From positions 1,829 to 65,828 of the forward strand of contig HF994452.1 in assembly GCA_000434195.1 (NCBI GenBank): a stretch of 64,000 bases of DNA. The letters run 5' to 3'. This DNA comes from Clostridium sp. CAG:780. GTDB taxonomy: Bacteria; Bacillota; Clostridia; TANB77; CAG-508. Made by a program: the position numbers and the translations under genes. The stretch's first letter is position 1. The number at the start of each line of letters is the position of its first letter. The notes below the pieces were generated by a model, which was not told the origin of the DNA, did no database searches, and worked only from the letters and a program-made list of their open reading frames with translations. Shown in pieces: positions 1 to 64,000 of this stretch.

Positions 1-25
1 CCCTACGGAGAAAGAACTACCTAAA

Positions 26-286
26 ATGCTGGCAAAGATTGACAGCATTAACCAGAACGGAAATGCGCTTTGGACTAACTATCTAAAAAAGTGCATCCAA
101 ACGGCGGTAAATAGAGGCCAAATAGCGGTTCACTTGAACTTGGTGTTCAGGTATCCCATTTTGGTTGCGAAGGGTGACACAATCATTGTTACCTACGAAC
201 CCAAAGAGGTTCGTAAAGTGCTGACCAAGTATATGGAAATCTTTAAAAAGGATAAAAGGGCTATCGTGTGGCGCTGGAAAGAATAA
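26..286 (+). CDS. hypothetical small protein, possibly 5'-partial; paralog of 464..883
   Basis: ORF track. The frame has no stop back to base 2, so the start may lie outside the window. The C-terminus TIIVTYEPKEV...KRAIVWRWKE parallels STIIIMRPGEI...GRDIFWRWNA of the next ORF. The segment is visibly more GC-rich than the rest. Confidence 0.5.
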   Translation: MLAKIDSINQNGNALWTNYLKKCIQTAVNRGQIAVHLNLVFRYPILVAKGDTIIVTYEPKEVRKVLTKYMEIFKKDKRAIVWRWKE

Positions 287-296
287 AAGGCACTGA

Positions 297-323
297 CCTT
301 CGACCGTTTTTTTCGGTCGAAGG
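297..323 (+). terminator. perfect 10-bp hairpin (ccttcgaccg / cggtcgaagg) with a T7 loop
   Basis: Read directly. It lies just after the stop at 286. There is no U-tract after the stem, so terminator function is uncertain. Confidence 0.45.
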
Positions 324-341
324 CCTATTAATTTACATAAT

Positions 342-370
342 TTGACAAAAGACCAAAAAACTGCTATAAT
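342..370 (+). promoter_or_regulatory. consensus sigma-A promoter: TTGACA, 17-nt spacer, TGcTATAAT
   Basis: TTGACA at 342-347 and TATAAT at 365-370, with TG at 362-363 (extended -10). The spacer is exactly 17 nt. Confidence 0.7.
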
Positions 371-463
371 AACTATATTACAACCAAACAATGCTAACAG
401 CATAAAAGCAACAAGTTTCAAAATATGTTTGTTAGCTAATGTGCAAAAGAAAGGGTGAAAACA

Positions 464-883
464 ATGGAACGGACAAATGAGAAGGGAAAGTTCTATGTAG
501 AACTGCAAGTACCCATGAGCGACTACGAACGTTTCGACATCTATTTTGTTGATAGAGAAGACAGACGCACAGTGTTCACGAATTTGCTTGAAGTACCAAG
601 CAAAGAGAATATGCCGGCATTCGAAAAAAGCTGTGAAAAGATGCTCAAAAAGTACAAGAACGCTCCGTGGGTGTACTACTTTATTCACAGAGTACGCGAG
701 ACGAGCCTGAACAATCAAAAGTATCTCGAGTTAAACCTCTTCATTAATTATACTTGTATTATCAAGAAAAGCGATAGTACAATTATAATTATGAGACCTG
801 GAGAGATTGCAAAGGCTCTCTACAGAAATTTGATCCGGGAAGACTCCTCTGGAAGAGACATCTTCTGGAGATGGAATGCCTAA
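464..883 (+). CDS. hypothetical protein, WRW C-terminus, paralog of 26..286
   Basis: The ORF track gives 455..883 with a GTG start. ATG 464 follows aaaggg by about 9 nt, so I prefer 464. The C-terminal similarity to the upstream ORF supports a real gene. Confidence 0.55.
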   Translation: MERTNEKGKFYVELQVPMSDYERFDIYFVDREDRRTVFTNLLEVPSKENMPAFEKSCEKMLKKYKNAPWVYYFIHRVRETSLNNQKYLELNLFINYTCIIKKSDSTIIIMRPGEIAKALYRNLIREDSSGRDIFWRWNA

Positions 884-894
884 TCTGCACATAA

Positions 895-928
895 AAGATT
901 CCTGACAATATAGTTGGGAATCTTTTTT
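895..928 (+). terminator. rho-independent terminator
   Basis: Stem aagattcc (895-902) / ggaatctt (917-924), followed by a T-run to 928. Confidence 0.7.
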
Positions 929-959
929 GCTTTAAAACAGTTAAATTTGTCAAAAACGG

Positions 960-988
960 TTGAAATAATTGTGCTTTATAGATATAAT
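960..988 (+). promoter_or_regulatory. sigma-A promoter TTGAAA-17-TATAAT upstream of rpiA
   Basis: TTGAAA at 960-965, TATAAT at 983-988, 17-nt spacer. Confidence 0.6.
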
Positions 989-1027
989 ATAAAAGAAATT
1001 TTGATAATTAATTTGGAGGAAAAATAA

Positions 1028-1729
1028 ATGGAATGGAATAGAGAAATCATGCAAAAACCTATGTGGAAAGAAGAAATATCTAATAGAGAAGAAAAAGAAA
1101 AAATAGCAAGAAGAATGGCGGAAAAAGTACAAGATGGAGAAGTTGTAGGCTTTGGTTCTGGGTCAACATCATATCTAACTGCCATAGAAATTGCAAACAA
1201 AATCCAAAAAGAAAATATAACAATAACAGCAATTCCAACGTCATATGAAATAAAAATGCTATGCACATATCTAAACATTCCAACAGCAACAATAGACGAA
1301 AAAAAGCCTGACTGGTGTTTTGATGGAGCAGATGAAGTAGATAATGACAAATGGCTAATAAAAGGCAGAGGAGCAGCGATGTTTAATGAAAAATTAAACA
1401 TTAAGTCAGCAGCCAAAACTTATATTTTAGTAGACAAATCAAAACTAGTAAACAAATTAGGAACCAATTTCCCAATACCAGTAGAATGCACACCAAAAGC
1501 CATAAATCTAGTAAAAGAAGAACTTTACAAATTAGGAGCAAGCAGTATAGAATTAAGATTAGCACTTAAAAAAGATGGACCTGTTATTACAGAAAACGGA
1601 AATATAATATTAGATGCAAAATTTGAAAATATTGATGAAACTCTTGAAAGAAGATTGAAAAACATTACAGGAGTAATAGAAACAGGATTATTTATAGGAT
1701 ACAATGTAGAAATAATCACAGGAGAATAA
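1028..1729 (+). CDS. rpiA: ribose-5-phosphate isomerase A
   Basis: GFGSGSTSYL, DGADEVD and KGRGAAMFNEK motifs are typical of RpiA. GGAGG lies 8 nt upstream of the ATG. Confidence 0.85.
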   Translation: MEWNREIMQKPMWKEEISNREEKEKIARRMAEKVQDGEVVGFGSGSTSYLTAIEIANKIQKENITITAIPTSYEIKMLCTYLNIPTATIDEKKPDWCFDGADEVDNDKWLIKGRGAAMFNEKLNIKSAAKTYILVDKSKLVNKLGTNFPIPVECTPKAINLVKEELYKLGASSIELRLALKKDGPVITENGNIILDAKFENIDETLERRLKNITGVIETGLFIGYNVEIITGE

Positions 1730-1745
1730 AGGAAGGACAATTTAT

Positions 1746-2852
1746 ATGAAAAAATTGTTATTTGCAGCAGTTAGCCTGGATGTGGGTGGAATTGAAACGG
1801 CATTAGTAACGCTATTAAATTACCTAGCAAAAGAGAGAAAATACGATATAACTCTTGTGCTAGAAAGAAAAGAAGGAATCTTTTTAGATACTATAGATCC
1901 AGCTATTAAAATTATAGAATATACACCAAATGCTGACAAAAATATAATAACTAGAAAAATAAAAAACTTAGCAAAGCAGATTAAGTTTAAGGCAAAATAT
2001 AAAAACAAATACGACTTTTCAGCGTCATATGCAACATACTCAAAGCCCGCTTCTTTCGTGGCAAGAACAGCTTCAAAGAATTCGGCATTGTGGGTTCATG
2101 GAGACTATATGACAATGTTTAAAGAAGATAAGAAAGAATATATTAACTTCTTTAGAGAGCTAAAATCAAAAAAATTCAAAGAAATAGTATTTGTGTCCGA
2201 AACGGCTAAAAATGTATTCATAAAAGAGATAAAAACCAAACAAAGTGTGGAAGTAATACATAATTTGATTAATTATGAAAACATTATTGAAAAATCTAAA
2301 GAGCAAATCGAAGATGTTAAAAAAAGTGAAATATATACTTTTTTGAATGTCGGAAGACATACAGAAGAGGACAAAAAATTATCTAGAATAATTGAGGCGT
2401 CGAAGTTACTAAAACAAGATAATTTGAAATTTAGAATAGTAATGATAGGAACAGGGAAAGATGATAAAGACTACAAAAAGCTGGTAAGCAAATATAACTT
2501 ACAAGATCAGATACTATTCTTAGGCCAAAAATCTAATCCTTATCCATATTTTAAAATAGCTGATAGTCTTTTAATCACATCTGAGCACGAAGGATTTCCT
2601 GTTGTGTATATCGAAGCTATGACATTGGGACTACCGATATTAACAACAGAGGTCTCTGACAGTAAAAAAGTTATACAGAACAAATATGGTATAGTGACAA
2701 ATAAAGATGTAGATTCAATATATAAAGCAATGAAACTAGCCATTAATCAGGGTATACAAAATGAAGAAACTTTTAATTGTGAAGAGTATAATAATCAAAT
2801 TAAACAAAAATTAAATATATTGATAAATAATTGTGGAGGAAAAGATGAATAA
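1746..2852 (+). CDS. glycosyltransferase family 4
   Basis: C-terminal EHEGFPVVYIEAMTLGLPILTTE (E-x7-E region of GT-B/GT4 enzymes). Confidence 0.8.
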   Translation: MKKLLFAAVSLDVGGIETALVTLLNYLAKERKYDITLVLERKEGIFLDTIDPAIKIIEYTPNADKNIITRKIKNLAKQIKFKAKYKNKYDFSASYATYSKPASFVARTASKNSALWVHGDYMTMFKEDKKEYINFFRELKSKKFKEIVFVSETAKNVFIKEIKTKQSVEVIHNLINYENIIEKSKEQIEDVKKSEIYTFLNVGRHTEEDKKLSRIIEASKLLKQDNLKFRIVMIGTGKDDKDYKKLVSKYNLQDQILFLGQKSNPYPYFKIADSLLITSEHEGFPVVYIEAMTLGLPILTTEVSDSKKVIQNKYGIVTNKDVDSIYKAMKLAINQGIQNEETFNCEEYNNQIKQKLNILINNCGGKDE

Positions 2853-3921
2853 AAGTGAATTTGTATTTTCAATAATAATTCCGGTATATAATACAGAAAA
2901 GTATATAGAAAAGTGTTTAAATTCCGTATTAGATGCAATGGATACAGACTGTGAAGTTATTATAGTTAATGATGGAGCAACTGACGATTCAGAAAAAATA
3001 ATAAAACAATTTATAAACAATTTACCAGAGAAGTATAAAGAAAACTTTTTATATACTAAAAAGAAAAACAAAGGTTTAGCGGACACCAAAAATGTCGGTA
3101 TAGAGATGGCTAGAGGTAAATTTATAAGCGTTGTTGATTCTGATGATTACATCGACAAAAATTTTTACAAGATTGCTAGAGAATATATAAATAACTATGA
3201 TGTTATTATATATGACTTATATGTTGTTTTTGAAAAAAATCCAATATACAATTACACATCAAGAGCGTATAAAGAAGATAAAGAAAACTTCTTAGAGGGA
3301 TTACTAGATGGAGCAATGTCTGGATCGTCTTGCAATAAAATAATAAAAAAAGAGTTATATAATGATTTTAAATTTCCGGTAGGAAAGCAATATGAGGATG
3401 TTGCTGTAACACCATTTATATTGACTAATGCAAAAAATATCAAGTATATGCCATATCCATTTTACTATTACTTGCAAAGAGAGAAATCGATAGTTGCAAC
3501 CAATACGTATGTTTCAGCTTTTTATAAAATTTGCGAAAATATATCGGAAGTTATAAGAAAACAGAATAATGAATTTGAAAAATATAAATATATAGTAAAT
3601 GAATTTATTACAATAAGAATATTAGAAATATTTAATGAGGACTTTAATAAAAATAAAGAAAAATTTGTGTCAAACTTAGAAGATTTTGAGAAGAAAAATA
3701 AGAATACTATAAATTATATATTAGAGAGTAATATGCTTTATAGTTTAAATAACGGATATTCAGAACGACAAAAGAAATTATTGCAAGATATTTTTAAAGC
3801 CCTATCAGAGGGAAATTGCGGAAAAGTAAAAGAAATATTAACCAAAAGAAAAATAGTGAATTATTTTAGAAATATATTAATGAGCACAAAAACGCTATTG
3901 AAATCAATAGTAAATAGATAA
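2845..3921 (+). CDS. glycosyltransferase family 2
   Basis: FSIIIPVYNTEKYIEKCL, IIVNDGATDDS and VDSDDY (DxD). The ORF track starts at 2833, but ATG 2845 has GGAGG 5 nt upstream. Confidence 0.8.
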   Translation: MNKSEFVFSIIIPVYNTEKYIEKCLNSVLDAMDTDCEVIIVNDGATDDSEKIIKQFINNLPEKYKENFLYTKKKNKGLADTKNVGIEMARGKFISVVDSDDYIDKNFYKIAREYINNYDVIIYDLYVVFEKNPIYNYTSRAYKEDKENFLEGLLDGAMSGSSCNKIIKKELYNDFKFPVGKQYEDVAVTPFILTNAKNIKYMPYPFYYYLQREKSIVATNTYVSAFYKICENISEVIRKQNNEFEKYKYIVNEFITIRILEIFNEDFNKNKEKFVSNLEDFEKKNKNTINYILESNMLYSLNNGYSERQKKLLQDIFKALSEGNCGKVKEILTKRKIVNYFRNILMSTKTLLKSIVNR

Positions 3922-3933
3922 TAGGAGGAAAAA

Positions 3934-5733
3934 ATGACAAAGAAAATACATTATTGCTGGTTTGGTGGAAAGCCATTACCTAAGTCGGTAAAAGATTGCA
4001 TAAAAACGTGGAAAAAATTTCTACCAGATTATGAAATAAAAGAATGGAACGAAAGTAATTTTGATATTAATAGTTTTCCTTTTGTAAAAGAAGCCTATGA
4101 AAGTAAAAAATGGGCTTTTGTCAGCGACTATGTAAGAATTTATGCGCTTTATAAAGAAGGTGGATTATATTTAGATACAGATATGAAAATCCTAAAAGAT
4201 CCATCAGATATATTCAATAAAGATATGATACTGGGCTTTGAAGATAGTGGATATGTTGGAACTGCAATGATATATGTCAAAGAAGCAAAAAATAAATATA
4301 TAAAAGAGATTATGGAATATTACAATAAGATTAAGCATTTTAACCCGGAAATTATGTACAATTTTGCAAATCCAGTAATTATAACTAAAACATTACAAAA
4401 ATATGATAGTGTTTTAATAAATAATAATATTACTGTGGTAGATGGTAATGTGTATGTATATCCAAGAGAGTACTTTTATCCATTGAACTATAATTATTCG
4501 GAAAAAGTCTATACACAAAATACATATATGGTACATTTATTTAAGGCAACATGGACTGACAATGGAGAAAAGAGAACGATTGGAATATATAGAACTTTTG
4601 GACCAAGTGCTGGAAAAAGAATAAATCATGCAATAGACTTTATATTTGGACTAAAAAATAAAACAATAAACTTACTAAAAAAAATATATTGTTGGCTTAG
4701 AATGAAAGCATCCATATATATAAATAGAGGAAAAAGAGTAAGAAGAATACAAGAGGAACTTTCACAGAAAAAAGAAGAATATTTAGTTATTGCTCATCCT
4801 GATTTAAATGAAGAAACTGAAGGCATAATTCCATTGCTAAAAAATGAGTGCATATATGTAAGAGAACAATATACAAATAAAGAGGCAAGATTAATAGCTC
4901 AGGCCATAGCTAATACTGGTAAAAAGACTGTAATATTTAACTCGTATATTGATGGATGGGACAAGATAATAAAAGAACTAAAAACCATAAATCAAAATAT
5001 ATCAATAAAAGTGTTAATCCACAAAAATCATGATTCTTTAAAAGAGGACTGCACATGGAATTACTTTGATCTATTATTAGATTTATACAATAAGAAATGG
5101 GTAAATGAATTCGTAGTATTTAAAAAGAGTTTATACGAATTCTACAAACAAAAGGGGTATAAAGTTTCATATCTTAGCAAGTACCTTGCTAATGAGGAAA
5201 TACCACAATTAAAAGAAACAGCAATAGAGAACGATTATATAAGAATAGGAATATACAATGCTGAAAATAAAGAAAACAAAGAAATATATAATCAAATATG
5301 TGCTATCAGTTTAATGGAACTTGCTAAATTGGATTGTATGCCATTAAATTACAAAATTGCAAAAATATGTAGAAGATTTAACGTGAATGTAGGAGGAAAA
5401 TCAGGAAAAGTATCTAGAAAAGAAATGCAACAAAAAATGGCACAAAATGATATAAATCTTTTTATAAGTGAGTTTGATGAGACGTCAATTATGCCATTGG
5501 AAAGTTTAGAGCTTGGAACTATATGCTTAGTGGATAATAATTCAGAATATTTTAGAAACAGTGAACTAGAAAAATATTTAGTATTAGAAAAGCAAAATGA
5601 CATAATAGAAATATATAATAAAATAAATTATGCTCTACAAAATAAAGAGAAGATCCTAGAATTATACAAAAAATGGAAAGTGGAGTATAATGCAAAAGCA
5701 GAGGAAAATGTTAAGAAATTTTTAGAAAAATAA
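3934..5733 (+). CDS. two-domain glycosyltransferase (GT32-like N-terminus, GT-B/GT4-like C-terminus)
   Basis: N-terminus: IHYCWFGGKPLP and DYVRIYALYKEGGLYLDTD (DxD), as in Gly_transf_sug/GT32. C-terminus: SEFDETSIMPLESLELG resembles an E-x7-E region. Confidence 0.65.
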   Translation: MTKKIHYCWFGGKPLPKSVKDCIKTWKKFLPDYEIKEWNESNFDINSFPFVKEAYESKKWAFVSDYVRIYALYKEGGLYLDTDMKILKDPSDIFNKDMILGFEDSGYVGTAMIYVKEAKNKYIKEIMEYYNKIKHFNPEIMYNFANPVIITKTLQKYDSVLINNNITVVDGNVYVYPREYFYPLNYNYSEKVYTQNTYMVHLFKATWTDNGEKRTIGIYRTFGPSAGKRINHAIDFIFGLKNKTINLLKKIYCWLRMKASIYINRGKRVRRIQEELSQKKEEYLVIAHPDLNEETEGIIPLLKNECIYVREQYTNKEARLIAQAIANTGKKTVIFNSYIDGWDKIIKELKTINQNISIKVLIHKNHDSLKEDCTWNYFDLLLDLYNKKWVNEFVVFKKSLYEFYKQKGYKVSYLSKYLANEEIPQLKETAIENDYIRIGIYNAENKENKEIYNQICAISLMELAKLDCMPLNYKIAKICRRFNVNVGGKSGKVSRKEMQQKMAQNDINLFISEFDETSIMPLESLELGTICLVDNNSEYFRNSELEKYLVLEKQNDIIEIYNKINYALQNKEKILELYKKWKVEYNAKAEENVKKFLEK

Positions 5734-5758
5734 GGAATAGAGAATAAAGGGAGAAAAT

Positions 5759-5953
5759 ATGGAGTTAGTTGATGAATTAAGAATAAAGAATGAAGAATTA
5801 GAACTTGAAAACAAAATTCTAATAGAAAAAGTAAAAGAGAATAAACTTCTGAAAAAAGAAAACAAGGAAATGAGAGAACAGTTGGATTCAATACTATATT
5901 CTAGAAGTTACAAAATTGTAAATAAGATAAGTAATATAATAAAAAGGAGCTAA
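5759..5953 (+). CDS. small coiled-coil protein
   Basis: 64-aa ORF filling the gap between two GT genes. Heptad-like E/K/L-rich sequence, with gggag upstream of the ATG. Confidence 0.45.
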   Translation: MELVDELRIKNEELELENKILIEKVKENKLLKKENKEMREQLDSILYSRSYKIVNKISNIIKRS

Positions 5954-5955
5954 AA

Positions 5956-6984
5956 GTGGAAAAAGAAGAAATGAAAAATACTAAGCCTAGAATTGCCTTA
6001 ATGATAGACAAAGAGGGATGGGCCCTTGACAATTCGGCTAAACAAATAAAAAAATATTTATCAGATTATTATGATATAGACATAATACCAATGGATATTT
6101 TTGGAGATAATGCTATTAAGATATTAATACTAGCAAATTTATATGACTTGATGTTCTTTATGTGGAGAGGAAATATATCATGGCTATATAGTGATTTCTC
6201 TAAAGAATATATTTCTAATTTGGGCTTTGAATATGAAGAGTTTATTGAAAAATATTTGAGAGGTCAAAATATAGTTACAGCTGTTTATGATCATTTGTTT
6301 TTAGAAGAACAAAAAGAAAGAACTGAATTCATCTTCAATAATGTTAAAGACTACATTGTTTCTTCTGAAAAGTTACAAACAATATATGATAAATATCCAA
6401 ACATAAAAAAACCAAGTATGGTAATTGCTGATGGTGTGGATTTAGATTTGTTTAAACCTAAGGGTTCAAAAGAAAACAGCTCAAATAAAACATTGATAAT
6501 AGGATGGACTGGAAATAGCAAGTTTACAGATGCGACAGATGACGATTTAAAGGGAGTAACAAAAATAATAATGCCAGCAATAAAAGAACTAAAAGAAGAA
6601 GGATATGATATAACATTAAATGTTGCAGATAGAAATGTAAAAATGATTGCTCATGAGGACATGCCTGAATATTATAATGGCATAGATATTTATGTTTGTG
6701 CTTCGAGAACAGAAGGAACGCCAAACACAGTACTTGAAGCGATGGCATGTGGAGTGCCGGTTATCTCTACTGATGTAGGAATTGTTCCGGAAGTATTTGG
6801 AGAGAAACAAAAAGAGTTTATCATTAAAAGAGATAAAAATGAGTTAAAAGATAAAATAAAAGAGCTAATAAATGATAGAAAAAAACGTCAAGAACTATCA
6901 GAGGAAAACCTAAAACAAATAAAAGAGTGGTCGTGGAAAAATAAAGCAAAATTGTTTAAGGAATTTTTTGATAAAAATTTATAA
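5956..6984 (+). CDS. glycosyltransferase family 4
   Basis: SRTEGTPNTVLEAMACGVPVISTDVG. GTG start with AGGAG 6 nt upstream. Confidence 0.8.
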   Translation: MEKEEMKNTKPRIALMIDKEGWALDNSAKQIKKYLSDYYDIDIIPMDIFGDNAIKILILANLYDLMFFMWRGNISWLYSDFSKEYISNLGFEYEEFIEKYLRGQNIVTAVYDHLFLEEQKERTEFIFNNVKDYIVSSEKLQTIYDKYPNIKKPSMVIADGVDLDLFKPKGSKENSSNKTLIIGWTGNSKFTDATDDDLKGVTKIIMPAIKELKEEGYDITLNVADRNVKMIAHEDMPEYYNGIDIYVCASRTEGTPNTVLEAMACGVPVISTDVGIVPEVFGEKQKEFIIKRDKNELKDKIKELINDRKKRQELSEENLKQIKEWSWKNKAKLFKEFFDKNL

Positions 6985-6997
6985 AGTAGAGGTTAGA

Positions 6998-7948
6998 ATG
7001 ATAAAAATCAGTATAATAGTACCAATATACAATGTTGAAAAACAGTTAGAAAGATGTATCAAGAGCTTATTGACTCAAGAAGATAAAGATTTACAAACAG
7101 AAATTATATTAGTAAATGACGGTTCAACAGATGACTCTGGCAAAATAGCAAAGGAATATGCATTAAAATATAAAGATAAAATTATATACTTAGAAAAAGA
7201 AAATGGAGGCCTTTCTGATGCAAGAAACTATGGAATGAGTTATGCAACAGGACAATATATTGCGTTTGTGGATTCAGATGATTATATAAGTGAAGAACTA
7301 TATCCAAAGCTTGTAAAGTACATGATAGATGATTATGATTTAATAAAAATAAAAATAGCAAAAGTAGACGAGCAAGGGGATATAATAGATAAGAATTATA
7401 GCCCGGAATTTTATAATAAAACTGGTGAAGAAGCTTTTGAAATATTGTATAAATCAGATGTGATGACAGAAGTGGCCTGGAGTTACATATATAAAACAAG
7501 TTTTATTAAAGAAAATAATTTTAAATTTGCAAAAGGATTATATCACGAAGATTTTGGACTAGTACCTCTAATAATTCTAAAAGCAAAAAAAGTTGCCTCA
7601 ACCAATGTAGGAACATATAATTATGTACAAACACAGAACAGTATTACAAGAGGGCAGAATTCGAAAAAAGTGAAAATGGCAAAAGATTTACTAGCACACT
7701 ATGATAACATGATAAAAGAGATTGCTACTTATGATGTTTCAAGAAAATCAAAGGAAAATCTAAAAATATATTATACAAACTGTATTATATTGAATACAAT
7801 TAACTTGCAAGGAAGCGACAGGAAAAACTATATAAAAGAAATACGAAAAAGAAAAATGACTCGAAATATAAAGACTAGAAATATCAAACAATTAATAAAA
7901 AAAGTAATCCTAGCAATAAATATAGAATGGTATTTAAAATTAAGATAA
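6998..7948 (+). CDS. glycosyltransferase family 2
   Basis: ISIIVPIYNVEKQLERC, LVNDGSTDDS and VDSDDYI. The ORF track starts at 6968, but ATG 6998 has gaggt upstream and matches the paralog's start. Confidence 0.8.
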   Translation: MIKISIIVPIYNVEKQLERCIKSLLTQEDKDLQTEIILVNDGSTDDSGKIAKEYALKYKDKIIYLEKENGGLSDARNYGMSYATGQYIAFVDSDDYISEELYPKLVKYMIDDYDLIKIKIAKVDEQGDIIDKNYSPEFYNKTGEEAFEILYKSDVMTEVAWSYIYKTSFIKENNFKFAKGLYHEDFGLVPLIILKAKKVASTNVGTYNYVQTQNSITRGQNSKKVKMAKDLLAHYDNMIKEIATYDVSRKSKENLKIYYTNCIILNTINLQGSDRKNYIKEIRKRKMTRNIKTRNIKQLIKKVILAINIEWYLKLR

Positions 7949-7960
7949 AAGGAGATTAAG

Positions 7961-8914
7961 ATGCCAAAAGTAAGCATTATAGTTCCAATTTATAATGTGG
8001 AAGAATATTTAGAAAGATGCATAAATTCACTTATAGGACAAACATTAGAAGATATACAGATAATATTAGTAAATGATGGTTCGACAGATAAATCGGGAGA
8101 GATAGCAAAAGGGTATGCATCTAAATATAAAGAAAAAATTATGTATTTAGAAAAAACGAATGGAGGCCTTTCGGATGCTAGAAACTATGGACTTCCTTAT
8201 GCAACAGGAGAATATATAGCATTTCTGGATTCTGATGACTACATAGAAAAAGAAGCATATCAAGAAATGTATGAAAAAGCAAAACAAGAAAATGCTGATT
8301 TTGTGGAATGTGATTTTTTGTGGGAATATCCTGATAAAATAAAAAAGGATAAAAGATATGAATATAAGAACAAAAAAGAAATGCTGGCATTTGTGAGAGT
8401 TGTAGCATGGAATAAATTAATAAAAAATGAAGTGATAGAAAAAAACAAATTAGAATTTCCAAAGGGATTACGTTATGAAGATATAGAATTTACATATAAA
8501 ATGATACCACATTTAACTAAAACTGCGTACGTGGACAAATGCTTTGTTCATTATGTACAAAGAGATAATTCAATAGCTAATGTTCAAAACTCAAGAACAG
8601 CTGAGATATTCACTATATTAGATGATGTTATAAAATATTATAAAGAAAATGGATTTTATGAAGAATATAAAGCAGAGTTAGAATACAATTATGCTAGATA
8701 TTTGCTATGCAGTTCATTAAAAAGAATCTGCAAAGTTCAAGACAAGGTAACCCGAAAAAAATTAATAAATGAAACTTGGAATAAACTAAATTCGGAATTC
8801 CCGAACTGGAAGAAAAACAAGATATTAAATACTGTAAATATCGGAAAAAACAAATACATGAGGACAATAAATAAATTTACATACAAGATATATGCAACAA
8901 TATTTAGCATATAG
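7961..8914 (+). CDS. glycosyltransferase family 2 (tandem paralog of 6998..7948)
   Basis: VSIIVPIYNVEEYLERC, LVNDGSTDKS and LDSDDYI. The N-terminal half is very similar to the preceding gene. Confidence 0.8.
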   Translation: MPKVSIIVPIYNVEEYLERCINSLIGQTLEDIQIILVNDGSTDKSGEIAKGYASKYKEKIMYLEKTNGGLSDARNYGLPYATGEYIAFLDSDDYIEKEAYQEMYEKAKQENADFVECDFLWEYPDKIKKDKRYEYKNKKEMLAFVRVVAWNKLIKNEVIEKNKLEFPKGLRYEDIEFTYKMIPHLTKTAYVDKCFVHYVQRDNSIANVQNSRTAEIFTILDDVIKYYKENGFYEEYKAELEYNYARYLLCSSLKRICKVQDKVTRKKLINETWNKLNSEFPNWKKNKILNTVNIGKNKYMRTINKFTYKIYATIFSI

Positions 8915-8926
8915 AAAGGGAGTATA

Positions 8927-10720
8927 ATGAAAAAATATAAAAGTAATATAATTTCACTTATTTTGGCGATTGTACTGCTGATTTTCATTTGGCATAATTT
9001 CTTAATTAGTGGAAACAACATAATATTTGTATTTATATTTGCTAGTGCTTATATCACAATAAAGAGAACGATTGCAAATAAAAGTTTTTTTGATAAAAAT
9101 AAAATGATTAACATTGGTGTAATTGCACTATTATTTTCAATGATAGAAATTATTTGTAAGAATATAGGTACAGGAAATCCAACAAATAATATTATAAACA
9201 AATGGCTAATCGTAAATTTTATGGGATATTTCATAATATCTGGAATAATAATTTTTTGGCTTTATCATATCTTTGAAAACTTGAGATTCCAATTTGGGAA
9301 TAGAGAGCTCTTTAAAGAGGATCGATATAAATGGTTGAAGAATGAAAAATTTATAACTGTGATGAACATAATAGTTATATTTGTTGCTTGGATACCTTTC
9401 TTCCTTAGATTTTATCCTGGAATAGTGACATCGGACTCGTATTCTCAAATAGAGCAGACAATAGGATTGATTGGCTTAAGTGATCACCATCCTATAACAC
9501 ATACTGCGATAATTGGAATATTTATTAATATTGGATTAAAGTTAACAAATAATATAAATATTGGAATAGCTTTATATAGCATTTTTTCTATGATAGCAAT
9601 GGCTACAATGGATGCTTTAGTTTTAAAATATCTAAGAAAAAAGAAAGTTCCTTCAATGATTTGCCTTATGGTACTATTGTTTTACGCTCTATACCCGATC
9701 AATGCAATATATTCAATAACAATGTGGAAAGATGTATTGTTTTCAGGCATGATGTCAATATTTATAATCCAGAACATAGAGCTTGTAACTAATACAGATG
9801 AGTTTTTACAAAAGAAGAGAAATATTGTATTATATATACTTGTTTCGATACTTACAATTCTACTAAGACATAATGGTTTATATGTGGTAATGATTACTTT
9901 GATAGCTACATTAATTCCACTAAGAAAATACTGGAAGAAGTTATTGATGATGTTTATAATAATATTAGTAGTATATGAGAGCCATAAGATAATCACATTT
10001 AATGTGTTGAAAGCCGAAAAGAGTTCTGTTGCGGAGATGTTATCAGTTCCAATTCAACAAATTGCAAGGACTGTTAAATATAATATTGATGATATAAATG
10101 AAGAAACAATAGAAGAAATTAATAAATATTTCATAATTGAAAATGTTTGGGAAAATTATGATCCAACTTTATCAGATCCTGTTAAGTTTAAATTTAATAC
10201 CCAGTATTTTAATGATAATAAATTAGAATTTATCAAAATCTGGATAGAATTATTTACTAAGTATCCAAAAGATTATATAATTGCAACAATATCAAACTCT
10301 TATGGCTATTATTATCCAGAAGCTAAAAACACAATGGCAAGTTGGGCAACATTGGACCATAATAATATGGGAATAAAGCAAACACCCGTAATAAAAGGAG
10401 AAGAAGTGGAAGAAATATTGGTAACAGCTGAATCGAGAGATATTCCTGTAATTAGCCTTATCTTTAGCATTGGAGCCGGTGTTTGGTTGACTATTATAGC
10501 ATTGGGATATAAAATTTATAAAAAAGAATATAAATATATATTGGCGTATTTACCAATAATTGTATTATGGTTAACATTACTTGCTTCACCTGCGTATTGT
10601 GAATATAGATATGCATATCCTATATTCTTAGCATTACCAATATATATATCAATGAACTTTATAAACAGAAAGGAAGAAAAAGATGGAGAAAATAGCAGTA
10701 TTAATACCTTGCTACAATGA
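8927..10720 (+). CDS. large polytopic membrane protein, putative GT-C-type glycosyltransferase or polymerase
   Basis: 597 aa with many hydrophobic segments and a large soluble loop near the C-terminus. It sits directly upstream of a polyprenyl-phosphate GT2. Function is inferred from context only. Confidence 0.5.
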   Translation: MKKYKSNIISLILAIVLLIFIWHNFLISGNNIIFVFIFASAYITIKRTIANKSFFDKNKMINIGVIALLFSMIEIICKNIGTGNPTNNIINKWLIVNFMGYFIISGIIIFWLYHIFENLRFQFGNRELFKEDRYKWLKNEKFITVMNIIVIFVAWIPFFLRFYPGIVTSDSYSQIEQTIGLIGLSDHHPITHTAIIGIFINIGLKLTNNINIGIALYSIFSMIAMATMDALVLKYLRKKKVPSMICLMVLLFYALYPINAIYSITMWKDVLFSGMMSIFIIQNIELVTNTDEFLQKKRNIVLYILVSILTILLRHNGLYVVMITLIATLIPLRKYWKKLLMMFIIILVVYESHKIITFNVLKAEKSSVAEMLSVPIQQIARTVKYNIDDINEETIEEINKYFIIENVWENYDPTLSDPVKFKFNTQYFNDNKLEFIKIWIELFTKYPKDYIIATISNSYGYYYPEAKNTMASWATLDHNNMGIKQTPVIKGEEVEEILVTAESRDIPVISLIFSIGAGVWLTIIALGYKIYKKEYKYILAYLPIIVLWLTLLASPAYCEYRYAYPIFLALPIYISMNFINRKEEKDGENSSINTLLQ

Positions 10721-11621
10721 GGAATTAACGATTGAAAAAGTAATAAAAGATTTTAGAAAAGAATTACCGGAAGCAGATATCTATGTATATAATAACAATT
10801 CAAAAGATAGAACTAAAGAAATAGCTATCAAAAATGGCGCAATAGTTGTAGATGAATATAAGCAAGGAAAAGGCAATGTCGTAAGAAGCCAATTTAGAGA
10901 TATCGAAGCTGATATATATGTAATGGTGGATGGAGATGATACGTATCCAGCTGAATTTGTACACCAATTAATTGAGCCTGTAAGAAATGGACAAGCTGAC
11001 ATGACAATAGGAGATAGACTTTCAAACGGAACATATCAAAAAGAGAATAAAAGACCATTCCATGAATTTGGAAATAATTTAGTAAAAAAGGCAATAAATG
11101 TACTATTTGATACGAAACTTAAAGATATAATGACAGGCTATAGAGTGTTTAACAAAAGGTTTGTAAAAAATATGCCGGTTCTAAGTCCAAAATTTGAGAT
11201 AGAAACAGAAATGTCTTTATATGCATTGGATAAAAAATATATAATTAAAGAGATTCCAATTGTGTATAGAGATAGACCAGAAGGAAGCTCTTCAAAGCTA
11301 AATACAGTTGGAGATGGAATAAAGGTTGTAAAAACAATAGCAAGAATGTTTAAAGACTATAAGCCATTTAAATTCTTTGGATTAATAGCTCTAATCTTAT
11401 TTATTATAGGATTAGCAATAGGCATTCCGGTATTAGTAGAATTCTTCAAAACAGCATATATTACTAAAGTCCCATCTGCAATACTTGCAACTGGATTTAT
11501 GGGATTAGCAGCTGTGTCTTTACAATGTGGAATTGTATTAGATACTATTACTAGACAGCATAAAGAAGATTATGAACTAAACCTTTTGAGATATGAACAA
11601 ATAGAAAAACTAAAAAAGTAA
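10683..11621 (+). CDS. GT2 polyprenyl-phosphate glycosyltransferase (GtrB/CsbB-like)
   Basis: IAVLIPCYNEE and VDGDDTYP, plus a C-terminal pair of TM helices (FFGLIALILFIIGLAIGIPVLV...), as in GtrB/CsbB-type enzymes. Confidence 0.7.
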   Translation: MEKIAVLIPCYNEELTIEKVIKDFRKELPEADIYVYNNNSKDRTKEIAIKNGAIVVDEYKQGKGNVVRSQFRDIEADIYVMVDGDDTYPAEFVHQLIEPVRNGQADMTIGDRLSNGTYQKENKRPFHEFGNNLVKKAINVLFDTKLKDIMTGYRVFNKRFVKNMPVLSPKFEIETEMSLYALDKKYIIKEIPIVYRDRPEGSSSKLNTVGDGIKVVKTIARMFKDYKPFKFFGLIALILFIIGLAIGIPVLVEFFKTAYITKVPSAILATGFMGLAAVSLQCGIVLDTITRQHKEDYELNLLRYEQIEKLKK

Positions 11622-11738
11622 AAAAATAACAGAAAAAAATGATAAAAAACTATTCTCTCTTTCATATTTTTGTGATAGAATATAATTGTACAAAAAAGTA
11701 TAAAATTCGACATGATAAAAAGGTAGGAGAGAAACAAA

Positions 11739-14510
11739 ATGATGATAGATAATAAAAAAAATATAATAAAAGCGACATTATTTAGTGCAATACTATTAGT
11801 ATTATGCACATTGACTAATGTGGCTTTTTCTGCTAATAATGGACAAGAATTGGAAGATGGTATTTATACCATTAAATCGGCACTAAATGAACAATATGTA
11901 TTAGATATTGAAGCAAGCTCACAAAAAGATGGAGGAAATCTAGAACTATGGAACAATGGCAATACTGATAACCAAAGGTTCATATTGAAGTATTTAGGAG
12001 ATGGCTCATATAGTATTGTAGCGTTACATTCAAGAAAAGCAATAGATGTTGAAGAGGGAAGAAAAGAAAAAGGAACTAATATATTGCAATGGAGCTACCA
12101 TGGCGGAAATAACCAGAGATGGATAATCAAAAGTGCAGGAAATGGCAATTTTAATATCATCTCAAAAGGAAATGGTTTATACTTAGATATCCCAAATTCT
12201 AAAGCAGGAAATGGTTCAAATGTTCAAGTGTGGACTCAGAATGGAGCAAAAAATCAGGAGTTCAAATTTGTAAAGCAAGACGACAATAAGGGAACTAAAA
12301 CAATAGACAATGGAATTTATCTAATTGAATCAAGTGCTGATACATCAAAGACACTTGAGATTCCACGTAGCTCTTTAGTGACAGGTGAACAACTAGGAGT
12401 TTGGAACAAAAATTCAACTGTAAACCAAAAATTTGAATTTACATATAGGGATAACGGATATTACACAATAAGTGCTATTCATTCTGACAAATATCTAGAT
12501 ATAAGTGGAGGTTCTAAGAATGATGGCGCAGAAGTAATACAATGGAATTACCATGGTGGAAACAATCAACAATGGAAGATACAGGATGCAGGTAACGGAT
12601 ATTTTAATATAATATCTAGATGTAACGGATTATACTTAACTATTGATGGAACAAGTGTAAAAACGTGTAAAGAAAACACATCATTAATTCAAAAGTTTAA
12701 GTTTGAAAAGCCTGGAACAACTATAACGGGAGAAAAAACAATAGAAGATGGCAGATATATAATTGCTTCAAAAGTAAACACATCATATGTAATAGATATA
12801 CCAGCTAGCTCAACAAAAAATGGAGAAATCATTGAGATATGGAGAAATAGATTAACAGACAATCAGAGATTTGATGTGAAATATTTAGGAAACGGCTATT
12901 ATACAATTAAGGCGGTACATTCAGGAAAGGCGTTAGAAGTACCAAATAATGCTATGAAAATAGGAACAAAAATTACTCAAAATGCAGATAATACATCTGA
13001 TTCTCAACAATGGATAATAAAAAAGGCAGAAGGCGAATATTATTATATAATATCTAAGTCAAGTGAGTTGTACATGGAAATAGATAAACAAGAAGCAAAA
13101 CCTGGAGTTAATTTGCAAATACAAAACCACACAGGTTATGATATGCAAAAATTCAAATTCTGTAATCCTAACACGTTGATAGATATAGATGACAATAAGT
13201 ATCCGGGATATAAGGAAAGTTTAGAAAACTTAAAATTAGCACATCCAAATTGGAATTTTAAATTCTTGTATACAGGATTAAATTTCTCAGATGCAGTATC
13301 TGGAGAATATGAGGTGCGTTCGGCTAACTTAGTTCCAACTTCATATGGTGGAGAATGGATTAGTGGAACAGCTTTATATGACACAGGATGGTATGGAGCT
13401 TCAGAAAAAGCAATCGCTCGTTTTATGGATCCTAGAAATTTCTTAAATGAAGTAGATGTATTCCAGTTCCAAGATGTAAACGACTATTTATATGGAGTAT
13501 GCACATTAGAGGGAATACAAGAACAAGTAAATAATTCATTCTTAAAAGATTACGCAACAGATATTGATACTGCTTGTAGAAATGAAAATGTAAATCCATA
13601 TTATATAATAGCAAGATTATTCCAAGAAAACGGAAGAAATCCAAGCAATGGTACATATAAAATGAATGGAGGAGATGGCAAGTATTATTACAATCCATTT
13701 AATATAGGAGCAACAGGAAATTCAAAATCAGAAGTATATAACAATGCATTAGCAAGAGCAAAAAGAGAAGGTTGGGATACGATGGTAAAAGCTCTTCAAG
13801 GAGGAATATATTTCTGCAAGAAGAACTGGCTTGAAAATTATCAAAACACGTTATATCAAAACAAATTTGATATAGACTCAACAAATGGAACCTCTTTATA
13901 CTCTCATCAATACATGCAAAATCTATTTGGCGCATACAATGAAGCAAAATCTTTACAGGGTATGTATGATAAAACAGGCAGACTAGATTCAGACTTTACT
14001 TTCATAATTCCATTATATGAAAATATGCCAAAAGATCTTTCTCCAGAGCCTAAAAACAATCAAGAGAGCTATATTATAAATGTAAAAACAACAGGAACTG
14101 AAATTAGAATAAGAAAAGAAGCTTCAACAGATTCTGAGATATTAAGAGAAATAGCAGACAAAGGAACAGTTCTTTTATCTGTACAAAGAGGAATAAACTC
14201 AAATTGGCATAAAGTAGTCACAAAGGATGGATTAATCGGATATGTTTCTGGTGCATGGTTAGAACAAATTGATGATGTAAAAACTTGTAACTATTCAGCA
14301 AAAGTAAAAACAAATGACGGAAAAGGATGCTACATAAGAATTGGACCAAGTACTAGATTAGACATGGCAGGAAGTGGCTTATCTGATGGAACATATGTTA
14401 CAGTTATAGATGATTCAACATACAAAAATATAGATGGATATGACTGGAGCAGAATAATGTTATCAAATGGAAGGCAAGCTTTTATGCCAAGCAGATATTT
14501 AACAAGATAA
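11739..14510 (+). CDS. secreted cell-wall hydrolase: 3 ricin-B lectin modules + GH73 N-acetylglucosaminidase + 2 SH3b domains
   Basis: Signal peptide. Three units of about 140 aa with repeated Q-x-W/NQ-x-F motifs (NNQRWII, NQEFKF, NNQQWKI, SQQWII). YYIIARLFQENG...YYNPFNIGATG is GH73-like. C-terminal SH3b-like repeats (NWHKVVTKDGLIGYV, YDWSRIMLSNGRQAFM). Confidence 0.7.
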   Translation: MMIDNKKNIIKATLFSAILLVLCTLTNVAFSANNGQELEDGIYTIKSALNEQYVLDIEASSQKDGGNLELWNNGNTDNQRFILKYLGDGSYSIVALHSRKAIDVEEGRKEKGTNILQWSYHGGNNQRWIIKSAGNGNFNIISKGNGLYLDIPNSKAGNGSNVQVWTQNGAKNQEFKFVKQDDNKGTKTIDNGIYLIESSADTSKTLEIPRSSLVTGEQLGVWNKNSTVNQKFEFTYRDNGYYTISAIHSDKYLDISGGSKNDGAEVIQWNYHGGNNQQWKIQDAGNGYFNIISRCNGLYLTIDGTSVKTCKENTSLIQKFKFEKPGTTITGEKTIEDGRYIIASKVNTSYVIDIPASSTKNGEIIEIWRNRLTDNQRFDVKYLGNGYYTIKAVHSGKALEVPNNAMKIGTKITQNADNTSDSQQWIIKKAEGEYYYIISKSSELYMEIDKQEAKPGVNLQIQNHTGYDMQKFKFCNPNTLIDIDDNKYPGYKESLENLKLAHPNWNFKFLYTGLNFSDAVSGEYEVRSANLVPTSYGGEWISGTALYDTGWYGASEKAIARFMDPRNFLNEVDVFQFQDVNDYLYGVCTLEGIQEQVNNSFLKDYATDIDTACRNENVNPYYIIARLFQENGRNPSNGTYKMNGGDGKYYYNPFNIGATGNSKSEVYNNALARAKREGWDTMVKALQGGIYFCKKNWLENYQNTLYQNKFDIDSTNGTSLYSHQYMQNLFGAYNEAKSLQGMYDKTGRLDSDFTFIIPLYENMPKDLSPEPKNNQESYIINVKTTGTEIRIRKEASTDSEILREIADKGTVLLSVQRGINSNWHKVVTKDGLIGYVSGAWLEQIDDVKTCNYSAKVKTNDGKGCYIRIGPSTRLDMAGSGLSDGTYVTVIDDSTYKNIDGYDWSRIMLSNGRQAFMPSRYLTR

Positions 14511-14514
14511 ATAT

Positions 14515-14540
14515 AAGGGGCACAACGACATATGCCCCTT
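14515..14540 (+). terminator. GC-rich hairpin aaggggca/tgcccctt after the autolysin gene
   Basis: 8-bp perfect stem read directly. The downstream sequence is A-rich rather than T-rich, so it is an atypical terminator. Confidence 0.4.
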
Positions 14541-14567
14541 AAATAAAATAAAAAGAGGAATTATATA

Positions 14568-15194
14568 ATGAAAAATAAAACAAGAAATATTATAATAACT
14601 TTAACAATTATCGCAGGACTACTATTTACTAACACTGTATATGCATCATTTGCAGAAATGGATGATGCAACTTCGGACAAACAAAGAAATGAACAATTAC
14701 AAGAACAAGAACAACAAGATAAAGAAAATCTTGGCAAATCAAGTAACAATTATCTAAAAGGAATATCAGTTAAAGATTTAAAATTAACTCCTCAATTTGA
14801 TAAGCAAACCATTGATTATACAATAGAGGAAGAGTTAGATGTTGACGCAATAGAAATAAGTGCAGATTTAGACGATTCGAGAGCAAAAATATCAGGAGCA
14901 GGAATAATCAAATTAGAGCCTGGAGAAAATAATATAAGAATAGATGTTACTGCAGAGAACGGAACAGTAAGAACATATCATATAAAAGTAACTAGAAAAG
15001 GACAAAAGACAACAACGGAAAATAAAGAGAAAAATACAGATGTTAATGGCTTACAAGAAAACACTGCAGAAACAGTAGCTACACCTGTAAAAAAGAATAA
15101 TCAGAACACTTTTGTTACAATAGTAATAGTTATTGCAGTACTAGTTATCTTATATATATTAGCAAATAAGTCAAAGGGCAAGAGAAGAAAATAA
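14568..15194 (+). CDS. membrane-anchored surface protein with cadherin-like beta-sandwich domain
   Basis: Signal peptide. LKGISVKDLKLTPQFDKQTIDYT...NIRIDVTAENGTVRTYHIKV is typical of the cadherin-like domain. C-terminal TM segment plus KSKGKRRK. Confidence 0.55.
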   Translation: MKNKTRNIIITLTIIAGLLFTNTVYASFAEMDDATSDKQRNEQLQEQEQQDKENLGKSSNNYLKGISVKDLKLTPQFDKQTIDYTIEEELDVDAIEISADLDDSRAKISGAGIIKLEPGENNIRIDVTAENGTVRTYHIKVTRKGQKTTTENKEKNTDVNGLQENTAETVATPVKKNNQNTFVTIVIVIAVLVILYILANKSKGKRRK

Positions 15195-15241
15195 ACAATT
15201 AGAGTAATTATCACAAAAATCATGAACAAGGAAAAATAAAT

Positions 15242-16777
15242 ATGCAAAAAGAATTATCAAAAAAGAACAAAATAAAAAACAAAAACCATTGTAGAATTTT
15301 TACAATGGAAAATCTTTTATGCTTACTTATAATAATATGTCCTATATTAGACGTATCTAGCTTTATATTTAGAAACTTTTTTAATACCAATTTCTCGATA
15401 TCAACATTTGTAAGACCGATTATACCAATAGTTGCAATTACATACATATTTTTTAAGGATAAAATTAAACCGCAAATAATAATTGCAGGAATAGCATATC
15501 TTGGATATGCTATTTGCCATGTTTATATTTTTTATAAAATAAAAACTGGATGCGCTTATGGAAATGAATTAAGAGAAATCCAGTACTTGGTAAATTATAC
15601 ATTTATGGTAATGAATTTGTTTATATACATATACTTTTTTGCTGTAAAAAACAGAGAAAAAGAAATAACTCAACAAACAGTAGGCAAATCTTTAGAAAAA
15701 GTGAAAAAAGCTGTATTGATAGCCTTGACAATTTATATAGTGTTGATGTATTTGGCATTAATTACAAAAACATCATCATTTACATATGGCGAAACACAAG
15801 TTGGCTATAAAGGATGGTTTGAATCTGGCAATAGTATTGGAACAATAATGTTGTTATCACTATTTATTGTATTGCCAATGCTAAATAAGGAAAATAAATT
15901 AGCGATAAGAATATGGGTACTTATGATAACAGTGTTAGTTGGAGCGTATTTATGCACGTTGCTAGGAACAAGAACAGGATTATTTGGGTTCATAATTGTT
16001 GTGATGGCTTACATTGCTTTTACAGTACTTTATAATTTATTAAACAAAAATAAATTAAATAAAAAAATATTAACGATTGGTGTTATAATATTAGTACTAG
16101 TAGGAATTGCAGTAACCATATTTGGCTCTAAGACTATAGAGCGCAGAAGAGAATTAAAAAATAAAGAAAATGAAATATATGACACAATGACTAACCAGAC
16201 TGCACATGTTACAGGAGACACTGTTGAATTAGTGAAAAAAATAAAAGCAGGTCAAATGGATGAAAACTATATGTCTGAAAGTATGCAACAAGCATATTTA
16301 AATTTATATAATATTGCAAACGAAAAACAAATATCGAATACGAATATGAGAACCTTACAATTAATATATCATTCAAATTTGATAAAGGAGCAAAATAGTA
16401 TACCAATGTTGTTATTCGGTAATGGATATATGTCACACTACTATGAAATGATATTCGAAATGGAAGTGCCAGCATTCTTGTTTAACTTTGGTGTAATAGG
16501 ATTTTTCTTGTATTTTATACCATTCTTGATAATAGCGGTATATGGAATTTACGTAATACTAAAGAAATTCAGAGTGGTAAAAGTAGAATTTGCAATGGCA
16601 CTATCTGGACTATGGTTTGCAATAATAATATCATTCTTATCGGGATATACATTCTTTAATTCGTCAACTATGATGATAATAATTGCACTATCTGTAATTG
16701 TAATAAACCAAATAAAAGATATAGATGATAATGAAGTAAAAATATATAATCCGGAGAAAGGAAACGATACTCTATGA
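15242..16777 (+). CDS. O-antigen ligase/polymerase-like polytopic membrane protein
   Basis: 511 aa with at least 10 hydrophobic segments and a hydrophilic loop (aa about 300-390), located in a glycan locus. Assignment is from topology and context only. Confidence 0.45.
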   Translation: MQKELSKKNKIKNKNHCRIFTMENLLCLLIIICPILDVSSFIFRNFFNTNFSISTFVRPIIPIVAITYIFFKDKIKPQIIIAGIAYLGYAICHVYIFYKIKTGCAYGNELREIQYLVNYTFMVMNLFIYIYFFAVKNREKEITQQTVGKSLEKVKKAVLIALTIYIVLMYLALITKTSSFTYGETQVGYKGWFESGNSIGTIMLLSLFIVLPMLNKENKLAIRIWVLMITVLVGAYLCTLLGTRTGLFGFIIVVMAYIAFTVLYNLLNKNKLNKKILTIGVIILVLVGIAVTIFGSKTIERRRELKNKENEIYDTMTNQTAHVTGDTVELVKKIKAGQMDENYMSESMQQAYLNLYNIANEKQISNTNMRTLQLIYHSNLIKEQNSIPMLLFGNGYMSHYYEMIFEMEVPAFLFNFGVIGFFLYFIPFLIIAVYGIYVILKKFRVVKVEFAMALSGLWFAIIISFLSGYTFFNSSTMMIIIALSVIVINQIKDIDDNEVKIYNPEKGNDTL

Positions 16778-17934
16778 ACAAAATAATATTTGGTATAACA
16801 GGTCTTACACTAGGTGGCGCCGAAAGGGTCTTAGTGGATATAGCAAATGCTCTTGTGGACAAATACGACATTACTATATTTACACTATATTCAAAAGGTG
16901 AACTTGAAAAAGAACTAGATAAAAAAATACATTTGATAAGTTTGTATGATTTTAAATATACTGAATTATCTAAATTCAAAAGAAAAATGATTCCGCTAAA
17001 AGTATTATTTAATCAAAAGAAAATATTTAAGGAATATATAGAAAAAGGAAATTATCACGCACAAATTGCATTTTTAGAAGGACCGATTACAAGAATATTT
17101 AGTACAAAAAGCAATGCTAAAAAAATAGCTTGGATACACAACGATATTTCCAAGGTGTTCGGAAAAAGTATTAAGGCCACAATAAAAAGAATATTAGATA
17201 GAAATATATATGAAAAATATGATACACTAGCTTTTGTTAGTGTGGACAACCTAGACAAATTTAACAAAGTATATGATGATATGGATTTGCCTCATGAGAC
17301 AGTAATACACAATTATATCAATGCAGAAAGAATACTAGAACTATCTGAGAAGGACGAAGAAGCAAAGAAGACTTTTAACTCAAGGGAATTAAATTTAGTT
17401 CAAGTTTCAAGACTAGTAGAACAAAAAGCAGTAGATAGATTAATTGATGTGCATGCAAAATTAATAAAACAAGGATATAAACATCATATATATGTAATTG
17501 GAGATGGTCCTTTAAGAGAAAAGCTACTGAAACAAATAAAGGAAAATAAAGTGGAAGATACATTTACAATACTTGGAGCCAAAAAGAATCCTTATCAATT
17601 TATGAAGAATGCTGATGCAGTATGTTTATTTTCTAAATTTGAAGGCTATCCAATGGTGCTAGAAGAAGCTAAAATATTAAGAAAATTTATATTGACAACT
17701 AATACTTCATCAAGAGAAGTGTTAATGGACTATTCGGGCAATAGTATAATAACAACAAATGATGAACAGGGAATAGAAAATGCAATAAAAAGCATAACAA
17801 AAAATAAAATGCAAAAAAATGAAAAAAATAATCAATATGTCTATGAAAATAATAAAATTATTGATAAAATAGTAAAGACAATCGAGCAGACAAAAAAGAA
17901 GGAAGAAGTAAAAGTAATGTGGAGGCAAGAATAA
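16774..17934 (+). CDS. glycosyltransferase family 4
   Basis: GITGLTLGGAERV and SKFEGYPMVLEEAKILRKFILTT. Start overlaps the upstream stop (ATGA). Confidence 0.75.
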   Translation: MNKIIFGITGLTLGGAERVLVDIANALVDKYDITIFTLYSKGELEKELDKKIHLISLYDFKYTELSKFKRKMIPLKVLFNQKKIFKEYIEKGNYHAQIAFLEGPITRIFSTKSNAKKIAWIHNDISKVFGKSIKATIKRILDRNIYEKYDTLAFVSVDNLDKFNKVYDDMDLPHETVIHNYINAERILELSEKDEEAKKTFNSRELNLVQVSRLVEQKAVDRLIDVHAKLIKQGYKHHIYVIGDGPLREKLLKQIKENKVEDTFTILGAKKNPYQFMKNADAVCLFSKFEGYPMVLEEAKILRKFILTTNTSSREVLMDYSGNSIITTNDEQGIENAIKSITKNKMQKNEKNNQYVYENNKIIDKIVKTIEQTKKKEEVKVMWRQE

Positions 17935-18827
17935 TGAAAATATCAATACTAACTCCGACTTACAATAGAGCAAATCTCTTGGACAAACTATATGCAAGTA
18001 TTTTAATAAATAGCAACAACTGTGGAGAAATGCAGATAGAATGGCTTATAATGGATGATGGCTCTACTGATAATACCAAAAGAGTAGTTGAAGAATATGT
18101 AAAAGAAAGAATAGTAGAAGTGCAGTATTTTCATCAGGACAACAAAGGCAAAATGGTAGCAATAAATGAACTCGTAAAAAAGGCTACAGGAGATTTAATA
18201 ATAGAATGTGATGATGATGACTTCTTTACAAAAGACGCATTTAAAATAATAGAACAGAGTTTGAAAAAATGTAAAGACATGGGAGATATATATGCATTAG
18301 TCTTCTTAAAATATACAACAAAAGGCGAGAATATGGGAAATAACTTCATAGAAGATAACTACCCAAGTACTATGTTCGACTTATATTTTAAAGAAGGAAT
18401 AACTGGAGAAAAAGCGCTAGTATATAATGCATCAATTAGAAAACAGTTTCAATATGAATTAGAAAATGACGAAAAGTTTGTTACAGAAGCAAGATTACAT
18501 CATAAAATGGACTTAAAATATGAAGTTAGATGTTTTAATAAACCAATAATGATATGCGAATACAAACCAGATGGATACACCAAGAACATAAATAAGATAT
18601 TTAAACAAAGCCCATATGGATATTTTGAATATTTTAAGGAAATATTTCATCAAGATATGCATGGAGTAACATTAAAAAAGAGAATGTATGTGTACAAGCA
18701 TTATATCTTATTTTCTGTGCTAACAAACCAAGAACATCCGATAAAACAGGTAGAAGGACTAGGAAACAAAGTGATGGTAGCACTTTTATACTTGCCAGGC
18801 AAATTGGCAACAAAAATAAAAATATAG
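17934..18827 (+). CDS. glycosyltransferase family 2
   Basis: ISILTPTYNRANLL, LIMDDGSTDNT and ECDDDD. ATG 17934 has ggagg upstream; the ORF track starts at 17919. Confidence 0.75.
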   Translation: MKISILTPTYNRANLLDKLYASILINSNNCGEMQIEWLIMDDGSTDNTKRVVEEYVKERIVEVQYFHQDNKGKMVAINELVKKATGDLIIECDDDDFFTKDAFKIIEQSLKKCKDMGDIYALVFLKYTTKGENMGNNFIEDNYPSTMFDLYFKEGITGEKALVYNASIRKQFQYELENDEKFVTEARLHHKMDLKYEVRCFNKPIMICEYKPDGYTKNINKIFKQSPYGYFEYFKEIFHQDMHGVTLKKRMYVYKHYILFSVLTNQEHPIKQVEGLGNKVMVALLYLPGKLATKIKI

Positions 18828-18830
18828 ATT

Positions 18831-18859
18831 TTGACAATAATAAATATGTGTATTATAAT
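18831..18859 (+). promoter_or_regulatory. consensus sigma-A promoter TTGACA-17-TATAAT upstream of the ABC exporter genes
   Basis: TTGACA at 18831-18836, TATAAT at 18854-18859, 17-nt spacer. Confidence 0.65.
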
Positions 18860-18891
18860 ATAGAAATCTAATAATAGGAAGGAATAATAAA

Positions 18892-19629
18892 ATGGCAAAG
18901 TCAGATAATAGAATTGTTGTTGAGCATGTATATAAAACATTCAATATATATATGGACAAGGCAAACAGCTTAAAAGAAAAATTGTTGTTTTGGAATAGAA
19001 ATAAAAAAGAAAAAAGAGAAGTTTTAAAAGATATTAATCTAACAATAAAAAATGGAGAAGCAGTAGCTTTAATAGGAGTAAATGGAAGCGGAAAGTCAAC
19101 ACTTCTAAAATTAATGACAAAAATTATTTATCCAAATAAAGGGAAAATAACAACATATGGAAAACTAACTTCATTACTAGAGTTGGGAGCAGGCTTTCAT
19201 CCTGATTTTTCTGGAAGAGAAAATATATATTTTAATGCTTCTATATTTGGACTTACCAAAAAAGAAATTGACGACAGAATAGATAAAATAATAGAATTCT
19301 CTGAGTTAGGAAGTTACATAGACAACCCAGTAAGAACATATTCTTCAGGAATGTATATGAGACTTGCTTTTGCGGTAGCTATAAATGTGGATGCGGATAT
19401 TTTACTAATAGATGAAATTTTAGCTGTTGGAGATCAACATTTTCAGGATAAATGTATTGCAAAAATGAAAGAATTAAAGGCTCAAGGAAAAACTATGGTA
19501 TTTGTAACTCATAGCATGAATACTGTAAAAGAGTTTTGCAGCAGAGCTGTATGGTTAAGCAATGGAGTCATAAAAATGGACGATGAACCAGACAAAGTAA
19601 TAGAAGAATATTTAAAGGAGACTTTATAA
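18892..19629 (+). CDS. tagH: teichoic acid/polysaccharide export ABC transporter ATP-binding protein
   Basis: Walker A GVNGSGKST, signature YSSGMYMRLAFA, Walker B ILLIDE. Immediately followed by an ABC-2 permease. Confidence 0.8.
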   Translation: MAKSDNRIVVEHVYKTFNIYMDKANSLKEKLLFWNRNKKEKREVLKDINLTIKNGEAVALIGVNGSGKSTLLKLMTKIIYPNKGKITTYGKLTSLLELGAGFHPDFSGRENIYFNASIFGLTKKEIDDRIDKIIEFSELGSYIDNPVRTYSSGMYMRLAFAVAINVDADILLIDEILAVGDQHFQDKCIAKMKELKAQGKTMVFVTHSMNTVKEFCSRAVWLSNGVIKMDDEPDKVIEEYLKETL

Positions 19630-20403
19630 ATGAATATAGCAAAAGATTTATATAATTATAGAGAACTATTAAAAACTAGTATAACAAAAGATGTTGGAGG
19701 AAAATATAAGCACTCTTTCTTAGGGGTAATTTGGTCGTTTATGAATCCGCTTCTACAAATTGCGGTATATGCTTTAGTATTCCAAGTAATATTGAAAAGC
19801 AATATAGAAAATTATGCTGTGTATTTATGTTGTGGATTGGTTCCTTGGCAATACTTTTCTAGTGTTGTACTAAGAGGGGCAGCAACAATAATTGACAATG
19901 GCAACATTATTAAAAAAGTGTACTTTCCTCGAGAAATTCTACCAATATCAGTTGTTGCAAGTGAAGGAGTAAATTTCTTAATATCTACAACGATTATTTT
20001 GGGTTTTGTAATATTTGGAGGAATAGGTTTATCGTGGAACATATTATGGTATTTTTTAATACTAGCAATACAAATTATTGTTTCAATAGGTATAGCATTT
20101 ATAGTTTCTAGCTTAACAGTATATTTTAGAGATTTGCTACATTTATTGGGAATATTAATGCAACTACTATTCTATGCTACACCAATAGTATATTCAATGG
20201 ATTCCGTACCTGCAAGCATGAAATGGCTTTTAATGTTAAACCCTATGTCATATTTAATAGAAGGATATAGAAACATTTTCTACAACAAAACAATGCCTAA
20301 TTTTGAAGGATTGTTAATAGCTCTAGTAATGGGAGTGGTTTTATGTGTTTGTGGATACTTTATATTTAGAAAATTAGAAAAAAGATTTGCAGAAGAATTG
20401 TAA
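19630..20403 (+). CDS. tagG: ABC-2 type polysaccharide/teichoic acid export permease
   Basis: 257 aa with 6 hydrophobic segments, abutting tagH (stop TAA directly followed by ATG). Confidence 0.75.
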   Translation: MNIAKDLYNYRELLKTSITKDVGGKYKHSFLGVIWSFMNPLLQIAVYALVFQVILKSNIENYAVYLCCGLVPWQYFSSVVLRGAATIIDNGNIIKKVYFPREILPISVVASEGVNFLISTTIILGFVIFGGIGLSWNILWYFLILAIQIIVSIGIAFIVSSLTVYFRDLLHLLGILMQLLFYATPIVYSMDSVPASMKWLLMLNPMSYLIEGYRNIFYNKTMPNFEGLLIALVMGVVLCVCGYFIFRKLEKRFAEEL

Positions 20404-20430
20404 AACATACACAAAACAGATAATATAAAA

Positions 20431-20462
20431 ATGGTGCAATAAAATTTGCATCATTTTTTTTA
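20431..20462 (+). terminator. rho-independent terminator
   Basis: Stem atggtgcaa/ttgcatcat (one G-U pair), followed by a run of at least 9 T. Confidence 0.7.
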
Positions 20463-20468
20463 TTTTTG

Positions 20469-20496
20469 TTGAAAAATGACTAATATATGATATAAT
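20469..20496 (+). promoter_or_regulatory. sigma-A promoter TTGAAA-16-TGaTATAAT
   Basis: TTGAAA at 20469-20474 and TATAAT at 20491-20496 with a TG extended -10. Confidence 0.55.
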
Positions 20497-20539
20497 CATA
20501 CAAGTAGAATTATAATTAAAACAGAGAGGAAAAATCATT

Positions 20540-21664
20540 ATGTGGGGAGATATAGCGATAGCGTTTTTACTAGCATTTATAACAGCATTTGTAATAACAC
20601 CATATACTATAAGGTTGGCTAAAAAAGTAGGAGCGGTAGATATACCAAATGACAGAAGAGTCAATAAAAAACCGATGCCAAGGCTTGGCGGATTAGCGGT
20701 AATTGCAGGGTTCTTAGTTTCTGTAATTTACCTTGTAATTAGTGCTTCAATCGAAGGAAAAATAAATTTATTAGAAGACAATTTAAATATAAAACTATTA
20801 GGAATCTTGGGTGGAATGTTAGTCTTAGGCATTGTGTGTTATATTGATGATGTCAAAGATATAAAACCGCTAGTAAAACTAGCAGGACAAGTTGCAGCAG
20901 CAGTAATAGTTGCAAGCTCAGGAGTCTTAATAGATAATTTTACAATACCTTTCAAAGAGAATAGTTTTGTATTAAATGAAGTATTTAGTTTTATCCTAAC
21001 AGTGGGATGGATTGTAGGTATAACAAATGCAATTAACCTAATAGATGGACTAGATGGTTTGTCATCGGGAATTACATTAATATCTTGTCTTTCACTAGTA
21101 GTTGTATTTGCACTAAATGAATCTCCACTAATAGCGATAATATTAATAACTGCGCTAGCAGGTGCTATTGTTGGATTTTTACCATACAACTTTAACCCAG
21201 CTAAAACTTTTATTGGAGATGTAGGCTCGAATTTTATGGGCTTTGCCCTTGCAATAATATCAATATTAGGGGTTGCAAAAACATATACAGCAATAGTGCT
21301 TATAGCTCCTATTATGATATTGGCACTTCCAATATTTGATACCATATGGGCAATAATAAGAAGGATTGTAAAAAGTAAATCGATAAAAGGAGTGTTTAAA
21401 GCAGATAGAGGCCATCTACATCACAGATTAATGGCAAAAGGATATACGCAAAAACAATCAGTCTTAATTCTATATGGAGCAACAGCTACTTTGGGTATGA
21501 CTGCAATAATATTATTAGACAGTGGAATTTGGAAAGCCGCTTCGTTCGCACTATTAGTAATTGCAATAGTGGCAATAGGATATAGAGACTTTGTAAAACT
21601 AAGTGTATTTAAAGAAGCAGAAATTAAAAAGGAAAACAGAAATAAAGAAGGAGAAGAAAAGTGA
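20540..21664 (+). CDS. tagO: undecaprenyl-phosphate N-acetylhexosamine-1-phosphate transferase (MraY/WecA/TagO family)
   Basis: NAINLIDGLDGL motif, DRRVNKKPMPRLGG, about 10 TM segments, HLHHRL near the C-terminus. Confidence 0.8.
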   Translation: MWGDIAIAFLLAFITAFVITPYTIRLAKKVGAVDIPNDRRVNKKPMPRLGGLAVIAGFLVSVIYLVISASIEGKINLLEDNLNIKLLGILGGMLVLGIVCYIDDVKDIKPLVKLAGQVAAAVIVASSGVLIDNFTIPFKENSFVLNEVFSFILTVGWIVGITNAINLIDGLDGLSSGITLISCLSLVVVFALNESPLIAIILITALAGAIVGFLPYNFNPAKTFIGDVGSNFMGFALAIISILGVAKTYTAIVLIAPIMILALPIFDTIWAIIRRIVKSKSIKGVFKADRGHLHHRLMAKGYTQKQSVLILYGATATLGMTAIILLDSGIWKAASFALLVIAIVAIGYRDFVKLSVFKEAEIKKENRNKEGEEK

Positions 21665-22608
21665 AGAAAATAACTATATTAGTACCAGCATATAATGAAG
21701 AAGAAGCATTACCATTACTATATGAGAGAGTAAGCAAAATAATGAACGACATGAAAGATTATGAATTTGAACTATTATTTGTAAATGATGGTAGTAAAGA
21801 TAATACATTAAACGAGATAAAAAAATTAAGAGAACAAGATAAAAGAGTAAGCTATGTAGATTTTTCGAGAAATTTTGGAAAGGAAATAGGAATGATTGCA
21901 GGACTTGATTATGCAACAGGAGATTGTGTAATCATAATGGATGCAGATCTTCAAGATCCACCAGAGCTAATTCCACAAATGGTAGAATTATGGGAACAGG
22001 GATATGATGATGTATATGCACAAAGAAAATCAAGAAAAGGAGAAACATGGTTAAAGAAATTTACATCAAAGATGTACTATAAAGTATTACAAAGCCTAAC
22101 AAGAGTTCCAATACAAAAAGATACTGGCGACTTTAGATTACTAGATAGAAGATGTGTAAACGCATTAAAGAAAATGAGAGAAACAAGTAGATGCTCTAAG
22201 AGTATGTTTAGTTGGATCGGATACAACAAAAAAGCTATATTATATGATAGAGACCCAAGAATAGCAGGAAAAACAAAGTGGAATTATATGAAACTAATTG
22301 ATTTAGCCATAGATGGAATAACAGCATTTACAACATCACCACTTAGAATATCAACATTTTTAAGCATACCAACATTTTTAGCATTACTAATATACTTTAT
22401 ATATGTAATAGTAAAATGTTGTAGACTTCATATTGCAATACAAGCATTCCAAGCAACAATATTACTAATATTATTCTTTGCAGGAGTTCAAATAGTGCTA
22501 ATTGGAATTATGGGAGAATATCTAGGAAGAATATTCAATGAGTCTAAACAAAGACCATTATATTTAGTAAATGAATACAATGGAGAAAAAGAAACTAACG
22601 AAAAATAG
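21661..22608 (+). CDS. GT2 polyprenyl-phosphate glycosyltransferase (ArnC/GtrB-like)
   Basis: ILVPAYNEEEALP, FVNDGSKDNT and MDADLQDPPE, plus two C-terminal TM helices. GTG start overlapping the tagO stop. Confidence 0.75.
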   Translation: MKKITILVPAYNEEEALPLLYERVSKIMNDMKDYEFELLFVNDGSKDNTLNEIKKLREQDKRVSYVDFSRNFGKEIGMIAGLDYATGDCVIIMDADLQDPPELIPQMVELWEQGYDDVYAQRKSRKGETWLKKFTSKMYYKVLQSLTRVPIQKDTGDFRLLDRRCVNALKKMRETSRCSKSMFSWIGYNKKAILYDRDPRIAGKTKWNYMKLIDLAIDGITAFTTSPLRISTFLSIPTFLALLIYFIYVIVKCCRLHIAIQAFQATILLILFFAGVQIVLIGIMGEYLGRIFNESKQRPLYLVNEYNGEKETNEK

Positions 22609-22622
22609 GGAGAACTTTTTAT

Positions 22623-24245
22623 ATGACAGCAAATGTGCTTAGTTTAGTAGCATTAATTGCTATAATCTTGGTAAGAGTTATCAATCTAAAAGATAATACT
22701 AAAAAACAAGAAACAGACAAAACAATAGATAATTTTATAGACAAGCATTACAAGAAAATATTGCTAGTGTTTCTACTACTAATATTCATAACGAGAATCT
22801 ATAAATTCGGAGAAATCCCAAACTTTATAGGTGTGGATGAAGCAGGGGCTGCATATGATGCCTACTGCTTATCTGAATATGGAGTTGACAGATACTTAAA
22901 TTCATTCCCACTATATTTAATTAATTTTGGTGGAGGACAGAGTGCATTATATGCATATGCAACTATACCATTTATAAAATTAATAGGTGCAAATATTATA
23001 GCATACAGATTACCAGAACTATTATTTTTCTTGATGGGAATTGTAGTATGCTACATACTAGCTAATAAAATGAAAGACAAAAAGATAGCTCTACTATACA
23101 CGTTTTTAATAATAATCTGTCCTTGGAACATAGAAGCATCTAGACAAGGATTAGACTGTAATTTATTAGCACCAATGTTTATGTTAGACGTACTTTTATT
23201 AGTAACCGCAAATAAAAATTGGCATTATATAGTTGCAGGTCTAGCAATAGGAATGACACTATATACATATTGTTTAGCATGGATACTAATTCCGGTCTTC
23301 TTACTAATCTATATAATTTATATGTTATGGGTGAAGAAAATAAATTTTAAACAAATAATATTATTAGGAATACCAATCGCTTTGCTAGCAACACCTTTAA
23401 TATATTTAATATTGTTAAACAAAGGCTATGCTACAAGGACAAACTTTGGAATATTTACAATACCAAAATTGTTCTTCTTTAGACAAGGAGAAATAAGCAT
23501 TCATAATTTATTACAATATGGAGGATATAGCCTAAAAACTATATTTACCGATTCAAGGGGAATTTATCTTGTAGAACTGCCATTCCTTTTAATAGGAATT
23601 GTAGTTGGAATTAAAGAATTCATAAAAAGCATAAAAGAGAAAGAGTTTAGCTTCACAGGATTTATGACAGTAGTTTTTATTATATTGCTAATATGTAATT
23701 TGCTAGTGGTAGTGGGAACTCTAAATAGAGCTAATATATTATATTTGCCAATGCTATACTTGATTACAATAGGTATTAGTTATCTATCAAAAGGCTCTAA
23801 ATGGACGATTATGTCGATACTTGGAGTTTTAACAGTACTATTTGTTACTTTTGAAGTATCATATTACAATGAAAATTTAGAGCAGAGAAGAACAAGACGT
23901 TACGAGGATATAGAACTTTATCAAATTACAGAGAAACTAGAAAATGATGAAAACTTAAAAAATATTGCTAAACACTTTATAATAACAAATAAAGCAGAAC
24001 CATATATTTTTACAATGTTGGCAACCAAGCCATCTCCATATGATTTGAAATTTTTATATGAACAGAAAGTGAAACAATATGGAAATTATTTCTTTGAATA
24101 TGATAAGTTGTTAATAGAAGATATTACAAAGGGAAAAACGATTGTGGTTGTTACAAAAGGCAGAGAAGATATTGTAGAAAGCTTAGAAAATTTAAACTTC
24201 TCCAAAGAAGAAACAAACTTATATTGTATTATGAAGAATTTTTAA
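22623..24245 (+). CDS. GT-C family (ArnT/PMT-like) membrane glycosyltransferase
   Basis: 540 aa, polytopic. The first extracytoplasmic loop has GVDEAGAAYDAY (D-E motif). Directly downstream of the ArnC-like GT2. Confidence 0.6.
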   Translation: MTANVLSLVALIAIILVRVINLKDNTKKQETDKTIDNFIDKHYKKILLVFLLLIFITRIYKFGEIPNFIGVDEAGAAYDAYCLSEYGVDRYLNSFPLYLINFGGGQSALYAYATIPFIKLIGANIIAYRLPELLFFLMGIVVCYILANKMKDKKIALLYTFLIIICPWNIEASRQGLDCNLLAPMFMLDVLLLVTANKNWHYIVAGLAIGMTLYTYCLAWILIPVFLLIYIIYMLWVKKINFKQIILLGIPIALLATPLIYLILLNKGYATRTNFGIFTIPKLFFFRQGEISIHNLLQYGGYSLKTIFTDSRGIYLVELPFLLIGIVVGIKEFIKSIKEKEFSFTGFMTVVFIILLICNLLVVVGTLNRANILYLPMLYLITIGISYLSKGSKWTIMSILGVLTVLFVTFEVSYYNENLEQRRTRRYEDIELYQITEKLENDENLKNIAKHFIITNKAEPYIFTMLATKPSPYDLKFLYEQKVKQYGNYFFEYDKLLIEDITKGKTIVVVTKGREDIVESLENLNFSKEETNLYCIMKNF

Positions 24246-24258
24246 AAAGGAAATATAG

Positions 24259-24828
24259 ATGAAAAATATAAAATTAACTCTTAAATATATATTAATATTT
24301 GTAGTCCTAATTTGTATGTATTTTACAAGTCTTATACTATCAAGCTTAATACCATCATCTGCAATAAAAGAAAAGGTAATTAAGAGCTCTGAATTTTTAA
24401 AACAGTATGGTGAAAAAGAAATAGTAAATCTAAGATATAAAGAAGAAGAAATATTCTTATTCACAGATGCTCTAATGCTTAATACAGCATATTCCATCGA
24501 CTCTGAAAAACCAATAGAAAGCGCTTTGTTGGCAAGAAAAAATTACATCCCAGGACAAACACAAACAATAAGCAAAGACAGAGAAAAAAATCTAGGAGCT
24601 TCAAAAAGTCATACTGATAAATATGGAAATATTTTTCAAGTGGACGAGTTATATGGACTTATGCACGGAGAGAATATAACTGAAAGCTTTGAATATGCTA
24701 GATATTGGCACGGATATTTGACGTTTTTGAGACCTTTATTACTAGTGGTAAGCTATGAGCGGAATAAGAATATTAATGCTAGTAATTACAATTTTGCTAA
24801 TTGCGTATATGAGTTATCTAATAATTAA
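24259..24828 (+). CDS. membrane-anchored protein, possibly the N-terminal part of a split gene
   Basis: N-terminal TM segment plus a soluble domain. The last ~24 codons ([23 protein letters not shown]) look non-native and overlap the next ORF by 74 nt. Confidence 0.45.
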   Translation: MKNIKLTLKYILIFVVLICMYFTSLILSSLIPSSAIKEKVIKSSEFLKQYGEKEIVNLRYKEEEIFLFTDALMLNTAYSIDSEKPIESALLARKNYIPGQTQTISKDREKNLGASKSHTDKYGNIFQVDELYGLMHGENITESFEYARYWHGYLTFLRPLLLVVSYERNKNINASNYNFANCVYELSNN

Positions 24829-25615
24829 AAAGATAAATTTTGAAACAGCTGTATTTTTTATAATTGGATTATTGTCAGTTGAAATAGTACTAACTACTAG
24901 AGCTTTAAATGAAATAATAGATTTTATAATAGCAATATCCGCTTCAATAGCAATACTTCTAAAGAAGGATACAAATAAAAATGTAGGAGTTGTATTCTTT
25001 ATAGTTGGTTCAGTCACAAGCTTTATGGATTTACTAACAGAACCACTTATTACATTGGGATTGCCTTTAATTATATATATATTATTAATGCAAAAACAGA
25101 GAAGAGCGATAAAACATGACTTGATTGATTTTGCTAAAATATGTTTTTTATGGGGGATGGGCTATGGATTAACATGGCTAATGAAATGGATTTTAGTATC
25201 ACTAATATATAATAGAGATATAATTCACAATGCTTTGCAACAAGCAAAATTTAGATCAACAGGAATGAAACAATATGGGTATTTCACTGTGGTACGCAAG
25301 AACTTTGAGTTTTTGTCATCGTTTGCTATATCAATAAACCTAGCATTAGTTATAATATATTCAATAATCAAGCTAATAAAAAATAGAAATGCCAAAATAA
25401 ACATTAAGCAAAATTTATATACTACAATACCATTTATATGTTTAGGAGTACTACCTTTTATTTGGTATTTGGCATTAAGACAACATTCTTATATACATAC
25501 ATTCTTTACGTACAAAATATTGATAATAACAATAATAAGCATATTTATAATTGTAGATAAAATTTTAGAACCAGAAAATAAAGGAAATGAAAATGAGAGA
25601 AGAAAAGATTATTAA
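24755..25615 (+). CDS. polytopic membrane protein, possibly the C-terminal part of a split gene
   Basis: 286 aa with multiple TM segments. A stop lies two codons upstream of its ATG in the same frame. Confidence 0.5.
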
Positions 25616-26600
25616 TCCAGAGATTCAGGATAATGCAGAAGAGAACTTAGAAAAAACACTAAGGCCTCAATTATTAAATGAATATATAGGACAAACTAAA
25701 ATTAAAGAAAGCATGGAAATTTTTATAGGTGCAGCTAAAAAAAGAAAAGAAGCATTAGATCATGTACTTTTATATGGACCTCCAGGACTTGGAAAAACAA
25801 CACTTGCAAACATCATTGCAAATGAAATGGATTCGAACATCAAAATTACAACAGGTCCAGCGATAACAAAACCAGGAGACTTAGCAGCAATACTTACTGC
25901 ACTTAAACCAAACGATGTTTTGTTTATAGATGAAATACATAGACTAAACAAGAACATAGAAGAAATATTATACCCTGCAATGGAAGACTTTAAGCTAGAT
26001 ATAATATTAGGAAATGGACCTACTGCAAAATCAATAAGAATAAATTTACCTAAATTTACATTAATAGGAGCTACTACAAAAGCAGGCTCCCTAACAACAC
26101 CTCTTAGAGACAGATTTGGAATAGTCCATAGATTAGAACTGTATGAAGAGAATGATTTAAAGACCATAATAAAAAGATCTGCAAAAATATTAAATGTAGA
26201 TATAGATGAACCTTCTTGCGTAGAACTTGCAAGAAGATCTAGAGGAACTCCAAGAATTGCAAACAGATTGCTAAAAAGAGTACGCGACTATGCTTTGGTT
26301 TTAGGAGATGGAAATATAGATTTAAAGATTACAAAATTAGCATTAGGCAAATTGGAAATAGATGAATTAGGATTAGACGAGATAGATAGAAGAATATTAG
26401 AAACAATGATTCTGAAATATGCAGGTAGACCAATAGGAATAGAAACACTTGCTACAACAATAGGAGAAGATTTGGATACAATAGAGGATGTGTACGAACC
26501 ATATCTAATACAAATTGGCTTTATTGCCAGAACACCAAGAGGCAGAATTCCGATGCCAGATGCATATAAACACTTAGGAATAGAGGATAGGAGGAACTAA
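25587..26600 (+). CDS. ruvB: Holliday junction branch migration helicase RuvB
   Basis: [12 protein letters not shown], Walker [20 protein letters not shown] and [16 protein letters not shown]. The start could be ATG 25593. Confidence 0.9.
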
Positions 26601-28385
26601 TGGAAATATTGTATTGCTTAATTGCATTAGTATTATTTCTAAGTTCAATATTAGTAAAAAAGACGGACAAAAAAATCAGCATAATTACTACGGTAGCAAT
26701 AACAGCTATATTAGCACTGTGCTATAACATCTTTGTTTGCTACATATTAGATAAAATTAAAATACCGATAACGTTGTTATCGCTAACTATTATAAACTTA
26801 GCAGTTTCTGCTGGGTTTATAATTAAAATAGCAAAAGATAAACAAATCCAACAATACACTATAGGAAAAAGAGATATAATCTTCACTATAATATTGCTGG
26901 TAGTAATTTTATTGATAGCATATAAAGAATTTGGATTTCCGCTTCAAATAAAATACTTTAGCACAGACGCAGCAATGATGCATTATGATACATCGTATAA
27001 ATTCTATCAAAAGGCAGAACTGCTTTCGGTAGAAGATTTTAAAAACATAATGCCAGGATTATATATAAATGTAGGAATACTATTCAAAATATTTGCACCG
27101 TTCATAGGAGAATTCTATTTATATAAAATATTGATACTATTTGATTTATCAACATTATTTCTAATGGGATTGTTATTTTATTCATTAGTACGGAAAAACA
27201 ATAAAGAATACGCCGACATATTTATGCATCATAGCTTTTTCAATATTTTACACAATAGGGTATCCGCTAAATAACTTGATTTGCGGATTCTTCTATCTTG
27301 AGCTTGGAATAGCAATTATAAATGCAATAATACTTATAATAAATAAAACAAAAGATGTATTGAATACTAAAACTATAGTAATGATTTTATTTCTATTAAA
27401 CTTGGGCTTATTTTTTACATATTACTTATTTATACCGTTTGTATATTTAGCAGAATTCATATATTTCATTATGGTAAATAAGCAGAAAAATAAAAAAATA
27501 CTGACAAAAAGGCTAATTGTATTTATAGCAATTACATTAATGCTTCCTTGCATATTAGGATTTGAGTTTAATGTGTTGCAAGGAATGATACATCAAAAGA
27601 CATCAGGAACAATGGCACCAACAGATATAATGAAGGACGAAGGATACATATATAGAAATTCATATTCTAATTTTATACTATTCTTACCCTTTGTTGTGTT
27701 GTACTTTTTCAATCACATAAAAAAGAGACAAATCGACTTCAACATGATTTTCTTTACAACACTGATTTTATATATAGGATTTATATTTGTATTATACAAA
27801 GCAAATTTAATTTCAGCATATTATATGTTTAAAAACTATTATGTATTATGGCTAATAATGATATACATTACATGTGCAAGTATTATAGAAGTGTCTAGCA
27901 CAAAAAGAGGAGAAGACGGAACAGCAATTTATACACTAATTTATATCTTAATCTTTGCAATGTGTTATTTATTTCAAAATGTGAAAATTACAAAAGAAAC
28001 ATTCAACAGCAAAGAAACAATTTTTGATGTGATGGATATATATGGAATGAACAAAACAATGATTACACAACTGGATAAAGATCTAAATGAAGAACAATTA
28101 GAACTAATAAAATATTGTTACGACAATTTGGATGTTAATATAGAAAATACAATTTTGTTAGTGCAAGAAAGACAAATATTTTGGATTAATTCTATTATAG
28201 ACCAGTTCTCAAATGAAAAAGACATAAGATATCTAAATAGATCAAATGTAAAGAAAATAAAAAACCAAGAGAAAGATTTTGAATATATAATAGAATTAAA
28301 CAAACAAAATCAGATAATCGAGAATGCTACAGTAATTTACCAAAATGGCAGTGGAACAATATATGAAATAAATGAAAGGAACTAA
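26600..28385 (+). pseudogene. polytopic membrane protein split by a frameshift (26600..27274 and 27189..28385)
   Basis: The second frame is open from 27189 and reads as TM sequence (TPTYLCIIAFSIFYTIGYPLNNLICGFFYLELG) before the annotated TTG at 27276. The first frame ends in hydrophilic junk. An A5 run lies at 27194-27198. Confidence 0.6.
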
Positions 28386-28387
28386 TT

Positions 28388-29431
28388 ATGAAACTATTAA
28401 TGCATACCTGCTGTGCACCTTGTAGTGTGTACTGCATAGATACTTTGAGAAAAGAAGGAATAGAGCCAACCTTGTATTGGTATAATCCTAATATACATCC
28501 ATACACAGAATATAAAGCAAGAAGAGATTGTCTAAAAGAATATGCAAATAGTATAAATGTACAAGCTATATTTGAAGAAAACTATGGACTAGATGAGTTT
28601 TGCAGAGAAGCGGTAAAAGACTTAAAAGCAAGATGTGTAAATTATTGCTATCCAGTTAGGCTAAGAAAAACATTTGAATATGCAAAAGAAAATGGATATG
28701 ACACAGTAACAACAACTTTATTATATAGCATATATCAAAAGCACGATTTCATAAAAGCGTATATGGAAAAATTGAGCAAAGAATTTGGAATCGATTTTCT
28801 TTATAGAGACTTTAGAGTGGGATTTTGGGAAGGACACCAAAAAGCTCATGATATAGGATTATATATGCAAAAATATTGTGGTTGTATATTTAGTGAGGAG
28901 ATGAGATATTATAACCGCAATCCTATACAAACCAGTAATACCAATGGTTACGAGACACCAAAAGAACCTAGAATGCAGGTTAAAAAAATAGAAAATAAAG
29001 AAGATTATATAGACTTACTTTTAGAGGCAGATCCTTCAAAAGACATGATACATAAGTATTTGAACGATTCTGATGTATATGCATTAAAAAAAGAAGATGA
29101 GTTAATTTCTATTGCAGTTATTTTGCACATTGATAGAAAAACATTAGAATTAAAAAACATAGTTACAAAAGAAAATTTTAGAAATAAAGGTTATGCAAAA
29201 ACACTTTTAAAATCATTATGTGGTAATTATAAACAAAAATATGACAGAATGTTGGTAGGAACAACAGAGAATAATATTCCTTTCTATGTTAAGCAGGGAT
29301 TTGATAAATATGAGAAAACAATTAAAAATTTCTTTATAGATAATTATAAAGAAAAAATAAAAGATGGAGATTTAATTTGTACTGATTTAATATATTATTC
29401 AAAAGATTTAAAGAAAAACAAAATATTGTAG
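28388..29431 (+). CDS. queH: epoxyqueuosine reductase QueH (DUF208) fused to a C-terminal GNAT acetyltransferase domain
   Basis: N-terminus: LLMHTCCAPCSVY...YNPNIHPYTEY...CGCIFSE (QueH Cys pattern). C-terminus (aa about 195-340): LKNIVTKENFRNKGYAKTLL...IPFYVKQGF (GNAT acetyl-CoA-binding motif). Confidence 0.7.
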   Translation: MKLLMHTCCAPCSVYCIDTLRKEGIEPTLYWYNPNIHPYTEYKARRDCLKEYANSINVQAIFEENYGLDEFCREAVKDLKARCVNYCYPVRLRKTFEYAKENGYDTVTTTLLYSIYQKHDFIKAYMEKLSKEFGIDFLYRDFRVGFWEGHQKAHDIGLYMQKYCGCIFSEEMRYYNRNPIQTSNTNGYETPKEPRMQVKKIENKEDYIDLLLEADPSKDMIHKYLNDSDVYALKKEDELISIAVILHIDRKTLELKNIVTKENFRNKGYAKTLLKSLCGNYKQKYDRMLVGTTENNIPFYVKQGFDKYEKTIKNFFIDNYKEKIKDGDLICTDLIYYSKDLKKNKIL

Positions 29432-29462
29432 TTATTGAAATAATATCTAACATATATAAGAA

Positions 29463-29488
29463 ATCTAATAGAAATATTAGGTTTTTTA
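29463..29488 (+). terminator. rho-independent terminator with GAAA tetraloop
   Basis: Stem atctaata/tattaggt (one G-U pair), loop gaaa, then a T-run. Confidence 0.6.
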
Positions 29489-29521
29489 TTTTGCCTTCAA
29501 AAAGGAAGGAGTAAAAAGAAA

Positions 29522-30145
29522 ATGAAAAAAATTGAAAACAAAAAAACAAAAAACAGTGAAAAAATCAAAAAAGAAACAGAAAAGATTAAAGAGATTATAA
29601 GAAAGGAGACAGGTATTTATATAAAGAAGATGAACTCAAGAAACTTAAAGAAAGAATTTGAACAATTTTATTATATTATGGCATCAAATTATTATGAGTG
29701 TTTAACAGCAATAGGGTATTTAGATGAAATAGAAACTGATTGCTTTGCTTGTATAAAAGATGATTACTTATCAGATTTTGTAAGGTCAATGAGTGCTATG
29801 ATGAATAAAATATTTTGTGATGAAGAAAAAGACTTTTCAGATATAATGAATGGAATTATGAGAATGTTAATTTCTGAAGATAAAATTGTTAATATTATAA
29901 AAGACGATATACCTAATTGGGTAGTATTAAGAAAAAAGATAAGACCAGGATTAGTAAATATTCTACCTTTATATGATAATTTAAATGAATACTATTTGAA
30001 TTATTCATATAAATATAATATGGAAGAAGATATAAAACCTTTTATTGCAGGACTTAACAATTTATTTGGTAAATTAGCAGATGATGAGGAGTTTATATAT
30101 GTTTCTACTCATTTACAAGATGATAAAGAAATAACAGAGGAATAA
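29522..30145 (+). CDS. hypothetical protein
   Basis: 207-aa ORF with aaggaagg upstream. I recognise no family. parA downstream has no room for its own promoter, so this gene may belong to the element. Confidence 0.5.
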   Translation: MKKIENKKTKNSEKIKKETEKIKEIIRKETGIYIKKMNSRNLKKEFEQFYYIMASNYYECLTAIGYLDEIETDCFACIKDDYLSDFVRSMSAMMNKIFCDEEKDFSDIMNGIMRMLISEDKIVNIIKDDIPNWVVLRKKIRPGLVNILPLYDNLNEYYLNYSYKYNMEEDIKPFIAGLNNLFGKLADDEEFIYVSTHLQDDKEITEE

Positions 30146-30156
30146 ATATTCAAGAC

Positions 30157-30189
30157 AAGAGTTAGCTTTTAGGAGTTAGCTCTTTTTTT
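30157..30189 (+). terminator. hairpin plus T8 run immediately upstream of the parA RBS
   Basis: agagttagc (30157-30165) pairs with gttagctct (30174-30182) with two G-U pairs, followed by T8. Confidence 0.5.
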
Positions 30190-30206
30190 TGAGGAAAGGA
30201 GCAAGA

Positions 30207-31032
30207 ATGGGAAAGTGTCAGATAATTGCAATAGCAAATCAAAAAGGTGGAGTTGGAAAAACAACAACTACATTTAGTTTAGGAGTTGCACTTAGTAAAC
30301 AAGGAAAAAGAGTATTACTAATTGATGCAGATCCACAACGGAGATTTAACTACTTGTATGGGTTACTATAATCAAGATGAATTGCAGAATACTATTGGAA
30401 CATTAATGTCTGATACTATATGTGATAATGAAATAAATGCAGAAAATGCTATTCTTCATCATAAAGAAGGAGTAGATTTAATTCCTGCAAATTTAGATTT
30501 ATCAGCAATAGAGTTTTCATTAGTTAATGCAATGAGCAGAGAGTTCACGCTTAAAAATTCTATAAGAGGTATTAAAGATAACTATGATTATGTATTGATA
30601 GATTGTATGCCATCTCTTGGAATGATAACAATAAATGCTCTGGCTTGTAGTGATAAGATAATAATTCCAGTACAGGGAGAATATCTGGCTGCAAAAGGAA
30701 TGGGACATTTATTAAAGACAGTTACGAGAGTGCAGAAACAAATAAATCCTAATTTGAAAATAGGTGGAGTATTACTTACATTAGTAGATAAAAGAACAAA
30801 TTTATCAAAAGATGTAAGAGATACTTTAATCGACAATTATGGACAATATGTGAAAATATATGGTGCTGAAATACCCAAAGCAATAAATACAGCAAAATCA
30901 ACATCAACAGGAAAGAGTATATTTGAGTTTGATAAAAATAGTCCTGTTGCAAACGCATACAATAATTTAGCAAAGGAGGTATTAGAAAATGAAAGAACAA
31001 GACAAAAAGATGGTACTTCCAAAGTTAGATGA
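30207..31032 (+). pseudogene. parA: ParA/Soj partition ATPase, interrupted by a 1-nt frameshift near 30339
   Basis: [16 protein letters not shown]...LLIDADPQ ends in one frame, and GDLTTCMGY...IDCMPSLG continues in the next. cca caa C gga gat: removing c30339 restores DADPQGDLT. Confidence 0.8.
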
Positions 31033-31939
31033 TTTATTCACAAGTCAAGAACAAAGAGATAATCCAGTTGTTGATGAGGTAAAGGAAATAGAACTATATA
31101 AAATAGGAGAATTTCCAGACCACCCTTTTAGAGTTATAGATGATGATAAAATGGAAGAAATGGTTAAAAGTGTAAAAGAACATGGAGTTTTATTACCTGT
31201 TATAGTAAGAAAACGAGGAGAAGGAAATTATCAAATGATTTCTGGACATAGAAGAAAAAGAGCGTGTGAACTTGCAGGAATAGATAAAATAAAATGTATT
31301 GTTAAAGACTTAACTGATGATGAGGCAACAATTCTTATGGTAGATAGTAATATTCAAAGAGAAGAAATATTGCCTAGTGAAAAAGCATTTGCATATAAAA
31401 TGAAATTTGAAGCTATGAAACATCAAGGAAAAAGAGTTGATTTAGAAGAAAATTCAACTTCGGACCCAGTGGGACTGAAGTTACAAACTACCGAAATGAT
31501 AGGAAATGAAAATGGAGATAGTCAAACACAAGTAAAAAGATATATAAGACTAACTAATTTAATACCTGAATTATTAGAACAAGTTGATAACAAAAGAATA
31601 GCTTTTAGACCAGCAGTAGAATTATCATATTTAAGTGAAGAAAATCAATATGTTGTAGAAAATATATTTGAATTTGATGAGGTAACACCTTCTTTAAGTC
31701 AAGCAATAAGATTAAAGAAATTAGAACAAGAAGGAAACCTAACAGAAGAAAAAATAGAAGAAATATTGCAACAGGAAAAGCCAAATCAAAAAGAATATAT
31801 AAAGATACACAATGAAAAAATAGAAAAATATATTCCAAGTAGAGTTAAAGAATCTGGAAATGTTGAAGATTTTATTATTCAATGTGTGCAAGATTATATT
31901 AGGCGAGAACGAATAAAACAAGAAAGAAATTCCAGATAG
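30989..31939 (+). CDS. parB: ParB/Spo0J-like partition protein
   Basis: HPFRVIDDDKMEEMVKSVKEHGVLLPVIVR...YQMISGHRRKRACELAG (ParB N-terminal domain). GGAGGT upstream of the ATG. Confidence 0.8.
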   Translation: MKEQDKKMVLPKLDDLFTSQEQRDNPVVDEVKEIELYKIGEFPDHPFRVIDDDKMEEMVKSVKEHGVLLPVIVRKRGEGNYQMISGHRRKRACELAGIDKIKCIVKDLTDDEATILMVDSNIQREEILPSEKAFAYKMKFEAMKHQGKRVDLEENSTSDPVGLKLQTTEMIGNENGDSQTQVKRYIRLTNLIPELLEQVDNKRIAFRPAVELSYLSEENQYVVENIFEFDEVTPSLSQAIRLKKLEQEGNLTEEKIEEILQQEKPNQKEYIKIHNEKIEKYIPSRVKESGNVEDFIIQCVQDYIRRERIKQERNSR

Positions 31940-31987
31940 TGTGTGAACAAAATTAGATATATTTAGTTATACTTGTTTGTGTGAACA
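31940..31987 (+). repeat. two direct copies of tgtgtgaaca, 38 bp apart, just after parB
   Basis: Copies at 31940-31949 and 31978-31987 read directly. The 9-mer core recurs inverted at 49597-49605. Confidence 0.6.
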
Positions 31988-32146
31988 CTTTACAAAGTTT
32001 TCCCTTACAATCCCTTTTAAATACATACTATATTACAAACTAAAAGAGAATTATTATATAAAATATATTTAATAATATTATAATAATTTACACATTTGTT
32101 TTTATCTCTAAAAAGCATATAATTAAGCTATAAGGAGATGGTAGTA

Positions 32147-32830
32147 ATGAGAAATAAAAAGATATTAGTTTTAATAATTATAGCCTTAATAGTGGTATTA
32201 TTTGCGAGTATATTGATTATAAAATTAAAACAAACAAATAAAATTGATATGGTAAGTGAAAAAGAGATTGTAAATGAGATAAACAATACTGAAGAAGAAA
32301 TTACAGAAGAAAACATTGTAGTTGAAAGCAAAATAGAAGAACAAAAAACACAAGAAGAAGCGGATATTCCAGAAAAAGAAAAGGAAAGTCAACAAGAATT
32401 ACAAAAGCAAATAACAATAGCTACACAAGATAAAAAAGTAGAAAGTCCAAAACAAGCAGAACAGTCAAAGGTAACACAAGTAATAACAAAACAAAAAACA
32501 GAGATAAATGAACAACTTAAACAAGATATTAAAACAGAAACTCAAATACAAGAACAGACTAAATTTGAAACTAAAGTAGAAGAAAAACAATCAGAAACAC
32601 CAAAATGTACTGATACAAATCATGGTGTAGGAGTAGGAAATTCAAATAAATGGTTTAATTCAAAACAAGAAGCTATAAATTATTATCAGGGCATAATAAA
32701 AACTTGGGGAGATAAATGGGAAAAATTTGAGATTGATGATGAAATATATCAAAAAAATTGTCCTTATGGATATGAAACTTGGTCATGTCCGTTCTGTGAA
32801 AAATGGACAATAAACTTTTATTATAATTAA
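32147..32830 (+). CDS. membrane-anchored E/K/Q-rich protein with a Cys-containing C-terminal domain
   Basis: ATG 32147 has AGGAG 8 nt upstream; the ORF track starts at 32138. N-terminal TM segment, low-complexity linker, C-terminus with CPYGYETWSCPFCEKW. Confidence 0.55.
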   Translation: MRNKKILVLIIIALIVVLFASILIIKLKQTNKIDMVSEKEIVNEINNTEEEITEENIVVESKIEEQKTQEEADIPEKEKESQQELQKQITIATQDKKVESPKQAEQSKVTQVITKQKTEINEQLKQDIKTETQIQEQTKFETKVEEKQSETPKCTDTNHGVGVGNSNKWFNSKQEAINYYQGIIKTWGDKWEKFEIDDEIYQKNCPYGYETWSCPFCEKWTINFYYN

Positions 32831-32850
32831 ATAAAATATTAAAATAATGC

Positions 32851-32883
32851 AGAGCAGGTAGATTACTACTTGTTCTTTTTTTA
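32851..32883 (+). terminator. rho-independent terminator
   Basis: Stem agagcaggta/tacttgttct (two G-U pairs), followed by a T-run. Confidence 0.55.
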
Positions 32884-32907
32884 TAAAAAAATAGGAGGTA
32901 AAATTTT

Positions 32908-35900
32908 ATGAAAGTAAAAAAATCAAATAAAATGTTAGCAACAATGATGTTAATCTTAATAATATTTAGTGTAATACAACCTGTTTTTGCAGCATCTGGA
33001 AGTGGAACATGGTCAGGAGGTCAATATGCTTCTGGTATGAAAACAACAGATAATGCAGGTGGAACAACAGGTGTACTAATAAGAAGATTAAACAACTTAA
33101 ATACAGGAGAAAGAAGAACGGTATTCTGTGCAGAGCATGGAATAGATTTTAAGACAGGAGCATCATATAATGGAGTTTATTATACTCCAACTAATTCTAA
33201 TATTAGAAAGGCTTGTAAAGTTGCTTATTTAGGATGGTATAAAAATAACGGAGGTTATACAGTAGATGGTGGTATTTTAGCAAGTGATATGAAATGGGTA
33301 AAATGGGACTATGTATTTACTCAACAATATATTTGGGAAATACTAGGACAAAGTAATGCAACATTTATTAATGCAGATGAGCAACAAGGGTATGTAGATT
33401 TTAAAAATAGAATAAATAACGAAATTGCAAGTATTGAAAGAAGACCTAGCTTTAATGGAAATACAATCACAATTCAAGCAGGAGAAACAAAAACAATAAA
33501 CGACTCTAATGGGGTTCTTGCAGAATATGGAACAATAGATAATACAAAAGATGGAATTAGATTTGTTCATCAGAATGGTAGTAATTCAATGACTATTTCA
33601 GTAGATGAAAATACAAATTTAGAGAATTACAGAATTTCAGACAATACTTTTAGAGAGTGGGGAATGATAAAAAATGGAACAGAAGATAATGATACAATGG
33701 TTTATTTTGAATTTGCAGCAGGTGTGCAAAATCAATTATATTGTATGAGTTACAATGATCCAGTAACATTAAATTTTTCTTTAGCAATTGAAACATTTGG
33801 TAAATTAGAATTACAAAAATTAAATACAAATGGAGATTTAGTAAATGGTGCAATATTTAATGTTACAGGACCAAATGGATATAATCAAGATATAACTGTT
33901 ACTAATGGAAAAATAACTATAGATAAATTAAGAAAAGGAATATATACGATTACTGAAAAATCAGCTCCTAATGGTTATTTATTAAATACACAGGCTTATA
34001 ATGTTGAAGTGAAAGTAAATCAAACTGCAACTCAAGCAATAGTTAATAATGAGCCAACGGGAACAATCCAAGTAATTAAAAAAAGTGAACAAGGTGACTT
34101 AATAAAGGGTACAATATTCAAAGTTATAGCAAATGAAAATATAAAAAATGTAGCAGGAACTAAAACATATTATACAGAAAGACAAGTAATTGCTAATATT
34201 ACAACAGATAGTAATGGATTAGCAGAAATAACTAATCTTCCACTTGGAAAATATGTAGTAGAAGAAACACAAGCAACAACAGGTTATTTGTTAGATTCTA
34301 CAAAGCATAATGTTACTTTATCTTATAAAGGACAAACACAAAAAATAGTATTAGAAAGTTTTGAAAAAATTGATACTACTCCAACAGGAGAGATAAAAGT
34401 ATATAAAACAGATGATTATAATAACAAACTAAAAGGTGCAGAAATATCACTTTATGCAAGAGAAGATATAAAGAATGTAGCAGGAACTAGAACTTGGTAC
34501 AAAAAGGGAGATTTAATTACAAAAGCTATTACAAATGATGAGGGAATGGTTAAATTTTCTGATTTATATTTAGGTAAATACTATGTAAAAGAAACAAATG
34601 CTCCAGAGGGGTATTTATTAAATACAAAAGAATTTGATACAGAATTAAAATATAAAGATGCTAATACAAAAGTTATTTATATTGATGTTAATGGAATAAA
34701 AGATGAAGAACCAACAGGAACAATTACAATAATAAAGAAAGATTCAGAAACTGGATCAGTACCACAAGGAGATGCAACATTTAATGGTGCAGTTTATAAG
34801 GTTTATGCAAATGAAGATATATACAACAAAGCAAAAACTAAAAAATTCTATTCAAATGGAGATTTAGTTGCAACAAGAACTATGAATGAAAAAGGAGAAA
34901 CAGAAGATATAACAAATCTTCCTTTAGGAAAGTATGTTGTTAAAGAGGAAACTGCTCCAATAGGATACATGTTAGATAAAAATACTTATAATGTAGAACT
35001 AAAATACAAAGACCAATATACAAAAGTAATAACAGATACTAAAACAAGTTTAGAGAATGTTAAGAAAATGGGAGTTCATATATTCAAATCTGGTATAAAA
35101 GAAAATTCTGGAGAAACACCAGGATTAGAGGGCGCAGAATTTACTATAAAATTAAATTCAGCAGTAGAAAGAGCTTATGCACAAGGCTACACTTATGCAG
35201 AGGTTTGGAATGGAATAGATGAAGATGGTAACAAAGTAAATGTTGATAGCAAAAGAGTTGCAGAAGCACAAGTAATAGCTCCTAGTTATGAAACAATAAA
35301 AACAGATAAAGATGGAAACGCATATACTCAAAAGAACTTACCTTATGGAAAATATATAGTTAAAGAAACTAAAACACCAACAGATTATGAAACAGCAGTT
35401 GACTTTACATTTTCTATTACAGATGATGAGTCAGAAATCAAAGAAATAGCAAAAAAAACAAAACATTTAGTAGTAAATAATGAACAATTAGAAACATATA
35501 TTAAGTTAATCAAAAAAGACTTAAAAACAGGAAAACTTGTTACATTAAATTCTACAACATTTGAAATTAAAGCAACAAAAGATATATATGATAGAGCTAC
35601 TAAAAAGATATTATTCAAAAAAGGAGAAGCTATTTCTCAAAAAATAGGAAATACAACATACACATCATTTACAACAAATGCAGATAACATTGTAGTTCCA
35701 GATAATTCATATAATAGCAAAAATGATGATAAAGCAACAATTACAACACCTTTAAAATTACCAGTAGGTAGTTATGAAATTACAGAAATAAAAGTTCCAA
35801 CAGGCTTTTTACAATTAGAATCTTCAGTAAAATTTGAAATCAAAAATGTAAAAGATTATGATACAGATAAAGATGGAGATTATATAAGAGAAGTAATTGT

Positions 35901-37485
35901 AAAGAACGAACAACCAACAGGAACAATTAAATTAGATAAAACTATTGCATTAAAAGAAGATGCAGATACATCTTTAATTGATACATCAGACTTATCTGGT
36001 ATAGAATTTAAACTTTCAGCAAAAGAAAATATTATAGATATGGCAGATGGTAGTGTAATTTACAAAAAAGGACAAGAGATTAAAAAATATAATCTTACTA
36101 AAGATGGAAAATTAACAATAACAAATCTTCCAATGGGAACTTATGAAATAGTTGAAACTAAAACATTAGATGGACTTGTTTTAAATACAACAAAATATGA
36201 AGTTAAGTTTGAGCAAAAAGATTTAACTACAAAGATATATGAAACAAAATTAGATATTTCAAATGATACAACATTAGTTGAATTTTCTAAAACTGATATT
36301 ACTGGAGATAAAGAACTAATAGGAGCAAAACTTACAGTATTAGATAATGAAAATAATATTATAGATACATGGACATCAACAGAAAAAACACATAAAATTG
36401 AAGGCTTAACAATAGGAAAAGAATACACACTAAAAGAAGAAATTGCTCCAGATGGTTATGTAGTTGCTACAAGTATTAAATTTACTATAAAAGATACAAA
36501 TGAAATTCAAAAAGTAAATATGATTGATAAAATTGTTGAAATTAGCAAAGTTGATATAGCAGGAGATGAAATCGAGGGTGCAACAATTCAAGTATTAGAT
36601 AAAGACAATAAAGTAGTTGATGAATGGGTATCTGGTAAAGAACCACATAAAATCAAAAATTTAGTTGAAGGAGAAACTTATACATTACACGAAGAAATAG
36701 TTGCAGATTCTTATGTAAAAGCAACTGATGTTGAATTTATTGTAACAACAGATAAAGAAACACAAAAAGTAGTTATGATTGATAAATTAGTAGAAATAAC
36801 TAAAACAGATATAACAAATGGAAATGAACTAGAGGGTGCAGAATTAGAAGTAACAGATGAAGATGGTAATACAATAGATAAATGGACATCTACTAAAGAA
36901 CATCATAAAGTAAAAGGTTTAGAGGAAGGTAAAACATATATCTTAAAAGAAACAACTGCTCCTTATGGGTATGAAATTACTGAAGAAATAAAATTCACAG
37001 TAACAACTGACAAAGAAACTCAAAAAATAGAAATGAAAGATATGCCAATACTAAAAAATGTAAAGGTAATTAAGATTGATACTGAAACAAAAGAAGTTAT
37101 TAAAGATAAATTCATATTTGCAATATACGAAGATCCAGAATGTACAAAACTTATTAAAGAGGTTAAATCTAATTCAGAAGATGGAACAGCTTTATTTGAA
37201 GAATTAAGATATGGAACATATTACATTAAAGAAATAAAAGCACCAAAAGATTATGAATTATCAAACAAAATTGTTAAAGTTGAAATCAATGACAAAGGTA
37301 TATTTGTAGATGATACACAAGTAGAAGAAACTGAAAATACAATAGAATTTACTTTTGAAAATAAAAAGATAGAAGTTCCTAAAACTGGAGTTGAAAGCAA
37401 AATAAAATTATTTGCTAGTGCAATAATTCTATCTTTACTAGGAATAACTTATATAATTAAGCGTAAACAAAATAAAGATAAATAA
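32908..37485 (+). CDS. sortase-anchored surface adhesin: thioester-like N-terminal domain + many Cna-B/SpaA-type repeats + VPKTG sorting signal
   Basis: Signal peptide. VFCAEHG and FTQQYIW fit the Cys and Gln motifs of thioester domains. Repeated TE(T/K)xAPxGY(L/M)L units. The C-terminus is VPKTG, a hydrophobic stretch, then KRKQNKDK. Confidence 0.75.
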   Translation: MKVKKSNKMLATMMLILIIFSVIQPVFAASGSGTWSGGQYASGMKTTDNAGGTTGVLIRRLNNLNTGERRTVFCAEHGIDFKTGASYNGVYYTPTNSNIRKACKVAYLGWYKNNGGYTVDGGILASDMKWVKWDYVFTQQYIWEILGQSNATFINADEQQGYVDFKNRINNEIASIERRPSFNGNTITIQAGETKTINDSNGVLAEYGTIDNTKDGIRFVHQNGSNSMTISVDENTNLENYRISDNTFREWGMIKNGTEDNDTMVYFEFAAGVQNQLYCMSYNDPVTLNFSLAIETFGKLELQKLNTNGDLVNGAIFNVTGPNGYNQDITVTNGKITIDKLRKGIYTITEKSAPNGYLLNTQAYNVEVKVNQTATQAIVNNEPTGTIQVIKKSEQGDLIKGTIFKVIANENIKNVAGTKTYYTERQVIANITTDSNGLAEITNLPLGKYVVEETQATTGYLLDSTKHNVTLSYKGQTQKIVLESFEKIDTTPTGEIKVYKTDDYNNKLKGAEISLYAREDIKNVAGTRTWYKKGDLITKAITNDEGMVKFSDLYLGKYYVKETNAPEGYLLNTKEFDTELKYKDANTKVIYIDVNGIKDEEPTGTITIIKKDSETGSVPQGDATFNGAVYKVYANEDIYNKAKTKKFYSNGDLVATRTMNEKGETEDITNLPLGKYVVKEETAPIGYMLDKNTYNVELKYKDQYTKVITDTKTSLENVKKMGVHIFKSGIKENSGETPGLEGAEFTIKLNSAVERAYAQGYTYAEVWNGIDEDGNKVNVDSKRVAEAQVIAPSYETIKTDKDGNAYTQKNLPYGKYIVKETKTPTDYETAVDFTFSITDDESEIKEIAKKTKHLVVNNEQLETYIKLIKKDLKTGKLVTLNSTTFEIKATKDIYDRATKKILFKKGEAISQKIGNTTYTSFTTNADNIVVPDNSYNSKNDDKATITTPLKLPVGSYEITEIKVPTGFLQLESSVKFEIKNVKDYDTDKDGDYIREVIVKNEQPTGTIKLDKTIALKEDADTSLIDTSDLSGIEFKLSAKENIIDMADGSVIYKKGQEIKKYNLTKDGKLTITNLPMGTYEIVETKTLDGLVLNTTKYEVKFEQKDLTTKIYETKLDISNDTTLVEFSKTDITGDKELIGAKLTVLDNENNIIDTWTSTEKTHKIEGLTIGKEYTLKEEIAPDGYVVATSIKFTIKDTNEIQKVNMIDKIVEISKVDIAGDEIEGATIQVLDKDNKVVDEWVSGKEPHKIKNLVEGETYTLHEEIVADSYVKATDVEFIVTTDKETQKVVMIDKLVEITKTDITNGNELEGAELEVTDEDGNTIDKWTSTKEHHKVKGLEEGKTYILKETTAPYGYEITEEIKFTVTTDKETQKIEMKDMPILKNVKVIKIDTETKEVIKDKFIFAIYEDPECTKLIKEVKSNSEDGTALFEELRYGTYYIKEIKAPKDYELSNKIVKVEINDKGIFVDDTQVEETENTIEFTFENKKIEVPKTGVESKIKLFASAIILSLLGITYIIKRKQNKDK
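36277..37047 (+). repeat. three tandem, diverged repeats of ~86 codons within the adhesin
   Basis: Units start VEFSKTDITGD (36277), VEISKVDIAGD (36535) and VEITKTDITNG (36790). Confidence 0.7.
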
Positions 37486-37494
37486 TAAATGACG

Positions 37495-37519
37495 GAGAGC
37501 TAGATTATTAGCTCTCTTT
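37495..37519 (+). terminator. terminator hairpin gagagcta/tagctctc
   Basis: 8-bp perfect stem, 6-nt loop, followed by ttt. Confidence 0.55.
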
Positions 37520-37545
37520 AATTTGTTAAAAATGGGAGGTGTGAA

Positions 37546-37773
37546 ATGCCTAGAAGAAGAAACTTAAGAATGGAAACATATAACAAGTTAATAAGTATTG
37601 GAAAATCAACAGAAAAAGATATTTTAAATTTAAAAATAGAAGATTTAAAAGAAATAACGAAAGATCCTGATGTTTTGAATATTATTGCTTTACGAGAGTT
37701 TATTAAAGACCATAATACAATAGGGTATTTCAATTATCAAGAAACGAGAAAGGAGGAAACCGATGGCGAATAA
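37546..37773 (+). CDS. hypothetical small protein
   Basis: 75-aa ORF with gggagg upstream. Its end overlaps the start of the polyvalent ORF by 11 nt. Confidence 0.5.
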   Translation: MPRRRNLRMETYNKLISIGKSTEKDILNLKIEDLKEITKDPDVLNIIALREFIKDHNTIGYFNYQETRKEETDGE

Positions 37774-40700
37774 ATATCAACTAATAAATGAAATGGCAAG
37801 TGAAACATTGAAAGAAATTACTCAAAATGGAGAAAGTTGGATTAAGTTTTTAAATACGGCGAGTAACAATTACAAATATTCTTTTAATGAGCAAGTGTTA
37901 ATATATGCTCAAAAACCAAATGCTACTGCTTGTGCAGATATAGAAACTTGGAATAAAAAATTACGAAGATGGGTTAATAAGGGTGCAAAAGGTATTGCCT
38001 TATTATCAATGGAAAATGGCAGAAATGTATTAAGACATGTTTTTGATATTTCAGATACACATAGTGGTATAAATAAAGATTTTAAGTTATGGGAAATAAA
38101 ACCTTCTTATGAAAATGGAATTATAGAAACATTAGAAAATAGTTTTGGAAATTTAGAAGTTAAATCTAATTTAGCAGAAGCAATATATTCAGCATCTATA
38201 AATTTAGTTGAAGATAATTATCAAGATTATTTAGTTGATTTAAAAGAAGTTTTAGATGGTAGCTTATTAGAGGGAATGCAAGATATAGATTTAGAGGGAA
38301 ACTTTATTGTATTACTTGCAAAATCAATATCATATATGGCAATGAAAAGATGTGGCATTGATCCAACAGAACATTTTAATGTATCGGATTTTGAAATGAT
38401 TAGTAGTTTTAATAATAAAAGAGTTGTTTCAAGATTAGGTGCAGCAATAAGTGATATTGCAGAACAAGAATTAAGAGAAATCTATTCTAGTGTTATAAAT
38501 TATGAAAAAAATTATAAATTAACAAATCGTACATTTGTTAATAATGAAAAAATAAATTATCATAATAATGAAGAAAAAAATAATGAAGGGAGAAATGATT
38601 ATGATAGAATTAACATACAATCAAATGGGAGATTACCAAATACCACAAGTAGCATTACCAAAAACGAAGAAAATGGCACAGGGGAGATTCTCAAGAATGA
38701 GGGAGAAATTCCTAAAAGAACACAAAAGAGGGTTATACGAGGAATTAATGTTAGATGGCAAGATGGAAGAACATTTAGGAGAAATAGAGCAAACAGCCCA
38801 AAAGAGAATGAAACAGATAATAACAAGTCTAGCAGAGAAGAATCAAATAACAGAGGAAATGAAAAGAGAGAATCAAATGAGTTGGGTACAAGCAATGAAC
38901 TCAATAAAGAACCAAGTCGAAGAAATGATAATGTCAGAGCTAATTTACAATTAAATCTTTTTGAAGATACCTATGTACCACCAATTAAAGAGTTACCAAG
39001 TGTAGATACACAAATAAATAATATTCAAGCACAAGAAGAAGTAGAAAATACTTCTGCTTTTGAATTTACACAAAAGGTAATAGATGATGTTCTTTTAGAG
39101 GGTAGTCATTTTGCTGATGGAAAATTTAGAATTTATAGATTATTCCAAGAAAGTTATTCTACTGAAGATAACATTACTTTTCTTAAAAAAGAATATGGCG
39201 AGGGTGGTGGAGGTGTAAGAAATTACGAAAATTTAGACGAATGGCATAATGCAAAAGGGATTAGACTAACATTCGGACTAAAAGAAAATGCACCAGAAAC
39301 TTTGATAACATGGAGTAAGGTTGAAAAAAGAATAAAAGAATTAGTAAATGCTGATATTTATCTTAATAGTAATGAAAAAGAAGAATATCAAAAATGGCTT
39401 AATGAGGAATATGAAAATCAAAAATGGATGTATGATGCAAGAATAAATACAGATCAAAAACAAGTAGCTATTGATGAAGAAAATCAAGATATTCAAAATA
39501 TAGAAAAGAATTATAAATTATCTAATGGCAATTATTTTCACTTCCATACTAATGATGAGGGGTATTATTATGCGATTTATAATAACTTTGGAACAGAAAT
39601 AGATGGTGGATTGCTAGAATATTCCGAAATAGATAATACAAAACAATCTGAACTAGATATAAGAAAAAGACTTGCTGAATTTACAGACATAGAAGAATTA
39701 GCAAATGAAAATCTAAGAGAAGTAAGTCAAGAATTTATTGATGCTTTAGAATCTGGAGCTATTGCAGAAGAGGTTGGAAATGCTGTTTTAGAAAAAGTAG
39801 AAAATGACACAATAAATGCAATAGACGAGTTAAAAGCAATTGGACAAGCACAAAAAGTAATCAATTTATTTAAAGCCAGAGAAGAAAATGGAAAGCCACT
39901 TAATAGAGATGAATATTATAAAAATCAAGAAAAAATAAACTATCATATTGATAACAATTCTTTAGGAGAGGGAACTCAAAAAGAAAAAGTAAGAAAAAAT
40001 ATAGAGGCAATAAAACTTTTACATAAGTTAGAAGATGAAAATAGACTAGCAAATAAAGAAGAACAAGAAATTTTATCGAAATATGTTGGTTGGGGTGGAC
40101 TTCCAGATGTATTTGATGAAAATAAAGATAACTGGAGTAAAGAATATAACGAGCTAAAAGAAATACTTACAGATGAAGAATATAAGTCTGCAAGAGCTTC
40201 TACTTTAACTGCTTTTTATACACCACCAGTAGTTATAAATGCAATATATGACACTCTAAAAAGCATGGGTGTTGAACAAGCAAATATTCTTGAACCAAGT
40301 TGTGGTACAGGAAATTTTTTAGGAATGTTGCCACAAGAAATGCAAAGCTCAAAACTATATGGAGTAGAACTTGATTCCATAAGTGGTAAGATAGCAAAAC
40401 AATTATATCAAAAAGCAAATATTAAAGTTCAAGGTTATGAAAAAGCAGATTTACCAGACTCGTTTTTTGATATAGCAATAGGAAATGTGCCATTTGGAGA
40501 TTTCAAAGTTAATGATAAAAGATATGATAAAAATAATTTTCTAATACACGATTATTTCTTTGCTAAAACTTTAGATAAAGTTAGACCAGGAGGAGTAATT
40601 GCATTTATTACTTCAAAAGGAACAATGGATAAAGCAAGTCCAGAGGTTAGAAAGTATTTAGCACAAAGAGCAGACCTTTTAGGTGCTATTAGATTACCAG

Positions 40701-43700
40701 ATAATACTTTTACAAAGAATGCAGGAACAAAAGTAACATCAGATATTATCTTCTTACAAAAAAGAGAAAATTTGACTGATATAATGCCAGATTGGGTATA
40801 TCTTGATAGAGATGAAAACAATATTACAATGAATAAATATTTTGTAGATAATCCAGATATGATATTAGGAAAAATGGAAATGGTATCTACTGCTTATGGC
40901 TATGATTCAACTTGTAAAGCAGAAGAAGACACAAATTTAGAAGAACAATTAAATTATGCGATAACTAATATACATGGAGAATTACAGAATAATAGTATTG
41001 AAAATGAAATTGAACAAGAAGACACATCAATACCTGCAATTCCAACTGTTAAGAATTATTCTTATGCAATAGTAGATGATAAATTGTATTTTAGAGAAAA
41101 TTCAAAAATGATATTACAAGATGAGTTACCTTTAACGGCACAAAATAGAATAAAAGGCTTAATTTTGTTAAGAGAACAAGTAAGAGAACTAATTGATTTC
41201 CAAATGGAAGATTATTCAGATGAGAAAATTCATATTGCACAAGCAAAATTAAATGAATTATATGATAAATTTACAAAAGAATATGGCTTAATAAATTCAA
41301 GAGCAAATGAAACGGCATTTTCTAATGATAGTAGTTATTTCTTATTATGCTCACTTGAAAAAATAGATGGAGAGGGTAAATTTGTAGGAAAAGCTGATAT
41401 ATTTAGTAAAAGAACTATAAAGGCTAAAAAGAAAGTATTACAAGTAGATACACCAGATGAAGCACTAATTTTATCTATTCAAGATAAAGCAAAAGTTGAT
41501 TTAGACTATATGCAGCAATTATGCAATATGGATAAAGAAGAAATAATAAATAGTTTAGAGGGTGTTATTTTTAGAGTTCCTGATTATGAAAATACAAACA
41601 ATTGGGTAACTGCTGATGAATATTTATCTGGTAATGTTAGAGAAAAACTAAAAGTTGCAGAACAATTTGCAAAAGAAGATTCTAGTTTTAATATAAATGT
41701 TGAAAAATTAAAAGAGGTTATTCCAAAAGACCTTACTGCAAGTGAAATTGGAATTAAGTTAGGCTCAACATGGATACCTCCAGAAATCATTAGAAAGTTT
41801 ATTTTTGAATTATTAGATACACCAAGTTATAACAGATGGGATATTCATGTTAAATATTCTAATATAACTGCTGAATGGTATATTGATGGAAAAAGTAATG
41901 ATAGAAACAATGTAAAAGCATATACAACTTATGGTACATCAAGAATAAATGCATATAAAATAATAGAACAGACACTTAATCTAAAAGATGTAAAAATATT
42001 TGATACATTTATAGATGATGAGGGCAGAAAACAAAGAGTATTAAACAGAAAAGAAACTGCAATAGCTTGTAGTAAACAAGACGCAATAAAAGAAGCATTC
42101 TTAAATTGGGTATGGGAAGATCCAGAAAGAAGAAATCATTTAGTAAGACTTTATAATGATAAATTTAATTGCATAAGACCAAGAGAATATGATGGCTCTC
42201 ATATAGGTTTTGTAGGAATGAATCCAGAGATAAAATTAAGGACACATCAACTTAATGCAGTAGCACATGTTTTATATGGTAATAACACATTATTAGCACA
42301 TGAAGTAGGTGCAGGAAAGACTTTTGAGATGGTTGCAGCTGCAATGGAAAGTAAGCGTTTAGGCTTATGTAATAAGTCTTTATTTGTAGTTCCAAATCAT
42401 ATTATAGAGCAGTTTGCAAGTGAGTTTTTGCAACTTTATCCAAGTGCCAATATTTTAGTTGCTACTAAAAAAGACTTTGAAACCAAAAATAGAAAGAAAT
42501 TTTGTAGTAGGATAGCAACAGGAGAATTTGATGCAGTAATTATTGGACATTCACAATTTGAAAGAATACCAATGTCAATAGAAAGACAAATTGCATCATT
42601 AGAAGAACAAATAAGTGATATTACAAAAGGAATTGCCTCTGAAAAATCAAACAGAGGAGAAAACTATACTATTAAACAAATGGAGAAAACAAGAAAATCA
42701 TTAGAAACTAGATTAGAGAAATTACATAAGGAAGAAAGAAAAGATGATGTTGTAACATTTGAAGAATTAGGTGTAGATAAATTATTTGTTGATGAAGCTC
42801 ATAATTATAAGAATTTGTTTTTATATACGAAAATGCGTAATGTAGGTGGAATAGCACAAACTGAAGCACAAAAATCTTCCGACCTTTTTATGAAATGTAG
42901 ATATTTAGATGAAATTACAGGAGGCAAAGGTTCTGTATTTGCTACTGGAACACCAGTAAGTAACTCAATGGCAGAACTTTATACAATGCAGAGATATTTA
43001 CAATATTCTGGACTAAAAGAAAATAGTTTAGAACATTTTGATAATTGGGCAAGTACATTTGGAGAAACAGTTACTGCAATAGAACTTGCACCAGAGGGTA
43101 CAGGATATAGAGCAAAAACAAGATTTGCAAAATTTCACAATTTACCAGAGCTAATGTCTATGTTTAAAGAAGTAGCAGATATTCAAACTGCTGAAACATT
43201 AAATTTACCAACACCAGAATTTGAAAATATAAATGTAGTTGTAAAACCAAGTGAAATACAGCAAGAAATGGTTAAGGCTTTAGGAGAAAGAGCAGAGAAA
43301 ATAAGGTCAGGAACAGTTGATGCAACAGAAGATAATATGCTTAAAATTACAAATGAGGGTAGAAAACTTGCACTAGACCAACGACTTATGAATCCTTTAT
43401 TACCAGATTCAGAAAGTAGTAAAGTAAATTCATGTGCAGAAAATGTTTATAGAATATGGAATGAAAATAGTGATAAGAAATCAACGCAACTTGTATTTTG
43501 TGATTTATCAACACCAAAAGACTTAAAAGGCTATGAAAAAGAAGAATTTACAGATGTATATAATGAGTTAAAGAAAAAGCTAATTCAAAAAGGTATTCCA
43601 CCTGATGAAATAGCTTTTATTCATGAGGCAGATAATGAGGTTAAAAAGAAAGAATTATTTAGTAAAGTAAGAAAAGGACAAGTTAGAGTGTTAATGGGTT

Positions 43701-44725
43701 CAACTCAAAAAATGGGTGCAGGTACTAATGTTCAAGATAAGTTAATTGCAACTCATCATTTAGATTGTGCATGGAAACCTTCTGATTTGACTCAACGAAA
43801 TGGAAGAATGATTAGACAGGGGAATGAAAACAAAAAAGTATATGTATATTCGTATGTTACTGAAAAGACATTTGATAGTTATATGTATCAATTAGTAGAG
43901 CAAAAGCAAAAATTCATTTCTCAAATAATGACATCAAAAACACCTGCAAGAACAATGGAAGATATTGATGACAAAGCATTAACTTATGGAGAAATAAAAG
44001 CATTAGCAACAGGAAATCCTAAAATATTAGAAAAGACATCGTTAGATACTGATGTAGCAAAATTAAAACTATTAAAACAAGAATTTATGAATCAAAAATA
44101 TTCATTGCAAGATAAGATTATAAAATACTTTCCAGAAGAAATAGCAAGACTTAATAATAAAATTGGAGCAATGGAAGAAGATATTATTAAATTACAAGAA
44201 TACACTAGACCCAATGCAGATGGATTTTCTCCTATGAAAATAAATGGAATAACTTATACTGAAAAACAAGAGGCTGGAAAGAAACTATTAGAGAGTATTC
44301 AAAATTTAAAAAGTATTGAAACACGAGAAATAGGAGAATATAGAGGATTTACAATGGAGATGAGTTTCGATTCAATAACTAGAAATATTAGATTAAAACT
44401 AAAAAATAAATTTAGATATTCTATTGATTTAGGAACTGATGTAAATGGAAATATAACAAGAATAAATAATTGTTTAGAGAATATTGCAAAAGATATTCCT
44501 CACGAAAGAGATTTATTAGATAATACATATTTTCAATTAGAAAATGCAAAACAAGAATCTCAAAAGGAATTTCCTAAAGAACAAGAATTACAAGAAAAGT
44601 TACGAAAACTAGAAGAAATAAATGCAGAATTAAAAATAAATGAAAATGAACATGAAATGTTAGGAGATGAAAAGGAAGAAAAACAAGATAAATCTCCTGA
44701 TAAAAATTCTCCAGAAAGATTGTAA
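37763..44725 (+). CDS. polyvalent conjugative-element protein: ArdC-N-like ssDNA-binding domain + N6-adenine DNA methyltransferase + SNF2/DEAH helicase (DarB-like)
   Basis: N-terminus: NEQVLIYAQKPNATACADIETWNKKLRRWVNKGAKGIALL (ArdC-N pattern). Methylase: LEPSCGTGNFLG and GNVPFGD. Helicase: HEVGAGKTF, VDEAHNYKN and QRNGRMIRQGN. Confidence 0.8.
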   Translation: MANKYQLINEMASETLKEITQNGESWIKFLNTASNNYKYSFNEQVLIYAQKPNATACADIETWNKKLRRWVNKGAKGIALLSMENGRNVLRHVFDISDTHSGINKDFKLWEIKPSYENGIIETLENSFGNLEVKSNLAEAIYSASINLVEDNYQDYLVDLKEVLDGSLLEGMQDIDLEGNFIVLLAKSISYMAMKRCGIDPTEHFNVSDFEMISSFNNKRVVSRLGAAISDIAEQELREIYSSVINYEKNYKLTNRTFVNNEKINYHNNEEKNNEGRNDYDRINIQSNGRLPNTTSSITKNEENGTGEILKNEGEIPKRTQKRVIRGINVRWQDGRTFRRNRANSPKENETDNNKSSREESNNRGNEKRESNELGTSNELNKEPSRRNDNVRANLQLNLFEDTYVPPIKELPSVDTQINNIQAQEEVENTSAFEFTQKVIDDVLLEGSHFADGKFRIYRLFQESYSTEDNITFLKKEYGEGGGGVRNYENLDEWHNAKGIRLTFGLKENAPETLITWSKVEKRIKELVNADIYLNSNEKEEYQKWLNEEYENQKWMYDARINTDQKQVAIDEENQDIQNIEKNYKLSNGNYFHFHTNDEGYYYAIYNNFGTEIDGGLLEYSEIDNTKQSELDIRKRLAEFTDIEELANENLREVSQEFIDALESGAIAEEVGNAVLEKVENDTINAIDELKAIGQAQKVINLFKAREENGKPLNRDEYYKNQEKINYHIDNNSLGEGTQKEKVRKNIEAIKLLHKLEDENRLANKEEQEILSKYVGWGGLPDVFDENKDNWSKEYNELKEILTDEEYKSARASTLTAFYTPPVVINAIYDTLKSMGVEQANILEPSCGTGNFLGMLPQEMQSSKLYGVELDSISGKIAKQLYQKANIKVQGYEKADLPDSFFDIAIGNVPFGDFKVNDKRYDKNNFLIHDYFFAKTLDKVRPGGVIAFITSKGTMDKASPEVRKYLAQRADLLGAIRLPDNTFTKNAGTKVTSDIIFLQKRENLTDIMPDWVYLDRDENNITMNKYFVDNPDMILGKMEMVSTAYGYDSTCKAEEDTNLEEQLNYAITNIHGELQNNSIENEIEQEDTSIPAIPTVKNYSYAIVDDKLYFRENSKMILQDELPLTAQNRIKGLILLREQVRELIDFQMEDYSDEKIHIAQAKLNELYDKFTKEYGLINSRANETAFSNDSSYFLLCSLEKIDGEGKFVGKADIFSKRTIKAKKKVLQVDTPDEALILSIQDKAKVDLDYMQQLCNMDKEEIINSLEGVIFRVPDYENTNNWVTADEYLSGNVREKLKVAEQFAKEDSSFNINVEKLKEVIPKDLTASEIGIKLGSTWIPPEIIRKFIFELLDTPSYNRWDIHVKYSNITAEWYIDGKSNDRNNVKAYTTYGTSRINAYKIIEQTLNLKDVKIFDTFIDDEGRKQRVLNRKETAIACSKQDAIKEAFLNWVWEDPERRNHLVRLYNDKFNCIRPREYDGSHIGFVGMNPEIKLRTHQLNAVAHVLYGNNTLLAHEVGAGKTFEMVAAAMESKRLGLCNKSLFVVPNHIIEQFASEFLQLYPSANILVATKKDFETKNRKKFCSRIATGEFDAVIIGHSQFERIPMSIERQIASLEEQISDITKGIASEKSNRGENYTIKQMEKTRKSLETRLEKLHKEERKDDVVTFEELGVDKLFVDEAHNYKNLFLYTKMRNVGGIAQTEAQKSSDLFMKCRYLDEITGGKGSVFATGTPVSNSMAELYTMQRYLQYSGLKENSLEHFDNWASTFGETVTAIELAPEGTGYRAKTRFAKFHNLPELMSMFKEVADIQTAETLNLPTPEFENINVVVKPSEIQQEMVKALGERAEKIRSGTVDATEDNMLKITNEGRKLALDQRLMNPLLPDSESSKVNSCAENVYRIWNENSDKKSTQLVFCDLSTPKDLKGYEKEEFTDVYNELKKKLIQKGIPPDEIAFIHEADNEVKKKELFSKVRKGQVRVLMGSTQKMGAGTNVQDKLIATHHLDCAWKPSDLTQRNGRMIRQGNENKKVYVYSYVTEKTFDSYMYQLVEQKQKFISQIMTSKTPARTMEDIDDKALTYGEIKALATGNPKILEKTSLDTDVAKLKLLKQEFMNQKYSLQDKIIKYFPEEIARLNNKIGAMEEDIIKLQEYTRPNADGFSPMKINGITYTEKQEAGKKLLESIQNLKSIETREIGEYRGFTMEMSFDSITRNIRLKLKNKFRYSIDLGTDVNGNITRINNCLENIAKDIPHERDLLDNTYFQLENAKQESQKEFPKEQELQEKLRKLEEINAELKINENEHEMLGDEKEEKQDKSPDKNSPERL
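38601..38954 (+). CDS. tnpV: TnpV-like protein encoded in an alternative frame inside the polyvalent ORF
   Basis: The ORF track gives 38568..38954. AAGGGAG (38586-38592) lies 8 nt before ATG 38601. Product: MIELTYNQMGDYQIP...GRFSRMREKFLKEHKRGLY...ENQMSWVQAMNSIKNQVEEMIMSELIYN, which matches my recollection of TnpV family length and motifs. Confidence 0.55.
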   Translation: MIELTYNQMGDYQIPQVALPKTKKMAQGRFSRMREKFLKEHKRGLYEELMLDGKMEEHLGEIEQTAQKRMKQIITSLAEKNQITEEMKRENQMSWVQAMNSIKNQVEEMIMSELIYN

Positions 44726-44748
44726 AAAAATTAAATTTATGCTATAAT
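44720..44748 (+). promoter_or_regulatory. sigma-A promoter TTGTAA-17-TGcTATAAT for the erm-like gene
   Basis: TTGTAA at 44720-44725 contains the stop of the upstream ORF. TATAAT at 44743-44748 with a TG extended -10. Confidence 0.6.
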
Positions 44749-44784
44749 GATTTCATCAAATAGTAATTTGTAAAGGAGGTATTT

Positions 44785-45699
44785 ATGGGAATAGAACATT
44801 CGCAAAATTATTTACATAGTAAACAACTTGTAGCGACTTTGTTATCAAAGAGTAATATTTGTAACGACGATATTATAATTGAGATAGGTCCTGGAAAAGG
44901 AATTATTACCATTGAACTTGCAAAAAAAAGCAAGCAAGTTATAGCAATAGAGTTTGATGCGAAATTAGCGAAAACTTTATCTGAAAAGTATAAAGAATCT
45001 AAAAAAGTTCAAATAATAGAGATGGATTTTTTAAAATATAAAATATCAGTAAAAGAACCATATAAAGTATGTGCAAATATTCCATTTAACATAACTGCTG
45101 ATATTGTGAAAAAGGTATTTGAAGCCGATAATCCTCCTGAAGATATATATTTCATAATGCAGTATGAGGCTTTTCTCAGGTATTCTGGACAGCCCTTTTA
45201 TAACGAAAGTTTGAGGTCTCTTTTATACAAACCTTGGTTTTCCGCTGAATTGATTTATGAGTTTAAACCATCAGATTTTTATCCTGTGCCAAATGCACGA
45301 ATATGTTTTGCTCACTTTCAAAGAAAAACATCTGCTGATGTTGAGGATGCGATAGACTATAGAAATTTTCTGTCATATATATTTTTAGCATCTGGAAATA
45401 CTTTCAAAGATAAAACAAAAAAATTGTTTACTTATGAGCAACAAAAACGCATTTGCAAGTTTTTAAAAATTAAATTAGAGTCAACGCTTACTGAAATCTC
45501 ATACGATGGATGGCTGTACCTATATGATGTTTTTCTTAAATTTGTTTCCAACGAAAAAAAAGCTATTATATTAAATGCTGAACAAGACATGAAAAACAAT
45601 CAAAACAAGATTCAAAAAAAACATCGAAATCGTAATCATGGTTATTGGAAATTTGAAGCTAAGCGCCAAAAAAAATTAAAATTTGAAAATGGAAAATAA
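44785..45699 (+). CDS. erm: Erm-family 23S rRNA (adenine-N6)-methyltransferase, divergent, with a basic C-terminal extension
   Basis: HSQNYLHS, IIEIGPGKGIITIELAKKSKQVIAIEFD, YKVCANIPFNITADIVKK and DFYPVPN align in order with the ErmB motifs as I remember them. Confidence 0.7.
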   Translation: MGIEHSQNYLHSKQLVATLLSKSNICNDDIIIEIGPGKGIITIELAKKSKQVIAIEFDAKLAKTLSEKYKESKKVQIIEMDFLKYKISVKEPYKVCANIPFNITADIVKKVFEADNPPEDIYFIMQYEAFLRYSGQPFYNESLRSLLYKPWFSAELIYEFKPSDFYPVPNARICFAHFQRKTSADVEDAIDYRNFLSYIFLASGNTFKDKTKKLFTYEQQKRICKFLKIKLESTLTEISYDGWLYLYDVFLKFVSNEKKAIILNAEQDMKNNQNKIQKKHRNRNHGYWKFEAKRQKKLKFENGK

Positions 45700-45842
45700 G
45701 AATTTTATCAGTAGCTATATTTCAAATTTCTATATTATTAGCAATAGTGTAAACAAAAAAGTTGACAGAAAAAAGTAATAAGTAAATCATAAATTACAAT
45801 TTAGTGATTTGTTAGATAAATAGTAATTTGTAGGGAGGAACA

Positions 45843-47327
45843 ATGTCTTTAATAAGTGTAAATAATTTGACTTTTGGATATGATGGAAGTTTTAATAATA
45901 TATTTGAAAATGTTTCATTTAATATAGATACAGATTGGAAATTAGGACTAATAGGTAGAAATGGTAAAGGAAAAACTACATTTTTAAAGCTATTACAGGG
46001 AAAATATGAATATAGAGGAACAATATCAAAAAGTGTAGATGTTGATTATTTTCCTTTTGAAGTAACTAATAAAAATAGAATGTCAATAGAGATAGTAAAT
46101 GAAATTGCTCCAAATGTTGAGGATTGGGAAATTATAAAAGAATTGAATTTATTAAATAGTGATATAGAAATTCTTTATAGAAATTTTAATTTATTAAGTG
46201 GTGGAGAACAAATAAAAATACTTTTAATTAGCTTATTTTTAAAAGGAAATAATTTCTTGCTTATAGATGAGCCTACAAACCATTTGGACATAGAAACAAG
46301 AAATAATTTAGTTGATTATTTGGAAAAGAAAAAAGGTTTTATATTAGTATCTCACGATAGAATTTTTTTAGATAAAGTTGTAAATCATATTATTTCTATA
46401 AATAACACTAATATTGAAATACAGCAGGGTAATTTTTCATCTTGGAAAGAAAATAAAGACAGACAAGATAATTTTGAAATAATGCAAAATGAAAAATTAC
46501 AAAAAGATATAAATAAACTTGAAATTGCTTCAAAAAATACTGCAAAATGGTCTAATGAGGTTGAAAAGTCAAAATATAAAACAAGCAATTCAGAATCAAA
46601 GATAGACAGAGGTTACCTAGGACATAAGTCTGCTAAAATGATGAAAAAGTCAAAAGTTATGGAAGGGCGAATTGAAAAGGCAATAGATGAAAAAACTAAT
46701 TTATTAAAAAATATAGATAGAAATGATAGTTTAAAAATAATTCCAATAGGAAGTAGAAAAAGTCCATTGATTTTAGCAAATAACTTACAAATAAAATACA
46801 ATGAAAAAATAATATTCTCTCCAGTTTCATTTGAAGTAGAAAATGGAGATAGAATTGCAATAGTTGGAAAAAATGGAATAGGAAAATCAAGTATATTAAA
46901 ATTGATTTTAGGTCAAGAGATACAATATAACGGAGAATTAAAAATAGCAAATGACTTAAAAATATCTTATGTATCACAGAATACAGACTATTTAAAAGGA
47001 AACTTAAAAAACTTTTCACAAGATAATAAAATAGATGAAAGTATTTTTAAAGCAATGTTATCTAAAATGGGATTTTCAAAATTAGATTTTGATACTAAAA
47101 TTGAAGAAATGAGCGAAGGACAGAAAAAGAAAATTTTAATTGCAAAAAGTATATCAGAACAAGCTAATATTTATATATGGGACGAGCCATTGAATTATAT
47201 AGATATACTAACAAGAGAACAAATAGAGGACTCAATCTTAAAATATAATCCAACACTAATCTTTGTTGAACACGATACAACTTTTGTAGAGAAAGTAGCG
47301 ACAAAGATTATAACAATAGAAAAATAA
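45843..47327 (+). CDS. ABC-F ribosomal protection protein, Lsa-like
   Basis: Two ABC cassettes with no TM domain. The N-terminus LTFGYDGS...NIDTDWKLGLIGRNGKGKTTFLKLLQGKYEYRGTI...VDYFPFEV closely follows the Lsa N-terminus pattern. Second Walker A: GKNGIGKSS. Confidence 0.8.
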   Translation: MSLISVNNLTFGYDGSFNNIFENVSFNIDTDWKLGLIGRNGKGKTTFLKLLQGKYEYRGTISKSVDVDYFPFEVTNKNRMSIEIVNEIAPNVEDWEIIKELNLLNSDIEILYRNFNLLSGGEQIKILLISLFLKGNNFLLIDEPTNHLDIETRNNLVDYLEKKKGFILVSHDRIFLDKVVNHIISINNTNIEIQQGNFSSWKENKDRQDNFEIMQNEKLQKDINKLEIASKNTAKWSNEVEKSKYKTSNSESKIDRGYLGHKSAKMMKKSKVMEGRIEKAIDEKTNLLKNIDRNDSLKIIPIGSRKSPLILANNLQIKYNEKIIFSPVSFEVENGDRIAIVGKNGIGKSSILKLILGQEIQYNGELKIANDLKISYVSQNTDYLKGNLKNFSQDNKIDESIFKAMLSKMGFSKLDFDTKIEEMSEGQKKKILIAKSISEQANIYIWDEPLNYIDILTREQIEDSILKYNPTLIFVEHDTTFVEKVATKIITIEK

Positions 47328-47361
47328 GTGTGCGAGAAATTACAAGTTATAGAGTAGTTTT

Positions 47362-47392
47362 AAGAGCGATATTTTAAATATTGCTCTTTTTT
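47362..47392 (+). terminator. rho-independent terminator
   Basis: Stem aagagcgatat/atattgctctt (one G-U pair), followed by a T-run. Confidence 0.7.
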
Positions 47393-47475
47393 CTGTCAAA
47401 TTTATAATTAAATAATTTGCACATTTCTCAAATTCAAAAGATTATATTAGAATAAGTTTGAGGAGGGATAAGGAA

Positions 47476-47781
47476 ATGGAAGAATTATTTAATAGACCTA
47501 TTTTAGATCAACTATATGATTCAATAAGTGATGATTTTGAAACAATGCTATTAAAGAAAAAGAATAGTGATGGGAAATTTACAGAGTCATTAAAAGTAGA
47601 AGAAGAATTAATTTATTTGATAAAAAAATTAGTTAAAGACGAAGAAATATTAGACCAAATAACTAATAAATTAAATAAATTTGAACTCGCTATTGGCAAT
47701 GAAACAGATTTACTTTGTAAACATTATTATAAATTAGGGATAGTTGATAGTAAAAAAATATTGATGGAAATAGGAGAATAA
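47476..47781 (+). CDS. hypothetical small acidic protein
   Basis: ATG 47476 follows aggagg; the ORF track starts at TTG 47458. Confidence 0.5.
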   Translation: MEELFNRPILDQLYDSISDDFETMLLKKKNSDGKFTESLKVEEELIYLIKKLVKDEEILDQITNKLNKFELAIGNETDLLCKHYYKLGIVDSKKILMEIGE

Positions 47782-47785
47782 AGGT

Positions 47786-48118
47786 ATGGAAGAAATCGCA
47801 GGTAGCTTTTTTGATAATTATGAAGAAGGTTTTTTAGAGTATTTAGAAGTTCATAAAGCACAAGCATTAAAAGATAGAGAAGACTATCAAACATTAAATA
47901 AAAAGATATCAGAACTAAAATATAAATACCCAAATGTAAGAACATTTTTAGAAGAAAAAGAACCAATAGATTTAAGAGATGATGAACAATATGCAATACT
48001 TAATGTACTTGATTATGAAACTGAACTTGATGTTATTGAGTTAAAAGAAAGTTTTAAATTAGGTTTTAAAGAAGCATTAATCTACTTAAATAATATGGGA
48101 ATGTTAAAATTAAATTAG
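47786..48118 (+). CDS. hypothetical small acidic protein (distantly similar C-terminus to 47476..47781)
   Basis: 110-aa ORF. FKLGFKEAL here compares with YKLGIVDSK in the upstream ORF. Confidence 0.5.
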   Translation: MEEIAGSFFDNYEEGFLEYLEVHKAQALKDREDYQTLNKKISELKYKYPNVRTFLEEKEPIDLRDDEQYAILNVLDYETELDVIELKESFKLGFKEALIYLNNMGMLKLN

Positions 48119-48192
48119 TTTAAAGGGACGGATAATTTAAAAAATCTGTCCTTTTTATTATGCAATAAAAAAGAAAGAGAGTGTGATAAATT

Positions 48193-48537
48193 ATGGAAAA
48201 TGAAGAATTAAAAAATAAGTTAATTAAAAAATTAGAAAGGGAATTAACAGATTTTAAAGATAGTTTAAAGGGACTACCTGCAGAACAAATAATAGACAAT
48301 AGTTATAAAATAACATGTATGCAAACGATACAAGATTATTTAGCATACGATAAAGATTATTCAAAATTCGAACTTAAAACATTACTTAAAAGGGAGCATA
48401 TATTAGAAGAATGCTATGATGATTGGTTATCTAATGATGGTAGTTTAAGAGAGGCTTTAGAATTTTCAATAGATGATACGATAGACCTTATTAGAGATAA
48501 TGAGGTCAAAAAAGAGCGAAATCAAGATGCAAGATAA
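48193..48537 (+). CDS. DUF3848-like conjugative element protein
   Basis: LERELTDFKDSLKGLPAEQIIDNSYKI resembles small proteins of Tn1549-like elements. Assignment is from memory. Confidence 0.45.
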   Translation: MENEELKNKLIKKLERELTDFKDSLKGLPAEQIIDNSYKITCMQTIQDYLAYDKDYSKFELKTLLKREHILEECYDDWLSNDGSLREALEFSIDDTIDLIRDNEVKKERNQDAR

Positions 48538-48557
48538 GAAAAAGGAGGTGCAAAATT

Positions 48558-49544
48558 ATGCCTGAATTTGTACCAAAAGAAGTTGTAAAACAAGCAAAAG
48601 AAATTGATTTACTAACTTATTTTATGAACAATAATCCATCAGAACTTGTAAGAAAAGGTACTAATACATATTCCTTAAAAAGTCATGATAGTGTCATTAT
48701 AAGTAATGGATTATGGCATAGATTTTCAACACATCAAGCAGGAAAGTCAGCAGTTGATTATCTTATTAAAGTAGAAAATATGTCATTGCAAGAGGCAGTT
48801 TCAAGTGTATTAAATAGAAATATAGATACATATATTAGACCTCAATATAGTAATGAAAACGCACCTAAAACAATAGTAATTCCAGAAAAAGCGAGTACCA
48901 ATAAACAAGTTATAGAGTATCTAAAAAACAGAGGAATTGATGAAGAAATAATAAATGATTGCATAAATAAAAAGATTATTTATCAAGAAAATAAAACCAA
49001 TAATGCAGTATTTTTAGGGTACGATAATGATAACAATATCAAATATGCAGGGTGCAGAAGTACAAATGAAAAAAGAATAATGAGAGATGCAAAGGGGAGT
49101 TCAAAAGAGTATTCTTTTAGAATGTTAGGAGCAGAAGAATGTAATTCATTACATATATTTGAAAGCAGTATAGATTTATTATCTTATGCAACATTATTAA
49201 AAAATAAGGGATATGATTATACAAATCAAAATCTTTTATCACTTGCAGGAGTGTATCAACCAAGTTCTAATATAGAACAAAGTAAAGTACCAATAGCAGT
49301 ACAAAACTTTTTAAATAAAAACACAAATATAAAAGATATTGTATTACATTTTGATAATGATATAGCAGGAAGAAATGCAACAAAAGCAATGATATATGCA
49401 CTTGATAAGTACAATGTTTATGATATTCCTGCTCCTTATGGTAAAGACATAAATGATTACTTATGTTACAGCATAGGGTTAAAAAATAGGCAAGAAATTG
49501 ACAGATATAAAATGAAAAAAGAGCAAAATAGAGTACCAATATAG
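48558..49544 (+). CDS. DUF3991/Toprim domain protein (primase-like)
   Basis: N-terminus: DLLTYF...SHDSVIISNGLWHRFS. C-terminal Toprim: IFESSIDLLSYATL...HFDNDIAGRNAT. Confidence 0.65.
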   Translation: MPEFVPKEVVKQAKEIDLLTYFMNNNPSELVRKGTNTYSLKSHDSVIISNGLWHRFSTHQAGKSAVDYLIKVENMSLQEAVSSVLNRNIDTYIRPQYSNENAPKTIVIPEKASTNKQVIEYLKNRGIDEEIINDCINKKIIYQENKTNNAVFLGYDNDNNIKYAGCRSTNEKRIMRDAKGSSKEYSFRMLGAEECNSLHIFESSIDLLSYATLLKNKGYDYTNQNLLSLAGVYQPSSNIEQSKVPIAVQNFLNKNTNIKDIVLHFDNDIAGRNATKAMIYALDKYNVYDIPAPYGKDINDYLCYSIGLKNRQEIDRYKMKKEQNRVPI

Positions 49545-49662
49545 GTACATTTAAAAATGTAAAAAAAGGATTTCTTGTCCTAGCAAGCACTGAATTTGTT
49601 CACACGAAAATATCGTGTTTCAAAATTCTATTCTATGGGGAAACCCCAATCCCCATTTTTAA
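49545..49662 (+). promoter_or_regulatory. candidate oriT region: cluster of short inverted repeats upstream of mobC and the relaxase gene
   Basis: tacattt/aaatgta (about 49546-49562), acacga/tcgtgt (49602-49618), gggg aaa cccc (49637-49647), plus the inverted gtgtgaaca motif at 49597-49605. Confidence 0.4.
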
Positions 49663-49998
49663 ATGAGTAAAACAGGAGGGAGAGATTTGAGAAAAAGATA
49701 TATAAGAAAAGATATAATGCTTAATGAATTAGAGAATGAAAAGTTAATTGCAGATTGTCAAAGATGTAATCTTTCTTATGGAGAATATTTTAGAAGATTG
49801 TTAATGAATGAAAATATAAAAGAAAAGCCTGGCAAAGAATTTTATGTGATAATGAAACAACTTTCTAAAATAGGAGTTAATCTTAATCAAATAGCAAAGA
49901 AAGCAAATCAAACAGATAAAATAGATAAAGATTATTATAAGAGTGAAGCAAATAATTGGCACAAATTTGCAGAAGAAGTAAAAAATAAATTTTTGTAG
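49663..49998 (+). CDS. mobC: MobC-family relaxosome accessory protein
   Basis: LSYGEYFRRLL...IGVNLNQIAKKANQ is typical of MobC. TTG 49687 with AGGAGGG 6 nt upstream is a likely alternative start. Confidence 0.65.
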   Translation: MSKTGGRDLRKRYIRKDIMLNELENEKLIADCQRCNLSYGEYFRRLLMNENIKEKPGKEFYVIMKQLSKIGVNLNQIAKKANQTDKIDKDYYKSEANNWHKFAEEVKNKFL

Positions 49999-50009
49999 GA
50001 GGTGGTAAT

Positions 50010-51392
50010 TTGGCAGTAACAAAAATATGGAAAGTTGTTAAAAGAATGGATCATGTTATAAGTTATGCTAAAGATGAAAATAAAACGAAAATTGAATTTA
50101 ATCAGAAATATGAAATGTTGGTAGATGACTTGCAAAATGTAATTGATTATGCAAGAAATTCAGATAAAACAGAAAAAGAATATTTTGTTACAGGAATAAA
50201 TTGCGATACAGATTCAGCTTATGAAGAAATGCAAGATACAAAAAGATATTATAATAAAAAAGATAAAATTTTAGCATTTCACGCATATCAATCTTTTGCA
50301 GAGGGAGAGGTTACTCCAGAATTAGCACATCAGATTGGTGTGCAACTTGCAAATGAAATGTGGGGAGATAGATTTCAAGTAGTAGTTACAACTCATCTTA
50401 ATACTAATCATATACATAATCACATAGTGCTTAATTCTGTTTCTTTTGAAGATGGCTTAAAATATTATGATAATCATACTAATTATGCAAAAATGAGGCA
50501 TATATCAGATGAACTTTGTAAGGAATATGGATTAAGTGTAATAGAAGAAAAAGCAACAAAGAAAAAAATGAACTATGATAATTTTTATAAGAAATCTTTA
50601 TATACTGACAACTATTCTAATAATGCAAAACGAGATTTAGATTTAGCAATTAGACAAGCATATTCTTATGATGACTTTTTATACTTAATGAAAAAATTAG
50701 ATTATGAAATTATTTTTAGAGCTAATAAAATAAGTATTAGAAAAGAACCATATAAAAGAAACATTAGAATAGAAAGAAGATATGGAGAAAATTATTCAAT
50801 AGAAAATATAAAAAGAAGAATAATAGAAGAACAAGCAGTTCGAGTTCCGTTTATAGAAAATGTTTATAATTATAGAAAAGTTAATTATCCTTTTGCAAAA
50901 AGGCACAAAAGAGCCAAAGCGAAAGGATTTATTGCTTTATATTATCATTATTGTTATTTGCTAAAAGTTTTTCCAGATAATGTACCACAACAAAGATTAC
51001 CACCAAGTATTAGAGCAGATGTTTCAAGAATGGAACAATTATCTGAAGAAGCAAGATTTTTAGCAACACATAAAATAAAAACATTTGAAGAATTAAGTAA
51101 TTATCAAGATGATGTGAATTTTAAAATAAAAGAAATACTAGACCAAAGAGAAAGACTTTGGGCAAAAAGAAAGTTATCAAAAGATGGAAATGAAATGCAC
51201 GAATATGCAGAGCAGATTTCATCTTTAAATGATAAATTAGTTAAATTAAGAAAGAGGGTGGAATTATGTGAAGATATTAAAACAAGAGTACCGAAGATAG
51301 ATAATAATTTATCTGAATTAGATACACAAGAAGAAATGGAAAGAGAAACAAAAGAGAGAAAAAAAGAGAAAAGAAAAAAAGGAAAGGAGTAA
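50010..51392 (+). CDS. MobA/VirD2-type relaxase
   Basis: HLNTNHIHNHIVLNSV histidine triad and an N-terminal Y-containing region. TTG start with GGAGGTG upstream. Confidence 0.75.
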   Translation: MAVTKIWKVVKRMDHVISYAKDENKTKIEFNQKYEMLVDDLQNVIDYARNSDKTEKEYFVTGINCDTDSAYEEMQDTKRYYNKKDKILAFHAYQSFAEGEVTPELAHQIGVQLANEMWGDRFQVVVTTHLNTNHIHNHIVLNSVSFEDGLKYYDNHTNYAKMRHISDELCKEYGLSVIEEKATKKKMNYDNFYKKSLYTDNYSNNAKRDLDLAIRQAYSYDDFLYLMKKLDYEIIFRANKISIRKEPYKRNIRIERRYGENYSIENIKRRIIEEQAVRVPFIENVYNYRKVNYPFAKRHKRAKAKGFIALYYHYCYLLKVFPDNVPQQRLPPSIRADVSRMEQLSEEARFLATHKIKTFEELSNYQDDVNFKIKEILDQRERLWAKRKLSKDGNEMHEYAEQISSLNDKLVKLRKRVELCEDIKTRVPKIDNNLSELDTQEEMERETKERKKEKRKKGKE

Positions 51393-51399
51393 ATGATAT

Positions 51400-52164
51400 A
51401 TGAGTGTTAATGGAGATGTATCAGAACAAGTAGTAAGATTAAGTTTAGAGGGATTTGAAATTTTAGCAAGACTAACTGGTAGTGGAGCAAAGAATGTTGC
51501 TGCAATGATTTATACTATTATGAAAGATAAAAAACAAACAAAAGGAAAGATTAGACTTAATAATATGTTAAAAACAGGAAAGCCTTTAAAAATATTTACA
51601 GTAAGCAGAGAAGATTTAAAAACATTTGCAAGAGAGGCAAAAAATTATGGTATTTCATATTGTGCTTTAATCAATAGAAATAACAAAGACATTGATGGAA
51701 TGGTAGATGTTATGGTTAAAGATGAAGATGCTTCAAGAATAAATAGAATTGTTGAAAGATTTAAACTAACAACAACAGATACTGCAAGAATGGATACTGT
51801 TATTACAAAATCTATTGAAGATAGAGAGGCAGAAAAAAGAGAAAAGGGTATTCCAGAAAAATCAAAGGAACAACAGCTAGAAGATTTACTTGCTAAAAAG
51901 CCTATGCAAACAGAAGAAACCTCAAAAGCAAATTTCAATATGGCAAAGACGGAAAAAGACCCTCTGTCAGAGCCTTCCTCAACGACTTCCAAAATGCAAG
52001 AAGGGGTATCTAAAGGAGCAAAGAAACCATCTGTAAAGAAAGAACTTGCAGAACTTAAAGTTGAAGCAAAGAAATTAGATGAACAAAAATCTAAAGAAAA
52101 GGTTAAAGTAAATATAGTACCTGTTCAAAATAATAAAAAAGCAAAATCAAAATCAAGTAGATAA
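51400..52164 (+). CDS. PcfB-like (DUF3801) conjugation protein
   Basis: VVRLSLEGFEILARLTGSGAKNVAAMIYTIM...KIFTVSREDLKTFAREAKNYGISYCAL fits the DUF3801 pattern. Confidence 0.6.
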   Translation: MSVNGDVSEQVVRLSLEGFEILARLTGSGAKNVAAMIYTIMKDKKQTKGKIRLNNMLKTGKPLKIFTVSREDLKTFAREAKNYGISYCALINRNNKDIDGMVDVMVKDEDASRINRIVERFKLTTTDTARMDTVITKSIEDREAEKREKGIPEKSKEQQLEDLLAKKPMQTEETSKANFNMAKTEKDPLSEPSSTTSKMQEGVSKGAKKPSVKKELAELKVEAKKLDEQKSKEKVKVNIVPVQNNKKAKSKSSR

Positions 52165-52177
52165 GGAGGAGTGTTCA

Positions 52178-52393
52178 ATGGAAGAAATGAGAACAATTAA
52201 TTTAGATAAATATGATTATCGACTAATATTAAATGCATTAAATGAATTTAGAAATATAAAAATACAAGAAAATGTTGATATAGAAATCATAGATAAGTTA
52301 ATGTCAAAATTGTTAAAAGCCCCTGTAAATAAAAAGATGTTATCTTTAAATAGAACTGCAAAGGGAAAATTTACAAGCAATGAAGCAAGATGA
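52178..52393 (+). CDS. hypothetical small protein upstream of the coupling protein
   Basis: 71-aa ORF with aaggagg upstream. Overlaps the virD4 start. Confidence 0.5.
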   Translation: MEEMRTINLDKYDYRLILNALNEFRNIKIQENVDIEIIDKLMSKLLKAPVNKKMLSLNRTAKGKFTSNEAR

Positions 52394-54210
52394 AAAAAGA
52401 ATAATGAGAGTGTTGTATGTAATAGGAATTATTCCAATTATTTGGATTGCTCTCCTTTTAGCTCCTTATACTAAAGGTGGACTTATAGAAATAATAAAAA
52501 ATGGTAGTGCTGCATTAAATCAGCCATTTAAAATAGTTATTGTAGAGAATAGCATTAGAACTATTCTTATTTTTTTGATTATTTATATATTTTCAATCTT
52601 ATTATATGAATCAACTAGAAAAAATTATAGGAGGAGAGAAGAAAATGGTTCAGCCAAATGGGGCGAGGCAAAGGAATTAAATAAAAAATACAAACAACCT
52701 AATAATTATAATAAATTGCTTACTAAAAATGTTTCTGTTGGATTAAATGGAAGAAAGCATAGAAGAAATGTTAATGTATTAGTTATTGGTGGTTCTGGTG
52801 CAGGAAAGACATTTAGTTATTGTAAGCCAAATGTAATGCAATGTGCAACATCGTATGTTATACTTGATCCAAAAGGAGAAATCGTTAGAGATACAGGTTA
52901 TTTATTAGAAAAAGAACGGATATGAAATCAAAGTATTAGACTTAATAAATATGGAGAAATCACATTGTTATAATCCGTTTGTATATATAAAAACAGATAA
53001 TGATGTTCAAAAATTAGTAACAAATCTTTTTAAATCAACAACACCAAAAGGAAGTAGTACAAACGACCCATTTTGGGATACTGCTGCAAGTATGTTACTT
53101 TTAGCTTTAATATTTTATTTGAAATATGAAGCACCAGAAGAAGAACAAAACTTTGTAATGGTAATGGAATTACTACGAGCAGGAGATGTTAAAGAAGATG
53201 ATGACGAATATGTTAGTCCTCTTGATATGTTATTTAATAGATTAGAAACAAGAAATCCAGAGCATATTGCTTTAAAATATTATAGAGCATATCATTCAGG
53301 TTCAGCTAAAACATTAAAATCAATACAAGTAACTCTTGCTGCAAGACTTGAAAAATTTAATTTAGAGAGTATGGCACAACTTACACAAACAGATGAATTA
53401 GACTTGCCAAGTTTAGGAGAAAAGAAAGTTGCATTATTTGCAATTATTCCAGATAATGATACATCATTTAATTTTTTAGTTAGTGTTTTATATACACAAC
53501 TTTTTCAACAATTATTTTATTTAGCAGATTATAAATATGGTGGCAGTTTACCAATACATGTACATTTTGTTATGGATGAGTTCGCTAATGTAAGTTTACC
53601 AGATGATTTTGATAAAATATTATCAGTAATGAGGTCAAGAGAGGTATCTGTTTCTATAATATTGCAAAATTTAGCACAATTAAAAGCCTTATTTGAAAAA
53701 CAATGGGAATCAATAGTTGGAAATTGTGATGAGTTTTTATATTTAGGTGGTAATGAACAAAGCACCCATAAGTATGTTAGTGAATTATTAGGAAAAGAAA
53801 CAATAGATACAAATACTTATGGTAGGAGTTATGGTTCACATGGCAGTTATTCTACAAATGACCAAATCGCAGGTAGAGAACTATTGACACCAGATGAGGT
53901 AAGAATGCTAGATAATAATTATGCTTTACTTTTTATTAGAGGAGAAAGACCAGTAAAAGATTTCAAATTTAATTTAAAAGAACATTTTAATAGCATAAAT
54001 ACACCTATTGGAAATAAAGAAATAAAACCATATATACATGGAGGAACAGAAAATTCAATAGGTACAATATCATTTAATTTAGATGATATGGAAATTGATA
54101 CAAAAGAAATTATAGATTTAGAAACAAATGAACTTGATGTTGAATTATTATCAAGTGAAGAAATCGAAAATATGTACAAAGAAGATACAAAAAATGCTAA
54201 TAGTATCTAA
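52380..54210 (+). pseudogene. virD4: VirD4/TraG-type coupling protein, split by a frameshift at the A5 run 52909-52913
   Basis: ENGSAKWG...VLVIGGSGAGKTF...YVILDPKGE...GYLLEK ends at 52925. The next frame is open from 52909 and reads KKNGYEIKVLDLINMEKSHCYNPFVYI. Removing one A gives GYLLEKNGYEIKVLD. Confidence 0.8.
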
Positions 54211-54253
54211 AAGACCAAAGTTATATCTAACAAATATACTTTGGTCTTTTTTT
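54210..54253 (+). terminator. rho-independent terminator
   Basis: 12-bp perfect stem aaagaccaaagt/actttggtcttt, followed by a T-run. Confidence 0.75.
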
Positions 54254-54288
54254 GTACCCAAAAATAAAAATTAAGGAGGATTTTTGAT

Positions 54289-54627
54289 ATGGAAAATAAG
54301 AAAAAAGGAAATTTTAAAGTATTTTTAAAGAAAACATTAAAAAGAGGAGCAATAATTATAGGTTATGTTATTGCTTTAAATGTAGCTGGGCAAATTCACT
54401 CATTTGCAGCAGATGACCCAATAGCTATTGTTGATAATTTATCTAATTTTATATTTGGATTAATAAGAGCAGTTGGAATGATTATATTAGGATTTGGAAT
54501 TGTTCAAGTAGGTATGAGTTTAAAATCTCATGATCCAACACAAAGAGCAAACGGAATAATGACTTTAGCAGGTGGAGTTGTAATTACATTTGCAAAAGAG
54601 ATTTTAAATATTATTACAGGTGGATAA
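54289..54627 (+). CDS. Maff2-family small membrane protein (VirB2-like pilin analogue)
   Basis: Signal/TM segment, then LIRAVGMIILGFGIVQVGMSLKSHDPTQRANGIMTLAGGVVITF, which resembles the Maff2 two-helix pattern. Confidence 0.55.
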   Translation: MENKKKGNFKVFLKKTLKRGAIIIGYVIALNVAGQIHSFAADDPIAIVDNLSNFIFGLIRAVGMIILGFGIVQVGMSLKSHDPTQRANGIMTLAGGVVITFAKEILNIITGG

Positions 54628-54630
54628 AGA

Positions 54631-54654
54631 TTAAGGCAGTTTCATCTGCCTTAA
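54631..54654 (+). terminator. 9-bp perfect hairpin ttaaggcag/ctgccttaa after the Maff2 gene
   Basis: Read directly. It is followed by AT-rich sequence without a clean T-run, so it may be a partial terminator or an RNA-stabilising hairpin. Confidence 0.4.
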
Positions 54655-54669
54655 TAAATTAATTTTAGA

Positions 54670-55512
54670 ATGGAGGTGCTAGATGTGAATTGGATTGTAG
54701 GAAATTTACAGAATGCATTAGATACATGGAATGGTAAATTATCAGAAATTTATATGTTAGTCACACAAAGTCCAGCAGATTTCAAAGGTGGAGCAATATG
54801 GAATATTATTTTAAATATAAATGGAGCTTTACAAGCAATAGGTTTAGCATTACTTGTTTTATTTTTTGTTGTTGGAGTAGCAAGAACTTGTACTAATTTT
54901 TCAGAATTAAAAAGACCAGAACAAGCATTAAAACTATTTTTAAGATTTGCAATAGCAAAAGGAATTGTTACTTATGGATTGGAACTAATGTTAGCAGTAT
55001 TCAAAATAATACAGGGAATAGTAACAACAATTATGGCGAAAAGTTCATTTCAAGCAAGTGCTATGACCCTGCCACAATCGATTATTGATGCAATCAATAA
55101 ATGTGGATTTTTTGAGAGTATTCCTTTATGGGCAGTTACATTATTAGGTGGACTTTTTGTAACAGTATTATCGTTCATTTTAATTCTAACGGTATATGGA
55201 AGATTTTTTAAATTATATATGTACACAGCAATAGCTCCAATACCATTATCATCTTTTGCAGGAGAAGGAACACAAAATATAGGAAAGAGCTTTTTAAAGA
55301 GTTATATAGCAGTTTGTTTAGAGGGTGCAATTATAGTTTTAGCTTGTGTAATCTTTTCTGCATTTGTAACAACCTCGCCGAGTGTTGATACTGGTGCTGC
55401 AACAGTTACTATGGTATGGAAATATGTTGGAGAATTGATATTTAATATGTTAGTTCTGGTAGGAACTATTAGAATGTCAGATAGAATTGTTAGAGAAATG
55501 ATGGGATTATAG
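54670..55512 (+). CDS. TrbL/VirB6-like polytopic membrane protein (CD0415/CD1112-type)
   Basis: 280 aa with 5-6 TM segments, in the conserved position between Maff2 and PrgI. GTG 54685 with GGAGG upstream is an alternative start. Confidence 0.55.
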   Translation: MEVLDVNWIVGNLQNALDTWNGKLSEIYMLVTQSPADFKGGAIWNIILNINGALQAIGLALLVLFFVVGVARTCTNFSELKRPEQALKLFLRFAIAKGIVTYGLELMLAVFKIIQGIVTTIMAKSSFQASAMTLPQSIIDAINKCGFFESIPLWAVTLLGGLFVTVLSFILILTVYGRFFKLYMYTAIAPIPLSSFAGEGTQNIGKSFLKSYIAVCLEGAIIVLACVIFSAFVTTSPSVDTGAATVTMVWKYVGELIFNMLVLVGTIRMSDRIVREMMGL

Positions 55513-55524
55513 GAGGAATGCCTT

Positions 55525-56184
55525 ATGAGTGAAACAAGACAATTAGAAAATGCTTATGTAATCGATGTTGGATATAGAAAAGAACAACCTATTGCTTTAG
55601 TAAAAATGAATAATGAATATGTTATAGGTTTTGGATATGAAATTAAAGACAACAAGATTGATTGGCAATATGGTTATTATTATTTGACAGATTTTGAAAA
55701 AGCAAAAACGGATTTTAAAAGAGTTTTAGCAGGAGAAAATTTGGCAGATACATTTAGCGAGAAGGAGGAAAATAAAATTATGGAAGATTATCAATTTTAT
55801 AGTGTTGAAGAAGTTATGAAAATTTTAAAAGATAAGGAAAAATTATTATATGTTGATGATGGATGTGATGAGGTGGTAATTAAGTTTGAAGATTTACCAG
55901 ATGTTATAGTTGATATAAATACAAAAAGTGGAATGACGGATTTGAAAATATATGATTACCAAAATCCATCAATGACACCACTTGCAACTACAATGGGAAT
56001 ATTTTTAGATAAGTGTAATCCTGATTTAAGAGAAAAAATTATTGATAGATTTGTAAAATTACAACAAGGAGAGATTGAAGTCAAAGATTACAAAATGATA
56101 GATGAATACATACTCGAAGAAGCAAGAGATAAGTTGGAACAAGAGAAAAAAACAAAAGCAAAAAGAAATAAGGAGGCAAGATAG
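55525..56184 (+). CDS. hypothetical protein of the T4SS operon
   Basis: 219-aa ORF with aggagg upstream. I recognise no family. Confidence 0.5.
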   Translation: MSETRQLENAYVIDVGYRKEQPIALVKMNNEYVIGFGYEIKDNKIDWQYGYYYLTDFEKAKTDFKRVLAGENLADTFSEKEENKIMEDYQFYSVEEVMKILKDKEKLLYVDDGCDEVVIKFEDLPDVIVDINTKSGMTDLKIYDYQNPSMTPLATTMGIFLDKCNPDLREKIIDRFVKLQQGEIEVKDYKMIDEYILEEARDKLEQEKKTKAKRNKEAR

Positions 56185-56613
56185 ATGGAAGTTAAAATAA
56201 ACAAAGATATTAGAGAATTTAGTGAGAGTATATTTTTTGGATTGTCTTTAAGGCAGTTCATTTTTTCTGTAATAGCTTGTATTGTTGCAGTTGTTTTATA
56301 TTTTGTACTCAAACCATATTTAGGGCTAGAAACTTTATCGTGGGTTTGCATACTAGGTGCTGCACCTTTTGCTGTACTTGGATTTGTTAAATATAACGGA
56401 ATGACGGCAGAAAAGTTTATTGTTGCAGTAATAAAATCAGAGTTTTTGACACCTAAAAAATTAACATTTAAAGCAACAAATATATATGCCCAAAACTTTA
56501 AACCAACTATTGATAAAAAGTTAAAACAAAGTTTGCTAAAACCACAGAAAAAGAAGAAAGAAAAGAAAGATAAAAAGAAGAAAAAGGAGGTAAAAAATAA
56601 TGAGAACTCTTAA
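56185..56613 (+). CDS. PrgI/TcpE-like small membrane protein
   Basis: Two TM helices (FIFSVIACIVAVVLYFVL, VCILGAAPFAVLGFV) followed by GMTAEKFI. It precedes and overlaps virB4. Confidence 0.6.
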   Translation: MEVKINKDIREFSESIFFGLSLRQFIFSVIACIVAVVLYFVLKPYLGLETLSWVCILGAAPFAVLGFVKYNGMTAEKFIVAVIKSEFLTPKKLTFKATNIYAQNFKPTIDKKLKQSLLKPQKKKKEKKDKKKKKEVKNNENS

Positions 56614-58930
56614 TAAGATTTTTAAATTAGATAAAGAAAAATTCAAAATACCGAGATGTGTTCAGGATATTATTCCGATAAAAGCAATATGGGAAGATGG
56701 AATTTTTCAAGTAAGTAAAAATAAATTTTCAAAATCATTTAAGTTTATGGATATTAATTATGCAGTTGCTAGTAAAGAAGATAAAGAAGCAATGTTTTTA
56801 GATTATTCTGATTTATTAAATTCATTAGATGTTGGAGCAATAACTAAAATTACAATAAATAATAGAAGAATAAATAAATTAGATTTTGAAAAAACAATAT
56901 TACTAGATGAAAGTAATGATGAACTTAATGATTATAGAAAAGAATATAACAAAATGCTTATATCTCAAGCAAAAAATGCAAATGAGATAGTGCAAGAAAA
57001 GATAATAACAATATCTGTTTATAAGAAAAATGTCGAAGAAGCTCGAAATTATTTTAATAGAGCAGGTAGTGAATTGATAAGTAGATTCAATACATTAGGC
57101 TCAAAATGTGTTGAATTAGACGCAAAAGAAAGATTAAGAATAGCACATGATTTTTATAGAACAGGAGAAGAAACCTCATTTAGATTTGATATACACGAAA
57201 CAATGAAGAAAGGTCATAATTTTAAAGATTTTATTTGCCCTGATACAGTAGAACTTGAAAGAGATTACTTTAAAATGGGAGATAGATATGGGAGAGTATT
57301 ATTCTTAAAGGAATATTCTAGTTATATCAACGATGATATGGTAACAGAACTTACAGACTTAAATAAAAATATGATGTTATCAATAGATGTTATTCCAATT
57401 CCGATGGACGAGGCAGTAAAAGAGGCAGAAAATCGTAGATTAGGTGTAGAAACGAACATTACAAACTGGCAGAGAAAACAGAATGCTCAAAACAATTATT
57501 CTGCAATAATACCTTATGATATGGAACAACAGAGAAATGACTCAAAAGAAATGTTAGATGACTTGACTATTCGTGACCAAAGAATGTTTTTAGGAGTTAT
57601 TACAATGGTAATAACAGAAGAATCAAAAGAAAAATTAGAAAGTGTGACAGATGCAATTTTAAAAATAGCTAGTAAAAATCTATGTCAGCTTGGAATATTA
57701 AGATTTCAACAATTAGATGGACTTAACACAGTATTACCGTTTGGAGTTAGAAAAATAGATGCAGTAAGAACTTTAACTACTGAAAGTTTAGCAGTATTTA
57801 TGCCATTCAAAGTGCAAGAAATTAGGCACGAGAATGGTATTTTTTATGGTCAAAATGCTATTAGTAAAAATATGATTATTGCAGATAGAAGACAACTTTT
57901 AAATGGAAACTCATTCATTTTGGGAGTATCTGGTAGTGGTAAATCATTTGCAGGAAAGCAAGAAATAACTTCAATAAGATTACGAGATCCAAATGCAGAC
58001 ATTATTTTAATAGACCCAGAATCCGAATATGCACCACTTGTTAAATCTTTAGGTGGAGAGGTAATTAAAATATCAGCAGTAAGTAATAATCACATAAATG
58101 CAATGGATATGAACTCTCAATATGGAGATGGAGCAAATCCAGTAATATTAAAATCTGAATTTATATTATCTTTGTGTGAACAACTAATTGGTAGTGGAAA
58201 TCTCGGACCGAAACAAAAATCAATAATTGATAGATGTACGGCAAATGTTTATAGAGTATTCCAACAAGGAAATTATCAAGGAATACCACCAACTCTGCAA
58301 GATTTTAGAGAAGAACTATTGAAACAACCAGAAGATGAGGCAAAAGAAATAGCACTTGCAATAGAATTATTTACAAATGGTTCTTTAAATACATTTGCTA
58401 TGAACACTAATGTAAATACATCTAATAGTTTAATATGCTATGATATTTTAGAATTAGGTAAACAATTACAACCAATAGGAATGTTAGTAGTATTAGATTC
58501 TATATTGAATAGAATTACTGCTAATAGAACAAAAGGAAAAAATACTTATATTTTCATTGATGAAATATATTTATTATTCCAATATGAATATTCTGCAAAT
58601 TTCTTATTTACACTTTGGAAACGAGTTAGAAAATATGGAGCTTTCTGCACAGGTATAACACAAAATGTTGAAGATTTATTACAAAGTCATACTGCTAGAA
58701 CTATGCTTGCAAACTCTGAATTTATAATAATGCTTAATCAAGCAAGTACAGATAGAATTGAACTTGCAAAATTATTAAATATATCTGATTTACAGATGAG
58801 CTTCATAACAAATGTAGGAGCAGGAGAAGGACTTATAAAAGTAGGTTCATCATTAGTTCCTTTTGTTAATAAATTTCCAAAAAATACAGAACTATATAGG
58901 CTGATGACAACTAAACCAGGAGAGTCTTAA
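56600..58930 (+). CDS. virB4: VirB4/TraE-type conjugal transfer ATPase
   Basis: Walker A GVSGSGKS and Walker B YIFIDEIYLL. 776 aa. Confidence 0.8.
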   Translation: MRTLNKIFKLDKEKFKIPRCVQDIIPIKAIWEDGIFQVSKNKFSKSFKFMDINYAVASKEDKEAMFLDYSDLLNSLDVGAITKITINNRRINKLDFEKTILLDESNDELNDYRKEYNKMLISQAKNANEIVQEKIITISVYKKNVEEARNYFNRAGSELISRFNTLGSKCVELDAKERLRIAHDFYRTGEETSFRFDIHETMKKGHNFKDFICPDTVELERDYFKMGDRYGRVLFLKEYSSYINDDMVTELTDLNKNMMLSIDVIPIPMDEAVKEAENRRLGVETNITNWQRKQNAQNNYSAIIPYDMEQQRNDSKEMLDDLTIRDQRMFLGVITMVITEESKEKLESVTDAILKIASKNLCQLGILRFQQLDGLNTVLPFGVRKIDAVRTLTTESLAVFMPFKVQEIRHENGIFYGQNAISKNMIIADRRQLLNGNSFILGVSGSGKSFAGKQEITSIRLRDPNADIILIDPESEYAPLVKSLGGEVIKISAVSNNHINAMDMNSQYGDGANPVILKSEFILSLCEQLIGSGNLGPKQKSIIDRCTANVYRVFQQGNYQGIPPTLQDFREELLKQPEDEAKEIALAIELFTNGSLNTFAMNTNVNTSNSLICYDILELGKQLQPIGMLVVLDSILNRITANRTKGKNTYIFIDEIYLLFQYEYSANFLFTLWKRVRKYGAFCTGITQNVEDLLQSHTARTMLANSEFIIMLNQASTDRIELAKLLNISDLQMSFITNVGAGEGLIKVGSSLVPFVNKFPKNTELYRLMTTKPGES

Positions 58931-59715
58931 TGAATAAAATATATAGTTTGGTTTTAATACTACTAATAGTTATTTTAGCTATTAGTAGTTATTTTTTTAT
59001 AAAAGAAATTGCAGAAAATAAGAAAGAAAATGAATTATTTGAAGAATTGCAGGAAGTAGTTCAGGAAGAAGAAAAAACGATCGACCAAAATCAAATTACA
59101 GACAATTTTAAAAATGAAACAAGTAATTTATCATCTAAAAATGTTGGAAATTACAATTTAGAAAGCATTTTAAAAATAAATACAGACATAATTGGGTGGA
59201 TTAAAATTGATGGAACAAATATAAATTATCCTGTTATGCAAAATGGAGATTTCTATCTTAATAGAAATGTTTATAAAAATTATTCAAGTAGTGGAACTCC
59301 ATATTTAGCAGAACATTGTAATTTAAAAACAAGTGATAACTTAATTATATATGGACATCACATGAAGAATAACACAATGTTTTCTAATTTAGATAATTAC
59401 AAAAATTATAACTATTATAAGAACCACAAGTATATAAAGTTTTATACATTAGAAGATAATAAAACTATTGAAAATGACTATGAAATAGTATTTGCATTTA
59501 AAACAGTTGCTTATTCTGATAAAGGCTTTAAATATTATAATTATACAAAGTTTTATGATGAAAATGATTTTAATTCATTTGTAGAAAAATGTCGAAATTA
59601 TGAGTTTTACAATACAAATGTCAAAGTGAATTATGTAGATAAGCTAATTACATTATCTACTTGTGAATATTCACAAAAGAATGGAAGAATGGTAATTATA
59701 GCAAAGAAAATATAA
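58930..59715 (+). CDS. srtB: class B sortase
   Basis: N-terminal TM segment, NINYPVMQNGDFYLNRN, IIYGHHMKN and TLSTCEY (catalytic Cys). Its ATG overlaps the virB4 stop (TAATG). Confidence 0.8.
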   Translation: MNKIYSLVLILLIVILAISSYFFIKEIAENKKENELFEELQEVVQEEEKTIDQNQITDNFKNETSNLSSKNVGNYNLESILKINTDIIGWIKIDGTNINYPVMQNGDFYLNRNVYKNYSSSGTPYLAEHCNLKTSDNLIIYGHHMKNNTMFSNLDNYKNYNYYKNHKYIKFYTLEDNKTIENDYEIVFAFKTVAYSDKGFKYYNYTKFYDENDFNSFVEKCRNYEFYNTNVKVNYVDKLITLSTCEYSQKNGRMVIIAKKI

Positions 59716-59734
59716 AAGTCTGGAGGTGGTATAA

Positions 59735-60910
59735 ATGCCAGATATAAAGTTAAAAGAAAAAAGTATAATAAAACAATTAGATAAAAAAGTAGTACAAACA
59801 CAAAATTTTAAAAACAATTTAGTAACTACAAAAGAACGATTAAATGAATTTACATCAAAAGAAGAAAATACTTCAGCAGAAAATTATGCAAGTAATCATA
59901 TTCAAAATGATATAAGTTATCTATCAAGAAAAGGTGCAACAAAGAGTAATGAAATAGGAAAAAAATCATTAGAAAATACAAAACAGAATATCATAAAAAG
60001 TAAAGAAAAAATATCAAGCCTTAAATCTAAAATAAAACAGAAGAAAGCACAGCAAATTAAAAATGCAGTAAAAAAACGAACAATAAAGAATGGAACTCAA
60101 AAAAGAATTAAATATGCAAAGAATGGAGCTAAACTTACTAAAAAAGGAATAAAAACATCTGAACAAGTTACTAAAAATAGTGCAAAAGTAGCAAAACAAA
60201 GTGTTAAAGCAAGTAAAAGAGCAATAATGATTGCTAAAAGAACAGCACAATTAACTATAAAAGCAGTTAAGGTAACTGTGAAAGCAACAATAGCAACAAT
60301 AAAAGCAATAATTGCTGCAACAAAAGCTATTATTTCTGCAATAGTTGCAGGAGGTTGGGTGGCAGTTGTAATTATTTTAGTAATAGCTTTAATTGGTGGA
60401 TTTGTAGCTGCAATTTTTAATAGTAACGGAGATGCAGATTATGATACCTCACAAATTCCTAATAGTGAAATAGTATTAGTTGCAAAAGCACAGATAGGAA
60501 ATGAGGGAGGAGATAAATTTTGGAAATGGTATGGATTTGAAGAACATGTGCATTGGTGTGCCTGTTTTGTGAGTTGGTGTGCAAACGAATGTGGTTACAT
60601 AGATAAAGGTATTATTCCTAAATTTGCAGGTTGTGTTAATGGAATAGATTGGTTTAAAGAAAAAAATCAATGGCACGATAGAGGAGAAAGCTATTATCCA
60701 ATAGTTGGAGATATAATTTTTTTCGATTGGAAAGATGAAAATGGTAATCAAGATGGGACAAGCGACCATGTTGGAATTGTAACAAGAACAGATATTACAA
60801 ATAGAAACATTTATACAATAGAAGGAAACACAAGTAACAAATGTGCTGAAAGAATGTACTCTTTTGATGATGTTCAAGTTATGGGGTATGGTAGTCCTAA
60901 ATATGAATAA
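59735..60910 (+). CDS. CHAP/NlpC-P60 peptidoglycan hydrolase of the T4SS
   Basis: K-rich N-terminus, a TM segment (GGWVAVVIILVIALIGGFV), and a C-terminal CHAP domain with WCACFVSWCANECG and SDHVGIV. Confidence 0.75.
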   Translation: MPDIKLKEKSIIKQLDKKVVQTQNFKNNLVTTKERLNEFTSKEENTSAENYASNHIQNDISYLSRKGATKSNEIGKKSLENTKQNIIKSKEKISSLKSKIKQKKAQQIKNAVKKRTIKNGTQKRIKYAKNGAKLTKKGIKTSEQVTKNSAKVAKQSVKASKRAIMIAKRTAQLTIKAVKVTVKATIATIKAIIAATKAIISAIVAGGWVAVVIILVIALIGGFVAAIFNSNGDADYDTSQIPNSEIVLVAKAQIGNEGGDKFWKWYGFEEHVHWCACFVSWCANECGYIDKGIIPKFAGCVNGIDWFKEKNQWHDRGESYYPIVGDIIFFDWKDENGNQDGTSDHVGIVTRTDITNRNIYTIEGNTSNKCAERMYSFDDVQVMGYGSPKYE

Positions 60911-60968
60911 AAATAGTATCAAGTAAGGTATATAAAACTTTGCTTGATACTATTTATTTTTTTGCTTT
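60911..60968 (+). terminator. rho-independent terminator
   Basis: 13-bp perfect stem aaatagtatcaag/cttgatactattt, followed by a T-rich tail. Confidence 0.75.
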
Positions 60969-61003
60969 TTTATGATACAATGCAAAAAATCAAGGAGGAA
61001 TAT

Positions 61004-61747
61004 ATGTTAGATAATATAGAAGTTTTATATCATAGCAGTATAAGAATTAACAAAGAAAAAATAATTTATATAGATCCATTTAAAATAGATAGAAATTTTA
61101 ATGATGCAGATATTATTTTTATAACACACGACCACTATGACCATTATTCTGAAGAAGATATAGAGAAGGTTATAAATGAAAACACAACTATTATAATACC
61201 AGAAGATAATGATGCAGATATTGTTTTTATAACACACGATCATTATGACCATTATTCTGAAGAAGATATAGATAAGGTTATAAATGAAAACACAACTATT
61301 ATAATACCAGAAGAATTATTAACAAAACTGTTAAGAAAAGGCATAAATAAAAATGCAATTATTACAGTAGAGCCAAACAAAGAATATGTGGTAGAAGGAA
61401 TTAAATTTAAAACAATACCAGCATATAATACAAACAAAACATTCCATCCAAAAGGAAACGATTGGGTTGGCTACATTATTACAATAAATAATATTAGATA
61501 TTATATTGCAGGAGATACAGACATTACAGAAGAAAATAAAAAAGTAAAATGTGATGTTGCTTTTGTTCCAGTTGGAGGAACATATACAATGGATTTCAAA
61601 GAGGCAGCACAATTAATCAACGAAATACAACCTAAAATAGCAATCCCAATTCATTATGGTAGTGTAGTTGGAACAAACCAAGATGCTACAGATTTTGTGA
61701 AATTATTGAATCCAAGTATAAAAGGTATAATTTTAATGAAACAATAA
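61004..61747 (+). CDS. MBL-fold metallo-hydrolase carrying an internal 36-codon duplication
   Basis: ITHDHYDH (HxHxDH) occurs twice. AGDTD and PVGGTYTM...PIHYG are typical of small MBL-fold hydrolases. ATG 61004 has AAGGAGG upstream; the ORF track starts at 60944, inside the terminator. Confidence 0.7.
   Translation: MLDNIEVLYHSSIRINKEKIIYIDPFKIDRNFNDADIIFITHDHYDHYSEEDIEKVINENTTIIIPEDNDADIVFITHDHYDHYSEEDIDKVINENTTIIIPEELLTKLLRKGINKNAIITVEPNKEYVVEGIKFKTIPAYNTNKTFHPKGNDWVGYIITINNIRYYIAGDTDITEENKKVKCDVAFVPVGGTYTMDFKEAAQLINEIQPKIAIPIHYGSVVGTNQDATDFVKLLNPSIKGIILMKQ
61100..61315 (+). repeat. 2 x 108-bp in-frame tandem duplication
   Basis: 61100-61207 versus 61208-61315 differ at five positions by my alignment. 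Confidence 0.9.
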
Positions 61748-61766
61748 ATGAAAGAAGGAATGAACA

Positions 61767-61943
61767 ATGCAATTTTCCAATAAAGATATACAACTATTTA
61801 ATGAAGCAGGAATAAATGTAGAAAATAAGAATTATACAAATGATGAAGTAGAAAGATTTAAAATAAAAGTTACAGATTTTATAATGAGTCAAAGCACAAA
61901 AGATATAGAAAAATATAGTAAGAAATTTAGTAGTTTATTATAA
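61767..61943 (+). CDS. hypothetical 58-aa protein (below the ORF-track cutoff)
   Basis: ATG 61767 follows agaagga. Translation read by eye: MQFSNKDIQLFNEAGINVENK...KYSKKFSSLL. It fills the gap between flanking genes. Confidence 0.4.
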   Translation: MQFSNKDIQLFNEAGINVENKNYTNDEVERFKIKVTDFIMSQSTKDIEKYSKKFSSLL

Positions 61944-61953
61944 GGGATTAGAT

Positions 61954-62280
61954 ATGAATAAAGAAGAGATAATAGAATATTGTTTAACATTAGAAAATAC
62001 ATTTAAAGATTGTCCATTTTCAGATGATTTTGAATCTGTTACAATGAAACATTGCAAGAATAAAAAGTGGTTTGCACTAATTATGAATGTCAATAATAAG
62101 TTATATCTTAATGTAAAAACAGATCCAAACTATTCTGATATATTAAGAAATACTTATGATTATATAATACCTGCATATCACATGAATAAGGAACATTGGA
62201 ATACAATTATTGTAGATGAAAAAGTGGACAAGACATTAGTAAAAGAAATGATAGAACAAAGTTATCAATTAACAAAGTAA
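61954..62280 (+). CDS. MmcQ/YjbR family protein
   Basis: CPFSDDFESVTMKHCKNKKWFALIM...PAYHMNKEHWNTIIVD fits the MmcQ/YjbR pattern. Confidence 0.65.
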   Translation: MNKEEIIEYCLTLENTFKDCPFSDDFESVTMKHCKNKKWFALIMNVNNKLYLNVKTDPNYSDILRNTYDYIIPAYHMNKEHWNTIIVDEKVDKTLVKEMIEQSYQLTK

Positions 62281-62316
62281 AAAGAAAATAGTAAGTTGTC
62301 AAGGAGAAATATAGTT

Positions 62317-62943
62317 ATGGAATTTAGCAAAAAAATACAAGAATTAAGAAATAAAAATAAATTAACACAAGAACAATTTGCAGAAAAATTATATGTATCA
62401 CGAACTGCAGTATCAAAATGGGAAAGTGGGAAAGGTTATCCTAGCATTGATTCATTAAAATATATATCAAAAATATTTAATGTTTCAATTGATGAACTAT
62501 TATCAAATGAAGAAATAATAGATATTGCTAAAAATGAAAATACTTCTAACATTGAAAAAATAAATAATTTAGTATATGGATTACTTGATATAATGATTAT
62601 TTTATTTATCTTTTTACCACTTTATGGACAAAAAATTGGAGAAAAATTTTATACAGTATCTTTAATTAGTTGTACTGATATAGGAAATACTATAAAAACA
62701 ATATACTTTATTACTTTGATTTTTATATCTATAATTGGAATTGTAGAAATTGTATATAATTTTATAGATGACAAGAAAATACGAATTATAGTTAATATTG
62801 TTTCACTTATTATTCAAACAATTGCAATATTATTTTTTGTAATGACAAGACAACCTTATGCAACATCAATAATGTTTATGATATTGATTATAAAAATGTC
62901 ATTGATAATTAAAGATAATTTTAATAAGAAAAAAGTATTATGA
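62317..62943 (+). CDS. membrane-bound XRE-family HTH regulator (BcrR-like architecture)
   Basis: N-terminus IQELRNKNKLTQEQFAEKLYVSRTAVSKWESGKGYPSIDSL (HTH_XRE), followed by four hydrophobic helices. ATG 62317 is preferred over TTG 62296. Confidence 0.65.
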   Translation: MEFSKKIQELRNKNKLTQEQFAEKLYVSRTAVSKWESGKGYPSIDSLKYISKIFNVSIDELLSNEEIIDIAKNENTSNIEKINNLVYGLLDIMIILFIFLPLYGQKIGEKFYTVSLISCTDIGNTIKTIYFITLIFISIIGIVEIVYNFIDDKKIRIIVNIVSLIIQTIAILFFVMTRQPYATSIMFMILIIKMSLIIKDNFNKKKVL

Positions 62944-63071
62944 GTGCCTAAAAATAGGCAGTGTTACTAAAAGTGTCAAACAAATATATATGTAGTGAGA
63001 GAAAGTTTCTTGATAGATATAAAATTTCATAATAAACTAAAAATGGGCTTACCCAGAAAGGAGTATTTATT

Positions 63072-63728
63072 ATGAACAACAAAAAAAGAAATTTTCTCAT
63101 TAGTGGAATTTTGCTTTTAATAGCAATAACTTTTACAATATTAGTCAAAGTAGTAGATGTAAAACAAATTGGAGTAAACAATTCTAGTATAGGGTTTGCG
63201 ACTTTAAATCAATTTATTTTTGAAACTACAGGAGTAAATATGATTTGGTATCACATTACTGATTGGTTAGGATTAATTCCTGTTTTTATGGCTATAGTGT
63301 ATGCTTTTATAGGGCTTATCCAATTCATAAAAAGAAGAAGTATATTTAAAGTCGATAAAGAGATTATACTATTAGGACTATATTATATTATTGTAATAGC
63401 TTTATATGTATTCTTTGAAAAAGTAATTATTAATTATAGACCAATATTAATGAATGGCTTTTTAGAAGCATCTTACCCATCATCTCATACATTGATGACA
63501 ATTTGCATTTGTGGAAGTTCTATTTTAATCAATAAAAAGTTATTTAATAATAAAATAACAAAAGTTATTAATTATTTATCAATTATTATAATTACAATAA
63601 CTGTTGTTGGAAGATTAATATCAGGTGTTCATTGGTTTACTGATATTATAGGTGGCATACTTATATCAAGTGGTTTATTAATGACTTTTTATTCTTTATT
63701 AAGTATAATAAACAAAGAAAATTATTAG
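63072..63728 (+). CDS. PAP2-family phosphatase (candidate undecaprenyl-pyrophosphate phosphatase)
   Basis: YPSSHT and SGVHWFTD motifs of the PAP2 superfamily. Polytopic. Confidence 0.7.
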   Translation: MNNKKRNFLISGILLLIAITFTILVKVVDVKQIGVNNSSIGFATLNQFIFETTGVNMIWYHITDWLGLIPVFMAIVYAFIGLIQFIKRRSIFKVDKEIILLGLYYIIVIALYVFFEKVIINYRPILMNGFLEASYPSSHTLMTICICGSSILINKKLFNNKITKVINYLSIIIITITVVGRLISGVHWFTDIIGGILISSGLLMTFYSLLSIINKENY

Positions 63729-63774
63729 TACAAATTACAATTTTATAGTTATTGATTTATAGTAATTTACCGAA

Positions 63775-63802
63775 AAGATTGTCAGTAATGACAGTCTTTT
63801 TT
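63775..63802 (+). terminator. rho-independent terminator
   Basis: Stem aagattgtca/tgacagtctt (one G-U pair), followed by a T-run. Confidence 0.7.
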
Positions 63803-63821
63803 GTACGACAAGCAGTTATAC

Positions 63822-63856
63822 AAATAGATTAGTTCAGTGCAACTAATCTATTTTTT
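63822..63856 (+). terminator. second rho-independent terminator
   Basis: 13-bp perfect stem aaatagattagtt/aactaatctattt, followed by a T-run. Confidence 0.75.
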
Positions 63857-63902
63857 ATAAGAATTATAAACGAATTAAATGCAATTATTTTTTTATTATT
63901 TA

Positions 63903-63939
63903 TTGACATTTAATTATAACTACTATAAAATATAGTAGT
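63903..63939 (+). promoter_or_regulatory. promoter TTGACA-17-TAAAAT overlapped by a perfect 9-bp palindrome (candidate operator)
   Basis: TTGACA at 63903-63908 and TAAAAT at 63926-63931. Palindrome actactata-aaa-tatagtagt at 63919-63939. Confidence 0.5.
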
Positions 63940-63971
63940 ATAGTTTGTAGTAGAAAGAAGGGCTTAAATAT

Positions 63972-64000
63972 ATGAAAAATTATGACAACTATTTTCTTCC
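63972..64000 (+). CDS. start of an unidentified gene (3'-truncated by the window)
   Basis: ATG 63972 preceded by agaaagaaggg. Only about 9 codons are visible. Confidence 0.3.

Follow-up and report, generated by a model that had tools for sequence, protein, structure and literature searches.

The window, i.e., the complete 64,000 nt stretch of Clostridium sp. CAG:780 DNA that was analyzed, contains a very large open reading frame in an ICE context that includes ParA/ParB, a relaxase, T4CP and a VirB4-like ATPase. The genes beside it encode a SpaA adhesin and an Erm-like methyltransferase. The following features were delineated at this locus:

37763..44725, + strand: large polyvalent ORF of 2320 aa (from the ORF list and its translation, no interruption)
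37763..38533, + strand: N-terminal folded domain of the large protein, aa 1-257 (AlphaFold pLDDT ~90)
38534..38998, + strand: predicted disordered linker of the large protein, aa 258-412, containing the whole overlap (AlphaFold and composition)
38574..38580, + strand: A7 run just 5' of tnpV; deletion of a single A joins N-domain and TnpV in one frame
38585..38592, + strand: Shine-Dalgarno-like motif GAAGGGAG within the large ORF, 8 nt 5' of the tnpV ATG
38601..38954, + strand: nested tnpV with 117 codons and a stop, read in +1 with respect to the large ORF (full-length Pfam TnpV match)
38599..38904, - strand: antisense ORF of 101 aa (ORF list)

The 2320 aa protein comprises, in this order, an ArdC-N-like domain, a predicted disordered linker, an LPD16-containing region, a putative N6-adenine-type methyltransferase region and a SNF2/DEAD helicase with Helicase_C. 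Pfam matches above the cut-off were obtained for LPD16 (residues 581-662), SNF2-rel_dom (residues 1505-1684) and Helicase_C (residues 1933-2020); Methyltransf_25 (residues 842-909) scored 21.5 bits, below its cut-off of 27. For the N-terminal domain, the best Foldseek match was the ArdC protein of R388 (6sna_F, E=0.019, probability 0.99, target-normalised TM-score 0.41). Pfam ArdcN (PF08401) gave E=0.025 and 15.2 bits, under the cut-off of 22.6, and a profile of the domain found no match among the PDB sequences. The domain (aa 1-257) is probably related to ArdC-N. With several unrelated domains including an LPD in one polypeptide, encoded on a conjugative element, the protein fulfills the criterion for polyvalent proteins. 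As a side observation, a GNVPFG motif was seen in the translation, which touches the question of an N6-adenine methyltransferase.

Within this gene, the first-pass annotation had noticed a +1 frame of 128 codons, yielding 117 aa from an ATG at 38601 with a ribosome-binding site 8 nt before it, and had proposed TnpV as its identity. The quoted product was reproduced: the +1-frame ORF extends over 38568..38954(+) and encodes 128 aa, or 117 aa if read from the ATG. The proposed identity held up as well, since a profile search of Pfam matched the 117 aa product to TnpV (PF14198) at full length (profile positions 1-111 of 111, E=1.1e-37, 128.9 bits, cut-off 27). PHROG 24764 matches it at E=8e-35. 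Its AlphaFold model (pLDDT 84.5) consists of a beta-hairpin and a helical bundle. A Foldseek comparison of this model to the PDB returned nothing with E below 3 and hence neither a structural relative nor a functional clue; PADLOC and NCBIfam gave no result for TnpV. At the 3' end of the overlap, the translations confirm that ELIYN-stop of TnpV uses the same bases as RANLQL of the long frame, which then continues into NLFEDT. No TnpX-type large serine recombinase was found adjoining tnpV among its neighbors, in a scan that covered some but not all ORFs in the ICE portion of the window. Because tnpV lies wholly inside ORF 37763-44725, the criterion of a stand-alone transposon gene, as in Tn4451, is not met. 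A promoter scan of 37400-39200 yielded 12 sites compared to 11.8 in shuffled sequences and thus no evidence for an internal promoter.

The frame of the large gene runs through the same nucleotides without a stop, and its description as a low-complexity linker, with peptides such as NGRLPNTTSSITK, proved accurate: residues 280-397 consist to 75% of N/E/R/K/S/G/T/D, while hydrophobic residues account for 18% compared to 39% elsewhere in the protein. AlphaFold predicts residues 258-412 to be disordered, with a pLDDT of 26-39 and without secondary structure, and confident domains follow on either side. Judged from the sequence, the low-complexity linker, including motifs such as NGRL and NLQL that look conserved, is explained as a frame shadow of tnpV.

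To quantify how unusual two open frames are at this position, we generated 20000 synonymous recodings of TnpV with local codon usage and counted the stops arising in the long frame. On average 10.0 stops were obtained, while the window contains none across tnpV, and zero was never reached in the recodings (P<1/20000). At the third codon positions of the window's tnpV, T occurs 10 times instead of the expected 29. The nested loci behave alike, with 0 stops each compared to an expectation of 10-14 in AT-rich and 2.3-6 in GC-rich cases. Stand-alone tnpV genes in contrast carry 16-24 stops in the equivalent frame if AT-rich (11-21 expected) and 3-7 if GC-rich (4-8 expected). Since these counts are near expectation, the null model is calibrated. 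Both frames are open more often than chance allows.

One might object that purine-rich DNA leaves two frames open by accident and that the long frame is not under selection at all. Indeed, the overlap comprises 70% purines compared to 62% for the whole ORF, and in the window the antisense frame is open too. However, stand-alone tnpV genes of similar protein sequence from AT-rich genomes have 52-63 T at third positions in addition to their many stops, the remaining forward frame over the window's tnpV is interrupted by 22 stops, and the nested loci, whose GC content ranges from 0.26 to 0.63, all keep the long frame open. The purine bias and the low third-position T of the overlap result from stop avoidance itself and are its signature. 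Consequently, a compositional accident deserves next to no credence. The antisense ORF was considered as a third gene and rejected, as just 24 of the 119 nested relatives are free of stops in this phase. In the recodings, an open long frame raises the chance probability of an open antisense frame about ninefold, from 0.18% to 1.6%. Most likely, this 101 aa ORF is not a gene but a by-product of T avoidance at the third positions of tnpV.

The arrangement recurs in many relatives. Among the relatives, 53 have a nested tnpV, and all 53 keep the TnpV ORF intact and show no stop in the long frame across it, at TnpV identities of 42-100%. A distant N-domain query (37% identity, locus GC 0.38-0.57) revealed a +1-frame nested tnpV in 75 of 80 metagenome loci, beginning 38-95 nt past the N-domain. 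Three of the five remaining loci are contig ends, so that 75 of 77 evaluable loci are open. In Streptococcus suis, an ICE gene annotated as 'DEAD/DEAH box helicase' (SNF2, 2422 aa) possesses a homologous N-domain and a +1-frame ORF that matches Pfam TnpV with 54 bits (cut-off 27), and no stop interrupts the long frame across this ORF. GenBank itself calls the nested ORF of contig JBJFEZ010000058.1 (L017) 'TnpV protein'. An alignment of homologues had been proposed earlier as a check; the homologues of the large protein do contain the overlap segment, with both frames open across the family. From sequence data, the nested tnpV thus looks like a widespread gene-within-a-gene. A DNA-level search of plasmid and phage collections with 37700-39700 gave only short N-domain matches and was uninformative. 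Of the plasmid matches H24-H41, the two inspected ones, H37 and H39, represent TnpV fragments located 5' of tet(O)-type genes and have nothing to do with nesting.

This distribution also bears on whether the long ORF exists at all. The first-pass annotation had considered that it might really be several genes, which would mean three of them (N-domain, tnpV and methylase/helicase) joined by an assembly or sequencing error in the window. Two loci seem to point in this direction: L005 is called as proteins of 264 aa, TnpV and 1879 aa, and in L145 the N-domain ORF ends before tnpV. However, in L005 the difference comes down to one stop 5' of tnpV; its long frame is still open through the whole of tnpV and into the conserved LNLF..YVPPIKELPSV segment. 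In addition, a single ORF is kept in more than 120 independent assemblies, including MAG chromosomes assembled with hifiasm from HiFi reads (L024, L028) and the cultured isolates Caproicibacter fermentans and Flavonifractor sp. An100, and separate genes would leave the roughly ten expected chance stops in place, none of which is present. We therefore reject this reading and see hardly any room for an artefact. The split alleles (L005, L145), like the frameshifted ones described below, are rare exceptions that evidently persist.

The start signals of tnpV are conserved as well. A Shine-Dalgarno motif of the GAAAGGAG or GAAGGGAG type followed by ATG is found in 111 of 119 nested copies, at a spacing of 7-9 nt as is usual for initiation sites. 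Nevertheless, TnpV might be produced without internal initiation, as the C-terminus of an N-domain::TnpV fusion that arises when ribosomes undergo a programmed +1 shift, or RNA polymerase slips, at the A7 run (38574-38580). In-frame fusions of 396 aa do occur in public data, several of them (P0094, P0095, P0109-P0111) joined exactly at the A7 run (NNEEK|IMKGE); P0109 was found on 18 contigs and L095 is another such allele. However, the junctions differ among alleles and include the A7 run, an A5 run, the non-homopolymer site TGEI|SRMRE and deletions, as would be expected if 1-nt deletions had arisen independently. The A7 run itself is confined to the close lineage of the window and absent from other lineages. 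Furthermore, in three lineages (L160, L053, L076) the TnpV frame is closed by a stop located 0-1 codon ahead of the tnpV ATG and 3' of the Shine-Dalgarno motif, so that TnpV can be reached only by initiation there, and in 16 of 83 contexts the TnpV frame offers an entry window of at most 10 codons. As a general mechanism, programmed frameshifting at A7 was rejected since no slippery sequence is conserved at a fixed position. Taking also the spacing of motif and ATG into account, production of TnpV via such a fusion appears quite unlikely to us.

Selection differs between the two frames. In pairwise NG86 comparisons between relatives, in which the TnpV frame, the linker frame and the flanks were analyzed, the TnpV frame gave a pN/pS of ~0.2-0.3 (about 0.25) with a pS equal to that of the flanks, while pN exceeds pS in the linker frame. 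Purifying selection at the amino acid level acts on the TnpV frame only, whereas the long frame is constrained against stops only. The criterion of amino acid-level purifying selection in both frames of a same-strand pair is consequently unmet by pairwise NG86. A test for dual-frame selection, suggested in the first-pass annotation, thus succeeded for TnpV but delivered no more than stop avoidance for the large protein. Without amino acid constraint in the linker frame, the need for covalent continuity of the large protein is inferred solely from stop avoidance.

The same data speak against tnpV being a dead, unexpressed fossil that was captured by an otherwise functional long frame. While the S. 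suis record annotates the large gene without a TnpV call and no expression data exist to contradict this view, it is hard to reconcile with a pN/pS of ~0.2-0.3 in the TnpV frame next to a long frame with pN > pS. Even copies of 42% identity to the window TnpV still match the TnpV profile at E values of 1e-32 to 1e-39, and the TnpV ORF as well as, in 111 of 119 copies, the Shine-Dalgarno motif and ATG are kept. A dead tnpV is therefore very improbable. The earlier idea of a captured tnpV sequence that is now read as a linker is probably right as history; it would be wrong if it implied that TnpV is dead.

Taken together, we consider it likely that a real same-strand nested gene pair resides in this ICE, in which TnpV is translated independently and its DNA at the same time provides the large protein with a tether. 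The maintenance of both frames, the conserved start signals and the predicted disorder of the linker are well established, whereas translation of both products and the direction of evolution are inferred. The first of the earlier readings, a tnpV nested in and co-expressed from the linker, is thereby supported through the full-length TnpV match, the open frames and the conserved ribosome-binding site and ATG, with translation remaining an inference. According to this proposal, the large gene would be read in frame 0 into a single polyvalent protein, with codons ~258-412 serving as a flexible, sequence-unconstrained tether that connects the ArdC-N-like domain to the LPD/methyltransferase/SNF2-helicase modules. 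Independent initiation at GAAGGGAG (38585-38592) and ATG 38601 on the same mRNA would yield the folded 117 aa TnpV from the +1 frame. Selection would keep the amino acids of TnpV and, in the other frame, the absence of stops, mainly through avoiding T at third positions of tnpV in front of AA, AG or GA.

As to the history, we infer that translation probably came to run through the other frame of a pre-existing tnpV, located between or beside the modules that now flank it, and that the flanks were thereby welded into one ORF. This would be a case of overprinting with the long ORF as the newcomer frame. We slightly favor the view that the polyvalent gene of this ICE superfamily represents two genes fused across tnpV, with the alternative frame as linker and tnpV still functional and separately initiated. 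If this is true, the familiar low-complexity linker of large ICE proteins would be the frame shadow of a hidden gene, and TnpV a universal yet overlooked component of these elements. Owing to the nesting, TnpV would then necessarily be inherited and expressed together with the ArdC-like/methylase/helicase establishment protein, and the nested tnpV may also be what makes snf2 a hotspot for mobilizable elements that carry TnpV.

Bacteria very rarely harbor long, conserved nested genes on the same strand, and annotation pipelines usually suppress them. Here, a 354 nt overlap involves a curated protein family and is found in well over a hundred assemblies from Clostridia to Streptococcus. It would illustrate a route to gene fusion in which an intervening gene persists while its other frame supplies a disordered tether, and the overlap may explain where the conserved-looking linker motifs of large ICE proteins come from. 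Since TnpV constantly accompanies an ArdC-like anti-restriction module, its role can now be sought in a concrete system. In addition, disruptions or 'domain deletions' of these large genes should be interpreted with caution, as they also strike the second gene. In the open-access literature on TnpV, nested or overlapping genes and polyvalent proteins we found no published description of a nested tnpV, and the arrangement is apparently unreported.

In its architecture (LPD16, a putative methyltransferase, a SNF2 helicase and probably ArdC-N), the host gene resembles the polyvalent proteins of conjugative elements and phages (Iyer et al. 2017, PMC5512222), for instance P1 DarB-type methylase-helicases and, in Tn5252-family ICEs, the 'SNF2' gene. 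That paper does not use the words TnpV, frameshift, overlapping or linker. ICE snf2/polyvalent genes have already been studied as an insertion hotspot for resistance-carrying mobilizable elements: IME_SNF2 elements encode serine integrases and insert into the snf2 gene of ICEs (PMC5357655, PMC7168690, PMC9815147), and a 'TnpV' gene was reported among their cargoes (PMC9815147). The family that these elements target includes the host gene in the window, which itself has no insertion. The 11-bp repeat TTTTGCGGACA reported for IME insertion is absent from the intact S. suis gene, and the insertion point relative to tnpV was not located.

TnpV of Tn4451/Tn4453 and Tn6104-6106 belongs to the same family (PF14198) over its full length, with ~117-123 aa and an occurrence in mobile elements of Firmicutes. 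There, tnpV is described as a separate gene that accompanies a TnpX-type serine recombinase; the function of TnpV is unknown, while an Xis-like role was once proposed (PMC3158075). In contrast to Tn4451-type genes, tnpV of the window lacks intergenic space and lies wholly within another gene in another frame. The stand-alone copies of our control set also differ from the nested ones, as their codon usage is normal and their alternative frame is interrupted by many stops. Out-of-frame nested genes are classically represented by comS in srfAB of B. subtilis, mobB in mobA of RSF1010, Rz1 in Rz of lambda and E in D of phiX174. Like these, the nested tnpV is a complete small gene on the same strand, in another frame and with its own ribosome-binding site. 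In contrast to them, however, tnpV is the folded, constrained and probably older partner, whereas the host frame is an unconstrained disordered linker, and the long overlap has been kept across an ICE gene family that extends from Clostridia to Streptococcus.

The large gene of the integrative conjugative element (ICE) holds a second ORF in its +1 frame:

Features of the overlap, in window coordinates
37763-44725, + strand: large ORF (long frame), 2320 aa, without interruption
38568-38954, + strand: ORF in the +1 frame relative to the large ORF
38601-38954, + strand: nested tnpV, ATG to stop, 117 aa
38585-38592: Shine-Dalgarno-like GAAGGGAG, 8 nt 5' of the tnpV ATG
38599-38904, - strand: antisense ORF over the tnpV DNA, 101 aa

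Translation of the +1 frame from ATG 38601 returned the very product quoted by the first-pass annotation, together with the ribosome-binding motif named there. Its assignment to the TnpV family was borne out by a PF14198 profile match (E=1.1e-37, 128.9 bits, Pfam cut-off 27) that spans profile positions 1-111 of 111. The AlphaFold model of TnpV (pLDDT 84.5) consists of a beta-hairpin and a helical bundle, while no structural relative was found in the PDB. The large ORF itself matches LPD16, SNF2 and Helicase_C in Pfam, plus a sub-threshold methyltransferase. Its N-terminal domain (N-domain, residues 1-257) is probably ArdC-N-like: the Pfam ArdC-N score is weak (E=0.025), and the best Foldseek match is R388 ArdC (E=0.019, probability 0.99). 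In the AlphaFold model of the large protein, which covers residues 1-560, residues 1-257 reach a pLDDT of ~90, residues 258-412 lack secondary structure (pLDDT 26-39) and a folded domain follows from residue 434 onward. The overlap, residues 280-397, lies wholly within the predicted disordered stretch.

At the window's GC content of 28%, could the long frame be open across tnpV by chance? We kept the TnpV protein fixed and resampled synonymous codons from local usage in 20000 draws. A mean of 10.0 long-frame stops was expected, none is observed, and no draw gave zero; the remaining forward frame contains 22 stops. Third-position T occurs 10 times in tnpV, against 29 expected. The same resampling was run locus by locus on nested and stand-alone copies. 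Among AT-rich loci, nested copies had 0 long-frame stops (10-14 expected) and stand-alone copies 16-24 (11-21 expected); among GC-rich loci the figures were 0 (2.3-6) and 3-7 (4-8), respectively. Since stand-alone counts match the prediction, the null model is calibrated. The antisense ORF was not retained as a gene: its frame is open in just 24 of 119 related copies, forcing the long frame open makes an open antisense frame ~9 times likelier, and it is treated as a by-product for which the avoidance of T in third positions of tnpV accounts in large part.

Amino-acid-level selection was supported for one frame only. In pairwise Nei-Gojobori comparisons of the window with 30 nested relatives, the TnpV frame has a pN/pS of ~0.2-0.3 and a pS equal to that of the flanking domains (0.4-0.6), which marks amino-acid constraint, but over the same nucleotides the long frame shows pN > pS (e.g., 0.23 vs. 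0.13). For the long frame the sole constraint is to remain open; amino-acid constraint acts on TnpV alone. Apparent linker motifs, NGRL and NLQL among them, are the invariant GDY and ELIY of TnpV seen as shadows in the long frame, and in GC-rich relatives this shadow takes the form of a D/G/R/A/S-rich linker with ADLQL at its end.

TnpV homologues and 80 genome loci retrieved with the TnpV alignment fall into two classes. In the nested class (53 loci, TnpV 42-100% identical to that of the window), the long frame is open throughout tnpV and runs on for >1700 codons; among its members are hifiasm MAG chromosomes and two cultured organisms, Caproicibacter fermentans EA1 and Flavonifractor sp. An100. 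In the stand-alone class (33 loci), tnpV is a conventional gene, and a stop closes the corresponding frame after 3-91 codons. Homologues of the large protein do contain the linker, at 36-100% identity among relatives of residues 1-560. A second bait, a distant N-domain 37% identical to the window's, yielded 80 metagenome loci (GC 0.38-0.57), 75 of them with a +1-frame TnpV match 38-95 nt past the domain and within the continuing ORF (profile E down to 1e-39 for complete copies); three are contig ends, one is an in-frame fusion and one is split. In Streptococcus suis, within an ICE-like region of a plasmid, a gene annotated as a 2422-aa 'DEAD/DEAH box helicase family protein' holds an unannotated +1-frame ORF, preceded by AAGGAGG, that scores above Pfam's cut-off for TnpV (54 bits, E=1.6e-14) and sits 3' of an N-domain homologue (25% identity, E=4e-12). 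Nesting is thus a trait of this large-ICE-gene family and not a peculiarity of the window. TnpV is folded and constrained and occurs on its own in other settings; the host frame is disordered and free of such constraint. From this we infer, without having demonstrated it, that of the two frames the long one is derived.

About 30 stand-alone loci of AT-rich Clostridia, including L043 and L046, carry immediately behind tnpV (TAG gaggaNNNNNatg) a conserved gene of ~96-98 aa without Pfam match (e.g., L046 4367-4663), which suggests a two-gene operon. TnpV-like sequences, full or truncated and ~29% identical to the window's TnpV, also recur among plasmid matches H24-H41 from Campylobacter, Streptococcus, Enterococcus, Lactococcus and Salmonella (e.g., L168 4664-4891, L170 8001-8237); in both plasmid records inspected, a TnpV-like fragment lies directly 5' of tet(O)-type genes.

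TnpV would be made by independent internal initiation inside the large gene, its translation being inferred. A GAAAGGAG/GAAGGGAG-type Shine-Dalgarno motif precedes the ATG by 7-9 nt in 111/119 nested copies. Relatives L160, L053 and L076 have a TnpV-frame stop 0-1 codon 5' of the ATG and 3' of this motif, and at most 10 codons are open upstream in 16 of 83 distinct contexts; both fit internal initiation and speak against general entry by frameshifting. In-frame N-domain::TnpV fusions do exist in public databases (383-415 aa, mostly 396 aa; P0094, P0095, P0098, P0099, P0109-P0111, P0114, P0121 and P0126-P0128, with P0109 on 18 contigs), as does allele L095. However, their junctions vary (the A7 run at 38574-38580, an A5 run, a non-homopolymer site, deletions) and the A run is not conserved across relatives, so that general frameshift entry was rejected. 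The fusions look like independent 1-nt deletions; with both frames open, each such deletion gives a long fusion ORF. The fusion proteins terminate with tnpV and lose the methylase/helicase part. They could represent decay, or else the A7 run could act as an on/off switch. In locus L005, a single stop (NKNK*YHESK, 7958-7960, ~window 38560) just 5' of the tnpV ribosome-binding site detaches an N-domain protein of 264 aa without closing the long frame across tnpV, which makes L005 a natural 'unfused' allele.

We built a rough neighbour-joining tree from 131 distinct TnpV sequences, and it requires at least six switches between nested and stand-alone states. Compared with the window (37763-40460), L015 has near-identical flanks (pS 0.06-0.08) around a TnpV only 85% identical, and L006 has an almost identical N-domain and TnpV followed by a segment with pS 0.42. 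These discordant histories place recombination breakpoints around the tnpV module, which appears to be exchanged by recombination.

Chromosomal genes (RuvB, QueH) extend to ~29.4 kb and are followed by the ICE, with ParA, ParB, a SpaA-type adhesin and the large gene in this order. A terminator-like hairpin (37494-37517) lies 3' of the adhesin gene, and a conserved 75-aa ORF without Pfam match (37546-37773) overlaps the large-gene start by 11 nt. Probable resistance cargo lies directly 3' of the large gene and encodes an Erm-like rRNA adenine methyltransferase and an ABC-F protein (44785-47327); in L002, genes for an adenylyltransferase and a group II intron-like reverse transcriptase (13515-16354) take the place of the ABC-F gene. 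DUF3991-Toprim, relaxase, DUF3801, T4CP, VirB4-like ATPase, sortase and CHAP hydrolase follow. In L101 and L116 (~4077-4200) the large ORF shifts frame inside a T run (FFFF) 3' of tnpV, through a genuine frameshift or through faulty assembly.

Taken together, the nested tnpV is real, while translation of both products and TnpV function have not been shown. The proposal that tnpV is nested in, and co-expressed from, the linker of a DarB-like protein stands as to nesting; it is refined in that the long frame is selected for continuity only, and co-expression is inferred. We came across no account of such an arrangement in open-access full-text searches for TnpV and for nested or overlapping genes, and the terms TnpV, frameshift, overlapping and linker are absent from the polyvalent-protein paper (PMC5512222). 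Mobilizable elements with serine recombinases are reported, for streptococci and C. difficile, to insert into the ICE snf2/large gene (PMC5357655, PMC7168690, PMC9815147) and to carry 'TnpV' (PMC9815147, PMC3158075). In L140 (4021-4641) and L122 (~3950), the large ORF is broken ~270-320 nt past the tnpV stop, and in L140 the start of the ORF beyond the break (MKIGYVRVSTTDQ) resembles that of a small serine recombinase. The site may be an insertion hotspot resembling the published sites of IME_SNF2, the mobilizable elements inserting into ICE snf2.

Follow-up and report, generated by a model that had tools for sequence, protein, structure and literature searches.

Adjacent erm and Lsa-like ABC-F genes in a conjugative element of a gut Clostridia bacterium appear to be two independent single-gene resistance cassettes

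In Acinetobacter plasmids, short recombination sites enclose the resistance genes of pdif (XerC/D) modules. These modules occur in many contexts, their sites are 28 bp long with an 11-6-11 structure and alternate in orientation, and the recombinase is encoded elsewhere. Among the long Erm proteins of about 300 aa, one clade holds Erm(53), from the Psychrobacter plasmid pWB2, and Erm(42), from Pasteurellaceae ICEs; the latter has been reported to monomethylate A2058 (Desmolaize et al. 2011, as cited in PMC6028734). The synergy of an ABC-F factor with an Erm methylase, mentioned in an earlier note on the DNA examined here, is indeed in the literature: in Clostridioides difficile 630, CplR and Erm(B) together are reported to give high lincosamide resistance (PMC10201436). 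Here we describe an erm gene and an ABC-F gene lying side by side, which we take, with a probability of about three in four, to be two independent promoterless single-gene resistance cassettes stacked in one promoter-to-terminator slot.

The locus lies in the window, that is, the whole 64,000-nt stretch analysed, and both genes and the sites described below are on its forward (+) strand. According to the ORF listing, the erm gene (304 aa, ATG start) is at 44785-45699, with its SD AGGAGG at 44774-44779, and the ABC-F gene (494 aa, ATG start) is at 45843-47327, with its SD GGGAGG at 45833-45838; the spacer between them (45700-45842) is 143 nt long. These lengths agree with those given earlier, as does the position of the pair between a terminator and the end of the polyvalent ORF (37763-44725, 2320 aa), which stops 59 nt 5′ of the erm ATG. 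The surrounding element is conjugative, as had been proposed, and encodes a relaxase, T4CP, VirB4, sortase, CHAP, ParA/ParB, a SpaA-repeat adhesin, an SNF2/LPD polyvalent protein and DUF3991-Toprim. What had been called a strong terminator is an intrinsic-terminator-like hairpin of 12 pairs with a T-run (47362-47388); the signal is present, but it lies outside both cassettes and closes the host platform, and it is also found 3′ of a solo erm in L013 and of other cassette sets in L153, L157 and L161. A 21-nt motif (AAATAGTAATTTGTARRGAGG), absent from the earlier note, stands upstream of both erm and ABC-F; it matches the window twice, where 0.09 matches would be expected.

The Erm protein showed 67.1% identity to Erm(53) and 46.8% to Erm(42). 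The NCBIfam Erm(42) model scored 268.8 bits, the broad Erm model 209.7, just below its cutoff of 212, and the ksgA model 135.7, which misses its cutoff of 171 and falls far short of the Erm(42) score. The top PDB matches were ErmAM (1YUB) and ErmC′, and the Pfam match was the generic RrnaAD domain. The protein is thus a divergent member of the Erm family, as first proposed, and does not group with KsgA. It shares with Erm(42) and Erm(53) the GxGxG SAM motif, the NIPF motif and a Q..K..HRNRN basic tail. This C-terminal tail (KKHRNRNHGYWKFEAKRQKKLKFENGK) had been thought unusual; however, its HRNRN motif is nearly invariant throughout the Erm(42)/(53) clade.

The ABC-F protein is likewise divergent, with 58.1% identity to Lsa(E), and consists of two nucleotide-binding domains (Pfam generic ABC_tran) with no membrane domain. 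It matched the NCBIfam Lsa family model from end to end (1-492 of 492) with 705.4 bits, which misses the cutoff of 750, and passed the ribosomal-protection ABC-F equivalog (476.9 bits, cutoff 380). The EttA (212, cutoff 599) and Uup (192, cutoff 900) models gave no match, and the CplR model (216 bits, cutoff 780) indicated a distant relative. Its top PDB match was LsaA (7NHK), with 421 bits against 179 for EttA. The Lsa-type assignment made earlier was therefore upheld, and the protein is left unnamed as its score is below the curated Lsa cutoff. It falls in a clostridial clade with chromosomal and mobile members at 82-85% identity. Annotation pipelines give only generic names to the Erm and ABC-F proteins, and each exact protein was found on at least 1000 public contigs. 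In MLS nomenclature, a class name is shared only at 80% identity or more; by this rule, both genes would be new classes.

Both genes lack an attenuator. A promoter-like site of the platform (TTGTAA-17-TATAAT with a TG extension, TGCTATAAT) lies at 44720-44748, outside the erm cassette, and its -10 ends 36 nt 5′ of the erm ATG, which matches the leader of about 36 nt noted before; of the 57 distinct contexts found upstream of the erm cassette, 39 have a TGnTATAAT within 70 nt. Across these 57 contexts, the cassette itself supplies only about 20-27 nt 5′ of the ATG. In the erm-ABC-F spacer, no ATG, SD-preceded uORF or terminator-like site was seen, an Rfam search returned zero matches, and folding was no better than that of shuffled sequences (z = +0.82). 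The earlier claim that attenuator leaders are absent is supported by these tests and by the short 5′ part of the cassette. A putative promoter-like TTGACA-17-AATCAT (45762-45790), directed toward ABC-F, is present in the 3′ tail of all erm cassette copies. A chromosomal relative of the ABC-F, at 85% identity, has a TGgTATTAT promoter of its own, followed by a leader that is likewise short (about 30 nt).

The two genes have sharp ends of a common form (slashes mark the junctions). At the erm 5′ junction, AAATAGT/AATTTGT (44758-44771), the left part belongs to the platform and the cassette runs from about 44765; homology to L001, L003 and many other loci begins at 44757-44758. The sequence AAATAGTAA terminates 49 of the 57 distinct upstream contexts, and in L072 the junction is AAATCGG/AATTTGT. 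Homology ends at the 3′ site AAATTAC/AA (45791-45799), beyond which 36 distinct downstream contexts were counted. It is followed by a 25-nt linker (TTTAGTGATTTGTTAGATAAATAGT, 45800-45824), ending in an AAATAGT-type left arm, that recurs elsewhere, preceding the ABC-F of the window after a different gene in L153 and L158 and other genes in L020 and L065; it misfits a picture of one site per boundary unless it is counted as a gene-less segment. At the ABC-F 5′ junction, again AAATAGT/AATTTGT (45818-45831), homology to L002 starts from 45819 and ten more contexts share the boundary. The ABC-F cassette ends at AAATTAC/AA (47337-47345), where homology ends and the platform (GTTATAGAG) resumes. The same element has a second cassette region, with the junction AAATAGT/AAGTTGT (62285-62298) 5′ of an HTH-domain gene; in L022, L056, L060 and L155, precisely this position, behind the YjbR gene, holds an insertion of erm, of erm plus ABC-F or of ABC-F alone. 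A terminal array site (AAATTACAATTTTATAGTTATTGATTTATAGTAATTTACC, 63732-63771) lies 3′ of the PAP2 gene and is followed by a terminator, and identical array ends were detected in L002, L029, L041, L056 and others.

A census found the same ends around 23 candidate gene families, about 20 of them unrelated to erm or ABC-F and some likely spurious; clear cases are ant(6), a tet ribosomal-protection gene and small membrane proteins. Many of the loci come from short-read metagenome assemblies, in which repeat-induced chimeras are possible, although the repeat boundaries would remain true. Long-read MAG chromosomes and a cultured isolate showed identical boundaries. In six loci an IS110-family element is inserted exactly at AAATTA-CA/ATTT; AAATTACA and ACAAATTG stand in a stem-closed loop at its left end, and this predicted guide loop would fit the cassette site. 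The arrays have no consistent recombinase gene in the surrounding 10 kb, and no truly empty platform site was recovered among the loci searched. Taken together, these features suggest an integron-like system of cassettes, so far undescribed and very common among gut bacteria.

The earlier note had described the pair as one two-gene cassette, and this stood only in part. In 24 distinct upstream contexts, a 96-99% erm allele and an 82% ABC-F allele form a block with the identical junction, so elsewhere two genes do move as a unit; moreover, the window's own combination is repeated in L114, 26 distinct downstream contexts were counted for ABC-F cassettes with all alleles pooled, and no terminator separates the genes. 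Nevertheless, it is unlikely that erm and ABC-F are one evolved cassette, moving and working only together, since separate 5′ and 3′ end sites bound each gene and each occurs alone in many contexts, the erm segment (44758-45803) without ABC-F at 98-100% identity and the ABC-F segment (45819-47345) without erm at 99.9%. The 49 erm contexts examined comprised 25 solo, 18 pair and 6 of both kinds, and the exact ABC-F allele of the window had no erm with it at any of the 10 places sampled, nor in L002. In L013, the same element carries erm only and joins 45803 directly to 47337, with exactly 45804-47345 missing, and different ABC-F alleles (82%, 96% mosaic and 100%) stand behind near-identical erm genes. 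By these comparisons the pair is not one indivisible cassette, and each gene appears to be separately mobile as a single-gene unit. Housekeeping paralogues unconnected with resistance, namely a 16S methylase of KsgA/Dim1 type and a translation factor of EttA/Uup type, might be read from the generic Pfam domains, the generic PGAP name of a 96% Erm relative, the Erm score 2 bits below the broad cutoff and the 85% ABC-F relative, which is chromosomal and adjoins sporulation genes. This is scarcely credible in view of the ksgA, EttA and Uup scores, all below cutoff, of the far higher Erm(42) score and of Erm(53), Erm(42) and Lsa(E) as the closest named proteins; furthermore, the genes are spread on mobile elements with ant(6) and tet in about 60 species-level genomes at 96-100% identity. 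Both are thus predicted to be real ribosome-protecting resistance genes.

As for the cassette ends, perfect or near-perfect inverted repeats surround erm, ABC-F and several other cassettes, as would be the case for non-autonomous transposons (MITE- or MIC-like) with 9-bp terminal inverted repeats (GTAATTTGT...ACAAATTAC) and a DDE transposase acting in trans. We regard this as improbable: target-site duplications are absent, the 158-aa membrane-protein cassette starts TATGG right after AAATTACAA without a left repeat, and L072 keeps AATTTGT with AGT replaced by CGG. The flanks are conserved too, with AAATAGT to the left and AA[T/G]TT to the right, which is what site-to-site recombination would be expected to give. 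It is highly improbable that the sharp ends are assembly artefacts or products of homologous recombination at UTR motifs, with no dedicated system, even though most loci are short-read assemblies, the multi-copy erm repeat invites chimeric joins and the 5′ motif overlaps the ribosome-binding region. Chromosomes assembled with hifiasm or metaFlye show these boundaries as well, and so does the isolate Anaerofustis butyriciformans HA2171. RecA-type exchange needs longer motifs than these of 9-14 nt, both ends are common to unrelated genes, and the same site is the target of a site-specific IS110 element whose predicted guide loop matches it.

The conjugative element that carries the pair belongs to an uncultured gut Clostridia bacterium. 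Under the two-cassette reading, the first cassette would encode a SAM-dependent enzyme of the Erm(42)/Erm(53) clade, predicted to N6-methylate A2058 of 23S rRNA and so to weaken macrolide, lincosamide and streptogramin B binding. The second would encode a Lsa-like ARE ABC-F ATPase that, by analogy with the solved LsaA structure, is predicted to occupy the E site of the ribosome and dislodge lincosamide, streptogramin A and pleuromutilin drugs from the peptidyl-transferase centre; by analogy with CplR and Erm, the combined action of the two proteins is expected to broaden and raise resistance. The platform promoter (44720-44748) probably drives constitutive co-transcription of both genes, perhaps assisted for ABC-F by the promoter-like site in the erm cassette tail, and transcription would end at 47362-47388. 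Movement may occur by site-specific recombination at sites of about 14-16 bp of the form AAAT-WRY/AA-KTT-RT, gene cassettes ending in AAATTAC and platforms and linkers in AAATAGT; the 'AA' common to all sites keeps the crossover point from being fixed. A circularised cassette would hold the palindrome ACAAATT-AC-AATTTGT.

Compared with known systems, the erm gene differs from its closest relatives in host, gut Bacillota here and Proteobacteria for Erm(53) and Erm(42), and in setting, as erm(53) lies between ISVsa3 copies without these motifs and erm here is a short-site cassette; an upstream attenuator leader was not seen for erm(53) in pWB2 either. The ABC-F resembles Lsa(E) and Lsa(A) in its full-length family-model match and has the LsaA-70S complex (7NHK) as its best solved relative, but it is carried here as a single-gene cassette. 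Like CplR with Erm(B), the locus would bring an ARE ABC-F and an Erm methylase into one cell; however, CplR is chromosomal and induced through uORF-dependent attenuation, and its erm partner is on a separate transposon, whereas the genes here are adjacent, leaderless and mobile. With pdif modules the locus shares resistance genes bounded by short sites in many contexts, although the sites here are direct repeats and are presumably unlike Firmicutes dif. The likeness to integrons (attC/attI, IntI) lies in promoterless single-gene units of one orientation with a 3′ recombination site per cassette, in arrays read from a platform promoter and in the same cassette occurring in many arrays, and an IS110-family element specifically targeting the cassette site recalls the IS1111-attC elements. 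In contrast to integrons, whose attC is 57-141 bp and folds, the site here is about 14-16 bp, no integrase is adjacent, a terminator closes the array, the hosts are Bacillota, and many platforms are dispersed in ICEs, mobilisable elements and chromosomes.

The erm gene (44785..45699, forward strand, 304 aa) and the Lsa-like ABC-F gene (45843..47327, forward strand, 494 aa) were both found where the earlier note had placed them, with a spacer of 143 nt between them. The erm gene starts 59 nt past the stop codon of a 2320-aa SNF2/LPD polyvalent ORF and is preceded by a promoter-like sequence (TTGTAA-17-TATAAT with a TG extension, 44720-44748) that ends 36 nt before its ATG, and a terminator-like hairpin of 12 pairs with a T-run lies at 47362-47388; no terminator-like site was found in the spacer. 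Here we refer to such a promoter-to-terminator slot as a platform. The window from 30 to 64 kb is a conjugative element, with genes for ParA/ParB, a SpaA-repeat adhesin, the polyvalent protein, a DUF3991-Toprim protein, a relaxase, T4CP, VirB4, a sortase and a CHAP hydrolase, and the pair does lie within it. The first 29.5 kb of the window is chromosome of an uncultured 'Clostridia bacterium' with roughly 28% GC. The T4CP gene (52380-54210) is split into two ORFs (181 aa and 419 aa) whose reading frames differ, and a stop codon occupies 52923-52925, reflecting either a frameshift/pseudogene or a sequencing error; if the split is real, the element may be unable to self-transfer. A gene for a metallo-beta-lactamase-fold protein (60944-61747) holds a 108-bp tandem duplication at 61099-61314 (2.0 copies, 96% match), and its product has 267 aa in the window versus 211 aa in the homologue from L155, one of the metagenome or genome contigs fetched for comparison (denoted by L numbers).

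The Erm protein showed the RrnaAD (KsgA/Erm) fold (Pfam PF00398, 148.8 bits, residues 5-249), and its SAM-binding EIGPGKG motif and its NIPF motif were invariant in the Erm alignment (A1). Against the NCBI models it scored 268.8 for Erm(42), 209.7 for the broad Erm equivalog, whose cutoff of 212 was missed by 2.3 bits, and 135.7 for ksgA, clearly below the cutoff of 171. In tblastn comparisons Erm(53) was 67.1% identical to it, whereas Erm(42) reached 46.8% and Erm(B) about 30%, and its best PDB matches were ErmAM and ErmC', which ranked above all KsgA/Dim1 structures. The ABC-F protein, with two ABC_tran stretches joined by a linker and no membrane domain (Pfam), passed the ribosomal-protection equivalog NF000355 (476.9 bits, cutoff 380, residues 5-492); with the Lsa family model NF000167 it scored 705.4, below the cutoff of 750, yet aligned end to end. 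It was 58.1% identical to Lsa(E), and its best solved relative was the LsaA-ribosome complex 7NHK (421 bits; EttA, 179). The EttA model gave 212 against a cutoff of 599 (806.75 for TIGR03719) and the Uup model 192 against 900. By the HMM, identity and PDB results, the methylase does not group with KsgA/Dim1-type enzymes, nor the ABC-F protein with EttA/Uup-type factors, and both family assignments of the earlier note stand, for the methylase with the broad Erm cutoff narrowly missed and for the ABC-F protein with the curated Lsa cutoff missed.

In MLS nomenclature, genes share a class name at 80% or more amino-acid identity. The best named match of the Erm protein, among names up to the databases' dates, was Erm(53) at 67%, and with 67.1% to Erm(53) and 58.1% to Lsa(E) each of the two genes would be a new class by this convention. 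Judged from these comparisons, the Erm protein is probably a new member of the Erm(42)/(53) clade that falls short of the curated name-level tests, and the ABC-F protein is Lsa-like in its predicted action and outside the named Lsa members. A 96%-identical Erm relative carries the generic PGAP label 'rRNA adenine N(6)-methyltransferase family protein'. The basic C-terminal tail, which had been considered unusual, is common to the clade: Q..K..HRNRN was invariant or nearly so in ten members including Erm(53), down to 42% identity (A1), with variation confined to the last ~8 residues. There, 303- and 304-aa forms arise from a one-base length change in an A-run that alters these residues, so the extreme C-terminus appears dispensable; the window (45664-45699) ends in KKLKFENGK and L133 (10880-10912) in KKIFKLKN.

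Relatives of the ABC-F gene were also found outside cassettes. An 85%-identical gene occupies a conserved chromosomal neighbourhood, with MatE, ThiF, YebC and the spoIIIA operon, in L008-L011 (e.g. L008:5900-7520) and is not accompanied by cassette motifs. Such chromosomal relatives lack the AAATTAC/AA end (the slash marks the boundary), and their homology to the cassette spans only the stretch that begins with the Shine-Dalgarno sequence and closes with the stop codon; a gene like the 85%-identical one appears to have been the source of the captured cassette. In L062 (1370-2854), the first third of a mosaic ABC-F gene resembles an 82%-identical allele and the remainder the window allele, which indicates probable homologous recombination between cassette alleles. 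A search of a phage collection returned a distant lsa(E)-like gene as its sole match.

The two genes had been read as one two-gene cassette. In BLASTN comparisons with contigs that carry the same proteins, window positions 44758-45803 recurred at 98-100% identity without the ABC-F gene (L001 and L003), and 45819-47345 recurred at 99.9% without erm at another position of a related element (L002). The sample was then widened to loci with a gene for the Erm protein, 78 from metagenomes and 62 from genomes. Among 49 distinct upstream contexts that were judged, erm stood alone in 25, was followed by ABC-F in 18 and occurred in both states in 6; ABC-F cassettes of all alleles had 26 distinct downstream contexts. 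Most erm and ABC-F pairs carry the 82%-identical ABC-F allele with one identical junction to erm, and this block evidently moves as a unit, to judge from that shared junction. The window allele differs from this common pair allele; its exact protein is present in 6370 indexed collection blocks, erm was upstream of it in 0 of 10 places among the matches listed, and the allele combination of the window had one other copy in the sampled loci (L114). Moreover, L013 contains a window-type element with erm only, in which 45803 is joined to 47337 and 45804-47345 is precisely absent. The solo copies, the allele contexts and L013 together argue that the window holds two independent cassettes stacked in one slot. 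Thus, the single-cassette reading does not hold in the sense of an indivisible unit (25 of 49 contexts with solo erm, and L013), and it retains the joint movement of the 82%-allele block. L001 carries two erm cassette copies (4763-5674 and 10001-10915), 98% identical and 4.3 kb apart, which flank a Mob_Pre relaxase gene and a HicB-like gene.

The ends of these cassettes were sharp. Homology around erm starts at ...AAATAGT/AATTTGTAAAGGAGG in 57 distinct upstream contexts, 49 of which end in AAATAGTAA, the exceptions being AACTAGTAA, TACGAGTAA and AAATCGGAA, and on the downstream side, in 36 distinct contexts, it stops at ...ATAAATTAC/AA, the sequence continuing with AATTT in 27 and AAGTT in 5. 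All mobile ABC-F alleles terminate in ...AAATTAC/AA. By a motif census, 23 gene families are candidates for sharing the 5′ and 3′ ends described above, though several entries are likely to be spurious. Among the clear ones are a streptomycin adenylyltransferase (Pfam Adenyl_transf), a tetracycline ribosomal-protection gene of 640 aa, an HTH protein and small membrane proteins. A cassette encoding a 158-aa membrane protein has four different preceding partners, each ending in AAATTACAA, which places the boundary at or just after AAATTACAA. The conserved 3′ element of the cassettes measures about 9-12 nt and in the 158-aa cassette starts right at the stop codon (TAAGAAATTACAA). The same boundaries were recovered from hifiasm and metaFlye assemblies and from the isolate Anaerofustis butyriciformans HA2171.

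Some arrays hold at least five cassettes, as does one in the circular long-read chromosome L131. A TGnTATAAT promoter is located at most 70 nt upstream of erm in 39 of the 57 contexts, and arrays often close with either a terminator or a recurring terminal site, which is also present in the window at 63732-63771. This site belongs to a second cassette region of the window element (62285-63771), where an AAATAGT/AAGTTGT junction upstream of an HTH gene is followed by that gene, a PAP2 gene ending in GTACAAATTACAA, the recurrent terminal site and a terminator. In relatives, erm, erm with ABC-F, or ABC-F is inserted exactly at the 62285 junction. Multi-resistance arrays were seen in L019 (e.g. 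2391-9680), L155, L158 and L002, with PadR-like and 640-aa tet ribosomal-protection genes, erm, ABC-F and ant(6)-like genes and AAATTAC-type ends. A gene-less linker of ~25-27 nt, AA[T/G]TTAGT[G/A]ATT[T/A]GTTAGA[T/A]AAATAGT, stands between cassettes in the window (45800-45824) and in L153, L154, L157, L020 and L065; its start resembles a cassette 5′ end and its finish a platform site.

The earlier note was right that attenuator leaders are absent. No ATG occurs in the spacer between erm and ABC-F, nor does any start codon with a Shine-Dalgarno sequence before it; the 143 nt of the spacer folded no better than shuffles (z = +0.82), and an Rfam scan of 44400-47800 with E up to 10 gave two chance-level matches (a CRISPR repeat and a snoRNA) and no leader family. 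As only about 20 nt of cassette sequence precede the erm ATG in all 57 distinct contexts, an attenuator is not part of erm anywhere among them, and the 85%-identical chromosomal ABC-F relative has a TGgTATTAT promoter and a leader of only about 30 nt. Given these absent leader features and short leaders, constitutive expression of erm and ABC-F is the best inference, in which transcription would begin at the platform promoter and end at the platform terminator with no attenuation. The Erm protein would methylate A2058 and the ABC-F protein would displace PLSA drugs from the ribosome, so that the two would overlap on lincosamides and together cover macrolides, streptogramins A and B and pleuromutilins. 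The synergy between a clostridial ABC-F factor and an Erm methylase that the earlier note mentions is indeed reported, for CplR and Erm, with an ABC-F gene that is attenuator-controlled (PMC10201436). As PMC6028734, citing Desmolaize et al. 2011, gives Erm(42) as a monomethyltransferase, a weaker type-I Erm phenotype complemented by the ABC-F protein is conceivable by analogy.

The cassette boundary is also the target of a mobile element. A 1.6-kb IS110-family element, encoding a 401-aa protein with DEDD_Tnp_IS110 and Transposase_20 domains, was located at the boundary in six loci (L028:2349-3942, L027, L050, L110, L112 and L145) in the form AAATTA-CA-[TGTATAC...TTGACAAAAATTAGATAGT-CA]-ATTTGT, and the uninterrupted flanks are present in L032, L036 and L108. 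Its right end has an outward-facing TTGACA, and a stem-closed loop at its left end contains both AAATTACA and ACAAATTG, the latter being the reverse complement of CAATTTGT. IS110-family elements such as IS621 use a bridge RNA with a target-binding loop, and the left-end loop is what a bridge-RNA target loop for AAATTA-CA-ATTTGT should look like. A second IS110 member adjoins a similar ...GAGAAATCAC site in L152. The exact insertion together with the matching loop shows the junction to be a genuine recombination target; it says nothing on whether the IS110 enzyme moves cassettes.

The anatomy of the cassettes suggests direct-repeat, site-to-site recombination at AAAT-WRY/AA-KTT-RT sites (pattern AAATWRYAAKTTRT), in which excision would leave one hybrid site and a circle carrying ACAAATT-AC-AATTTGT (ACAAATTACAATTTGT). 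When 1383 ORFs from 151 loci were clustered, no recombinase recurred at up to 10 kb from the arrays; only 5-6 of the loci had a large serine recombinase, and as few had IS110, and conjugation genes were the commonest neighbours. The lack of an adjacent recombinase would point to an enzyme supplied in trans. The site is too small for a classical attC or att site and falls within the size range of RNA-guided IS110 targets, which may suggest an RNA-guided (IS110/bridge-type) or another trans-acting recombinase. Empty platforms of the form GATTTCATCAAAT N0-12 GTTATAGAGTAG had 0 matches in viral_contigs, and AAATAGTAAGTTATAG had 0 matches in the fetched loci.

Three other mechanisms were considered and rejected. 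Movement as a transposon with terminal inverted repeats does not fit the absence of duplications, a cassette without the left repeat, or the junction in L072. A serine recombinase with a central AC would have to explain left junctions with GT and right junctions with AC, both of which cannot be given by one crossover. Integration of cassette circles by the observed IS110 element would use a CA core; the donor ends differ, and the abutted junctions predicted by it are absent. An artefact of metagenome assembly was weighed as a further alternative and judged unlikely. A bolder reading, with a probability of roughly 0.4, is that erm and ABC-F are cargo of an undescribed integrase-less cassette system of gut Bacillota, by which single genes, cut precisely at Shine-Dalgarno sequence and stop codon, would be shuffled among many platforms at a ~14-16 bp site, and which would already be carrying erm, lsa-like, ant(6) and tet genes into dozens of gut species of humans and livestock.

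The Erm cluster holds 1693 member sequences, and the exact Erm protein and the exact ABC-F protein were each found on no fewer than 1000 public contigs. Among about 60 species-level genomes, derived from the guts of humans, mice, pigs and ruminants, the erm gene keeps 96-100% identity; the hosts are uncultured Clostridia, Clostridium, Lachnospiraceae, Erysipelotrichaceae and 'Bacilli' MAGs, and the samples came from human, mouse, goat, sheep, deer and pig. Standard annotation gives the Erm and Lsa-like proteins generic labels only, and if the genes confer resistance, resistome surveys undercount a major macrolide/lincosamide/pleuromutilin reservoir in commensals. If a target modifier and a target protector are expressed together without leaders, they would form a high-level determinant, ready for use against several drug classes. 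The pair is real and its family calls are right; its most interesting content is the cassette architecture, which the earlier note does not mention. With its sharp 14-16 bp ends, exact Shine-Dalgarno-to-stop capture, dispersed platforms and a bridge-type IS homing to the site, this architecture could open to testing the old question of how Gram-positive anaerobes, which to our knowledge lack classical integrons, build multi-resistance arrays on conjugative elements, and it points to a natural recombination system with short sites that can be searched for.

Searches of the accessible literature with the cassette motif strings returned only unrelated papers (Cas12a crRNA, primers), a weak negative, and 'erm 53' gave no match; erm(53) itself lies between ISVsa3 copies, with no cassette motifs around it. 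Like integron cassettes, the units described here are promoterless, co-oriented single genes with a 3′ site, found in many arrays and served by a platform promoter. However, they have no attC, the 57-141 bp imperfect palindrome with R''/L''/L'/R' boxes, and they lack the attI and the intI tyrosine integrase that adjoin integrons, with no recombinase family recurring at up to 10 kb from the arrays. Just as IS1111-attC elements target attC, an IS110-family element targets the cassette site here, and pdif modules offer a further likeness, in that their sites are short and their recombinase is encoded elsewhere. In contrast to integrons, the platforms lie scattered over ICEs, mobilisable elements and chromosomes of Bacillota.
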